Source of the DNA: Oculina patagonica
Taxonomy: Eukaryota
Reading direction: 5' to 3'
DNA length: 64,000 nucleotides
Assembly (NCBI RefSeq): GCF_052425735.1
Contig: NC_135762.1
Coordinates: 33,728,001-33,792,000, forward strand
A program made the translations under genes and the position numbers. Under the pieces are notes generated by a model. That model did not search any database. It saw nothing but the letters and a program-made list of their open reading frames with translations, and had not been told where the DNA came from. Position 1 is the first letter of the stretch. Each line of letters begins with the position of its first letter. Positions 1 to 64,000 of the stretch are shown in pieces.

Positions 1-3000
1 TGATCCAACTTCGTGTAATTCCGACGATTTGTCCCGACGACGATTCAGGAACGTCATGGACCGCATCATCTGCCGACATTCTGAGAGAATTTGTTGTGTC
101 AAAGAAATGCAGAAGTTGAGTTGTCAGAGCGGAAAATACGAGGCATCGTAAGTTATGGCAGAATGAGTTGATGTGTGATTAAAAACCACACAAAATAAAG
201 GGTTTGATTGTTTTTAATATATCATTACTAGTTTTCTTATTATTAAGTTTTCGAAGGTCTTCAGTTCATCTGTAAACTATTGGCTTATAGTTGAATTCCA
301 GGTCGAGAGTTCCGAGATCGAGTCCTGTGTGCAGTTCTCTCGCCACGCAAAAAGTATATGAAAAATGTCACTAGAAATCAAGGCTACTAAAGGGACCTCA
401 AACTAGGCTAAGTTGCCTAATTTTATAATGCTATCTTTTTCTCCTCTGGTAATTTTTTAAATAAAAGCCTCTAACGTAAATTTTAATGCAGAAAATTAGA
501 GCACGTGTTTTGTAGGTGCAAAGGGTCTATTGACAACCCAAAAAGCGCGATGACGCTTTTCTTCTCAAATTTACCTCGGAACTATAACTTTCTGTTATTA
601 CCATCACAGGTGAATCCTTTTTGAAGATAAGTATTTTTCTGTTCCTTAGCCTGGGCGAGTCGTGCGACACTTTCAGACCATTTGTTGGTGGAGATGATTT
701 TCGAGAGTGCTGCGACTGCTGTTCTCTGGGAATCCGAGCCAGGGCGGACCCGTATGCGAGCTGTTCTACCGACAAGTTTCCAGAGATCATGTCCAAGAAC
801 TTTAGCTTTCCCTGCGTCCAGGCCTTTCACGAGTGTTGCCGTGGTAAGAATAACGATCAACGGTCATTTCTTGCTGTTGTTTTGCTTCTGTATTATCGAC
901 TTGTTAAGACACCTTGTTTCTGTTATTTAAATCATCTAAAAAGAACAGGTTTACAAGATAGAATAAAAAAAAACTATCTTTTCAAATGGCCTGTACCACA
1001 AAGTTTTACTTGAGGAGAGGGGTTGTAGGTGAACTATTCCAATCAATGTACATCTCTTTACAAATAGTCATTTCCACTTTGAAGCGGTTTGTCTGTAACA
1101 ACGGGTAGAACTGTTTCAGCTTAAGCCTTGGCTTTCAATACTTTATTCTTGAGCAGAGAAGATCAGGAAACGTTGGTTGAGAAAGCTGCAGTGTTGACCA
1201 CGGCGCCAACAGTTGCCCGTCGTTTTACCAAACAGATACGACAAAATAACTATATTTACTACATTTATAGAGTGGAGGGGGACAGGGGGGCGGGAGCACG
1301 TGAGAAAAGGGGCGGGAAGCGGGATTCCTAAAGTGGCGGGAACCGGGAGAAAACGAGTGAAATTTTGTAACATTTCATTATATTTCGCAATAGACATGGA
1401 ACAAACAGGAGAGAACAGCTACGGAAAGGGATGGGAGGCGGGAGTAAAAGGTACGGGAGGCGGGAGGTTCAGACCCCCCTGTCCCCCCCCCCCTATAGAG
1501 GAAGCCACATCAGCTCTTGCTGGTTTTCATCCGGGTCCTATATTCTGGTCGATTTGGATTTTGGAAATATTGGTTTTTCAAGAGGGAGGAAAACTGGAGA
1601 ACACGGAGAAAAACCCTCTGAGCAAAGATAAAAATCCACAACAAACTCAATCCAGATATGACGCCGGGACCGGGAATCGAACCCGGACCACATTGGTGGG
1701 AGGCGAGCGCTCACCACTGCGCCATCCCTGCTCCCTAAATTAATACAAAGGAGTATTGGAATTTGCCTTACTCGGAGTTTTCTACTAAGAAAAAAATAAC
1801 TTTAGGTGTACTTTAACACGTTCGATTATCAAACAGAAAGCTTCATTTTTTCTTCACAGGTAACATAACGCTGCCTACGGTTATTCCGACGCTTCCGTCT
1901 CGGCAACCAAAGTGTTCTGACAATTTCTGTGAGCAGCTGTGTCGAAAATCACCGAGCGGAGCCGCAGAATGTTATTGTCGTAGCGGCTATGCTCTACAGC
2001 CTGACAGAGTTTCTTGTAAAGGTAGGGCAACATCACTGCGTTGCTTTGTCTTGACATTGTGACAAAACACAAAAATCATTCAAAAATCATTCACTATTTA
2101 AGACGGAACGTGAATGGATAGACTACTTTGTCCTTGTCCTAAACTTCTTGAAAGCAATTTTAAAAATCTCAACTGAAGAATCCAAACGGAAAATGTCCCA
2201 TTAACAAAACTAATGGGACTAAATGGATGTTGGGCGCACCCCAGCGTGACATGATGAGGGTGGCGGGAATATACCCGGCAAAGTAAAAAAGATACGGGCG
2301 GTAGCAACACATCCTATAAAATACTGAATTAGTTAAGTAATGATACACCCTGCGCGGTAAAGGATGAGCCAAATTTGGCGCGTGTCACAATCGGAAATGG
2401 GTGAAAGGTTAAATAAGGGAAGGGATCCATGATTAATCAGCCTGCTACATATACGTGCAAAGCAAAATGTAAGGGGTGCTCCCAAGCCAGTAGTCCTGCT
2501 TTATTGAATAAGGGTAGGGTGTGATGGGAAGGAATTTACAGAACTATCGCGCAGTGAATTAATTTCGAACACGATGCAATGTGCACAAGAAATCGTAGAA
2601 CAAAAAACTTCGATCTACCCGATTATGCATAACTTTTTATCAGTCACGGACTACCAACAATGGAGGCCTGGGTACACAGAGGCTCAAGGCACAAGGGTCA
2701 GTTAATGTCGTATGCTATAAACAAGGTAGTTGTTGTAATAAAACAGTTTCACGCAAGACCTTTGGTGTATAAGCAGAGTGTGGACAGAAACTACCCTTTT
2801 AAAAACACTGTTGACAGTGGCCTACACAAAAGCCGACTAAACGCTCTTAGTAGATGTAGGTAACTATATTTTACAAGTAAAATTACCATTTGAGCGGACA
2901 GCTGTACACAGGCTAGACGGATAACCCTTGGTTAATTTGTCAGGCCAGTCGAAAATCTTACCAGTCAGCACCGCGATGACAAAGGCTGCAGCTATATGCA

Positions 3001-6000
3001 GACAAGGGATCAATCCTGCACCCCTGTATTAAAGGAATGAGGCCGACAGCAATATGCCCTATTTTGTTGCAGATATCGATGAGTGTCAGACAGGCAGTGT
3101 TTGTGCTCCTTTAGAACGCTGTGTCAACATTCCTGGTAGGTACCGATGTGAAAATGAAACTGAGGCAGCCTGCAAACTTGGACAAGAAAAACTGGACGGT
3201 AGATGTATAGGTAAGTGGCATGTTTTGGAGGCAAGCGTGGCCGAGAGGTTTAGGGCGCTGGTGTTGTAATCTGGAGGTCACCGGTTCGAGGCCTGCCCTT
3301 GCCACTAGCTGGATTTGTTTCTCGGTTGTCCCGAGTTCAAATCCTCGGTCACGCTTTGTATATAGCCAACTGGTCTGCCTCCTGCCAGTTGGGATTTTTA
3401 ACCTTATGTTCATTTATAAATTGTTTGTTTCCTCTGTTTCAGTGGCATGCCTGTAAACTAGCTATCTCGTTGAGATATGAAGCTAAGTGCATGACCGGCA
3501 CTATAAACACATATTAATTTTTTTAATTATGTTTCAATAACATGTTAATATAACGAAAAGCTCCTTCCCCTGCCGCCAAACCCTTTGAATCTAAACGTAA
3601 TCAGTTTTCCGGACATTTCCTTTGTTTCACTTATGGTCCCTATGAACGAAGCAGATTATTTTCTTCCATAATGTAGTACATTCCAACATCAAAATGTAAA
3701 GTTAGCGTATCACACCAAAACCAACCGCACCATTTTCTTACCGTGTGTTATGCGTTTCACACAAAATCAATCGCCTCGTTCACATCTAAAACGTCTCGTA
3801 CGTACATGTATAACATCAAAATTAATGACGTCGTTTGCTTTTTAAGTGCGAAGTGTTTCACACAACCAATCAAATTGCTTCCTGCTTAGTTGCTATGCGA
3901 CTAACACAAAACCTGTCATATCCTTATATTTTAACTTGTAAAGTGTTCACACCATAACCAATATTATTATACATTAGAATTACTTTGAAACATGTGATTG
4001 GTCGAGAGCATTCAGTCAATATACAGTAGCATGTGAACTTGATATGATAACCCAATATCTGCAGCAGATATTGGGTTATCATGTCGAGTTCAAAGTCCTC
4101 CTAGTTTCCAAGCCCCTCGTCCGCGTAGTGCTGTCAAACTTTTGAAAATATGGCTGAGCGATTCGCCTCCGTTTCCGAAGAGGAATTGAAAGTTTTGATC
4201 GAGAACAAAGATTCTAAAAACACCAAGAGAACAACAAAAACAATTGTAAAAATTCTGAATGATTATTTGAGGGAGAAGAACCTGGAGGAACCACAAGATA
4301 AAACCGCTTTGGCCAATGTTCTGACGAAGTTTTAAGCCGGCGCTATAGAAAAAGTGATGGCAAATTGTTTGAAAACGTATAATAAAACAATTATTGAATT
4401 CGGTTTTCGCATGATATCTTGAATTATCAAAACCTCGTGTCTGTGTATCTGCCTCAGCCTCGGCTTCGGCAGATAACACAGACCTCGGTTTTGATAATTC
4501 ACGATAACATGCTCAACCTCATCCAATAATTGCTTAATATCACCTAATGTTCAAACGCGACGCGGGTCATGTAAGCGTTCACATGGCACGATACATAAAC
4601 ACCAATTACAACTGCGGGCTTTTTTACATGTGGATCATTTCGTGAAAATCACGCGCCAATCACATCGCTCGTGAAAACACGTGTCAGTCAAAATAAAAGC
4701 GAGGCTGTGATTAATCTGTTCTTTGATTGACAGATATCGATGAATGTGTGCGTGGACAGCACCGCTGTAGTAGTCAACAGACATGCGTCAATAATGACGG
4801 ATCTTACAGCTGTGCCTGCAGTACAGGTTTCGAAGCCTATGGAAGTTCCTGTTTAGGTCAGTATCCACACAAGGCGCTCATTTGAGATTATTCGAAAATC
4901 TAAAAATTATGTCGTTCTGTATCTTAAAATTGTGCGTGGTTCAATGTGGGTACTTTCGTTAAAAAGGAATTTTAATTATACTGAAAAACTGTCATCCACG
5001 GTTCATACGAACAACAGAAACAATAACGATAGAAAAGGCTTTCCCGAAAATGTTTGTTTATTTGTGTGCTATTTTTGAATATAACTAACTGTTCAGAAGC
5101 TATCTGCAGTTTTAGTCGACGATCTGAAAATTACATTTTATTAGCTACAGTGGAACTGAAAGTATTTGCGTGCTGCTGTTCTTGAGGAATACCGTATCAA
5201 GAAATAGTCTATTGTTGTGGCTTAACTTTTTCCATTAAGCACTAGACAATAGTCCTTTTGTTTTTGCATAGTTAGTTTTTGGTTACGCTGAGGGACTTTG
5301 GCCGAAGCTAACCGGAAAAGCTCGTGACTAATCGGAAAATTGTCGATCGTGGCAATTTAGCTGCACTGGGGAAGTGGGTAGCGTAAATTTGTACTTGTCA
5401 AGTCAAGTTCCGCCACTGCACCCCAAGGAAGAATTTGACGGTGTGCGATAAGATAATTAGTGTCTAATTATTCTCTTGAATAAACAGATAAAAACGAATG
5501 TGTAACACAGGAAGCCCAATGCCCACAGTACTCCAGCTGTATCAATACTAACGGATCGTATCGCTGTGAATGCGAAAGAGGACGACAACTACAAAATAAC
5601 AAATGCGAGGGTAAGATTAACTTAACATGCATCGATAAAGACACCACAGAGGATCAACTACAATGACTGCCGAACAGAGCGCTTAAGTGTCAATGCAATA
5701 TCTTTTAATGTAATGGGTTATTCAACCACAAAGTAATGTAATAATTATCTTTTTTCATCATCATCATTTCATTACTTCTGTCTTCTTTTATGTACAACCT
5801 TGTCAAAGCAATTAAATTTTTTTTTAACTACTCAGCTCGTTTAGTTTATTTCTACTCTGAGTAGTTTTTTTGCCTATTTTAGTTAATTTATTTTATGCTG
5901 TAATTTATCTTATATTTAATTTGGCAAAATAAAATGGTTGTTGTTATTAGCCACTTTAGAATAAACAATTGCATAGCATCGTATTAACTATGGTTGCTTG

Positions 6001-6026
6001 ATGATGATGACGATGATGATGATGAC

Positions 6027-6060
<34 letters not shown>

Positions 6061-9000
6061 ACTAATATTATTATTTCACAATAGCAGAAGCTAAATTCAG
6101 TTACTATTGTTTTCGTTGGTCTGCCTCGGGAATGTATCCCAAAGAATTTTTTACGTGCTACTTTATGCACCAGAGTGATTGATTCTTTTAGTCTGTTAGC
6201 ATGCCAGTGCTTGCTTTCCTAGCACCTTTATTGCCTCTTAACTTTGATTTTAAAACTAGTAAAACAAACTTATAAGAAATGGTAACGCTCTCCTTTTTCT
6301 TTCAGAGGAAAAACAATCATCTTATCAGGGCATGGTAATTTCATAATCGAAGCCGAAAGAAATTCTCGATTTTTCAACATGGATGCAGTTACTTCCATTT
6401 TTCCCATCCGTGCCCTACTTGACTTTTCTGCTACCCATTGATCGACATCTTTGTTTTTAATAATGTGTAGATATCGATGAATGTTCCACTGGACAACATT
6501 CCTGCCCCCAAGGAACACAATGCCAGAACACGGATGGGTCCCACAAGTGTACCAATGTACAATGCCCGCCTGGACAAGAACTGGGTGCTGACGGCAGGTG
6601 CAAACGTAAGTGCTGTTACAATGTTAAAAAAAAATAGACAGGAAATTTGGGAGGAAAGTTCTAGATTGATGAGCTTTAAAGAAACCCGAGTTGGCAAAAA
6701 TTAGACGACATGCCACAAAGTTAAGCGGGACAATTGTTTCATATCCTTGATTTTACATTTCCAGGTAAATCGAGGGAAACCTTACTACTTTCGTAGAAAA
6801 CTAAATATGTTTATAAACAAATTGATCTAAAATTTGTCGGTGTAGATGTGAATGAAATATTTTACAGTGGCTCGAAAAATGCCTATTTTTCTAATTTTCG
6901 AGATGTTGCGGCGGGCCAGAAGGTGGAAAATATTTAATGGCTCTTAACGCGGCCAGAAAATTATTTTGAATCGAACAAAATCTGTTTTAGATTTTGTCTC
7001 GGTAAAGGTCTTTTAGTTGCCAGAGTTTCAAGCAAAATTATTTTTTGACGCCAATTTGAGTGGGCGGTTTTCAGAAAGACGGCCTCTTAATGTGTCCGGT
7101 GAGGAAGCTAATAGGTACTTTAGATGTAGTTAGAGGGGATTAAAGCTGTCATGATAACGGTGCTTAGATAATTTTTCTTTTAACCCTTTAATCGAAGCCT
7201 GTTATGTTCTAAGATAAAAATAAGAATTCTCATTACCGACTGACTTGTGCTTCTTTTATGGCAGTTCTAAGAATTTAGTAAATCATCAAAACATTTAACT
7301 TTGAGAGAACGCTTTTCTTTGTTCGCGGCACCTGTTAGGCAGTAAGTTCCGGTTTGGCAATTAAAACACAGGATGAAGTTTGTCAGCTACAGGATAAAAA
7401 AAAAAACATCAGTAACCGTAATGAAAACGAAAAACCTCCTTCTCTGTCCCAACACCATAAAAATTTAACCAAAAAGAGAACGAAAAAAAAAAAAACAGAT
7501 TAAACTGCAAGTAGGGAACGTAATGCACACATCCGCCTCCAAGAATAATAAGTGAAGGTTCCTCAAAGACATTGCTGTCATTAGTTGCCTGTGTATCAGA
7601 AAACGTCACCTTTGAAAACAAAAGACAAGGTGTTTTCAAGAAAAATGTTTCCCAAATCATGGAAAAGATACAAAATGATTTAATTTCGTTTATTCACAAC
7701 ATTTCGTCTTTACGTGTAACTAGATAACTACGCTTCTTTTGATGTCGTATTATAAACAATTTTCGACATTATTATTCTATAATATTCAGTGTCTCTTTTA
7801 TTTTTCTTGTGTATAAAACATAGGTATCGCTACAAATAACATAGTTCAACCATATACAATAATTAGTTCATTTGCAACGTTTTGTTTCCCTGGATTTGTT
7901 CCCGCAATCCCGCAATCGCACAACATCCAAAGGGACATTTCTGTCGAAACCTGAAAGCGTTGGCACACATACCACGTTGTGTATTGGGACATCGCTAATG
8001 AAAGCATTTAAATGAATTTCTTTCATAATTATTGCTAATTATTTATTAATCTTGCCCGAACAGTGTGCGTGAGCAGAATTCATTTATCCAGTGATTGTTT
8101 ACTACGTCGAGTTTTCTTTGGTCTTGTCTTCTTCCTTCTCGATTCTGTAATGATCCCAGCAAAGGACTTTATTGTTGTAGAAGTGAAAGTTCTCTCCAAC
8201 TCTGAACCTCTGTCTGCAGATCTGACACGAGAAACACTCGATATGGTAGGCATTTTTCCCAGCTCTCATTACAAACTCAAACGCGGCTATTGACTTGCTG
8301 CATGCGGCGCAAACACCAGGAATCCCAAACAATCTAAAGAAAGGAAAAACAAAGTTGTAAATGCAGAGCGTAAGAGTCCCCACTAGGGAATTTCGTCCGG
8401 TTGCCCCAACAGTCCGCCAGTACTCATTTATACACCTGGGTGTTCTCTGTTAGAACACCTTACAACAACCCCGGTCAGGACTCGATCGAACCCGGTGCAG
8501 AGGCCAAAACAATAACTATTATGCAGCAGGAGGGCATTTGCGTGCGCATGCGTCGATATGGGGGCGCACGGCGGCCGACAGAGAAGTTCTGCTATCGATT
8601 GTTTACATTCACAATATGCCTAATTTAGCTCAATATAAAAGGTGTTAAGTAAGCTGAACGAACTAAGAGTCCCGCACCTGACAACAACAAGATGTGCGCG
8701 GCCGACGATCGACTGGTGAACATTGCACGGGAATGGCGACCGAAGTCGAGAACCAAATACCTGCCATGTAGCGGGAGATCAAACGGACAGCGACGGCACA
8801 GACTAAAAAACAGTACTATACGATGTCAAGATCCGGGTTGAGCGAGTGTATGATGTCGACACTGCCGCCGAGCGAACCAGCCACTCAGGCACCAGAAATG
8901 AGATCGCTTGCTGGAGGAGCGAATGCTATTGTAGCCCTCGCGACACGAGCTTATCGCACGGAGGACTGCGAGGGACCTGCCCCACACGGCGAGCGATGCA

Positions 9001-12000
9001 CTCGGAATAGCGACCGAGGCACCCTGGCCAGTCGAGGGGAGAGATCAGTGAGTGACATGTGAGAACACCCACTGTCTCCCCTCAGGGACCCTTGTGACCG
9101 CCGACCCCGACAAGCGCCCACCGCACAGTGAACTTACCATCACACCCAGCACACGAATAATTCCCTTACGGCCTGATGTCGTGAGGCCCACCTGTCCCAC
9201 ATCCCAATGCTAATCTCCACAAGAGCCTGCCACACACAACCCAGCGACCAAGTGACGAAAACAGACAAAAAACAAAGAAATCTCCGCGCCGTTTTATTCC
9301 CAAGATCACGCGGTCTGTACAGCGGTGCACGCAGCGCCCGCAAAATGCCCTCCTGCTCTATTATGCCATGCGTCTCGTCAGGTGAAATAATTTCTTTTGT
9401 CATAGCATCCTTTCCCAAGTGCAACGATAAATTGTGTCCAGTTCTTTTTTTGTGGTTCTAAATAGTCTAGAATCTCATCATATTTCTGGTCATGTTTTGC
9501 TACAAAAACCGGCTTTTAGCGCCAACTCTAATGAGCCCGTCTGCTTTGTGCAGACCGCTGCCATAATTCAATGGTTCGGTGCCCACCGAGAGATTTAGGA
9601 GCATACATGAAAGACATATGGCTCATGGTATCACCGCTGACTTGACGAAGCTGACTTGACGCAGGGGAGTCATGTGTTATTCCCTTATCAATAAAACCAT
9701 AGTACAGCGATAAACGAATAGACTAATTTAAATAAAATGTAGTCATTGCTAAACTCTTTTTTCAAAATCCGCCTATGTTTGGAATGTTTTTTGGGAGCGA
9801 TCTACATGGGAGCATACAACAGAACGATATTTTCCGCGCTCGCTCGCAATGGAACTCGTCGGGAGTTATCTGATTGTAATATCTATATTTTCGATGTCTT
9901 GGAATTCAGTTGAATCGCTTTGAATTTGCATAAGGAATGCAATTTAATCAATCGAAAGGTTGAAACTTTCTTAACAACGCTTTCGGTCCCTACATTTAAT
10001 GCTCATCTTGCAATCTTGATATTTTTATTCCAAGAAGATGTATTTGAATAAAAGTGTTTTGAATTAGCTTCGTCGGTGGTTGTGCACCAAACAAAAACAT
10101 TAAGTGGCATTTGAGTAAGAACCACCAAAAACAACCCTTCAGGTACTGCCGGGTAGCAGAATATTCAAACAAGCACTTCTATTTTCACTGACCTTAAATA
10201 GTCCCTCTTGCACAAAATGAGGTTTGCCTTGTTGTAGAGTGTGGAGCCGATATCGCCGAGTTTACACTCACAGCAGTTACACTTTAAACAGCCTTCATGC
10301 CAATATAGGCCTAAGGCTTCTAGCAAGTAACGATCATTGATCGGCATTTTACATCCACTGCAAAGATGTCTATTCTGCGACTCTTTTACAAGCTCTACGT
10401 TTTTCGTGGCTGGAGAAATAAATAAGAATAACCACATAATTAGCGTGGATTAGCGACAACCGGTTTAGAGTTTTATTGTGTTTTTAAAGTAAAAGTGACG
10501 GCCGCTGTCTTGCTTTAGGCTGGGTTTAAATTGACATTTAATAAAATAATTTGCGCTGATCTCACACGGACTTTACCACATTATATTACTACGATTGTAC
10601 CGCTTGATATTATCGAGTTCAGCGCCGCCTCGTGTATTTAAACATTTAATTCCTTGTAACGCAGAATCTTCCGCCATGTGAAACTGCGTACATAGAATGT
10701 AAGCCAAATCTGCTATGACATTTCGCGCGTACATACATACCCATATTTGTCAGGTAATCTCAAGGCCCCGTTGAACGTTCCTCTCGGCGAAAGCCTGTGT
10801 TGATGTCTCGAGTGAGGGTACAGAAAAAGTACCGACCACTTTCAACCAGCAATGATTTTTAAACTCATTGTCTCCCGGTATTTCATCAGTCGTGTTGAAC
10901 GCTAATGATTTCTGGCGGCGAAATAACAAAAACACTGATATTTCGCCAAGTAATTAACTCTAATGACGCACCTCTTACTATTGGCTGAAATGGGCCAAAT
11001 AAAACAGGTATCCATGTGTAGGAAAAGAAATCATCGTAATTATCAAATGCGATAAGCGAGTTGTAAAATGGAAGGGTTGACCAAGCATACATTTCTGTCA
11101 TTTATATTGTCCCTCCCAGTCAATATCAGCGGTGGATAAAAGTGATAAAGACGGCAAGAATTCAAGATACACACATGGCCGCGCAAGACTTTTAAAAGAT
11201 GGTTTTTATGCGGTTTTAAAAAACGAGAAAACGGCTGTTTTCAGATTAATCCTACAGTATGAGAGAATAGTCGCTAATTGGCCATCTGCTCGTAGTTTAC
11301 ATGCAAATTCTTTAAGGTAATTACTATCAAGTTTTGTTTTATGCCACTAATGGCTTCCTTTTACATTTCACGGAAAACACTTTCAATAGCAGAAAAAAAA
11401 ATCGTAATTAGCTTTCGCTAGTTCTACACCCAAAGTTGAATTCCTTCTGTTAATTTCCCGATATTATTGAAGTGCATTTCTGCTCAGGGATTTTTTAACG
11501 TTTCTTTGCAAAGCAATTCTCTTTATCTCTACCCGTAAGGTTGAATTAATATTTGAGAGATTAAGGGCGGAGAAGATTTCTAGCCTTTCTGTGTAATTTG
11601 GATAGGAGCGACGTATTAATTGTGCGCCATTATGTAGAGAATAAAAAGCTTTTTAACACGACAGTGGGAACTGAAAAATCTTTTTGCCACAAGCAAAGTT
11701 ACACGGGTACCAAAATTAAAACTATAGCAAAAAACACCATTCATGAAAGCTAACTTTAGTGGCTGCCGTTGTCTGAGCAGATTTTTTTTACGTTGCTGGG
11801 GAATTAATCGTCCTCATGTAAAGCTTTTGTAAGTTTTTACTTATAAAAAAATAGTTATTGGCTAAATAAAACAGCCAATCAAAGTTGTATTTCTTATTCA
11901 AATAGATTTCTCAGTGATATCCAAGAAGACAAATAAAATCATTTATTCATTTGTAGTCTCAATCCATTTTCCTGGTGCTAGTGAATAACGCTATATACCT

Positions 12001-15000
12001 TAATATTATTACTTTGGAATTGTTCTCTTTTTAGGTTTGACATTTTATCTCCTTGTGATTAAGATAAATTTAAAGGTCCTTGCTTCCATTAATACACTTT
12101 ACATCTACTAAACAGCACGAGTTTTGTTCTAAACCGTTCTATGTTCTTGAATTATGTATTGCCGGTACAAGTTTCAGAATTTTCATCGCCACTTTAAGAT
12201 TCAATGTTCTCTCGAGAATTTCAGTTGTACTTACACTCAATAGTATACCGATAAATCTAAAATATATATTTATAGTAATATAAGCGAAATGACCTTTTAA
12301 AGAAAACGAAAGATAAAACAAGTGCATTCCTCTAGCGCTGAAAAGGAATTCATTTAGTACCAGTATCTATACTACAAAAGAGGAAAAAAACACCTCTTTC
12401 TACGTCCATTGTGGAAACTCAAGCGTAACAAGTTTAAATTCGAAAGTTTTGTCAAAACGCCCTTAGAAGCCGCCCGCCCCACATCCCGATAACGAAATTG
12501 TTTAGAGCGTTGAGAGCGATCTTCAGCATTGCGCGGTGGATTTTCCAGCAAATAGATCAGGAGATAACATAAATGAAACAACATGTTGCGCTGATATAAA
12601 TTTTGCGAACAAATAAATTGTTGAGAGATGAATTCTGTGTTCCTATATTACTGCCTGCGTCAATGATTTCGTCAGACATCGAATTGAGCTCTAGCTAAAA
12701 AAAACTTCAGTGTTACAGTAACTCTAGCCTTGCAGACACCTCGCTATTACGGACACCCCGTTATTGCAGAACCTAAGACCCCGCGAATGAAAATTACTGA
12801 AAATAACTCTCGCCACTACGGACTTCCTGTATTACAGACACCAAATGGTGGTCCCGCCCGAAGGTGTCCGTTATAGTGAGAGTTGACTGTTTTTGTTTAC
12901 AGCTATTTCAATTAACGTTGTCGGGATCAAAGCTAAAGACAAGAGTGAAAGGCAGTATGGGTAGAAGAAGAGGGCAACTGCACGTGCGATACTAAAATAT
13001 ATAATGACATAACAAACGCGAATTTGCACGTTTTCTATTTCTCAGACATGTGAAACAAGGTGGTTTAGCCACACTGAATCTAAGGAGAATTTTCAAAACT
13101 CAGAACAAGCGACAGTGAAAGTAAAGCACAGAAAGGCCCCGAGAGGAAAAACAAACTGGTGCATTCTCCACGTGCGATGATGCTAATGAAGCATATGCAA
13201 ATTGTAGTGAATACCCAGAACGCCATACGGTCTTGCCTTAGTTTTAGCTTTGACCGACAACGTTTATTGAAATAGCTGTATATTCATAGCACCATACATA
13301 TAAATAATGTCAATCTCCTCTGGGCATCCAAGCTCCTACAGTATACGAAATTAAATCTAGAATAGGCTTGGACCGGAAAGAAGGAACGTGTAGACGTTTC
13401 AGCCTTTTATACCATGCCATAGAAAACAGCCAATCAGAATACAGGAAAGCCGTGATATTCGACGGATTCAACCCAACCTTCCCATCGTGCGCTGCGATTG
13501 TATTCTCGACGAATTAGAAGGCGTATCATGGATGGTAAAAATAGACACAACACTCTCGTGGAACTATGGAATATCCCACTGTCACTGTATTCTCGGTTAC
13601 ACACGAGCCTTTAGGCGAGTGTGAACCAAGAAAATACAAGTGAAGTGGGAATTCCATAGAACCACTCGAAAGCGTTGCATAACTAGTATGTATTAGGAAA
13701 TTTTTGACACGTCCATGATAAAACCGCTGTAAAACGTAGGCCAAAATATTCTCTGATAAAATTATAGCAAAAAGTGTTGGTAACTGGTTCCGGCCAATTT
13801 CTTTTTCTCCAAATAACATGCACCTCTCTGTTTTTACTTTCAGCCAAGAAAGTGGATATTTGCTCCAGAATTCAATGTGGAGATGGCTTTGTCTGCGATC
13901 CTAAGAGCCCAGGACGGCCTTGTCAAGGTAGGGTAACACAAACGATAATGATGTGAGTCATACTATTACCAACAATTCATTTGAGATTGGTGCTTTTTGC
14001 TGTATGCTGCACTTGCAATGCTGACTGCTGACGAGGTCGGGAAAAACGTATGAGCTGTTGACCAAAAGAACTGTTCGTAGTAATGAGATGCCTGTATTAA
14101 GCGGCTTTGCGTAGAGCTCGTTTGCAATATTAAACTTAAAAAGGTCTGCTGACAGAGTACTGAACAAAAGCCTCTTTCAGCCAATCGTCTTTAAATACTC
14201 ACCATCGAACACTTGAGAGTTTTCTTGCGAGCTTGTCACACTGTGACGGGCTCTGCAGATTCTGGCCGTCTTTGAATTACTTTTTTTCTTCTGGTGATTT
14301 ATGAATTCCAGAGCTTAACTATTGGTAGTGACGTGATTTTATAATCGAACAACCTGAATAAGGACTGGTATATGAAAGATACCCAAAGCCATACGAGATA
14401 ACGTTGATTCGTTAAACTTATTATGCCAAGTAACGTTAATTTATTGTTTTTCATTTCTTTAGATATTGATGAGTGTTCACTGTCGCCTCCCAAGTGCAAA
14501 GCAAACGAAGCTTGTTTTAACTATATCGGGACATTTGAATGTCGAGGTACAAATTTGTGATTATAAAAATTGAAATTCTCAGTGGTGGTGATGGTTTCAA
14601 AATCTCTCCCTCCCTTTTGCCCCGCCGTTTCGCCAATCTTTTGAGTACATCTGGATTCGTGTCTACTGTTTTGCCTTGAGTATCACAGCTAAACTATACG
14701 ATACTCCTAATTTCTCGAACCCTCAATTTTTCCTGATAACTCGAACCAAAAGTCGTATCCTTCCCTCAGTCAAACACTGTAGTCCCCTCCCCCCCCCTGA
14801 TTTCTTGAACTGCCCGATTTTTTTACCAACTTTGGAATTTCGAAAAGTCTGGATTCTACTGTATAAACTCCCCTCTTCACTAGCATACCTAACTGTCCTA
14901 ACTAAGTTTATTACTATTGTCATTAATTGACCATGCCACGCTCCCAGAATACAGGCTCCATAGCTCAGTTGGTAAAGCATGGCGCTGGTCACGCGCCGTC

Positions 15001-18000
15001 ACACAACGGTCACACGCCGGCCATGGGTTATGTTTTAAGGCTTCTTTACAAAATGCTGAATTACAATTTAGACCGTTTTACACTGGCGTCCAGTTCTCTC
15101 GCCGTTCTTTCCCTACGCTCATCGATCCAAAAAAAAATTCGAAAATATAGAGGGCTGTGAACAGTATAAGATGATCATTTCTTTACTTACAATTTTTTTG
15201 TTATATTTATATTTTAGATCCTTGTCAAGGTGTGGATTGTGGTTCCGGGCTGAAGTGTGAGCCCGCAGGAAGATCGTACAGTTGTATGGGTAAGGCAGAA
15301 TTTTCTGTCTTCTAAACAAAGGAAATTTAACTGATCTAGCACCATTTCAGTTTAAATTTCATGACTGGCAATCGAAACGATCTGGGCAAACATATGAGAA
15401 CCACCCTTAAGGCGAGACAGTACAACTCATGTCATGGGAGGCGCGGTGGCCTAATGGTTAGCGCGCTCGACTCCGAGTCGAACGGCCCGGGTTCGAGCCC
15501 TGACCGGGGCGCTGCGTTGTGTTCTTGGGCAAGACACTTTACTCTCACAGTGCCTCTCTCCACCCAGGTTATAAATGGGTACCGGCGATCTCACTGCTGG
15601 GGGGTAATCCCTGCAATGGACTGACATCCCATCCAGGGGGGAGGGGGGGCAGTAGCAATACTCTCAGTCGCTTAATGCTACGGAAACCGGGATAAGCTCC
15701 GGCTGTTTGGGGGCAAACCCGGCCACTTGGCTCGGACACAGACTTAACCTTTATCTTACAACTCATGTCATTGCTTCCGTGCTTTTAGATATAAACGAGT
15801 GTCGAATCACGCCAAGAAAGTGCACAGGAGAACAAGAGATCTGTGTAAACAGTTATGGAAGCTACAGCTGTCGGTGTCGTGATCAGTTCCAGAGAAACAG
15901 TCGGACAAGAAAATGCGAACGTAAGTTTGTGACAGAAAATTACCTAAAGGTTATGACGATTGTTTTTTTTTCGTGTTGGCTGTTGTCGATTACAAGTTAA
16001 ATATTTTTGGCATATAAGGATTGCCAATTAAGTTCTCTGTAAATTTTCAAAAAGTACAAGTAAAAAGATTTGGTTGGGATGCATGAATCTGGGATTTCTC
16101 GTTAAATTTCGTATTTCTATTTTGCGTGCTAATGTTATGTGTTTTTTCCTGTTGTAGGCGTTAACCCCTGCACCTATGAACCCTGCCCCCGTGGGTACAA
16201 ATGTGTCGTTGTTGATCAGACCAATTATAAGTGTAACGGTGAGTATTAGTTATTGTAGAACAAGGTATTTAGGCAGCAAGTCAGTTATTTAGGCAGACAG
16301 GCAGGCAGTCAGGCAAGCAGACACTGAGCGGGCCGGCAATCAGGCAGACAGGCGGGCAGGTAGGCAGGAAAACAGTCATGCAAAAAGGCAGGCCGGCAGT
16401 CCGACAAGCAAACAGGGAGGCAGGCATGCAAACAGATAGACTGACCGTACAGACAAGCAGGCAGGCAGGCAGGCATGCAAACGGGCAGTCAGGCAGGCAT
16501 GTAGTTATTCAGGCAGGCAGCCAGATACTCAGACAAGTAAACACGGAGGCACGCAATCGCGACAGACAGACAGATAGACAAGCAGGCAGTCAGGCAGACA
16601 TGCAAACGGGCAGTCAGGCAGGCATGTAGTTATTCAGGCATGCGCAGGCAGCCAGATACTCAGACAAGTAAACACGGAGGCAGGCAATCGCGACAGACAG
16701 ACAGACAAGCAGGCAGTCAGGCAGACACGCAAACGGGCAGTCAGGCAGGCATGTAGTTATTCAGGCAGGCAGCCAGATACTCAGACAAGTAAACACGGAG
16801 GCCGGCAATCGCGACAGACAGACAGACAGACAAGCAGGCAGTCAGGCAGACATGTAGGCAGTCGACTGGCAGGCAGTTTGTCAGACAAGCAGACAGACAG
16901 ACAGACAGACAGAAGACAGACAGACGGACAGACAGAAAGGAGGCAGGCAGGCAGGTAGGCAGTCAGTTATTCATTCAGGCGTCAGGCGGCAGGCAGGAAG
17001 GCAATCAGTCCGCCACTTTGCGACTTTTGTTACCTTTGACTTATTTGTCGTCTTTTTCCTAACGTTAACAGAGATCAATGAATGTCTGGAGTCGCCGCCC
17101 AAGTGTCGGTCAGATCAGAGGTGTGTTAATTACGCTGGTGGTCACTACTGCACATGCCCAGACGGATATCGACTGAATAGTGTCACCAACAAGTGTGAAG
17201 GTATGTACACTTATCTGTCTGTGTATTAGAGAGCTCCTTGTAGAATATCTTTGGCAATGTACATTTCTCTCACAGTACCTCCCTTTCTCGAGATTATTTA
17301 GTAAATAGACCCCTTTAGACGGCTGGTATATTGGAGGATAATGCCCGAGGCTGAAAGATTGTCGAAAACTGAACAGTTGGCCGAGAAGCGAAGTTTCGAG
17401 GGCAACTGTGAAATTTTGAGAACAATCTTTCAGCCAAGGGCATTATCCTCCAATATACCAACAAGCCAGAAAGGGGTTTATTTATTTTATAACCCTCCGA
17501 TTAATTTCTACAACGCGCTTTATCGCCGGTAAATAGTAAAAAACCTGCAACGATAATCACGGCCTAACTGCGATTGAAATAATCGGCAAGTTGTTTCGTT
17601 TACGAATTTTTTTAACACGGCGGATTCGGTTAAAAAGTTAGTCTTGAAAAAGTGACTCTGTTTATTCGTTTTACACTTGTCTATAAAATCAGGCGACGAA
17701 TATCAAATCGGACGGGGTATATTGTCTGATACCCGTCGTTCGATTTTGTACCACGTGATGCGTTCTGTTCAATGAGCGCGTACAAAAATTAATCGGTGGG
17801 TTATAAAAATGGATATCGATGACCTGACGTGATCTTGAAGGGTGTGCGCGTGTTTGGAGGAAAGGGCATCCAGTCAAAGGAACAATCTTATTTTAGTGCC
17901 ATGCAATGGGAAACAGCCCTACAAACAACAACAACCAATTTATTTTTGCCAAAAAAGATAGAATATTTTGGAGCATAAAAAGGCAAAAAAATTGCTTAGA

Positions 18001-18445
18001 ATAGTAATAAACTAAACAACGACAATTGAAAAAAGAAATCAAACGAATAGCAATAATTGGAGAGTGAGATACTGGAAAAGTTGCGGCAATACACAGAATC
18101 ATTTTAAATTCATTACGTTTCTCTTCTTTCCTCTAGATATCGATGAATGTAGCGAAAGGAGATCGGGCTGCAGCCAGATTTGCGAAAACACGCCTGGTTC
18201 ATTCGTCTGCCGTTGTAGGAAAGGTTACGAGATGACGCCCAATGGACGATTTTGTAAAGGTAAGAATGGACACAAAATCTAGTTAGAAATGATGATACAC
18301 GCGATTATTGGGAACAACGATTTTTTGCAAAAGTCAGAAAAATGTAGCAAATTTATAGTTGAAGAAACTTTGTGCTAGCAAGTCTATCTTTTTGAACTAC
18401 CTTTAAAATATTACAATATCTCGCCCTGTCTTGCCGTAGTTTGCA

Positions 18446-18513
<68 letters not shown>

Positions 18514-18629
18514 ATGAAAGTCATGAAAAACTATTAATTATAGTTTGGAATCGAGGGGGGGAGAGAAGGAAAAATTTGGGATAAAAAAGGGGTAACCCCA
18601 AAAAATGGTAAAAAAAATTATTAAAAAAA

Positions 18630-18724
<95 letters not shown>

Positions 18725-21700
18725 TTTATTATCGTGTCAAACTGTAGTAGCTGAGGGGAAAAGTCCCCTCTACTAATTGTGGACACCTAATATGCCTAAC
18801 TAAAAACATAATTAATATACCGTAGAATTCCGGTTATAAGCCCCCCCCCCCCCGCTTATAAGCCCCCCGGTTATAGGCCCATCATCCTGGAAACAAAAAA
18901 ATACATCCGATTATAAGCCCCCCCCGGATATAAGCCCCCCTCTAAATGTTGCTTTATTATGCGTTTTTAACTAAAAAACGTATTTCCATAACACTCCTGT
19001 GGCTCGTTTCGAAACGTTTTTTTCATTCCGCTTATAAGCCCTCCCGGATATAAGCCCCTTCGCTTATAAGCCCACCCAAAACGCCTTACGAAGTTGTATA
19101 AGCCCAGGGCTTATAACCGGAATTCTACGGTATATAAATTGCAAAATATTTATAGACATTTAAAAAAACCTAATTACAACTATTAACTAAGCTAAAAAAC
19201 TGTACAAATATATTACAATTCTGTTTCTTTAACTATATTAAAATATAAAAATAAAAATTATGTTAAAAATAAAAATTATGTAATGTAATGTTGGCGGCCA
19301 GTCATTCTTGGCATAGGTTGCAGCCTCGACAGTCACTGACATTTGCAGCTAGGGCAGCGAGGTCCTGATTACGTATAACGCTTTTAAATTGCTTCAAAGA
19401 GGGTAAATTTCTTAGTTTAGGAGTGAGATCATTCCACAGTTTGGGCCCTAGGTAACGGAGCGATTGTTTTCCATATGTTACCGAAGAGAATCGAGGTTGA
19501 ACAAATTTTTGCAAAAGGCTGTCTCAGACTCGTTTGCTACGTTAATAATAAAGGCCAACGAATCCACATCAACACTGAGCAGATGTGCTACAGCTGCAGA
19601 CTTGGCTGTTTAGTTTACAGATAACAATTATTGCAAAACTGTTCATCTCAGTGCGACTCGAAATAAAAATAGCTAACAGGAACTGTTTGTCAACCCTGCC
19701 GAGATTTATTAAATAAAAAAAAAATCCAGCATAAAAATCTCCTAACAATCAAAATACCGGTACACTGCAGAAAAGGAGGATGCCTGTTTATGTGATAATC
19801 TTCTTATTTAATGAACAGATATTGATGAGTGCAGTAAAGGTATTTCTGGATGTTCCCATGTCTGCGAGAATACCCTTGGGTCCTTTGTGTGTCGATGTAG
19901 ACGGGGATACGAACTAAATCCTGACGGACGAACTTGTAAAGGTATGTGTCTGCAAATGTTTATATCAAATGTTAAATGCGATGCTATGGTACGCCGTGAA
20001 ATATCTCGTTCGCGAGTGACTTGATGTAACAAAATATGCATACACTACTCAAGTAGTTTGACACAAAAAGGTATTGCATAAGCTTTTGGTTTTTTTCCTG
20101 TTTTTGTAATTTTTGAGTTTGTGAGTTTTTGGGCAAGAATCGACTAGAAATTGTGATGGACGCGGCAAATCGTGGCATGAAAACACAAACAAGAACATGA
20201 AACTAGTTTCAACATTTTTATTGGCTATTGGAAGAAAAGAAAATACGATTGTGCAAAAACAGTTGTTTAATTCACAACCTATATTATTATATCCCTTACT
20301 GACCCATTGTGTGTTGAACCCGGTGATATTTTTTCTATTGTCTCACTGTGTTGTCCTTGTAGATAGGAACGAATGCGAGTCAGTGAGATGTGCTTATCGA
20401 TGTGTTAACACTGGTGGAAGTTACCGATGCATTTGTCCGCGTGGTTATAACTCTTCCAACTACTACTGCTCAGGTGAGGGCCTGGTGTTGAAATATTGCA
20501 CTTCCGGTCTAGAATCGTCTTGGAGCAGGGATAGTCTAGTAGGTAGTACTGGGCACCAAATCACGGTTGTCAGGATACAAAAGTTTTAAAAGAACACTTC
20601 ATGTACAGGCCACCAAATGGTGTCAGCATACAAAAATTTAAAAGAATACTTCTGTACGGCCCCACTTTAAAAGAATACTTCATGTACAGGCCACCATATG
20701 GTGTCAGCATACATGTTGCTTAGTAACTCCTATACCGAAAACCGCGGGCTCAGTCATTTCTCAGAGTCAGAGTCGACAAACACAGAGTAACGCAATCGTT
20801 TTTTCCTGTCACGCTTCAGATTTTGATGAGTGCGCAGCAGGAGTTGCTCAATGCAAAAACAATGAATTCTGCTTCAACACTTACGGTCATTACAGATGCA
20901 TTAATAAAATGGAGTGCCCTGCAGACTACGTGCAAGTCTCTGATACGTAAGTATTCAAAAAAACGTCATTACCGTATCACGTTTTTCCCTATTTGTTCCT
21001 TGCGAGAGATTGCGTGACGATGCGTGTTTAATTTTTCATCATTTATCAGCAAGGAGGTCCAGGAAAGCTTTTTGTAAAATGTACCACCATTTGTAGATCA
21101 ACAGGATATGATCTCGCCCTCTTGTGTTAAACTCCTTGGGTGGGTGGTAGTCAGATTACTGATGGCACGAATGCAGCAATAATTGAATACCCAAAAGTAA
21201 ATCACTGTGACAAGATGGTTATTCCTTTTTGCAAACTCAATAACCAATAACCTGGCAGAATCTCGCAACCCGTAAAGTACTGAATTAGAGCAGACCTTAA
21301 CTTATCTTGTATTCTTTCTGATTCGTGTCCTATGTTAGGCGTTGTGACCGAAGCTGCAAAGATGGCGACTTGGCCTGCTTTAACAGGAAGGTTCAGAGGT
21401 ATAGTCAGTGGACTTTCAAGCTACGCAGCAACGATCCCCCCTCAAGAATCTTCAGTTACCGTATTGTGACTTATGGTAAGGACTCGTTGTAAGGGGCTTT
21501 GTGTATAATAAAACCACGACTTTTAACGAAGCAAGATCGCTTCTGAGTCATGCAGTGTATCAGATTGTTTTTTTACTCGATTTCGGACCTTTATGGCGCG
21601 CAGGTTACGCTCGATCAAAAACACTACAGAGATTTCTGTACAGCCTCTCATTAATATGGAATACAACGCACGAAGATAAAGGTCAGACTTAATTTGAGTA

Positions 21701-22272
21701 TTGTCAACTTGCGTTCAATAAAAAAATGAACAAAACGGGATTCTGTCAGCTGGATCGATAACAGGTAATGTTTTAAAATCCATTTTAATCTCATCCAGCT
21801 CGGGCCATATATAGTTCCCTCCAATTTTTTAAAACTTGTAGCCTTTTCAATGATGGGAAAACTTTTTTTGCGCACGGTGCAACATCTGTAGTGGAATTTA
21901 TATTTTGAATGTCAGGAAATGGCTGAATGCTAGATTTGTTTGTTTGTGTTATGTGCCATCAAGGGTATTTTTAAGTGTTATCAACTTGAGGCATAAAAAT
22001 TTCATTCTTGTTTTTTTTTTATTGCAGGCTACAGGACACGCCCAAATATCACATTTTACTTTCACCGTGGAAACGAAGAGGATAATTTCGAAATAACAAC
22101 AAATGATGAGGGTAATGGGGTAATTGCATACATTCGAAACAAGAAAAGAATCACAGGCCCCAAGATTTTCTTCCTGGAATTCCGCGGAGATGTCATTGAT
22201 TCCGAGACTAAAGATCTGGCGTCACGCTATGTGCATCGTATGTACGTCTTCGTATCGCGTTACAACTTTTAG
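1..22272 (+). CDS. FBLN1: Fibulin-1/2-like extracellular matrix protein, 5'-partial, 19 exons in window (~822 aa visible)
   Basis: Exons: <1-147, 650-843, 1860-2021, 3073-3210, 4734-4856, 5488-5610, 6471-6605, 13844-13927, 14463-14546, 15218-15289, 15789-15920, 16158-16238, 17072-17200, 18137-18259, 19819-19941, 20363-20473, 20820-20946, 21339-21475, 22028-22272 (TAG). All GT-AG and phase-compatible. Encodes anaphylatoxin-like modules (RICCVKE..C..G; [15 protein letters not shown]), tandem calcium-binding EGF exons (DIDEC/DINEC..C.NT.GS[YF].C) and a fibulin C-terminal domain ending [10 protein letters not shown]. Anaphylatoxin + cbEGF + C-terminal domain is the fibulin-1/2 architecture. The symbol is a family-level call (probably co-orthologous to FBLN1 and FBLN2). 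Confidence 0.92.
1275..1493. mobile_element. MITE with G-rich TIRs inserted at the tail of a SINE
   Basis: GGGGGACAGGGGGG ... CCCCCCTGTCCCCC ends, internal GGCGGGA repeats, TATAG on both flanks. Confidence 0.55.
1494..1735 (-). mobile_element. tRNA-derived SINE
   Basis: Minus strand begins GGAGCAGGGATGGCGCAGTGG (A box) ... GGTTCGATTCCC (B box). A fragment of the same tail (GAGGAAGCCACATCA.GCTCT.GCTGGTT) recurs at ~63014-63045. Confidence 0.8.
3226..3520 (+). mobile_element. tRNA-derived SINE immediately after a fibulin exon
   Basis: GTGGCCGAGAGG (A box) and GGTTCGAGGCC (B box); body TAGCCAACTGGTCTGCCTCC, of which a reverse fragment recurs at ~63698-63730. Confidence 0.8.
3961..4540 (+). mobile_element. 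Crypton-like non-autonomous element with a truncated tyrosine-recombinase N-terminus and long hairpins
   Basis: ORF 4150-4335 [43 protein letters not shown]...LANVLTKF* resembles the N-terminus of Crypton/DUF3504-type proteins (RF..SEE..L.....NTK..T....YL.EK...L..F). Palindrome at 4035-4091 and ~65-bp-arm hairpin at 4388-4532. Family assignment is from motif recall only. Confidence 0.6.
6001..6059. repeat. (ATG)n microsatellite
   Basis: About 19 ATG/ACG units. Confidence 0.95.
8102..10744 (-). CDS. LMO1: LIM-domain-only protein, LMO1/LMO3 (rhombotin) type, ~150 aa, nested antisense in fibulin intron 6606-13843
   Basis: Coding exons: 10741-10744 (ATGG|gtatgt, in-frame TGA just upstream), 10193-10409, 8102-8333 (TAG). 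Protein [136 protein letters not shown]... has two LIM domains and nothing else. GSTLY.KANLILC.RDYLRLFG matches LMO1/3. The 4-nt start exon is less certain than the other two. Confidence 0.92.
8517..9363. mobile_element. TIR element (MITE or fold-back) in LMO intron 2
   Basis: AGCAGGAGGGCATTTGCG (8525-8542) is the imperfect inverted repeat of CGCAAAATGCCCTCCTGCT (9339-9357). The interior is GC-rich relative to the flanks. Confidence 0.6.
12716..12889. mobile_element. Short CAGT...ACTG MITE
   Basis: ta|CAGTAACTCT ... AGAGTTGACTG ends with internal ACGGACACC repeats. Confidence 0.65.
13405..13690 (+). mobile_element. Hairpin-terminated non-autonomous element (same layout as 3961-4540)
   Basis: Short inverted repeat TTTTATACCATGCCAT / ATGGATGGTAAAAA (13405-13541), followed by a ~60-bp-arm imperfect hairpin (13549-13678) with tip GAGCCTTTAGGCGAG. 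Confidence 0.55.
15436..15756 (+). mobile_element. Full-length tRNA-derived SINE with a 15-bp target-site duplication
   Basis: A box GTGGCCTAATGG, B box GGTTCGAGCCC, CORE/MIR-like centre (TTCTTGGGCAAGACACTT...TAAATGGG). Perfect TSD TACAACTCATGTCAT at 15421-15435 and 15757-15771. Confidence 0.88.
16270..17010. repeat. Compound (CAGG/CAGA)n satellite with a ~120-bp higher-order unit
   Basis: Block GGCATGTAGTTATTCAGGCA...GCCAGATACTCAGACAAGTAAACACGGAGG recurs at ~16496, ~16621 and ~16748. Confidence 0.9.
17298..17808 (-). mobile_element. Hairpin-terminated non-autonomous element (same layout, opposite orientation)
   Basis: Long hairpin 17302-17482 (GGTATATTGGAGGATAATGCCC / GGGCATTATCCTCCAATATACC) with tip GCGAAGTTTCG, plus inverted repeat TTATAACCCTCCGATTAATTT (~17487) / AAATTAATCGGTGGGTTATAA (~17786-17806). 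Confidence 0.6.
18448..18722. repeat. (TAA)n arrays and poly-A run
   Basis: (TAA)n at 18448-18512 and ~18692-18723, separated by an A-rich stretch including a >50-nt A run. Confidence 0.9.
18692..19512 (-). mobile_element. 5'-truncated LINE (CR1/L2-group ORF2 C-terminus, 3' UTR and (TTA)n tail)
   Basis: ORF 19302-19514 [27 protein letters not shown]...SLKQFKS.IR is the typical ORF2 C-terminus of CR1/L2-group LINEs. AATAAA plus (TTA)n tail on the minus strand at ~18692-18731. Confidence 0.8.
18820..19130. mobile_element. MITE with perfect TIRs and TA TSD, nested in the LINE 3' UTR
   Basis: ta|CCGTAGAATTCCGGTTATAAGCCC ... GGGCTTATAACCGGAATTCTACGG|ta, with internal TATAAGCCC repeats. A TA target suggests the Tc1/mariner-pogo superfamily. 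Confidence 0.88.
20585..20713. repeat. Short local tandem duplication
   Basis: TTTAAAAGAA.ACTTCATGTACAGGCCACCA.ATGGTGTCAGCATACA occurs twice with a partial copy in between. Confidence 0.8.
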
Positions 22273-24363
22273 TCGGCTTTCGTGTGTCACGCACGTTAAG
22301 TTTCCTTGTATTGTCAAATTCGTAGTACGCCTTTCTTTAGTTTTAAAAAGGATTGTGTCCGAGGTTATAAATTTACTCACTGATAAGATAAAAAGCGAAA
22401 TTACAATAATGAACATAATAGAAGGAGTGGGGGACCATACGGTCAGAAATAACTGTCTAGAAAAATGTAAACGTTGCCCACCTTGGTAAACTTGCTATCT
22501 TATTGTGATTTGGCTACACTAAATTTACATATCTACTTGGGCCCAGCTCTTTTTTTAACTTGCTAAGGGCTAGTTTTTAGGCAAAATAATGACAAGAATA
22601 AGCAGAAGCATTAGAAGAAGGAACACAGTTGTTCTTCGTGTGTTTACACACTAAGAATCAAGGCGGCGTTAAGTAAAAAATCTCTGCTCCCCTTGTACTC
22701 ATGCTTGACTTCCTAGTCAGGGCAACTTAAATACAAAAATTGTTTTCAGGTTGCGTTTACTTTGTCGGTGTTAGCCAGATTTTGGTAAATATAGCTATTT
22801 AGTACTTCTCGAGTTTATTTAGAACAGGACTTTGACTGAGTGAAGTCTAAACATAGAGGCAGAGTTGTTGAGGTACAAACCTGCCTATGAACATGCCAAT
22901 TGTTTTTGCTGCGGTATTTACATTGCATTTTAGCTGATGCTCTGAAACAATATAGCACTCTGGGAGTGCCATTAATCATTCTTTAAATTTATATGTATAC
23001 GTTTATCTATTTTTCGTTCTCGGAAATATTAGCTTGTCAAGCTACTCTAAATTCGAGTTTAAATAAAGTTTTATTATTATTATTATTATTATTTGTACCA
23101 AGCCTCACTTGGCTACCTTGCAGTTTTGCGTAAAGTTTTATTACAACTATGATTGTATAAAACGAGTTTGGATCCAAACACAGTTGTGACGTCATGCTGT
23201 CATTTTTGGCACAAAAATTTGTTTTGTGAGATACAGTATCAAGTAAAATAGTCTTTGTAGTCGGACTTCGTGCGCTTTGCTAGAGGGTCCTCTTGCTGTT
23301 TGTTGACTCTCGATAGGAGAAGAGACAGCCGAAAATCGGTTAGAATTTACTTCATGTAGTCTATCACAAGGAGTGACAAAATGGTCACCACGTCATAAAC
23401 CATGCTTTTTGGTAGAGCAAACTGCATGATGGCTATATTTTCAGAAGCGTTATTTTTTGTTATTTTAGAAGAATGGTTCAGAAGTCTATAGCCATTACGT
23501 TCTTTGACTCATGGACTTCTGTTTAGTGATATTAAAGCATATAAAGGTAGTTGTGTTCAAGAGGATCTTTGAAATATGCCAAATGCCGAAATATCTATAA
23601 GAAGTCTGCCTAAGCAGTCAAAAAAATAAAACGTTTACGCTAATAAACACTTGTCCTTGCTTTATTTATTTCCCTTTTGTTGATAAAAGGAGTAAATTCG
23701 AGGAGGAAATTAAATGGAATTCTTCGTCATACTCGCCCCAGTCTAAGAGAGGACTGGGGAAGAGTCTAAAATGACATACCCCTTTATAGCTTTGATGTAT
23801 GGTCGGGGCTCCCCAAAAGCCATCATGACATATTCAAACAATTGGTGTATCTCGAATGGTTTATATGTGTGTTTTGTTGATTTATCTTGCTGACTGGCAT
23901 GCGTTTTGTAGAGTTCGTGTTGTCCCTCATATCTCGAGTTTTCTCAAAATTGCAAATTAGTGTCCGCTCAGTAAATATAGGACTGCAATATTGAAGGGGA
24001 ACTTTCATCATCTTTTTGAGGGGCTCAGTGGTTTGACTTTGCAGAATAACATTCGACGGCAGCTGACACCAGAGATGAATGTCCAAGACACTGATGTTCA
24101 CGTTTTTCCCAGATTCCTGTAATTTTGAAAGACCTTTCAGAAGATGCTCAATTTTTTAAATTTGTGTTCATAAAATTTTATTCAATAAACTGAGTACTGC
24201 AGTTACAGAACAAATACCCAGTGATCAAGAGAGTGCTCCTTAAAGCTATAGCTAACATTTCAAACTATTTACATCAATTACGTAACTACATGGACACAGT
24301 CCAAGTTAGGCGGTCACTTAAACTGCTGTTTTAAATTTAGCTCTCGGTGAGGCACGTCATTTA

Positions 24364-24705
24364 GGGCCCGGACGCACGGGGGCGAAGATCGCACCAGCCG
24401 GAGACAGGCGCCCGGGGACAGACACCAATGCGCCTGACACCGGGCCGCGCCCGCCGGAGCAGGACAGCAGCGACGACAGGCAGACGCACAGAGACGCAGG
24501 AGGCCAAGGACCGACCACACACACGGCCGCCCCGGCGGCACCGCCGGACGACCGCGCGACAGCGCGGAGCAAGACAGGACAAGCGAAAAAACGGCCCGGC
24601 CGGAACGAGACCCGCGAACGGGCGAAGGGACAGAACGAGACACGGACAAGGGGGAGAGCCGGGGGGCGAGACGGAGAGCCAAATTGTCGTCAGTGCGTCG
24701 GGCCC
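24364..24705. mobile_element. PIF/Harbinger (Tourist-like) MITE with TTA TSD
   Basis: tta|GGGCCCGGACGCAC ... GTGCGTCGGGCCC|tta. A 3-bp TWA TSD and GGGCC termini are typical of PIF/Harbinger. Confidence 0.75.
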
Positions 24706-24931
24706 TTAGCCATTACGATTACAAAGGTGTGAATAAATAATATAAATTAGGTTCTTAAAATCACATCAGTCTAGTCTAAGTATGCTGTAAAAGCCGTGCG
24801 GAAAAAGTTCTGATTCCGAAAAAACAATCAGTTTAAAGTAGTGCACCACTGCTAGTTTCCTATTTAGAAAGTAAGTAAGCTTTTATGGCTTTACTGGCTT
24901 AGTAACTAAAAATCGTAGGAAAGTTGACTAT

Positions 24932-27900
24932 TCAATTTCCACAGCATTTCCACTGAGCTTTCAGCTGCCAGTAGTTTCCACTTTTTATATACACCCCTTT
25001 TGCGTTTCCTGAAATATGAAATAAGAAATGAAAAACATGGTTAAAAAATGTGAGAAGCAAGGTACTTTCGTAAACTTATCATTCAAGGGGGACCTTGCTC
25101 ACAATGCTACAAAAACATTTACTTAAGGTAATGTCGAGAAGTCGCCTTCAAACTCGGCTATAGTCAAGGCTAAGTAATGCGGCGAATAGCTGTTTGTTAA
25201 CCCTATCCAGATCAAGGGGGGGGGGGGGGCGGGGGGACGGAAGGTGCCCGCGCTGACTGTGAACGCTAATAACGTTTTTAAGATTCAACTGAACGCTGCA
25301 ACTTTGCCAGTTTATCTAAAATTTAACTGGGAATAATTTGGGGGTATAGGTTGTTGTGTCAGGAACTTCACGTTACCATGGCAACGGCATTTTGACAGGC
25401 ATGTTTTCCCAAATTTGTAATTATTGTGTTCCTGTTAATGAAAAATTTACCTTAATGCAATTATTTTCACCTTTTTAGAGTTTCATGGCATTGTTTAATG
25501 GATTTTGAGTAGTTTGCAGTAATTTTGGGAGGTTTTCTGATGTTTTGGACAAATTTTAAAATCCAAGATGGCAGATCCAAGATGGCGGCTGTTTTCACAT
25601 CATGATGTAATTGTCACATGATGTGACGTCAACATCCCACGTGACATACATCAAAAGATAGATTTTTGGGCATACTATATATCCTCCAGAGTATCCTCCA
25701 GAGAAGCTATTCTCCCAGAGGAGACATAAGGAAGCAGATGATGATATATCCTCCAAGTTTTAATTGTGATTGCTTAAATAATCTGGAAAATAAGCCCGGA
25801 CTGAATAGGGTTAATTTTGTCGAGCAACAATGTTGCTTTGCAACTTGTAAAGCATTGAACATTGCGCGTACTACCACTCATGTTGCAAGTTGCGCCAACG
25901 TTTTGCGCGAGATAGACATGGGTTCAATTTTGTGTAACATGTTGCCGCACCGTGCATCAGGAGTGGTAATCAGATACGCACAATAAAGCTTTTCAGCTTG
26001 CAATGCAACATTGTTGCGCATAAGTTTACTAGAAAATGTTGCCATATTACTTCGCCTTTTGTAAAAGAAAAGTCAAATTCCACGTTTAGGCTCATCATTG
26101 AAATTCTCAAGTGCAAAATCTCAAGCCTCGTTTCAGTTATCCATAATTTTTCTCTGTGTCATTTGGGAACTATGATGTGTTGTGGGGAGTGCATGGAAGA
26201 ATAAAAAGGAATGAAAGAAGCATATCACCGAGAGAAACGCAGGAAAAATAATGACCATCAAGCTTTGGACTTTTAATTAGATTATTGTTTATAGTAGATT
26301 CTTAATTTTTTAGTACATTAGAGAGGGCCACAAATTTATTAGTTGTAAAACTATTACGTGTAACCCTCTATAAATAAAGTTTGATTGATTGATTGATTGA
26401 TTAAAAAACCCGTCCAAATGATGTTATGATTGAATTTGCAAAGTTAACGGAACGACGACACAAGAACAGGAGACGAGATAGTTACCTCCCCAGATAGTTG
26501 AAGTCCCCTTCGTCTTGGCAGATTCTGGATTATCAGTGTGCGAGTAGTTCTCCTCGATCGTAACCAAGTTCTCCTGTATGTTGCTGTTCTTTGCTTCTTC
26601 CCATACATGTTTATCGATTCCATACCAGGCCCCTTGGGTGCCTTGTTTGCGCATGTAAGCACGGCCGTTGCATGCTATGCCATACAAGTCGTCCCCATCT
26701 TGGCCAATCACATAGCAAACTTGTTGGTCCATGGCTGAGGAAGAAATCAATACAAAACGATGACTCAATCACATTAGTTTCTTAACATTTGTTTACACAG
26801 ATAGACGGCATCATTCATTCCCTTTTGTTAAGCTAACGATTCATTACCCGAACAAATTTTTATCATAATACAAAAAGTTCTAAGTTTTTTAACTTTACGA
26901 GTAGCCCTGGCCACGGATATCTAAGTCAACACAGGTTGGCGTATTATCCTGACCTGCGACTCCTCTTCCTTCGTGTACTTGATGTGACTTTCGTTCATTG
27001 ATACTTCCAACACAAGTCGACCACCTCAAGCAGTGGTTTTGCTAACTTAAATAATGCCACGCATGGTACTAATGTAAATCCGAAAACACTGATTAAAGCT
27101 TTCTTTTCAACGTGCTGTCAGTTTGGTAACCCAGCTGATGTCTGTACCCAAGTTCATTTGTGTCGTCTTTCGATTCCGTGTGGCCAGGGCTTTGGATGAT
27201 ACCCTTGTTATCCATGTAACAATAAAGTCAAAAGGTAACCAGTAAAAACCTTGTGGTATTTGGTGGCGTATTTTAATCCCTGCGCTTTTCACAGACAACT
27301 GAGATGAAAGAAAACTCGAAAGCTCTTGAGTGTACGCTTGTCGAGTCTTACTTTTAAACCAGAAATAACTTCATGTAAAAATATAAATTATATCTATGTG
27401 TTACCAATCCAGCTGTATGTCTTGTCAGCAGTTGAGTAGCAGCTTGACTTCACCCTGGAGTAAAAATAAACACCAGACATGATTAGTCCAAATTCCCTTT
27501 ACTGATTACAATATATTTGTTTTGATGTGAGTTGTGAGTAACAATAAACACCAGACACGATTAGTCCAAATTCCCTTTACTGATTACAATATATTTGTTT
27601 TGATGTGAGTTGTGAGTAACAATAAACACCAGACACGATTAGTCCAAATTCCCTTTACTGATTGCAAGATATTTGTTTTGATGTGAGTTGTGAGAATCTA
27701 ACAGTACATCATCACAATACTCATCCTCTAGCTAGTTGTTGACTATCCGTACTCTAGTCCTCTTTGTAGCTCTTTGTTTGGCAATGTAATGATATTGTAC
27801 GGAGTAATAAGTCACAGTGATCAGATACACTCTTTTTATTTTATAAGAATATTGTTTTTCCGACCCAGGCTGAATATTCTTATTTTCCTGTTGAATTTAG

Positions 27901-30900
27901 GCTGAAAACATTCTTATGAACATTCTTAGATAATACCCTTTAATACCGTTTGACATTTCCGTTTCAGTACGTAATGGGTATCAATTAATGTACTGTTCAT
28001 CGAACTGTCATGAGCATCGAACATTTTGGCTAGTGCAAGTTTTTATCGTGTTATTGGATAGTTAAAGGTTTTGCCGTTTAGAGAGATAAATGATTTTATA
28101 CGGTTCAGTTAATTAAAAAATATCTTATTCTATTTTATTTACAAATTTTCAACACAAAATTTTGTTCTTTTCAAAATCTCAGCCTCAGATTTATTCTTAA
28201 AATATTCTTAAAAATTCGCAAATTTCAGCCTTGATATTCTTATAAACTAGATTCTTATAAAATAAAAAGAGCGTAAGACGCCTAGGGTATATCTACCAGC
28301 CATACCTAAGAACACTAGAAACCTTATATTTAAGCGAAAAGAAACATTTTGGACTAATTTGGAATTTAAGTTACACTGAAGGCCACAAGAACAGACACAC
28401 AAGGTTTTGATAACAGTTTGCTCATTTTGAGAAGACATAGACCCTTGCCATAAGAATTATCTAGACCAAAAAGTATCGAGTTATTCTATCGAATTCAAAT
28501 TGCCTTGATTTTACCAAAAAGGGTTTGGATAGCCTGTCCGCCTGTACTTTGTTTTAGTTCTGATTACTTTAGAGTCAGAAAATTGTCAAAATATCTGTTT
28601 AAATGTAATATATTTACCTGTCCTTTGATTTCTGGCACACGTATAAAATGTCATTGGTTGGGTCCACCAGAAATCCTCGGCTATACACCTCTGGAATGAG
28701 AACAAATGGTGTATTATAAGATTACACTCAGTAATTTATTAAGTTTTAATTTGACGTTTTTGTTTCTGACTTTTCATGTATTAAAAGCGAAACCTCCCAA
28801 CAGTTAAAGGTCTTTCCCTCCATCTACCAACTTCTGAAAATATAGATGGAGCTAGGTTGGTAGGATAAATAAAAAATAAAACCATTAAACCAAAAAAACT
28901 CAGGAATGGACGAGCGGAATTAAACAATTCCGAGGGGCTTATTGATAGTTTTGTAATTGGTTTTTAAAAATGAATTTGAACTTTGAGCACAGGAATTATA
29001 CTTACCTGAAAGTTCTGAAGGCGTTTCCACAGGGGCACCATCACCTGAAAATACAATTGCAACAATATTGACAATTAATCTGTTATAAAACATGTGGGCT
29101 AAGTCTTTTAGGACGATTTTCACTTGAGTATCGAAAGTAATTTTCACTTGCTTTGGTTTGGCATCATTACGCTTATTGATTGGTTGAAAAAACTCGCGTC
29201 ATGTTCTCAAGCAATCAGAAGTCAAACCAAAACCAATCGTGACTCGCTCACAAACATTTTCCCGCGCTTCGCGCCGAAAACATGTACTTTGATTGGTTCA
29301 ATGTATTGTCCACTGCGATTGGCCAGAGTGATTACTTTGATTGTATAGCCATGCAGGGTAAATGATGCACGCCCTGGCCTTTGGCGGTAAGCCATTCTCG
29401 CGTCCTAATCGATTAGGAGTCAAGAATGGCCCCTCAAAATGTCGCAGTGCTCGCAATGCTCGCAAAATTTTAGTGGGTGCTCGTTTGCTCGTGCTCGCAC
29501 ATTTTTACAAGTGCTCGCATGCTCGGTTTTTAGTGGAGGTAAATTTTTTAAAAGTGCTCGTTGCTCGCAAGGCTAATTTTTCCAATGCTCGTGCTCGCAA
29601 AGAAAAACGCTGTGCTCGCATGCTCGCAAATGCTCGAAAGACCATTTGATACCCCTAATCGATTCTTGTTCGTGTTTTCTCAAGTACAAGTAGTGGTATT
29701 GTGTTGCTGAGTGTCAGAATTAAGAATGACGGGTTTGACCTCCCCGAGGCCGTGCTTAAATCGATAACAGTAACTGCAATAAAACCTAAGTCAAAGAAAA
29801 AGTCACTATGCAAATTTTAATTTACGGATATAGGAAGTTTCAATGATTTCGTGCAAGGAGGTTTTAAGTATTCAACCCTCCCCCACCCGCTCTTCAATAA
29901 TCGAATATGCCCGGCATGAAGTTTATGGTTCCCATTCTCCTCTTTACCTGGCGACTTAAACTTGAGAGACACTGGTACGGGAGGAGCTCCATACACCGCT
30001 GACATACTGAATGGACTGTATGACAGCTGTATCGGGGACACGGCGTAAGTGTCGCCTGGCGGCATAAGTCCATCAGGGTCCAGATTGCCTTCCACTGAGA
30101 AGGAGAAACGGTCCAAGAAGTGCATTCTATTGTCGAACTAGAAATAAAACATGACGAAATCAGAAACATGTACAGACTTGTCACGGAGGGCCCGCTGTTG
30201 GTTGCTGTTTACCTCGCTGTTTTCCTCGCTGCTCTGAGGTACGGAAAACGCGCCATTCTCAAATTTATAAACAACGTTTCTCTAGGTTTAATTTTCTACT
30301 CACGCTAAACTTGGGTCCTTGCTGTGTTTGCTGGTAGGTCAGCTCAGGATCATGGTCCAACTTAGTATACTTCACATATGGCGGTATCATCCAGAACACG
30401 TTCACATTGTCGGCGTATTGCTGTGATTGTTCGGCGTGATAGATGGTTCCATTGAAATGCACTTTAGAGCTGAGGAGATTTCAAATATCCTAAATTACCA
30501 TCTAACTAATTCATCAATGGATTTACAACCGTTCCTAAGAGTGATTCTCCAAAAGAATCAATAACAATACTTTTGGGTTGAGCTTTACCGTTAGCTTGAA
30601 GTCGTTTGCACTGATTCTTTGTCATCCCTACACCTGGGACAACAGCAAATGCTAAAAATAGGTCACCAAGGGTGACATGAGTCTAATGCCGTATGGCATA
30701 GTGATACAGATTGCGCGGTTTTCGTAAGCCGGTTAAAATTGGTTAGAGGTTTGTGTTCGGGAGTTTAATTTAAAATGCTTATAGCAAGCTAGGGGACGTG
30801 GATGATTATGGATGAAAACGAAACAGTCATAAATGTTATATGCTTCACAAAATTTAAAGTATGAACAGGAGTTGATGTTACTTCTTCCGTATTGTCCGTA

Positions 30901-33900
30901 AAAGCAGAAACGATTAAACATTTGGACAAGATTGCGTGACGATTTACAAAAAGCATGTTCATTACAACAAGGGTTGAAGAACTTCACATCGTTTTCTTTC
31001 AGATTTTTCACCATTTTGATGATGACTCTTGAAACAGATTTTGCAATAAAAGCACTTGAAATAGTGACTGTTACTCCATTGTACTGTAAGCACTTAGTGA
31101 CAGATTTTCCTAATCAAAAGCCCTCTGGGCTTAGTGTCTCGTGACTCTTTTCAGAGTTTAATTTATTTGAAATTTATTTTATCTAGTTTTGAAGCTGTGC
31201 TCCGTCGGCGAATCGAAGGTCTATATTGGCATGACGGAGCACAGCTTTAAAACTAGATATAACAACCACAAGCTCTCTTTCAAGCATCGTAAGCATTCCC
31301 ACGACACTGTCCTATCAAAGTACATCTGGGACCAAAGAGACAAAAACACCGATTTCTCAATCAAGTGGTCAATTGTCACGCGAGCAAGCTCTTACAGGGG
31401 AAACCAGTCTCGCTGCAATTTGTGTCTGACAGAGAAGCCTCTGCATTCTATCCGCTGACAGATCTACTCTCCTCAATAAGAGATCTGAATTAATCACCAA
31501 GTGCAGGCACGAAAACAAGTTTTATGCAGCCAGTCAAAAGCAGGATCGCTCAAACCGCCCTCCATGAGTGTAGTTTAAATTTTCTTTCAACTGCTATTAA
31601 CGGCACAGTCTGATGATCGCCTCGTGCGTGAAACTTTAAGTAACTGTCCGTGCAGTCTCAATCTTTTAATTATAGTATCCCGCTCTGCATGTATTTGCAT
31701 CGAGCACTCGTACGATTTGTGAAACCATTTACATTTTTCTTTGTTTATATATAAGATTACATGCTTAAAAACAAAGTTTTGAAATCGATGCCTTAATGGT
31801 ATCCATTGCGATCACTATCACGGTAATTAAGCGTCCATTGATTCATATATAATAATTGATTTTGCTATTTCTGTCAGGCGGATAATGTTTGTACTTATAA
31901 TTGTCACGCGCTTTTCCGATACCTTATCAAAAGCGATTTTTCCAAGCAGCCGAAGTAGCTGAAAAAAACAACATGTAGCGTTGAACAAAGGACTCCGATA
32001 ACAGCAGCAGAAATTTGAGAAATTCTCTGATAAGGTTCTGAATTGATTGTCGCAAAATATTATCTCTCAAGTAACGCAACCCGTGACATGTAATTATATA
32101 TAGCGTGCACGTAAATTTAGTGCTTTTGGAAAAATCCAACCGGTTGACCAAAATTTTGCTTTACTAATCCGAAAATACTTGGATCAATGATCTGAAGCCA
32201 CTAGAGATTTTTAGAAGATCTTGGGAAAGGATTCGAAAAAACTTGGCCCAGCGGTTTTTGTGAAATAGGTTCTAAACCATACGGAAGTTTGCAAATTAGA
32301 TAGGATAGCAGATAGTTTTATATTTTGAACGGGAAACAGGTTTAATAGAACAGCCACTGTGTGCCTAGAGAAGTTGTATACTTTTAAATTTCGAGTGAAA
32401 TTTGCACTGATCATTTCGCATCATTCTTCGCTCTCAGATGCTTTCTCGTCACATTTGCACGCTAAAGAACACTGTTTTTTTTGTAAAAATTTTGTATTTA
32501 AACTATTTTAGTTAGGATCGGAAAAATATTATTTTTTTATGAAAATTTTTACGGGGAGGAATCGTTCGATTTCTGATAAAAGAGGACAAGCCCCATTACC
32601 AAAACATATGTATTAGTTGTGTTACACAGAGCCCTACAGTAGGTTCCGCGTAAGGAACGGTGACCGCCACCAGGTAATAACCATGTCAATCTCCATGGTA
32701 TCACAAAGCAAAAGACTCCGTGACATTTAGCGAGGTAAATAGCTAGTTCAAGTACCCTAGAGAAATGGCAGAGAGAGAAAGAGAGGAAAGAAAATACGAT
32801 GGCGTGAGGTATTCTAAACCTCAGAAGGTCAATTGCGTACTTTTATTTTTACAATTAAGGTAAATTTCTTATGGAAGGGATTTTTTTATTTACTCGCCAG
32901 CTCCAGCAGCGCGCTCAAAACAATTCCTCAAGGCCGCGCTACTTTAGGGCGCGCCACTCACCCGAAGAATGTATAAAGATTTTGCGACAGGGGAGCGGCG
33001 GGGCTTTTTTTTCAGAGACTGGCTATGCATTTGTCGAGGACGCAGGAATAACACGGCTACCAGTTTTTTTTAGGAAAAATTTCTACACAATAGCCCCAAC
33101 CCTAACCTACAGTTGATAAACCAGCGCGTTAGTTGCGACCTTTTAAAGAAACATATTTCTTGAAGAAATTCCGGCGGCCCAGATCACAAAGCAAATGTTG
33201 AATGCGGGAAAATCCGCGGCCCAAAAGAAATGTTGACATGGGGGAAATCGGCGGCCCAGAAAGCAAACACGCATGGAATGCACCTCTCCCCCTGTAGAAT
33301 ATCTCGTGTCGTCATGACAACGTCATGACGTCACGAGACAAAAGGTGTAAATGCTCACGTCAATATAATGATGACTTTTGAACGCTGGAAACTAGGCATT
33401 ATTATCGAGCTACCATACACAGGAGCGAAGACTGTTTATCAGATGTACAATTCGCGAACACACTTCCATATCAAGTAACCATTTTATGATTTTTCTAGCT
33501 GTAAGAAGAACTTAAGATCTCTGAGAGTCGTAAAGATGAAATTCGATTTAGTGTATGGCAAAGGCCGGGACAGTGTAATACTGCAAAGCGGCCAAACAAA
33601 CGGATTTTGATTTAGTCGCGTAACTTGATTTACATTTATCCATGTAATCTTTTATTTTTGAAGGTTTTTGTTTGCACTGTAAAGAAAAAATTGGTCAAAA
33701 TTCGAATGACTTAAATACAAAAACCGAGGTAAAGTTTTCTATTTTTTAAAACAAAATAAATATTTGGTCGCATTGTGTAAATAAACGCGAGTCGCCGTCG
33801 AAATATTTTTTCTCAAAGACGTCTTGCTTTTTAAGCAAGACGAAAACACAAGTGCTTAACTGAACTGAAAACGAAGATTTATTTTCACAAAAAGCTTACA

Positions 33901-36900
33901 AATGTCTTAACTGGAAAATTATTTCGTCATGTTCAAGTGTTGAATAATCGTGACTTGAGAAAGAACTTTTAATTATGCGTGGGAACACGTGTCGCTGATT
34001 GGCTGTTTTTAATTGAAACTAATCGTGCGTGTCCGTACGGAGTCCGTTCTTGCAGCTGATCATTGTTTTCTACATTACAGCAAACGATTATCGATCCCGA
34101 ACCATTCCCTTGGGATTGCTAACAGCTTTTTTCATATAACAAAGAGTCTAATGCGCATGCGCAAAGCGCACGCAAGCATTAGACTCAAAAAACCATCGCA
34201 TTTTATTCCAGTTGCATTGCTCCTCCGATTTTTCTTCCGTTTCCCCTAAAACTACAACACATTCACAAACACTTCCAAATTGGATACAAGCAAAGCTGAG
34301 TTAAGCTGACTGGGCTTCCTCAGTTGTTCAGCCTAATTTTTTTACCTTTCATGAGACCCTTTCGCTGCAATACCCAACCTTGTCAAAGCTAAAAATCCAG
34401 TGAGCCTCCATTCTCATCAAAAAATGTGCTCAAGAATGTGATTTTTTTTTCATCAGTAACGTTTATAAGTTTATCTTACCTTCTTTCTAGAGTGGTCGCT
34501 TCACTGCATGGCAGCTTAGTGCCCGGAAGTTCACAAGTCGCTTGAACCTGTAAGATTGGTCTCCTGTCGACAGGAACATCAGCAATCAGCGCTACGTCAC
34601 CGATCCACATCATACGCTTGCCGCCACGAACCCCCACCCCTACCCAGTGCTTTGAACCATTTGTCACGTGTGCGTGGTCGTTCACAACGATCTCGAACTC
34701 CAGCATGATCTTGTTATCTGGGTGATCCACAGTCCCGATGGTATTTTCTACCGTGCCGAAGTCGATCGTACCGCGGTCGTAAAGCTTCTGATCTCCGACG
34801 GTGGAAGTGAGTTGTGCAGTTATTTGGCTAAGGGCAGTGTTGTTTTTGATGTTTGTACCAACTTGGACGACACGAAGTGAGACAAGAGACATGATTGAAG
34901 TTTCATTCACAGGAAGGATGACCTGTAATAGTAAAATATCACTGAAATGTTTCCTCTTCATTACTCGAGCTGAAAAACTGGGCGTTTTTCTGCAAACGTG
35001 ACCATTAGAGACTTGTTAAGTTGACAAGCGCAACACTACCCCGACTATTCTTGATGTAATTGCTTTGTTTTTCAAAGTTATTCTCTCACCAGTATTACGT
35101 TTATAAAAAAGAGGCACTAAGTTTTCCATACGCCATTGTTGTTGGCATATTACAAAGAAGCACTATAAAGTCCAGTTATTTTATGGCTTTTGTCACGAGA
35201 AAAACTAGAAAGCTCTCGCGTGTATTTAAGAAGTTGTCACCTAGCTCTGCAAGACGCATGCTCATAGCAGTCAAACGTACGGCGCGTGCGCATTCTTGCC
35301 AAGATTGTTACCAAGTGATTTTGCTTAAAGTCAATAGATAAAGCAAAATGTGATAATTTAGTACTTGTTGGCCCCTAGCATTATCTTGTTATGTCTTTGC
35401 AATGTGCTAATGTTGTAACGATTTCTTACCAATGTCTAGCACATTATGCTTCGAACTCTTCAATTCAATTCAAGTCATGCAATGTTTTAAAAACCGGAAG
35501 CGATGATGAAGTTTGGCGTTTGATCGCCGCGCGGGGACACAATTAGGACGCCTTAATTGCTCAGGAACCTGACGTTTACTGATGACTTAGTTATTTCTTC
35601 GAGGGGGGTCCCAAACAAAAAAGCGCCAGTGTTAACGACTGTGAGAATCAAGTAATAAGTACCAAGACAACTGTAAAATTCAGTGAGATAAAACCTCCTA
35701 CCTCTACTTTTAAAGTGGAAACGATTCGTCTCATCAATATGTTGAAGGAAAACTTGGCGCGGCCACCGATTCGTATCTGATTGGTCGAATTGTTGAGTTT
35801 TAGCGAGAAACCTGGGACTCCAGCCACGAAGGGCGGTGAAGGCTTGTGGGTAGTGTTGAGTTTATCATCTCCTCTCAAGTTCTGGTAATTGAGCTGAAGA
35901 AAGATATCAAGTGGCTCGAGTGGAGAAATTTTGTCGCTGACAATCAGAACTAAATCCCCAGTTATCTGTTGCCCTGAAAGATAAGAAACAATGTTAATAA
36001 AAAGAAATTGTCCGTCACAGGAAGGAATCCAGTCAAGCGCAAGGCACGCGAATTTTGTAATTAGGCACTTTGTTAAATTGCCCGCTACCATTTGGTGAAA
36101 AATAGAGTGCTGAAAACCACCATTAACTAATTAATTTTAACAATGTTGGTATAGATATGATGAAAGGATATTAGAAGATATAATTGGCTACAAACACCAC
36201 ATTTTGATAATGAAAGCTACTGCTTACCTTTTGCCAACGTTGCGACGGCGATTTCACCGGATTGAAAATGACTGTTTATCGTCAGTGGCTGGTCTGAGCC
36301 ACCTGGCTCATCATAGGTCCCCTCCAGAATTTGCAGTGTGTTAGAGTAGAATGATACTCGCACGTTCTGCGCGTCCTCGTAAGATGTGTTTTCCATGTGA
36401 TTGACAGTCCAGTTGACAAACAGCTTGTCTCCGATCAAGTATCGATTACTGGCAGTGTCGTTGGTAGTTGTAAATGTGGCCGTTAGCGATGGCTCACTCT
36501 ATTTGTAGCAAAAATGAAAAAAAAAGAAGTGTAAAAAATAATAAAAAGTAGCGGACTGATAAATTGATTAAACTTTTTATTATTTAACTCCACTCAGCCA
36601 GTGGAGGTATCACTTATCTGCACACAAAGCTAAACACAGTTCAAAGCCTGGTTATCGGGCAAGAAAAACCTTTTCTATAAGTTATAGTGCGTAATCTTGC
36701 TGTATATGTCGTTTGTAGCTCGGCGCACCTCACAAGATGGCCGGAATACAGAAACACTTGTTACAATATACACAAATACTGCATACTCCAAATTGTTTTT
36801 CATGTAAGTCTTTTTCTTCAGTTTCTGAACTCAGTCGTCAGTCAGTCAGTCACTCAATCAGTCAGTCAGTCAGTCAGACAGTCAGTCAATCAGTCAATCA

Positions 36901-37286
36901 AGCTTTCGAAACTAATATTACACCAACTTCTATTCCCTGAGGGAATCTGAGATTAAAAAGTGATACGCACCTTGTACACATACAGCGCCTCTTGACCCAC
37001 CCACAGCATTTGATAGCCACTGCGCATGCCTGCTCCCACCCAATGTTTTGAGTCATTGGCCAGCATGGGATGATCTCGTATAGTGACGTTGTATTCTATG
37101 ACGATCTTGTTAAGGGATGCATCGCTCCCACGTACCTTGTAGGGAAATAAAACAAATGAAGAAGAAGGGAAATTGAATTAGCAGATTTTGTTCTTAGCGT
37201 ATTTGGACGTCTTGCTTCTTTTCAACTCATGGAATATCACAAAACGAAATGTTGGGATGGTGAGGACTCACGTCACGTGTCAACAC

Positions 37287-37344
<58 letters not shown>

Positions 37345-40300
37345 TAATAATAATTTGCTAATTTATATAGTGCATATTATTGTCACATCAAGTAACACAC
37401 ATCACGTTGCATGGCATCTCGACACGTCATGTCAACCAGTCTTACAAATGGGTATGATTTCTGCTTCACTCTACGGTATACGGTTTCAGTCATATTTTAT
37501 TATATATGAACTAGATCTAGACAAGACTCTCTAAATCATACACATAACTTAGTATCGCCATCTGTGACAATTCCACAGAGGGTTTCACTTACAGTTAAGT
37601 TTCCGAAGTCCAGAACAGCCCGATCATTGAAGGGCGCTTCGTCACTGGAATCGTATGAAACAGGAGCAGCCGGTATTCCGCCTCCAGAAGTCTTGACGTT
37701 GCTTCCCACGCTCTTGACTTGTACATTGTGCAGCTCCATGAAGGAGAAATCATTGATGTTGGTGCTTATCTCCACCAGCAGCGAAAAGTCCAGATGGGGC
37801 ATGGTGATAGTCATGGTATAACCCGTGGTATTGCTAACCCATAAGTCTGCAAATCATATCAAAGGCAAGGCAGTGAATATATCAACCCCTAAGATCTAAT
37901 CAGGAACACTTGCAATCAGTATGATTTGTAAAACGACATATGTGTTTTTGGGTGACGTTCAATTAAAATTGTGCTGTGTTCATTTTTTACTACAGCCAAG
38001 TAAATAACCAAAACAGTATGATTATAAATCAACATGTGCTTGATCAAGTTGATACTCATCAGTAATACACTTACATGAGTACGAATTCCTTGTCATTGAT
38101 ACTGTTGGGAACACAGCATACAGGGTTGGCTGTGAGGGAGCTGGGCCATAATGGTAATTGTCGCCGCCGCCATCCTGGCCAGTGACTAGCACAGCAAAGT
38201 AAAGATTTGACAAAGGCTGAATCGAGTCTGTAACCTTAGCCCCGAAAGTAACAGACACCAAATCTGCGCTACCAAGCGTTGTGACATCGAAAGAAATTGC
38301 GCTGGAGTTGAACTGGGGCCCTCCAGTGATACTCCCGACGCCGGCCAATACTGACCAGGAATTTTGTACAGGCTCCAGGAACTGGGACCAGAGAACAACT
38401 TTCAGGTTGTTTTTCAAATCCACCGCTACTGACTGGTTGTGTGTCAAGTTAAGTTGGAACGAGATCGTGTCGCCAATGTTGTAGTAGGTGACATTATGAA
38501 TTACTGGGTTGAAATCAGCTTTCAACGACTGCGAGACTGTCGAAGGCTAAAAAACAATGAATTATTCACCACAACTAAGAAAATTTTTTATACCTGTTTC
38601 TCTAACTATCAAAGAGCTCTGAATGTTTGCCTCCTTGCTTAACGCGCGATTTTAAAAGTCATTGTATTTAGCTGAGTAAATCGACGCATAAAGACTCTCG
38701 TTTGTTCTCGAATAGCATAAAACAACCGATTGGTAGGAAAATCTTGTCAGTAGTGACGTAAAGGCTTACATTTGGGATAGAGCGTCTGACAACATGATGC
38801 ATTTCCTCTGCGTCGTCATCATCACAGTCGTCTTGGAATTCATTTACACAGGCTGCGTCTGAAAAAAGTGTTTCATAACAAGTTTAGGGCATTTGCGTAT
38901 GTTGCATTTAAAAAGGACCTCTCGGGGTCTGGGGAGAGGGGGGGGGGGGTGAGGGTGTTTACACGTTTCTTTGAAGTTTCTCTCTTGTTCCCTACATTTT
39001 TTCTTTTTTTTTTCTAGGAGGCTCACGAAGATCTAAAACAAAAAGACTGCGCTCAAAATTATGGCATACTACTGAAGCTAAAGTAGATAAGTGTGTAGTG
39101 GTTCCATACTTAATAAAGAATTGCTGTTTCCAGCTGCTAACGATTCATGTCGCTGACGCGCGCATTTAAAACATAATATGTATTATCTCTCGTGAGTTAA
39201 CAGACTCGCTGTTTGCAGTACATATCACCATAGCAATTAACACACGCAAGCTTAGCAAGCACTTGCTTTACAAGAACTGTCAAATTGATTTCGCTTGTCT
39301 GTGTTCGTAAGCTAATTTTCAACATCATCGCCCGCTCTTATCAAAACCGGCCCTTTCCACTAGTAGACCGTCTCTTGTTAGTGAAGGAGCTCCTTGTTAA
39401 TCTAAAAATATTTTGACAACCTTAGGACGCTTATCATCGTCAACAAGAGAACAAGAAAAAGCCAAAGTTAAATTTCATGTCATCACGGTTTGCAGCACCT
39501 GTAACTTTGAAACTTCATTCTGAATAAATCAGCTTTTCAGTTCACCATTTTTCTTTTTCCTTTCTCATTACATTTTCCCTTGTCTGCTTTTGACAGAAAA
39601 TAAGGACCATTACATATAATTCCGCAAAATGTTGAACTTTTTGCTTCTTATTGCGACTAGCTAAAATTTTAGCAATCCACAAAGTAGTTTTTGATATTGA
39701 TGTATGGTAAATTGCCGTTCGAACTAACATAAACGTTTGAAAAATTTCCGGCATCGCGTTCAAGTTATTTCCTCGTGTATGACATTCCGTTCAAAAAGGA
39801 AAAGATCTGAGATACAATTCTCGAAACAAGAAAGATAAAAACTTATAAACAGGACTGATAAATTCAAAGCTTTTCATATTGAGTTTAACTACTCCAATAT
39901 CTCTTTAAGCTAACTGACCAAATTTAATGACATCTTTTCAGTATGTAGATATGTGATTCTAAATTTTAGTCCCCGCTACAACACGCTGTCAAACTCTGAG
40001 ACATTAGCAAGTTGAGCCGGCACAAACGACAGCTGAAATCCAAGCTCCATTCAAATAGAAATACAATCTACTTTGTTTCAAGATTAAGATCCTAAAACTT
40101 AGCCAATCTGTCCTATTTTATTGCAATGTCTTAGCCGGCTTTCTTTTCCGATCGTAGATCGTAGTGCGTAGCGCGCATAAAAGGTCATCAGTTATCAGAA
40201 ATCTTTGAAGAAGATAACTTTATGCTGTAAATACTTACTCGCCGCATTGTAAAAGGAAAGTTGTTTTATAAGGCAAAACAAAAAATGTCTTACCCACCGC

Positions 40301-41890
40301 ACACGTCTTCAGGTTGAAAATGTAAATTTAAGTTTACTAGGTTATACGCAGCTCTACAAGATTGAACTCTCAACTAACATTGTAACTATTTTACTGCTGT
40401 GATCTCTTTTGAACAGCGCCAGCGGTATCAAGGGTTTTTTCCAAACCCAATTTCAGGAGTGAAAATTGTCGGTTTCTGACGAATTTCAGAAACATTTGTT
40501 TTTAGCAAATTTAATTTAGTTGCTTAGCTTCATTATGAATTTCTCACTATACCTGGTTTTTAGTGTGAAATGCTGTGCTGGTTTTTAATGTGCAAATGCT
40601 GTTTATTTTCTCCCCGTTTCAGCTGCTACTTTCAAGACACTACGGAATAAACTGACTAGGGCCTCGGGAAAAGAAATTCAATGACGTTTACTCTGAAACG
40701 TTTTCACAAACTTATGTAAGCTTTCAAATACAAAAAACAATTGACACTATTTCGTGTATATTCAATAGAAGAAACAATTTTTGTTCAATCCCTTAAAGCA
40801 GACCAATACTGGTCTTTTGGTTGTTTCGTTAAGGGAAAAAATGTTAAGTTGCATGTAGGTCAGACGATTTGTAACTGTACGTAAGAAATAAATTATTTCG
40901 TTTCACATGGCATATATCCAAACCACTTCAGTATTAGAAAACAAATTTTCTTTTGTATTCAGGCGTTGAAGGCAACCTACTGTTCCTATATTGTTGCACC
41001 GTTATTCCCAAGGATGGTCGAAACGCCAAAATTATAAGAATGATTGTGTATAGAGCAGATTCAGTATCGTATTGAGTTACAAACCAACATACAGTAAAAC
41101 CAAACAAGCTTCGTTATGTGCAAACTTACATTGCACGCTGCGACACTTTCGTTCGTTAATAATACATGACAACGGAGTACTGTACTGCAATCGACGAAGC
41201 TTTTTACTATAGTTGTAAACGGAAGCCGAGCTCTGCCTCCAGTAAAACCATAATGCAATTAAACGTTTAAAGAAAGGCTATTTATGGTCAGTTAAAACTA
41301 GTCGGGGACGGCTTTTAAGGGTTTGGACGTTTGAACACAGGTATATTTCGATTCGTTTTGATTAAAAGTTAGAAAGCTAAATATTTTTCACGCGTAACAC
41401 AAAAACATCTGTTGCGAGCATTAATGTAAATTCAAAAAGGGTTGTTCTTGTTGTTAGACTTCACTGATAAAAGCAAAATGTTTTATGCAATATTTTTGAG
41501 GTCTCTATTCTACTACTGACCCATTTAAAGATCCGAAGCTAAAAGGCAACTCAGCGAAATTTCGTCCTGTGAAGATCGCTCGCGTACTGAGCAAAATTTA
41601 TTACATCTCAATTTTTTTCGCATTTTGCTTCGTAACAATTCATAATTTCCAGTTTGTTATAATCAAAATCGGCGTGAAATCGGTTCGAATGGTCGTAAAA
41701 TTTCAATAATTTGCGGTCATGGATTAATCGAAAATTTTCGCTAATGTGCTTCGAGGATTAAGCGTAAATAAAGGAAACAGAATTGTTATTTTTTATACTT
41801 ACGAGCCATGGGTCTGCCGGCAACGAAGAATGTTGCAAAGCAACAAATAAGGAAATATACGCCGCACAATGAGGTTGTACAAGCGTTCAT
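24932..41890 (-). CDS. Uncharacterised large secreted glycoprotein (~965 aa, 15 exons): signal peptide, acidic pro-region, repeated beta-sandwich units, Cys/Trp C-terminal domain ending WKCCGN
   Basis: Exons 5'->3': 41803-41890, 38770-38858, 38075-38546, 37593-37846, 36971-37135, 36228-36498, 35702-35973, 34480-34922, 30304-30469, 29948-30137, 29006-29044, 28618-28690, 27405-27454, 26486-26734, 24932-25008 (TGA). Total 2898 nt, all GT-AG, phases join into one open frame. N-terminus MNACTTSLCGVYFLICCFATFFVAGRPMAHAACVNEFQDDCDDDDAEEMHHVVRRSIPN. Many N-X-S/T sequons; no transmembrane segment seen. Confidence 0.85.
25201..25810. mobile_element. piggyBac-type MITE with TTAA TSD
   Basis: ttaa|CCCTATCCAG ... 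CTGAATAGGG|ttaa. Confidence 0.8.
27465..27694. repeat. 78-bp tandem repeat, 3 copies
   Basis: AATAAACACCAGACA.GATTAGTCCAAATTCCCTTTACTGATT...GTTGTGAG starts at 27465, 27543 and 27621. Confidence 0.95.
27828..28273. mobile_element. TA-target MITE
   Basis: ta|CACTCTTTTTATTTTATAAGAAT ... ATTCTTATAAAATAAAAAGAGCG|ta, with internal ATTCTTA repeats. Confidence 0.8.
29415..29656. mobile_element. MITE with 8-bp TSD and TGCTCG repeats
   Basis: AATCGATT on both sides (29407-29414, 29657-29664); imperfect TIR AGGAGTCAAGAATGG / CCATTTGATACCCCT; more than ten TGCTCG motifs inside. Confidence 0.7.
31195..31745 (+). mobile_element. 5'-truncated Penelope-like retroelement (GIY-YIG endonuclease C-terminus, one frameshift)
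   Basis: KVYIGMTEHSFKTRYNNHKLSF...LSKYIW...IKWSIV..ASSY....RCNLCLTEK, continuing after a frameshift near 31438 as CILSADRSTLLNKRSELITKCRHENKF to TGA at ~31567. YIG, CNLCL.EK and LLNKRSE..KCRH are Penelope EN motifs. Confidence 0.88.
31601..31650 (+). ncRNA. Minimal type I hammerhead ribozyme in the 3' region of a Penelope-like element
   Basis: CGGCACAGT-CTGATGA-TCGC-CTCGT-GCGT-GAAAC-TTTAA-GTA-ACTGTCCG. Stem I ACAGT/ACTGT, core CUGAUGA and GAAA, short stem II CGC/GCG, minimal stem III, GUA cleavage triplet ending at 31642. Lies ~35 bp after the stop of the Penelope GIY-YIG frame. Confidence 0.8.
36838..36900. repeat. (TCAG/TCAA)n microsatellite
   Basis: Seen directly. Confidence 0.85.
37288..37353. 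repeat. (TAA)n microsatellite
   Basis: Seen directly. Confidence 0.95.
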
Positions 41891-44369
41891 CTTTATGGAT
41901 CGTGCTGAGCGAATTTAGACCATGAAGAAGATTTCCGTTTTCTCCCGAAATATCGAACTTCTTCACCTGTCCACTATATCGGACAAATCGTCGCTTTAAA
42001 AGATGTCCAAGACTTGAGTTATGAGGTGCCTGTCTTTTGTCTCCTATTGGGCAATTCTGACACTTTGCAATAGCTAGAAATTTGAATTTCAAAGGCGAGT
42101 CAACAAAACGATATGCAAATTTCCCGTTCACTCACGCTTGTATAAATAAGCAAAAAACCCAGCGATCTTAGCTGAATTATCAGGGCTAGAAACTCTGCCT
42201 TGAAAATTACTTCTCGAAAAGTAACTCTCGATTTTCTTAGCGTATTATTTATTGATATTCAATGCATATGAAACGAACCTACAGCTGCGCAAGCAAGCTT
42301 GTATAATAAAACCTTTGGTTTTGTTAACTTCCATAGAAGGTAAATTACACAGCTAAAATTAATTGATAGACGATCGGTAACTATGGAACCGGGATTCGCT
42401 GATTAATAAGAAAAAGGCCTCATGTCTGCGAGTTAACTTACACACACCAGGTGGGCTACTTTAAAAAAAGTTATATTTGGGTTTCCATTTCAAAGGAGGG
42501 AAAATATTGCAAGTAAACCTATAAAATTATTTAATCAGGCTTACTGATGTGAACGACTTTTCTCGTTACGCGTAAAAGGAGACATGAAGCCGAAACCTGA
42601 GTTCTTGGTTGTGTGTACGTAAGTAATTAAAAATAGTGTCATGAAATGCAACTGTTGTTAGGGGATTGGAAGAGAAAATCAGTCAAAAAAAATAACAAAA
42701 GAACTACGAATGCCAATCTTAATTCAATTTTTAGTGTTCTACAAAGAAAAGTGAGATATAGTAAAAACTCATTTGTTTAACGGAGCTTGAATCGCTGGAA
42801 ACTTCTTACATTAAAATGCAAGACGTGGTCACTGAACCGTTTCGTTTCGTTTTTACTCCTTTCAGAAAAAAAAAAATCTTTGAAAAGTTAAGGTTTTTTT
42901 TACGCGAGTTTTTTGCAAGTCACCGTTTACAGTCAAACGTGTGCTGGCTAGAGACATGACCGGAAAGACATGAAAGCAGGTGGCAAATAAATATAAATAG
43001 TAACCCTGAGGACAGTTTGACGGGCCGACACAACTACGAACAAAATTCCTGTTTGCAGCAGTTTTGACATCTGTGATGGTAATTGAGATCACCGCGCTAT
43101 TGTGATCTCACGGCATGCAGTTTGTTTTTAGAGCAATAAGCACTCATGTCTACATTATCGTCCTTGAAAAGCAGTCAATTTTGTCTTCTTGAGTTGCTAT
43201 CTGAGTGTTTCGCCACAGATGCATTTTCGTTTTAAAAATTGACAGATTGAACTTCCTTTAGATCACTTTTTTGTCAGTTTAGGTTCAATTTTTTAAAGAC
43301 CATTGGACAGTTCACTCAGAGTCATGTTTAGAAAGGTGGAAAATGTTAATTGCCTTTAGGCTACCGAGTCGATACCGGGCGTAAATTTTATAACATAATT
43401 TTACACTATTAAATGATAACCCCTAGGTTTTGTTCAAGTAGCAGTTTGTTCAAGCGGTGGGGTTTTCTCAGGGTGGTGGTGGTGAGGGCTTGGGGACCGG
43501 GAGGGATTAGGGATATTATCGGAGGGATTTTTTTTTAATACTTGATGCGGTTTACTACATACCACTGATTCCGGACTGAGGAAGTTATAAGCTAATTTGA
43601 AATAAAAATGAAACATCAATCGGGTATCATGCATTTCTTCCATATACAAACAGTACACTAATTTGTGTTTATTCCCTTAAAAACACATTTTATAATAACA
43701 CAGCAATAAAGAATACCACCTAGATTGTGCGCGGCAACTTTGAGGATTCCGAGCAACTTTTTTGAAGGAGAGCAACTTTTCCAAATTAAGCATAATTTCG
43801 GCAGCTTTTGAGCAAGTTTGAGCCGAAATGCTAGAATTGTTTACGTTATTGACATTCCTTGTAGACCATATGGTACAAGTAAACTCTGGAACTGTTCTAG
43901 AAACATCTCAGCACGTTTCTGAATCTCTGTAAAAAAAGTTCTTTTTGCCGAAGGGGAAGGGGTAGGCGGCGCCGGGGAGAACAGGCTGACCACAAGGTAA
44001 CCTGTGGTGTTTAACTGCAAATACATTGATGTGCTGTATAAAAACATAATGGCAGACGTCTCGTTATCTTCTTCAAGTGACGAGGAAAGAGTGTTAGGAG
44101 ACCCCATTCAGTTTGCAACCAGACAAAGGAGCCTGTATTTGGCTAGCAAATTCGGAGCCCGAGAGAGAGCTTTTATTTCCCAAAAGGGAAAACCAATCGT
44201 TAATAGTGGTAATTAATTTTTGACTGCAATTTTTTAGATTTAATACAACTTTTGAAAATCTGAGCAAATTTTAAGCATTTTTTGGCATACATTTTGGAGC
44301 AAAATAATCATAAACCGTTGGGGATTGAGGCGAGTGTGGTAGCACGCAATGCATCATGGTATGCACAGT

Positions 44370-44383
44370 GTTTCCTTAGCAAC
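44370..44383 (+). promoter_or_regulatory. RFX X-box upstream of the RIBC gene
   Basis: GTTTCCTTAGCAAC fits the X-box pattern GTNRCC-N0-3-RGYAAC with one mismatch and lies ~135 bp upstream of the ATG of a motile-cilia gene. RFX control of ciliary genes is established. Confidence 0.7.
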
Positions 44384-44517
44384 CGTGCAAAGCAAGAAGA
44401 ACTGATTACAAAAGGCGGCCAGCAACACAGTTTGCTTTAGATACAGGCCAAGAACAGTGCAAAGGTAAAGCAGTGATCATCATTTTAGTGCGCTAGAGAT
44501 CTCAAGAACGAGAGAAA

Positions 44518-47500
44518 ATGTATAAGCTTGATCTTCCTTTGGATATGAAGGAAAGCGCCGCCATAGAAAGGCGGCGTAATCGAGAGTTGCAGCGGCAAAG
44601 TCGAATATTCAACGCCCGAGTACGAACCATCGGGGTAAGAATTGCTTCTTGTAAAATTCATTTACAGCGTAGTTTAAATGACCCTAGCTAGTTTGGTGCA
44701 ATTCTATGGATGGATAAATGTATGTTGGTTCTTTATTTGTGTTCTGTGTTTGTTGTAATTGGGTATAATCCATCGCATAAATGAATGCGTCTCGAATTGG
44801 AAATGAGTAAGCTTATACCGTAATTTTGAAGGATATGGAATCGAACGAACCACCTGTGGAACTCACGGCTGTTTTACCTACACTGTTTGTTGCCGTGGGA
44901 ATTTTTTTTAAGGTTTCTGTACTGTTGTATTTCCTTTAGATTGACTTAAATGCACTGAGTGAGCAAGTGCAGGATAGAACACGACGCGAAGTTGAAGAGG
45001 AAAGACGACATAATGCTTTTGGTAAGTGTTGGAGTCCAGCTCAAGCTATTAAATTAAATGACCCTGGCTTCCTAAACTATTTGATTTGTTTATACACTAC
45101 TGAACAGAGCAACTTTAATGAGAGTTTTAACTGTACAGTCATGTAGTGAAGTATTCAACTCCCGGACACAACTGAAGCAACTCAGCGTAACAGACGTTCT
45201 AGGCTTACCCAAAGTAATTTTCTCAAGGGTGTCAACAAGAGAAAAAACTTGTGAAAGATTCTATTCTATCAGAGATGTCACTGTCATGCAGTGGTCATAA
45301 AAAAGGAAAGAAATATTGAATCAAATCTTTCGTGGCAGCTTAGTGTAACATGTACATTAGGTAGTGTAAATTAATTTTTAGTCTTCATTTGATTGTTGAT
45401 TTGTTATGCTGGTTTACATTGCACTAGCAACCAAGTCGGTTGAGATCCTTGTACTTTTGATTGTGATTTAATGTACAGTATTTGTCCAGCCTCTCGTGCT
45501 TCCCACTCTCTTGCAAGTACAGAGTATAACACCCCTTCTGCTATGTAGTGATACAGAACTACACAGTCATAAAATAAAACATCAGTCTGGGCCATAATGC
45601 ACAATGTAATTTTGTTATTTTCTGCTAATTAATGAGTACATTTTCCCTCCTGTTACAGCTGCTGACATGACAAGAAATGATAAGATTTCTGTCCTACTTC
45701 AAAAACGCCAAGAACATGACATACGTGAGCTAAATAAGGCTGTGAACGAGTTCCGCCAATCCCACCAACAGCCAGATGCTCGACGAGAGTTTGACCTGAA
45801 TGATCCTGACAGTTTAAAGAAAGACAAGCCAGCCAGAGTATCAGATGACGACCCGCGATGTGGTGTTGCATCACTTCAGAAGTTTGTTGGTGAAGATTTA
45901 AATGGCAAGGCACGAGAAAAGTTACAACAAGAACAAGCACGGTAAGCACTTGTTCATCTTTGAGCTGAGTGTTTTTAATAACCAACCCCTTCTTGGGGGA
46001 TGATATGCAGATGTCTGATCCTTGCCACTTCCAAAAGCTCTGGTGTTAAAGGTTGAAAAGTAATCCCAATTTTCAAATATTTAAATAAGAAACAGCAACA
46101 TACAAAAGAATGACTCGCCTGCAGGAGTATCAAAATCCCCTGTCACTTCATGCTAAGCAACCGCTTCATACGGTACTTCATGGTTCAAATGCAGACTTTC
46201 TACCACATTAAAGAACACCTCATCAGAAGCATTGACTGAGATATCTTAAGTTTAGACTTAAAGGTAACTTATTTATTTCAATATTTCCTTATCTACAGGG
46301 AATGGATAAAACAACAGACAAATGAAAGGGACCAAGCCCTTGCAAATCAGAAGTATGCAGACCACTTATATGATTTAAAAGCCAGAGAAATGGACCAAAG
46401 GGCATGTGAACTTGCAAGTGCAGAAGCAGATTGTCGCCGTGCAATAAATATGGCAGCAAAAGACCTGAATCGAGCTTTAGCTAGAGAGAGACAATCCAAG
46501 GAAGATGCAGAGAAACAACAAGAACAAGATGACAACTTTACTGAAATTTCCAATTCTGTGTTTGGTGACATGCTAACAGAAAATCCTGATGTGGCTCAGA
46601 GTGCATTTGGACCACACAGGGTTATTACTGATCGCTGGAAGGGAATGAGCCCAGCTCAACTGGCTGAAATAAGGCGCATTCAACAGGCGCAGCTGGAAGA
46701 AAAGGAGGTAAGGCCTATTTCACTGTAGATATTTTTTAAATACCTTGTAAGTAATTATTAGCGGAGCTCCTAAGTGTAGCACCATAGCCATGAAAGAAGG
46801 AACACTATCGAAATGAGTTTTCGTGGTCACTGGTCAACATGGATAGCGGCATGGTTCGCGGGCGCGTACGAACAGCGTACATACGTACATACGGAGTCGC
46901 GCAACATGGCGGCCATAGTTTGATGGTAAAAAGAGTGAAGCAAGAAGCCGTATAAAGGCGGCCTTTAAAATATAAAGAGGTTTGAAAAGAAAAACAAGAT
47001 GCAATGAAACAAAATGTGGCTGAAAATTACGTGTAAAAAGTAATCGACTGCCAAAAAAGTGGACATTGAGAGCCATATTAAATCGATCAATGACTTTCGT
47101 GTCTATCTGTAAAGCCAGCATCGTACATAAAGGAGCATTCGAAAGCTAAATCGGGTTGATATAATAAACAAACCATTTTATTGCTACGGGGTAAAAAAAA
47201 AAATTGACCCTCTGGGATTTGAACTCACAACCTCCCGATTCGCAGACTGGCACCTTACCGATTGAGCTAATCCGACAGACTCTGTAATACACGTTGAATA
47301 TATCCTATATCAATGTAATAGATATTGTGGAGTCTACTAAACTGCTGCGAAACTATAACAGGATCGCGAAACTATTTTCTATTGCTAGAAAGCAGATAAT
47401 TTACTGCCCCGCTTTAAGATTATTATTTTTGTCGTACTGCTGACATTCAGTTTAACCGTGAGCTATTTAAATTTGTCTTGCACCTATAAACCGCCATAAA

Positions 47501-48496
47501 CATTAGTACTTTGGCCGCTTATTCACTAGAATGAAAACATTGTAAACTCCAGTGAAAATTAAATAAATGGGGAGCTCCGCTTTTAGGCGTGCCTAAATCT
47601 ATATATTATTATTATTAGGGTTGTATGTATATAAGAAAACAAAAACAAAATAGTCTGATGAAGTCCATACTGCCACAAGTTTAAAATTCAATTGCTCAGG
47701 AAAATTGGTGAGAGCTAGGCAACTAGGAATGTGATTCTAAGCATAATGCTGTGTGGAAAAAAAGTTTTAGAAATAGCATGTAAAAAGCCTTGAATTGTGT
47801 TTGATAACATGAAATGTAATTATATTCTACTGTACCACTCAAAACCTATAGCAGTTATGACATCTAAGAAGTCCCATGTCTAACAATTCTTGTCTTCAAA
47901 TTGATTGTTTACAGAGGCTAAAACAGCAAGAAGAAGAGCAGGAAAAGGAATACAACAGACTGAGGTTGACGCAAGCCAAGGCAGGAATACTGGCTGAGCG
48001 TGCCATTGACAGAAAGAAAAGGGAGATTGAAAAAGACCAGGCTGATGAAAACAGAAGACTGTCAGCTGAACAGACAGCCAAGTAAGTATTCAGTGATGTA
48101 AAATTACATCACTGAACAGTAGAAGTAGCTTTGATCATAGAGGCTAGAAGCATCACATTCACCCTGAATGCATGAAGACAGCATTATAAATTATACAAAG
48201 ATCATTTTCTGATGGGAAGGTGACCATTTGGCTATACAAACGATTTGGTAGACCCCATGACATCCAGGTTTAAGTTCTGTGTGTGCTGCTCCCTGGCTAG
48301 GCCACTTCCTTCATTGTTGAGACCAAGGGATTGTTCTTTAACAATTTAGTACTAAAGTTAACCCTAACACTAGTTTCCCAAAACTTATTCTATATTTTTG
48401 TTCTTTATTTACAGACTTGAATACATAGACAAAGAAGTTTACACGAATGTTCCCACAGCAGCTTACTTTATGCAGTTTAACACAACAAGCAGATGA
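44518..48496 (+). CDS. RIBC2: RIB43A-like with coiled-coils protein (ciliary microtubule inner protein), ~379 aa, 6 exons
   Basis: Exons 44518-44634, 44940-45021, 45659-45941, 46299-46707, 47915-48081, 48415-48496 (TGA). Family motifs MYKLDLP..AAIERRR..E.QRQSRIFNARVRTIG, RREFDLNDP..LKKD.PAR.SDDDPRCG..SLQKF.GEDL, LTENP....SAFGPHRV..DRWKGM and C-terminal YFMQFNTTSR*. Probably co-orthologous to RIBC1 and RIBC2. Confidence 0.95.
46755..47605 (+). mobile_element. Non-autonomous Helentron/DINE-like element in RIBC intron 4
   Basis: SubTIR AGCGGAGCTCC (46760-46770) / GGAGCTCCGCT (47571-47581), then hairpin TTTAGGC-gt-GCCTAAA (47582-47597). Short GTAC/ATAC microsatellite near the 5' end (~46876-46892); AT/TT-rich flanks. 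Confidence 0.75.
47206..47280 (-). pseudogene. tRNA-derived segment (SINE head or pseudo-tRNA) inside the Helentron-like element
   Basis: Minus strand GTCGGATTAGCTCAATCGGTAAGG...GAGTTCAAATCCC has A and B boxes, but the acceptor stem does not pair. Confidence 0.6.
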
Positions 48497-49934
48497 AGTG
48501 CCCTTGTCAGTTTAATAGTGTACAAAACAATTTAATCTTTGACTTTTTAAATCAGCAAGTGTTTTTAAGGACCATGCATGTTCTGAGACTATTTTGCCAA
48601 GTTTTAAGAAACTGGACTAATGCAAAAGAAGCATGAATCTGCAAGATGTTGCCATTTTAAAGAATTTTATTTAGTCTTCAGAATTTTATTTACACTCTGA
48701 TGTATATCTTAATATGTAATGGACCTGATTAAAGGTATTTGACTTCAACAAGTCAGTGTAATGTTATTTTGTTGTTATTTTAGTCGTGGGAGGGGGGACT
48801 TCCATACAAAAGTGACACATTTGATTCTCTAAACCCCTATAGCTATCAGAATCTCTTCCGAGGGATGGAGTTTGAACACTTTTGTACATCAAAACATAAT
48901 TTCAGTAAAAAAACAAAACATTAACTGATATTTTTTGCAATAATCATGATTTCTCAATACACAAGAAGTTCCTGCCATATATACTATTTTCTTAAAGTAC
49001 TGAGATCACACTATTGGGGGTAATTGAAGGTTTAATATCTTTTTCACATGTATATAATATAGAAGTTCCCCCATGTCCAAGGGGTGTAAACTAAAGTTCA
49101 GCTAGGGGAATTTAGTGCCTTAATGGCAGATCTTTGTAACAGAGATAACACTAGCAGACCAAAACTAATAAACTTTGACAGTTGTTGTGACATTCATTTT
49201 CTTCACAGCATTTTAACCCTTGTTTTGTTACACTAATCAGGGTTAACAGTAATGACCTAAATCTTAGAATACTGGACAGTGTATACATCATTTAGTACAT
49301 ATATATATCTTAACCTTTAAACACTTTCCAATTCTAAATTAAACTAATTTTTGCATTTAATATTCTAACTGTTTAATAGGTAATTTCAGTCAGTTTCTTT
49401 GCTCTCAGCATAACTTCATCTAATCAGACTGGTACCCAGTCGTCATTTATTAAAAAAACATCTGATGAGTCTGGGAATGCCAATTGAAGTGTGAAACTCC
49501 CAAGTCATGTAACATGACTGAATACATCGTACTAGCTTACGGTAGTCAATGTAAAACATTGAAAAATTGATGTCTTTATTATAAATGAAACATTAATATT
49601 TGCCAATAAAATTTAAATTTTTGTCAGGGTCTGAAAATAAAAATATTAATTTGATAATGTTACAAAAAAGAAATGGGTTTTTGTTTGGAAACCCAGGAAT
49701 AGATGTTGATGCAAGAAAAAGTGAAATAAAAATATTATTTTGTAAATGTTGCAAACAAAGTTGAAATTTATGCCAATTCTGCCAGTTGTTTAATTCTTTC
49801 ACCCCTCAAAAGATCTTTTTCCCAGGTCTTCAATAAAATTAACAATTTTTTAAAATTAATATTGATCTACCTCGTGCAAGTTTAAATAATAAAAGCTAAA
49901 CGTTATACTATTGTTATTGAATTACAGGCAATCA

Positions 49935-50200
49935 AGTAATGTTTAATACATGAGCAGCAGTGTTTTATCAAGTTTAAAACATGAGGCGCAGCCAAGTGTT
50001 TTAGACTTGATAAAACACAAACTGCGAATTTTTTGAACGGTTTAAAAATCTTCTGACGTAGATCAACTCATTCTTGCACTAATATTTAGATTTGGGGTTA
50101 TTTTGGCCTAGAAAATTAGACGTAAAGTTTAGCCGTGTCTTTATCAGATATAAAGGCACTCATTAAACATTAATTTCTTTTGTATTTTCTTTATGAATTA
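49935..50200. mobile_element. Degenerate hairpin-terminated element
   Basis: Hairpin GTGTTTTATCAAGTTTAAAACA-tgaggcgcagccaag-TGTTTTAGACTTGATAAAACAC (~49961-50018). Confidence 0.45.
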
Positions 50201-50471
50201 TTGATGGCTTTTTTAAAGCCTAGAAAAAGAATTCTATGGAAATGAAATTCCAAAAAAAAAATATCTCGGTCTGTTTTACCTTCAAAAAGCTACTTAGTAA
50301 TAAACTTTATTGAAAGTAAAATGACAGTATAAAGTGAGTTGCAAGTAAAGTAAAAAAAATGAAATAAAAACAGCATCAGATTGACTGACTGAGTATATCT
50401 CGTTGTTTAAAAGTTCTAGATGTAACCTTGCAAACATTTGCTGGTTTAGTATTAATTGAGATCCTTTTGAG

Positions 50472-53400
50472 TTACAGATGATGTTCAAAAGTGTTGTATG
50501 TTGTTCGGTTGTCACTCTTGCTGCTTCTGTTTCCTCGTGGCCCTAAAAGGTGATAAATGAATTTAAATTACTCACATATCTTTGGCTACCAACCAAAGAA
50601 ATGTCCCACTCAGTGAATTCCCAATATTAGAGATTTAAATCTAATTCATTCTTGAAAATAACTATTTATAAAAAATAACTTTAAAGAAGATCAAGTCAAG
50701 AATTACAAGTAGGGGATATTTGTCAAATGTAGATCCATGTACAACCAGAATTCTCAATAATAACATGAAACGCACTGTACAGCTGCTAAGTAAGAAGGAC
50801 TGGCATTAAATTTTACAGAAACTTACCAGATTCTGAATAATTGCAACTGATGAGTCCTTGTTCTTGCAAGTTAAGGATGGAGTCTGCAATGATCCTGGCT
50901 GTTCTTCTCTACAGTATTACGAGATCAAAGTACTTCAAATCAGAAATCGTTACAAGATAACCATGGTTTACGTGGTAACATACCATAATTATTTTCTCGA
51001 TTAAACGCCGGGCCCCGAATAAACGCCGGGTCTCCAAGCTAGAGTTGTAAGTAAGCCTTCCAGGCATTTATTTGTTAAGTAATATGCTTTAGGTATGATG
51101 GCAAAGTACCTTCATGTCACAAATAATGATTAAAAACCCTGGTTTAATAAACATTTTGCTCCAATAAACTGCACCATTCAAATAAACCCTGGATCCACGG
51201 AGACAAATTTGAAATAAACGCCAGGGGCATTTAATTATACGGTACTTGCATAAAAACAACCTGGCATAAAGACCAAACCTTGTAATCATTTCAGTTGAAT
51301 TATGTGACTGTGTAAATTTCAAGTTCCTGTATTATTTTTAAGTGACAAATATTCAGAAAAAATCAAGCCAAAAGGGAATAGTTTATGATATAGCTTAAGC
51401 ACACCAGATTGAGGTAGATATCACGAGCAATGAAAAAGCAGATTGAATTAATTTATCTAAAAAGTTTGTAAATACCGCTGGCAGCATAATTTATTCCATT
51501 TACAAGTTTTGCTTCAGCTAATAGCCAATTATTATAGTTTTCATGCAGAACTAAAATAGCAGCTATGTTCAGTGTATACTTTTATTGATTATATTAATAA
51601 TATTATTATTGTTTCTACCTGGTATCCTCCAGAGGTTAACATAAAGATTGGAATTCCTCTCTGCCGAGCCTCTTGAAATACAATCTGATCTCTTTCAATG
51701 ATTCCCTTAGGTAAAAAACATTTTTAACAATGAAAGCATAATTTTGGATACAGTAAAAACCTGCGTATAAGAACACCTATTTTGGCGGTTCAGGCTTATT
51801 TGGTTCTTATATAAAGGGTTATAATCTGCAAAATCAGCCTGTAAGTGTTCTTAAGTGTTCTTAAAAAAGTTTCTTAAAATAAGGAACATACTATGCTACC
51901 AATAGATGAAATCAATATATATGCACACAATTGTATTTTAATTTTAATAAAATTGATAAATCAAGGCAATACTGTACTGTAATTGGGGTGGAACTATTAT
52001 GTGTGCAATGAAAAGTAGTGTAGATATTTTTCCATATAAGAACAACTTTCATTTTTCAGGTTGAATGTGTTCTTATTTAAATGGTACTTTATTTCCTAAA
52101 ATCAGGCCTGGGTGTTCTTAATCCACTTGTTCTTATACGCGGGTTTTTACTGTATTTCAGTTCCACATGCAATCAGCACTTTATAAGTAAGAAGTTATAT
52201 GGCATGAATGCAGGTTATGAGAATGAAGCAATTGGTCAGCAAGCTAAATGTTGTTTGAAAGGATTATTTCTAGTGAATTCTGCATGAGCTGTGAGCTGTG
52301 AGGTTGTGATTTGGGCTATGGCCATCTAACCAAAAGATTTCAAGCAATAGCTTGAATTTTTTTAAGAATACCCTATATTGATGAAACTATAAAAAGGACC
52401 CCTGAACAAAATAAAAAAAAAACAAGCTATACATAGTCTGCAGTCACCAAATGAACATTTCTGCTGGATGGAATTAGGGTTCGGGTATTATTTACTAATA
52501 AGAAAAGTTTTTTGACAATCATAAGCAAAATAAAAAAAAAACTACACGTCAAATATAAAATAAATTAAACTAATATGTGACAATGTGTTGAAGATAAGTT
52601 TGTCGAAATCAACTATAAAATCATAATTTTATATAATTTACAAAATTGTATCTAGTGCTAGAATTTTAAACTATTAAGTTTAAGCCCTACCTGAGGTGTG
52701 ATTGCCAGATTACCCAGAGGGTCCCCCATAAGAATATCTGTCCCTTAAAGAGAAAATAAATTGCTTAATTAAAACTTAAAATCATGATAATTAATATCCA
52801 AATTGGTAGGCTATCATAGGACATTAAAGATTTTTGAAATAATGACAGAAATTGATTACAAATGTTATAAAATAAATTAAATTAAGTTTTGTTCTGTCAA
52901 GCTTAAGCAATATCAATATCAGTAATCACTGACAATAACAAAGCCATACAACAGCCAACTTACCAGCATTATATGCAATGATATCAGGTTTAAATTCATC
53001 CAATGCTTCAGGAATGTGTCTAAAATAAAGAAGCACCAAATACCAGTACATTTAATTCTACTGACAATCATTAAATGTACAGTTCAATGAAAACTAAAGC
53101 ATTAAATCATATCTGGCCTGAGGCATAAAATGATAAAAAGTAATAATACTTATATTTATTAAAGCAAAAACACCAAACAAACTTGAGGATGAAACACATT
53201 TTTGAGTGAGATGCAGTTAAAGCATTAATTAATTTTCTGATATTTAATAAAATCAAAAAGAGCGAAATGAGCACACACTTTCTTAATAGTGGAAGGTATG
53301 TTTTGTCATCTGTGTGATGAGTTAACTCCACATTTTTCTTTATTGCACCTGAGGAAAAAAACATTTTAAGAAAATATAATAGTAGCTATAGATATATATG

Positions 53401-56400
53401 ATTAATGCAAATGCGGCCTTACACTACTGAAGACCTGAAAAAAAAAATTTTCAGGCTCTGAGCGGGAGTCGAACCCACGACCTTTGCGTTGCCAGTGCAA
53501 TGCTCTACCACTGAGCTATCAAAGTCACATGAGAGTGGTCGTATATGGGTAATCCCTTTATGGTGGACATGATACTCGGCCCAAGTATATGTGAGATAAA
53601 TGAATGTGTGTCCAGCAGTAGCAATGAAATATATATATGATTAATGCAAATGCGGCCTTACACTACTGAAGACCTGAAAATTTTTTTTTTTTTTGCTGCT
53701 GGACACACATTCATTTATAATAGTAGCTAATTTAATAAGCTGTCCACTGAGACAAAAATGACACCTGCTCACTAGTTTTGTAGTGTGCAATGTTTTTCTG
53801 TCCATTACTAGTAGAAAGTCCAAATGATTAACTTAATTCTGATAATTGTAATGATAAGATTCCTTAATATTAATGGTTTTCAATAATCAAAATAACAAAT
53901 AAAATAACAAACAAATAAATCATTTCGTTATTCTAGTTGTATCTTGGTGGTGTTTGACTGTAGCTAGGTGTAATGCAAATTTAATTTTTTGGTGCTGATC
54001 CTAGGTTGTCTTTTAGTGAATTAATGGATTGTAATGAATTTAAAAGTAACCTTGAAGTAAACCCCCCTTACTTTTGACTTTCCTGTCTCCTGGGTAGATG
54101 TAGGCATTATAGACATCCATGATGTACACTTGTTCATCTCCATCAAAGTCTGCTTCATGACCATTCCCCTAATAATTAAAATAGAATATGGTAATAACAC
54201 TCAGAAAAACTAAAAAGCTTATCGAGCTGAGTGAAGTTAAATTACATTAATACTAAGGAGGTGGTTGGCAATAAAGCAAAGGAAAAAAGAGCGGTTAATG
54301 AAAAACGTTAAAGCTAACACAGACATTCTATAGCAAAAAATATATATACATGTATAAAAGCTAAATAAGGAAGATAAGTATTAAATATTAAGTAACTACT
54401 AAGTGCCAGATGAACACTCATTAATGTTGGCAGTATTTCTGTTAGTAAGATGTCAAGTTTAACTTCATTTTTGAACTTTTTGAGGGGGAGGTATTTGATG
54501 TTTTCATCCAAATCATTCCAAACTTTTACAGCAGCAAAGCAAATGTTGAATTTACCATAGTTTGTTTTGACAGAGTTAATATAATAAGTTGATCTGGAAG
54601 CAAGCCTGGTTTTGTACTGGTGAACTGATGAAACAGATTGGAAAAAGTTACAAAAAAGGTATGAAAAAGATAAAAAATTGCACCCGTAAACTGAATAAAC
54701 CTGACTTAATTTCCACCTTCCAAGCATTTTCAAATAGCTGCTTTTTGGGGGTAGGGGTGGGTAATTTTATTTATTTTGTTTCACTTTATTTATGTTGCAA
54801 TACTTTTGATAAATAAGCAAAATGTCCACTTTATTTCTGCTTTTAAAAGCAAAAGGGCCACTTTTTATGTTTAATAACAGTATGGCATCTTTTTTTGTAA
54901 CTTGGTACATCAAACTTGTTTATAAATTAGAAAAGATGAGCAATTTAATTGTTTTATAAACTTGAAAATTTGAGTCTGGAAAAAAATGCTGAAAGTTTGG
55001 AAACATTCTGGATCCTGTTTATAATAGCTTTATACCAGAGGAACAAAAACACACTACAGCTATACATTACTTAAACTAAATACCTGATGGGCATCAAGAT
55101 CAATAATCATGGCTTTGGTAACACTATCCACATGCTTGAAAAGAAACTAGAAAGAAAGTCAAGTTAAACATATGTTTAAAAAAATGGTAGTCAAGAGTGA
55201 ACACAGTCTATAGCAGGTGCTATTAAACATGAATCCTCACGAGGTACAGTTAAAAAGGTGTGAAATATTGATATAAAAGGAGAAAAAAGTACAAGTTGTG
55301 ACTTTTATTACCATTAGAGCCCTGACACTTAATAACAAATTAACTTAAGACAGTGGGTAAATTATGGTAAACTGTCATACAAGTGTAAGATGTCCACTGG
55401 TTCTCTTGCTGGCTGGACCTTTAATGTGTGTGAGTATTAGAAATATAATTAAGGTACTGTATTTATAACTACATTGATTGTGTGTTTATTTGTTCATAAT
55501 TTGATGCTTGTTTGCTTTCTACTGTAAGTACCTTGATTGCTAATGTTATATCTGCATAAGCACAGAAGCCTCCTCCCTTTGATCCAGAACAGTGATGGAA
55601 GCCACCACCTAAACCAATGTCACCAGGTTTAATAATTAGTAACACACTCATGCAAAATAAATTTACATAGTTATTTGGAAAACTTACTCGGGAACACTCT
55701 GGCCCGGGAATTTAAAGAAATGTAAAACGGTTGTTTTTAAATGTTTTTTATTCCCGAACTAAGACCTAGTCTCAATGTACAATCTGACTCTATACGTACG
55801 AAAGTTTTCAAATAATATTTATTTATTAGCTTTGCATGCCTTTTATTGTTTTTAGCAACTATGTTGTAAATTCTTTTTACTTACCGGTAGTACATTTTTA
55901 CATATTTTTACTTCATTAATATTTCTCATACATTTTTACCTCTTTGTAGCTATATATATCTATGCAAATTTTATTTCTTACACTTAGCTTGATAATGACT
56001 GAAGATCGGTCGAAACGTCGCTTATTTTTACCATTAACTTTTTGTGAAAATTTATCAATTAACAATATTATTAGGGGAAAAAATAAAAAAGCTAAAAGTT
56101 CAAATTTAAAATTCACAAGCTTTATAACAAGCTGTTAGTTAGTGTACCCTTAATATCTCTTAAAAAATGAAAAGGACTAAGAGAACAGGTCTATTACAAA
56201 TGTTCTTACCAATATTTATTGCCCAGCCTCTTTCAACTGCAAGTTTAGCTGCCTGTGATAAAATATCAATAATATTATTGTGCTATGGAACTACACTGTA
56301 CTAGTCTACATTATCATGACAGAATACTGATCTACCGTACATACAATGTACATCTGTGCAGAATACTGATCTCCGTACATACAATGTACATCTGTGCAGA

Positions 56401-58714
56401 ATACTGATCTACCGTACATACAATGTACATCTGTGCAGAATACTGATCTACCGTACATACAATGTACATCTGTGCAGAATACTGACTACCGTACATACAA
56501 GTACATTTGTGCAGTACTGATCTACCATACATACAATGTACATTTGTGCAGAATACTGATCTACCGTACATACAATGTACATTTTTGCAGAATACTGATC
56601 TACATACAATGTAAATTTTGGCAGAACATTATTCTATATTGGAACACAATATAGATTTGCTCACATTACAGAACTGTCGACTGTACTACATGAAGATATA
56701 ATAATACAAAATAGGAATAAATAGTAAGCATCCATGCTTTAAACTTCACCAGTATTGTTCCTCCAGTCTGTATTCTCATGGGCTTGAGGACTTTACGTTG
56801 TACAATAAAGTTGGGAAGAAGTGCCACTGGAGGTACCTCACATATCATGGCGACATTAACACTCCACTAGAAAGAAAACATTTATTACAGGGTATTAACT
56901 GTATTACCAGGTATATTTCATGCCACATAAACCAGGTGACAGTATTCTCTCATTTGCTATTAACTAAGGGATTTTATTAGCCATATCATCAAACTGTCAA
57001 ATAAGCATAGGGGTAATTAAGTGGGATGATTTGGTTGATCAAAACATGTTCATTATAAAGTACAAAGTTAACAAGATTTCTATGTTTCTAATGTTTCACA
57101 AGGTGCTACATATAACTGCACACAGAGCTTACCCTAAGGCTGTCTAAGTAGGTCTGAGTATGTACAACCAACAGATCTTCACTTGTTGTTTCTTTAGGAA
57201 CTACAACCGTTGCCTCATCCACCATCTTTGCATCTGATACAAAAACAGTTACCATGATTGCTTTAATCTAACCTTGACTGCTAATAATGTAGTGCATGGC
57301 ATGAGCACCATAAATTAAGTAATCATGTGACTTATTTCAATGTCAGTACATCACCCAGGGAGCTGGGTACTGAAGGGATCCAGACAGGTGGGCAACAAGA
57401 AAAAAAATAAATTAGCAGACAAGCTGTTAAAACAACTTTTCAAATAAGATTTTTGTTACCTTTTAGATATTGAAAAACTTTTCCCCATTTTCCTGAATCA
57501 AATGGATGGAGTCTCTCCAAACCCAGGAAACCAATATTATAATCTGCAGAGTACACAATGGGCCACTGGTTGGCTTTCACTTCCACATACAAATGACATC
57601 CCTGAGCACTGCAGAAAAAATAACAGAAAGTGGGCAGTGGTTTTCCAATAACTTGTAATTAGCAATCATGTGTTTATTGTAGTTTATCCTGCAAATACAG
57701 CCAACCCTTTGCAGGTGGTTTGTGATAGAAGCATGAGTCAGTTCAACTCCCCCCATTTTGCTGATGTTGAAATGAAAGACTGGGCCAGCTGTGCATAGTC
57801 ATAGGTGTACCGGGCAGGGGGGGGGGGGGAGGAAGAGCGGGAGGAGGGGGAGGTGAAGTGGAGCTACAGCCCCAAACAACAGCAACAACAGTGTTGGCAA
57901 GGAGGCATATTATGTGAGAAACAGGAATCTCTGGAATTTATCAACAAAAGTGGGCAGGTAGCAAGGCGAATATTTGGCGCTATTCCACACATCGGTACCA
58001 CGCATAGAATCCTTCAAATGGTAGCAACTTTAATTTCTTTATTCTTATGACCTACATGCAAGGTGTATACTCAGGGATTTCAAAATGTTTTGAAGTAGGT
58101 GTCCCCAACTGGAAGGGTAGGTGGCTGTGACAAGCCAAGCTTGTTTCTCACAAGCTGATTGGCATGGCCAAAGTAGCCGGTGACATAAAATCAAGTAGCT
58201 GGTGGAACTCCGGCGGGTGCTGGCTTGTTTTGAAAACCCTGTATACTAGTTAAATATTCTAAGGGCCTTGTTTTACATGTGTATGAACCCAGTCGGGTTA
58301 ACCGGGAAAAATTTTTATTAAATGTTATTGCTGTTTATATGGGAAATTTCAACCCGACTGACCAGGATGAAATCAAAATAGCAACAAATAAAGTTGCATT
58401 GTTTGCGACTATCATAGCTTTATCAACACTTGCAACTTTTCTAATAAAGCAAATTCATATACTTCTAAAGTGTAAATCAATACATACAAGGCAAAATTAT
58501 GCCTTTATGACCACCCAGTTGCGGAAGCGAAACTATTTTCTCAAAATAAGTTCATTGCGTGCAGTAACCGGGCTGGAGTGTGCATACGGTAAAATTTCCA
58601 TCCTGGTTGCTGTAAACACAGGGACGGCAGAGCCAGGGGGCTGGGGGAGGGGGGTATAGTCCCCTAGAATGTTCGAAAAAATAAAGACTTACTAAGAGAA
58701 GAGTCTTTTAAGCC

Positions 58715-58772
<58 letters not shown>

Positions 58773-59580
58773 GAAAAATGCTCCACCGTCCCTGGAACAG
58801 AGTTTCTACAACTTAGATCTTGGTAACCGGGCTGGCCCATCTTCTCATACAAACACAATGAAATTTCTGGCAAGGAAATAGGAGTGGGGCAAGATCTCAG
58901 TAACTGGGCCAGCCCATTGAACCAGGCTCATAGGAGCTAGGTCCTGAGGTACATTTTTTTATAATTCAGTATAGGTGCTGTCCCCTAGTGGCATTTAAAT
59001 GAGATAATGGGAAGGTGTGGCAGTTATTGAAAAGTTGCAAATAGGTTGATTCATTGGAAGAAAGCAACCATTTTCTGGCACAAAACTGCTGCATGGTGCT
59101 TAGAGCAAGTACTAAACAATTGTTTTTGGGTTGAGTGAGTCTGAGGTTAAACCCCAGACTCAATCGACCCATAACCAATTGGTTAACCTTCATTATAAAC
59201 CAAAGGCCGAAAAGGAGCCTTAACCCAACACTTAGTTTTACTGTAGTAGCTTGTAGTTGTAACTCCTAATATCAACATTTAGTGATTTTTTTTATGCTTG
59301 TACTCGGAAGCAGCTGTCATTTAAAATAGAAAGCCGTCTAAAAGTACACGGTCATTACCGTTCAAGTGATTTACAAACTGACTTTGTTCTTCAGTTAAGC
59401 TAAAGGAGAAATCTTTTAAAACATCTTTGATTATTAGTTTTAATATTTTATCGCACAGATGATAACTCATAAATGAATCCATTCATTCAAAACCTACAGA
59501 TCACTGATCAAGAAAATCCTGCACTGTCTTTGTACTCACCCATCTTGTTCTTCTTTAGTGAGCTTCTTCAGAACTGACAT
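50472..59580 (-). CDS. HDAC11: Histone deacetylase 11 (class IV HDAC), ~368 aa, 14 exons
   Basis: Exons 5'->3': 59540-59580, 57460-57608, 57133-57233, 56750-56866, 56210-56252, 55532-55608, 55084-55146, 54072-54168, 53279-53348, 52964-53019, 52691-52743, 51619-51705, 50827-50908, 50472-50542 (TAA). Motifs WPIVYS..YNI.FLGLERLHPFD.GKW, GGGFHHC..GGGFCAYAD, IIDLDAHQGNGHE, YNAGTDIL.GDPLG and TSGGYQ; catalytic His-His, Zn ligands and Tyr are intact. First and last exons are the least certain. Confidence 0.95.
50983..51242. mobile_element. Degenerate TA-target MITE
   Basis: ta|CCATAATTA ... TAATTATACGG|ta with TAAACGCC repeats. Confidence 0.6.
51751..52152. mobile_element. TA-target MITE
   Basis: ta|CAGTAAAAACCTGCGTATAAGAACA ... 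TGTTCTTATACGCGGGTTTTTACTG|ta. Confidence 0.85.
53389..53715 (-). mobile_element. tRNA-related retroposon with direct terminal repeats, an inverted end segment and a 14-bp TSD
   Basis: TSD TATAATAGTAGCTA (53375-53388, 53716-53729). 50-bp direct repeat at 53392-53441 and 53631-53680. tRNA-like A/B boxes on the minus strand at ~53460-53522. 53696-53717 is the reverse complement of 53597-53618. Confidence 0.8.
54175..54660 (-). mobile_element. 5'-truncated LINE (L2/CR1-group ORF2 C-terminus and 3' UTR) in an HDAC11 intron
   Basis: FFQSVSSVHQYKTRLASRSTYY...KTNYGKFNI.F.AVKVWN.L...K...FK motif; 3' UTR stem CTCAG...CTGAG. Confidence 0.8.
56320..56627. repeat. 39-bp minisatellite, ~8 copies, in an HDAC11 intron
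   Basis: Unit CAGAATACTGATCTACCGTACATACAATGTACATCTGTG, degenerating rightwards. Confidence 0.95.
58072..58241. mobile_element. Short hAT-like MITE with an apparent 6-bp TSD
   Basis: tatact|CAGGGATTTCAAAA ... TTTTGAAAACCCTG|tatact. Confidence 0.65.
58619..58794. mobile_element. Small TIR element containing a C-run and (CA)n, within an older repeat (~58260-58950)
   Basis: CAGGGACGG ... CCGTCCCTG termini; (CA)n at ~58731-58769. Confidence 0.55.
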
Positions 59581-59694
59581 GTCACGTCTTGTTTGTCGTC
59601 GACAGAAAAGAGAGTGCTTTAAGTCAAGAATAACTGCATGTCGAGAAGCGAAAACAAAACTCGACAAAACAGGAAACAAATCATGCAGCATAGT

Positions 59695-59704
59695 CCGCCA
59701 TTTT
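59695..59704 (-). promoter_or_regulatory. YY1-type motif (AAAATGGCGG) near the HDAC11 5' end
   Basis: Plus strand CCGCCATTTT, ~115 bp upstream of the predicted HDAC11 ATG. Typical of housekeeping promoters and 5' UTRs. Confidence 0.45.
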
Positions 59705-59968
59705 AATTTTCGGATCCAGGGCCTCTCGGCTTCCAGCACTGGGGCTAGGTCGTTTCTTAGGGACGTTGTGTACTGCAACACAGACTGTCTAGTAAATAAG
59801 TCAGTCTTGTTGCCCGGGGGGGGGGGGGGGGTACTCCCATATGTGGCCTATATAGGTATGTGCCGCCCGATAGGGTATGGTTTTTGAGGTTCTCGGTCCT
59901 TAAATAGGGTACCATTTTTGCTCCTTTTGGCAATGTGTTCCCGGTGTGATCCTTAGATAGGGTACCTA

Positions 59969-60460
59969 CCGTAATGATTCGATTTAGCGCCCGGGGCGCT
60001 TATTTACTTTTGGCACCTTTAGGGAGGGCGCTTATTCGAGAGAGGGCGCTAATTCGGGACAGGGCGCTTATTTAATTTTTTGCGAAACAACCAAATGTTT
60101 AAAACAAAACTGTAATATATTTTTAAAATAACTAGCAATAACATAAACTGCAACAGCAAAACTTGTTGAAAGTTCAGTTACTTTTACAAGAATTGTTCAT
60201 TTTAGCAGTAAATGTATACATGTACGGTACGGTGAATGTTCATGAGTTTATCTTTTCCACGTCAACGACTTCAGTAGAGTCAGTTAGCCACAATAGGAGC
60301 GCTTTTAAGAAAAGGGTTGCGTATACGAATGGGGTCGCTTAAAAGAATGGGGGCGCTTATTAGAATAGGGGCGCTTATTAACAAAAACAGATTCGAAGGG
60401 GGGCGCTTATTCGGAAGGGGGCGCTTATTGGAAGGAGGGCGCTTAATCGAATCATTACGG
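59969..60460. mobile_element. TA-target MITE nested in a CCCGGG-initiated repeat (~59813-60745) upstream of HDAC11
   Basis: ta|CCGTAATGATTCGATTTAGCGCCC ... GGGCGCTTAATCGAATCATTACGG|ta with many GGGCGCTTATT repeats. The host repeat (TAGGGT motifs) continues on both sides. Confidence 0.85.
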
Positions 60461-61317
60461 TAAATTCTATTAGCTAAAATAAACGCCCAGCTAAACGATA
60501 AAAAGATATCTTAAACTGAATTTTCTGTTCAGGTATTAGAAAAGCGATTTTATAAAGATTTGTGTCTTGCCGTGCGCGGTTAGCCGTTATTTGGGTCGTC
60601 ACGGAACGCTTCTCCTCCCCTTGAATAGGGTGTCATTTTTCGGTTTTGGGCCCTTAAAAGGGTATCAATTTTCGCTTTCTTAATTTATCCTTAAATAGGG
60701 TCAGGGTTTAAGAACCTTAGCGGCACACCCCTATCCGAAATTTTCTTCGACAAATATTCACTAACGAAATATCAGGCTTCAGGACCGGAGTATACGTAAC
60801 TGTTCTGATGTATCGTGCTAAAAAATGTTTGTCACTGTAGCGTATTTTGCGTATGTAATTATAATTGTGTGAAATGCGCCCGAGAGCTCAGGTGTCTCGG
60901 AAAGAAAGCAGTCACTTAGCAGGCTACTGACCAACCAGAGAAAAAAAAATTAAAAGGACTTTGAGAAAGTCTACGGAGGTGACTAAAAGATAGAAGGCAA
61001 AAATGGAGAATATGTCAATGGGTGGGTAGGGGAGGTGGGTGTGGAATGTAACACATTTTAGAATGAAAAACAGACACCATTTCTACAGACGCTAGCTTTC
61101 TTTATTTATTCAAAGGTGATTTCACTCAGCAGATGAAAAGTAACTTAAACAAAAACAAAACAAAGCACTGAACTAAAATTTTACCACAAGGGCTTTAAGC
61201 CCTGTTCGGATGCGTAATTTTTCTAACTAAATAGTAACTTTTACTTTCGTTTTTTATCCAAAACATTGGTTGGTACGCGTGCGACTGAAAACCACATACG
61301 GGACTTGAAATACACGT

Positions 61318-63860
<2,543 letters not shown>

Positions 63861-64000
63861 CTACAAACAAAAATTCAGCGCAATGAACAAAGTTGATAAG
63901 TTGCAGCAATAAACAACAAACACAACCACGAAAGTGATAAATGATCATCGCAGTGAATTTCCCATTTAAGCAATTGAAATAAAGAAGCCTGAAAAAAAAT

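Follow-up and report, generated by a model that had tools for sequence, protein, structure and literature searches.

The gene described here lies on the minus strand of a 64,000-nucleotide stretch of Oculina patagonica DNA (contig NC_135762.1, positions 33,728,001 to 33,792,000; hereafter the window), and it is one intact, expressed coral gene. From its sequence and from fold models, its product is probably a secreted protein that acts outside the cell as a stalk or in adhesion; the module from which it is built would be ancient and either common to bacteria and animals or passed between them. The core of the protein is an alternation of two domains, A and B. By sequence comparison the A-B pair is clearly related to the ~300-residue repeat of giant bacterial isopeptide-forming fimbrial/DUF11 proteins, of which it would be the animal counterpart. 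An adhesin-like function of the coral protein is what we infer from architecture only, since a literature search yielded neither a site of expression nor a binding partner nor an entry in a proteome.

Gene model and layout of the predicted protein

The gene runs from the ATG at 41890 to the stop codon at 24932. It comprises 15 exons, all introns are GT-AG, and the complete open reading frame encodes 965 aa. An earlier note on this DNA, all of whose quoted peptide strings were found in the minus-strand translation, had given 15 exons in the span 29948-38546. The exon number stood, but this span covers exons 3-10 only and left out exons 1-2 and exons 11-15. The exons are as follows.

Exon 1, 41803..41890, minus strand: start codon (41890-41888) and signal peptide, aa 1-~30; matches aa 2-31 of the orthologue P0082 and carries the protein's only strongly hydrophobic stretch
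Exon 2, 38770..38858, minus strand: acidic Cys-containing pro-piece, ending at the conserved HHVVRR dibasic site; based on orthologue alignment including Nematostella and on RNA joint 38546/38770 in four runs
Exon 3, 38075..38546, minus strand: domain A1, aa ~58-217, CLIPPER/DUF11-like beta-sandwich
Exon 4, 37593..37846, minus strand: N-terminal part of domain B1; RNA joints 37846/38075 and 37135/37593
Exon 5, 36971..37135, minus strand: C-terminal part of domain B1, motif SKHWVGAGMRSGYQMLWVGQ; orthologue alignment and RNA
Exon 6, 36228..36498, minus strand: N-terminal part of A2, begins SEPSLTATF; RNA joint 36498/36971
Exon 7, 35702..35973, minus strand: C-terminal part of A2; RNA joints 35973/36228 and 34922/35702
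Exon 8, 34480..34922, minus strand: domain B2 and first A3 strand (RRPILQVQATC)
Exon 9, 30304..30469, minus strand: domain A3; orthologue-guided splice
Exon 10, 29948..30137, minus strand: end of domain A3; orthologue-guided splice
Exon 11, 29006..29044, minus strand: 13-aa linker GDGAPVETPSELS; mini-exon placed by alignment to P0082
Exon 12, 28618..28690, minus strand: start of the C-terminal domain (YSRGFLVD...LYVCQ)
Exon 13, 27405..27454, minus strand: C-terminal domain, RVKSSCYSTADKTYSW, a degenerate Asp-box-like motif whose reading drew on the family consensus
Exon 14, 26486..26734, minus strand: C-terminal domain
Exon 15, 24932..25008, minus strand: last stretch of the C-terminal domain (…WQLKAQWKCCGN), then the stop codon; tail conserved as far as Nematostella

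In four public runs, the joints of spliced contigs fall to the base on introns 2-7, so that six introns have exact RNA support. One of these contigs measures 3408 nt, and loose ends of spliced contigs read on into exon 1 (at 38858) and exon 9 (at 34480). End to end, the predicted protein is 80.7% identical to P0082.

The protein consists of a signal peptide, an acidic pro-piece ending in HHVVRR before S, five beta-sandwich domains in the order A1-B1-A2-B2-A3 (each ~130-180 residues) and a conserved Cys-containing C-terminal domain of ~155 aa, which follows the third A unit and is encoded by exons 11-15. The A-B-A-B-A order had been recognised in the earlier note, from which the signal peptide, the pro-piece and the C-terminal domain were missing. 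For the C-terminal domain no relatives were recognised. In a scan of the whole protein the only hydrophobic 19-mer was the N-terminal one, and a membrane anchor was absent, the chain ending ...AQWKCCGN without a hydrophobic tail. Together with the 19 N-x-S/T sequons, this agrees with the earlier description as secreted; the predicted product is secreted, soluble and heavily N-glycosylatable.

The signal peptide, the acidic Cys-containing pro-piece and the HHxxRR site are common to all coral orthologues, and a proprotein convertase would remove the pro-piece at this site. In cnidarians, proteins of nematocysts and glands often have pro-pieces that end at a dibasic site. These features, and the good representation of the gene in transcript assemblies of several studies, would also fit a product of a cnidarian secretory organelle or gland (nematocyst, mucus, skeletal matrix) that is released by regulated secretion and has a structural role instead of an adhesive one. 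We consider this rather unlikely: the family defined by the B and C-terminal domains also occurs in bilaterians without nematocysts or an aragonite skeleton, no proteome or atlas paper was found that names the accession of any orthologue, and cleavage at RR is predicted from the sequence only.

Domains A and B and their bacterial relatives

Two alternating internal repeats had been proposed for the protein. This was borne out for B1 and B2 (local alignment score 196, shuffle mean 29, z = 33.7) and for A1 and A2 (score 80, z = 8.5), but the third A unit, A3 (RPILQV...SKVHFNGTIYH...), has no significant sequence similarity to A1 or A2 (z 0.4-1.4; hhalign 0.2-2.6%) and is an A-type unit by predicted fold only. 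The CLIPPER domain (Pfam PF01345, formerly DUF11) was solved as PDB 9IFR; this structure is of a domain of B9T28_05395, a fibrillar adhesin of Acinetobacter silvestris (Costa et al. 2025, Protein Sci, PMC12617251). Our fold models were built from an 81%-identical orthologue, not from the O. patagonica sequence itself, and reached a pLDDT of 91.4 for A1+B1 and 83.6 for A3 with the C-terminal domain. According to these models and to fold searches, A1, B1 and A3 are predicted to be CnaA-like/CLIPPER-like, with the CnaA-like Ig-type beta-sandwich fold found in 9IFR. The earlier suggestion that the modules are beta-sandwiches akin to DUF11 (since renamed CLIPPER) and isopeptide pilins is upheld by fold search. 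The top lists of structure searches in AlphaFold DB and the ESM Atlas consist mostly of bacterial DUF11 proteins, and the ESM features of A1 match DUF11 at 0.95.

At the sequence level, hhalign connects A1 (91.8%, E 7e-7) and A2 (82.8%, E 9e-6) with bacterial DUF11, and gives no such link for A3 (2.4%). An HMM of bacterial DUF11 units scored 15 bits for Oculina A1, 24.5 for P0082 A1 and 32.8 for Nematostella A2, all in register, and the start of A2, SEPSLTATF, is in register with the bacterial DUF11 start P.L.I.K. With the Pfam DUF11 model (gathering score 24.6 bits), a six-frame search of the whole genome returned no match at E <= 1, while control genomes were matched. The exons and six coral orthologues gave nothing significant (one orthologue at E 0.23), Nematostella A2 reached 22.8 bits (E 1.2e-4), which is below the cut-off, and sub-threshold matches were obtained in 3 of 108 units of relatives (best E 1.8e-5). 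Formal membership in DUF11 is therefore not supported. The likeness to DUF11 that the earlier note had drawn holds for the modules in fold searches and for A1 and A2 in profile-profile comparison, but neither for A3 by sequence nor at the Pfam threshold.

In many DUF11 members, although not in all, an isopeptide triad is formed by a first-strand Lys, a catalytic Asp and a late-strand Asn. In the hhalign register this triad is absent from nine cnidarian sequences: the Lys column holds F/L/D in A1 and F in A2, the Asn column F in A1 and L/M/C in A2, and the Asp column N/S/D or a gap. The remark that the lysine is not evident was hence correct, and no Lys-Asn isopeptide bond is possible because the Lys and Asn positions hold other residues.

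Domain B leads to the same bacterial proteins. A phmmer search of 1.84 billion proteins with Oculina B2 matched the bacterial protein P0054 at E 2.9e-5. An HMM of 66 animal B units, taken from named animals and the window only, matched 114 of 120 giant bacterial DUF11 proteins, a sample drawn from one similarity search, scoring as high as 210 bits for a whole protein and 43 bits for a single domain; the reversed-sequence control gave 0 matches. In hhalign, B and the bacterial B-like domain align at 98.6% (E 7e-16). The bacterial B-like pieces lie outside any Pfam family and recur every ~295-305 aa, each directly followed by a Pfam-confirmed DUF11. In the coral protein, A1+B1 spans 295 aa and A2+B2 310 aa, and B1 runs straight into A2 ('SEPSL...') as B2 does into A3. 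The profile evidence makes domain B a homologue of the bacterial domain that precedes every DUF11 in the ~300-aa repeat. Giant DUF11 proteins are abundant in environmental and host-associated bacteria.

Alternatively, the five domains might be ordinary metazoan Ig-like sandwiches (integrin thigh/calf, alpha-2-macroglobulin MG/RBD, transglutaminase barrels) whose likeness to DUF11 and pilins is that of a common fold only. Indeed, in a Foldseek search of the PDB the legs of integrin alphaV/alphaIIb come out on top, ahead of bacterial adhesins (E 6e-10, yet with a TM of 0.4 and an rmsd of ~10 over two domains), and the sub-threshold Pfam scores for DUF11 would fit as well. However, the A and B profiles match no solved-structure sequence at E < 0.5, integrins included, and no integrin chain at E <= 10, and the coral protein has neither an FG-GAP propeller nor a transmembrane segment. 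The hhalign and HMM matches given above, the domain order, EPxL junction and ~300-aa period that are the same as in bacteria, and the almost purely DUF11 lists from AlphaFold DB and the ESM Atlas also argue against an ordinary metazoan family, the counter-case named in the earlier note. We regard the reading as ordinary metazoan sandwiches as improbable.

Animal family and possible origin of the two-domain unit

With exon 8, phmmer found 70 matches at E <= 1e-3, and the named ones are metazoan save one bacterial protein. Orthologues are present in Orbicella, Porites, Pocillopora and Nematostella (the 90%-identity cluster of P0082 includes an Orbicella faveolata protein), and relatives with the B and C-terminal domains, annotated "uncharacterized", occur in at least seven bilaterian phyla, among them molluscs, annelids, brachiopods, nemerteans, flatworms, echinoderms and hemichordates. 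The protein is therefore not the orphan it had been called. The accompanying idea, that the family is extracellular and undescribed or stems from an ancient transfer since domesticated, is still the best reading and is strengthened by the homology of B. Coral and Nematostella proteins are collinear (A-B-A-B-A3-C), and bilaterian members carry tandem B units and the C-terminal domain, often together with F5/8 type C. No described function was found for the Nematostella or bilaterian members.

In an unrooted tree of B units, one branch splits the animal from the bacterial units (SH-aLRT 100), and identity between the two groups is only about 20-35%. A published survey found the CLIPPER family in bacteria and archaea only and treated eukaryotic isopeptide-domain matches as contamination (PMC12617251). 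Bacterial contamination of the assembly or recent horizontal transfer into corals, which this survey and the abundance of DUF11 giants in environmental and host-associated bacteria might suggest, is hardly credible and is refuted by the 14 spliceosomal introns, the spliced transcripts in four runs, a G+C similar to that of the surrounding DNA, the spread over corals, a sea anemone and many bilaterian phyla, and the place of all animal B units on one side of a single branch at such low identity to the bacterial ones.

For the secreted stalk protein that we favour, a possible mechanism can be outlined. By analogy with such domains in bacterial fibrillar adhesins, the five sandwiches might form a stiff extracellular stalk, which would be held by its hydrophobic core and by glycans instead of covalent isopeptide bonds, and the C-terminal domain may serve as a binding or assembly head. 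The module would have entered animals, or would already have existed in them, before the cnidarian-bilaterian split, most simply via bacterial transfer. More specifically, an early animal might, before this split, have acquired the whole stalk unit (B plus CLIPPER/DUF11), lost the isopeptide cross-link and founded a metazoan-wide secreted family with its own new C-terminal domain, a scenario for which we see even chances. If it is true, eukaryotes would here have their first bona fide CLIPPER-type family, and B would be a new domain family common to bacteria and animals.

Comparison with known systems

The orthologue of Nematostella vectensis (A7SEI0 / XP_032234226, P0004, 'Cadherin domain-containing protein') is 39% identical to the coral protein, is collinear with it over the whole stretch between the HHxxRR site and the final WKCCGN, and differs from it by an extra N-terminal EGF and cadherin region upstream of this site. 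Bilaterian F5/8 type C proteins (Lingula, Owenia, Ptychodera, Lymnaea, Diadema etc.) share with the coral protein domain B, which they carry in tandem, and the C-terminal domain; no A1/A2 units can be recognised between their B units, and a discoidin domain is often added. Compared with Gram-positive pilin and MSCRAMM Ig-like domains (EbpB, BcpA, RrgB, SpaD, SdrD and the AgI/II C-terminal domains), the coral protein reaches 5-13% identity with no sequence-level match, and unlike sortase-assembled pilins (CnaA/CnaB) it has no isopeptide triad, pilin motif or LPXTG sortase signal. CLIPPER/DUF11 domains are used in tandem within a long secreted protein, as in the coral, and A1 and A2 align with them in register, both at the initial 'EP.L' and along the '...V.D.I.PL...' stretch; the coral version differs in that it lacks the isopeptide bond, scores below the Pfam threshold and has an animal host. 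The giant bacterial proteins (isopeptide-forming fimbrial, beta strand repeat-containing or TIGR01451 proteins), exemplified by P0105 of Roseomonas fluvialis, P0113 of Vineibacter terrae and P0054, a genome-assembly protein, have the same two-domain unit as the coral, B-like and then DUF11. Their chains are 2000-5000 aa long, with unit numbers up to 13 or more; the isopeptide Lys is part of their P.L.I.K consensus, and they bear bacterial sorting signals. The coral protein, in contrast, has two and a half units and an unrelated C-terminal domain. Signals for bacterial sorting or anchoring (LPXTG, IPTL-CTERM, Por tail etc.) are absent from it; it has a signal peptide of the eukaryotic kind, a pro-piece and sequons for N-glycosylation, and its gene contains introns.

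Gene model, transcripts and layout of the protein

An earlier note had placed an alternating-repeat protein at 29948-38546; this stretch lies within a larger minus-strand gene, of which it covers exons 3-10 only. All peptide strings quoted there are present in minus-strand open frames, and the observation is confirmed with the enlarged gene model, in which 15 exons, with every intron GT-AG, run between a start codon (ATG) at 41890 and a stop codon at 24932 and encode 965 aa with no internal stop. Splice sites were placed by guidance from P0082, the nearest orthologue (a coral protein whose 90%-identity cluster includes an Orbicella faveolata protein). The product is 80.7% identical to P0082 across 955 aligned residues, and the Nematostella protein A7SEI0 (P0004) is collinear with it at 39% identity. 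RNA supports the exon chain in part: in four public runs, spliced contigs of up to 3408 nt have joints exactly at modelled introns 2-7, and loose contig ends at 38858 and 34480 extend into exon 1 and exon 9, whereas exons 10-15 are supported solely by orthologue alignment.

In run X5, whose organism is labelled differently, 35975 and 36248 are connected in the transcript by 12 other letters, and the other three runs have a joint 35973/36228 at the corresponding place; the different end of exon 6 in X5 is a lineage-specific difference. No Rfam family reached its gathering threshold in 24000-42500.

Intron features, minus-strand gene
37230-37376, intron 4: long simple repeat that translates as poly-I, poly-N or poly-Y runs; reads are cut at 37280-37359 within it
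36816-36966, intron 5: short-period repeat of GTCA/GTCC-like units; one frame reads SQSV...
30470-34479, intron 8: 4 kb, the largest intron in 29948-38546

Summed contig depth on the intron 5 repeat is ~17,000-31,000 in all four runs, which means that this sequence occurs in a great many copies in the data sets.

Layout of the predicted protein
aa 1-~31: signal peptide, the sole hydrophobic segment
Pro-piece: acidic, Cys-containing, ends HHVVRR before S; site kept as far as Nematostella
aa 58-217: A1
aa 218-352: B1
aa 353-533: A2
aa 534-662: B2
aa 663-~808: A3
aa ~809-965: C-terminal (C) domain, final residues WKCCGN

The 965-aa protein has 19 N-glycosylation sequons and no membrane anchor. 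Since the dibasic site is conserved, removal of the pro-piece is suggested. Residues 1-250 of Nematostella P0004 comprise EGF-like and cadherin domains that precede the conserved HHxxRR site; in the corals this place is taken by an acidic pro-piece of just ~25 residues. Cleavage at the site, if it occurs, would release a separate EGF-cadherin fragment in the sea anemone. Internal repeats were not reported by self-BLAST of the protein and were quantified instead by local alignments against shuffles. The alternation described in the earlier note holds for B1 and B2 (score 196, shuffle mean 29, z 33.7) and for A1 and A2 (score 80, z 8.5), but the third A unit has no significant local similarity to A1 or A2 (z 0.4-1.4).

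A family across animal phyla

The protein had been considered an orphan, which is wrong. With the largest exon (34533-34922, domain B2) as query, phmmer returned 70 matches at E <= 1e-3 among 1.84 billion representative proteins, and a follow-up search recovered full-length coral orthologues of 930-966 aa. Named relatives occur in corals, a sea anemone and many bilaterian phyla.

Named relatives
Corals and sea anemone: Porites, Pocillopora, Orbicella, Nematostella
Brachiopod: Lingula
Annelid: Owenia
Molluscs: Pomacea, Ostrea, Nucella, Lymnaea, Patella, Sinanodonta, Octopus, Physella, Dreissena
Nemertean: Lineus
Flatworm: Macrostomum
Echinoderms: Diadema, Anneissia
Hemichordates: Ptychodera, Glandiceps

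All are annotated as uncharacterized or named merely for an accessory domain, and literature searches found no paper under ten orthologue accession numbers or locus names and none joining DUF11 with cnidarian terms. HMMs built from the cnidarian orthologues were used to map domains in these relatives. Cnidarian proteins are arranged A-B-A-B-A3-C. In bilaterian proteins the B units are repeated in tandem and the C domain is shared with cnidarians; A3 is present in some, and a discoidin (F5/8 type C) domain in many. A homologue search with the tandem B units of Owenia yielded only four further proteins, of lophotrochozoan type. P0003, the third-best phmmer match (4271 aa), was discarded as a repeated 39-residue chance match with no match to any family HMM, and P0066 was discarded on the same grounds.

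The genome has two distant B-domain paralogues (27-35% identity) on contigs other than that of the window, at G000:C2:3300790-3301245 and G000:C8:10977155-10977640. The C2 copy is followed ~7.5 kb downstream by a match to the C-terminal tail.

The C domain, encoded on the minus strand by exons 11-15 (24932-29044), is kept in animals ranging from cnidarians to hemichordates. It has conserved cysteines, and two Asp-box-like motifs (SxDxGxxW) of the family consensus are present in degenerate form in Oculina patagonica. No relatives of the C domain were recognisable, and no fold or family was assignable, by shape, ESM feature or Pfam searches: its ESM features gave no usable match, and match lists from shape searches (VIA, ESM Atlas) of the A3+C model were filled by A3. 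A BNR assignment was rejected as a weak Pfam match in one member only. Pfam holds no model for domain B or for the C domain.

Relation of the repeat to giant bacterial proteins

CLIPPER/DUF11 and related isopeptide domains are seen as characteristic of the surface fibres of bacteria and archaea. Among the phmmer matches was P0054 (2975 aa, E 2.9e-5), whose gene (L006:10001-18928) lies on a 718-kb contig amid bacterial-type genes (SecA, MFS transporters, peptidases). In P0054, Pfam-confirmed DUF11 domains (59 bits) sit between B-like stretches, and at least 575 giant proteins were recovered when its repeat region served as query. Those with names belong to Alphaproteobacteria, Chloroflexota, Acidobacteriota and Planctomycetota and are annotated as isopeptide-forming domain-containing fimbrial protein, DUF11 or TIGR01451. 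A B HMM built solely from 66 B units of named animals and the window matched 114 of 120 of these giant proteins, with scores as high as 210 bits for a protein and 43 bits for a domain and at a spacing of ~300 residues; reversed sequences, used as control, gave no score. Within the bacterial unit, residues ~121-240 are DUF11 (Pfam up to 49 bits), and the first ~120 residues, the B-like part, match no Pfam family.

Profile comparisons with hhalign
Animal B vs bacterial B-like: 98.6%, E 7e-16, 113 columns
A1 vs bacterial DUF11 part: 91.8%, E 7e-7
A2 vs bacterial DUF11 part: 82.8%, E 9e-6
A3 vs bacterial DUF11 part: 2.4%, not significant
Bacterial B-like vs bacterial DUF11: 92.9%, E 4e-7

Both kingdoms have a common junction, in which B is followed directly by EP.L... 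(SEPSLTATF in the coral, P.L.I.K in bacteria). Judged from sequence, these matches together with the junction identify the coral A-B pair as the counterpart of the bacterial two-domain repeat. The 92.9% match between bacterial B-like and DUF11 parts suggests that B, too, is a distant CLIPPER relative. In hundreds of giant fimbrial-type proteins of bacteria (P0054, P0100-P0218), this B-like domain of ~120 residues stands ahead of every DUF11/CLIPPER domain, and it amounts to a separate bacterial domain family that is so far undefined.

Predicted folds point in the same direction. P0082:56-348 (A1+B1, 108-row alignment) was modelled with pLDDT 91.4 and pTM 0.83, and P0082:650-961 (A3+C, 22 alignment rows) with pLDDT 83.6; the matching P0082 segments share 77% identity with A1 and 88% with B2 of the window. 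In Foldseek searches of the PDB, integrin alpha legs ranked first (E 6e-10), yet with TM 0.4 and rmsd ~10, followed by streptococcal and staphylococcal adhesins. For A1+B1, the best 30 clusters in AlphaFold DB were mostly DUF11 domain-containing proteins (E 5e-13 to 7e-10), and the A3 model gave the same DUF11-dominated picture in AlphaFold DB and ESM Atlas. ESM sequence features of exon 3 indicated DUF11 (0.95). Profiles of A and B had no meaningful match among all PDB sequences. DOMON, proposed for domain B by ESM features (low recognition, 1591), was backed by neither fold nor profile and was set aside.

Eukaryotic CLIPPER matches have been left out elsewhere as probable contamination (Costa et al. 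2025, PMC12617251). When 40 animal and 35 bacterial B units were placed in a quick, unrooted maximum-likelihood tree, a single branch (SH-aLRT 100) split the animal from the bacterial units; this separation, the introns and the spliced transcripts exclude both contamination and recent transfer. The sequences fit a single origin before the cnidarian-bilaterian split. Distribution alone bears on the direction of any transfer, with many bacterial phyla as against animals alone among the named eukaryotic matches.

Comparison with CLIPPER stalks

DUF11 was renamed CLIPPER, a CnaA-like domain that builds the stalks of fibrillar adhesins in bacteria and archaea and in which a Lys-Asn isopeptide bond is often present (Costa et al. 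2025, PMC12617251). By analogy with such stalks, the five sandwiches would form an elongated, glycosylated rod that potentially presents the C-terminal domain. An intron-rich, spliced animal gene with the same two-domain repeat as bacterial adhesins, conserved across many phyla, offers a concrete case of an ancient module that bacterial adhesins and the animal extracellular matrix have in common, or that passed between them. Two domains new to Pfam are defined, namely B, which also occurs by the hundreds in giant bacterial proteins, and the C-terminal domain. For coral biology, a well-expressed, predicted secreted protein is flagged.

The interpretation in the earlier note holds in part: the DUF11/adhesin resemblance is real and deeper than could be seen from the window alone, but isopeptide chemistry is not expected. 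In the hhalign register of nine cnidarian sequences, the isopeptide Lys column of CLIPPER holds F/L/D in A1 and F in A2, the Asn column holds F in A1 and L/M/C in A2, and the Asp column is not conserved. The Pfam DUF11 model had no match at E <= 1 in the whole genome, whereas control genomes do match; it stayed below threshold in the relatives, and Pfam found nothing significant in single exons and six coral orthologues. A bacterial sorting signal is absent from the coral protein. Because the Lys/Asp/Asn triad is absent, the Pfam model finds no match and the sorting signal is missing, the protein is not filed as DUF11 in the Pfam sense; its sequence marks it as a divergent, isopeptide-less DUF11 relative. 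As such, it provides a natural experiment on the stability of CnaA-like domains without the isopeptide bond, and represents a known kind of module found in an unexpected kingdom and in variant form.
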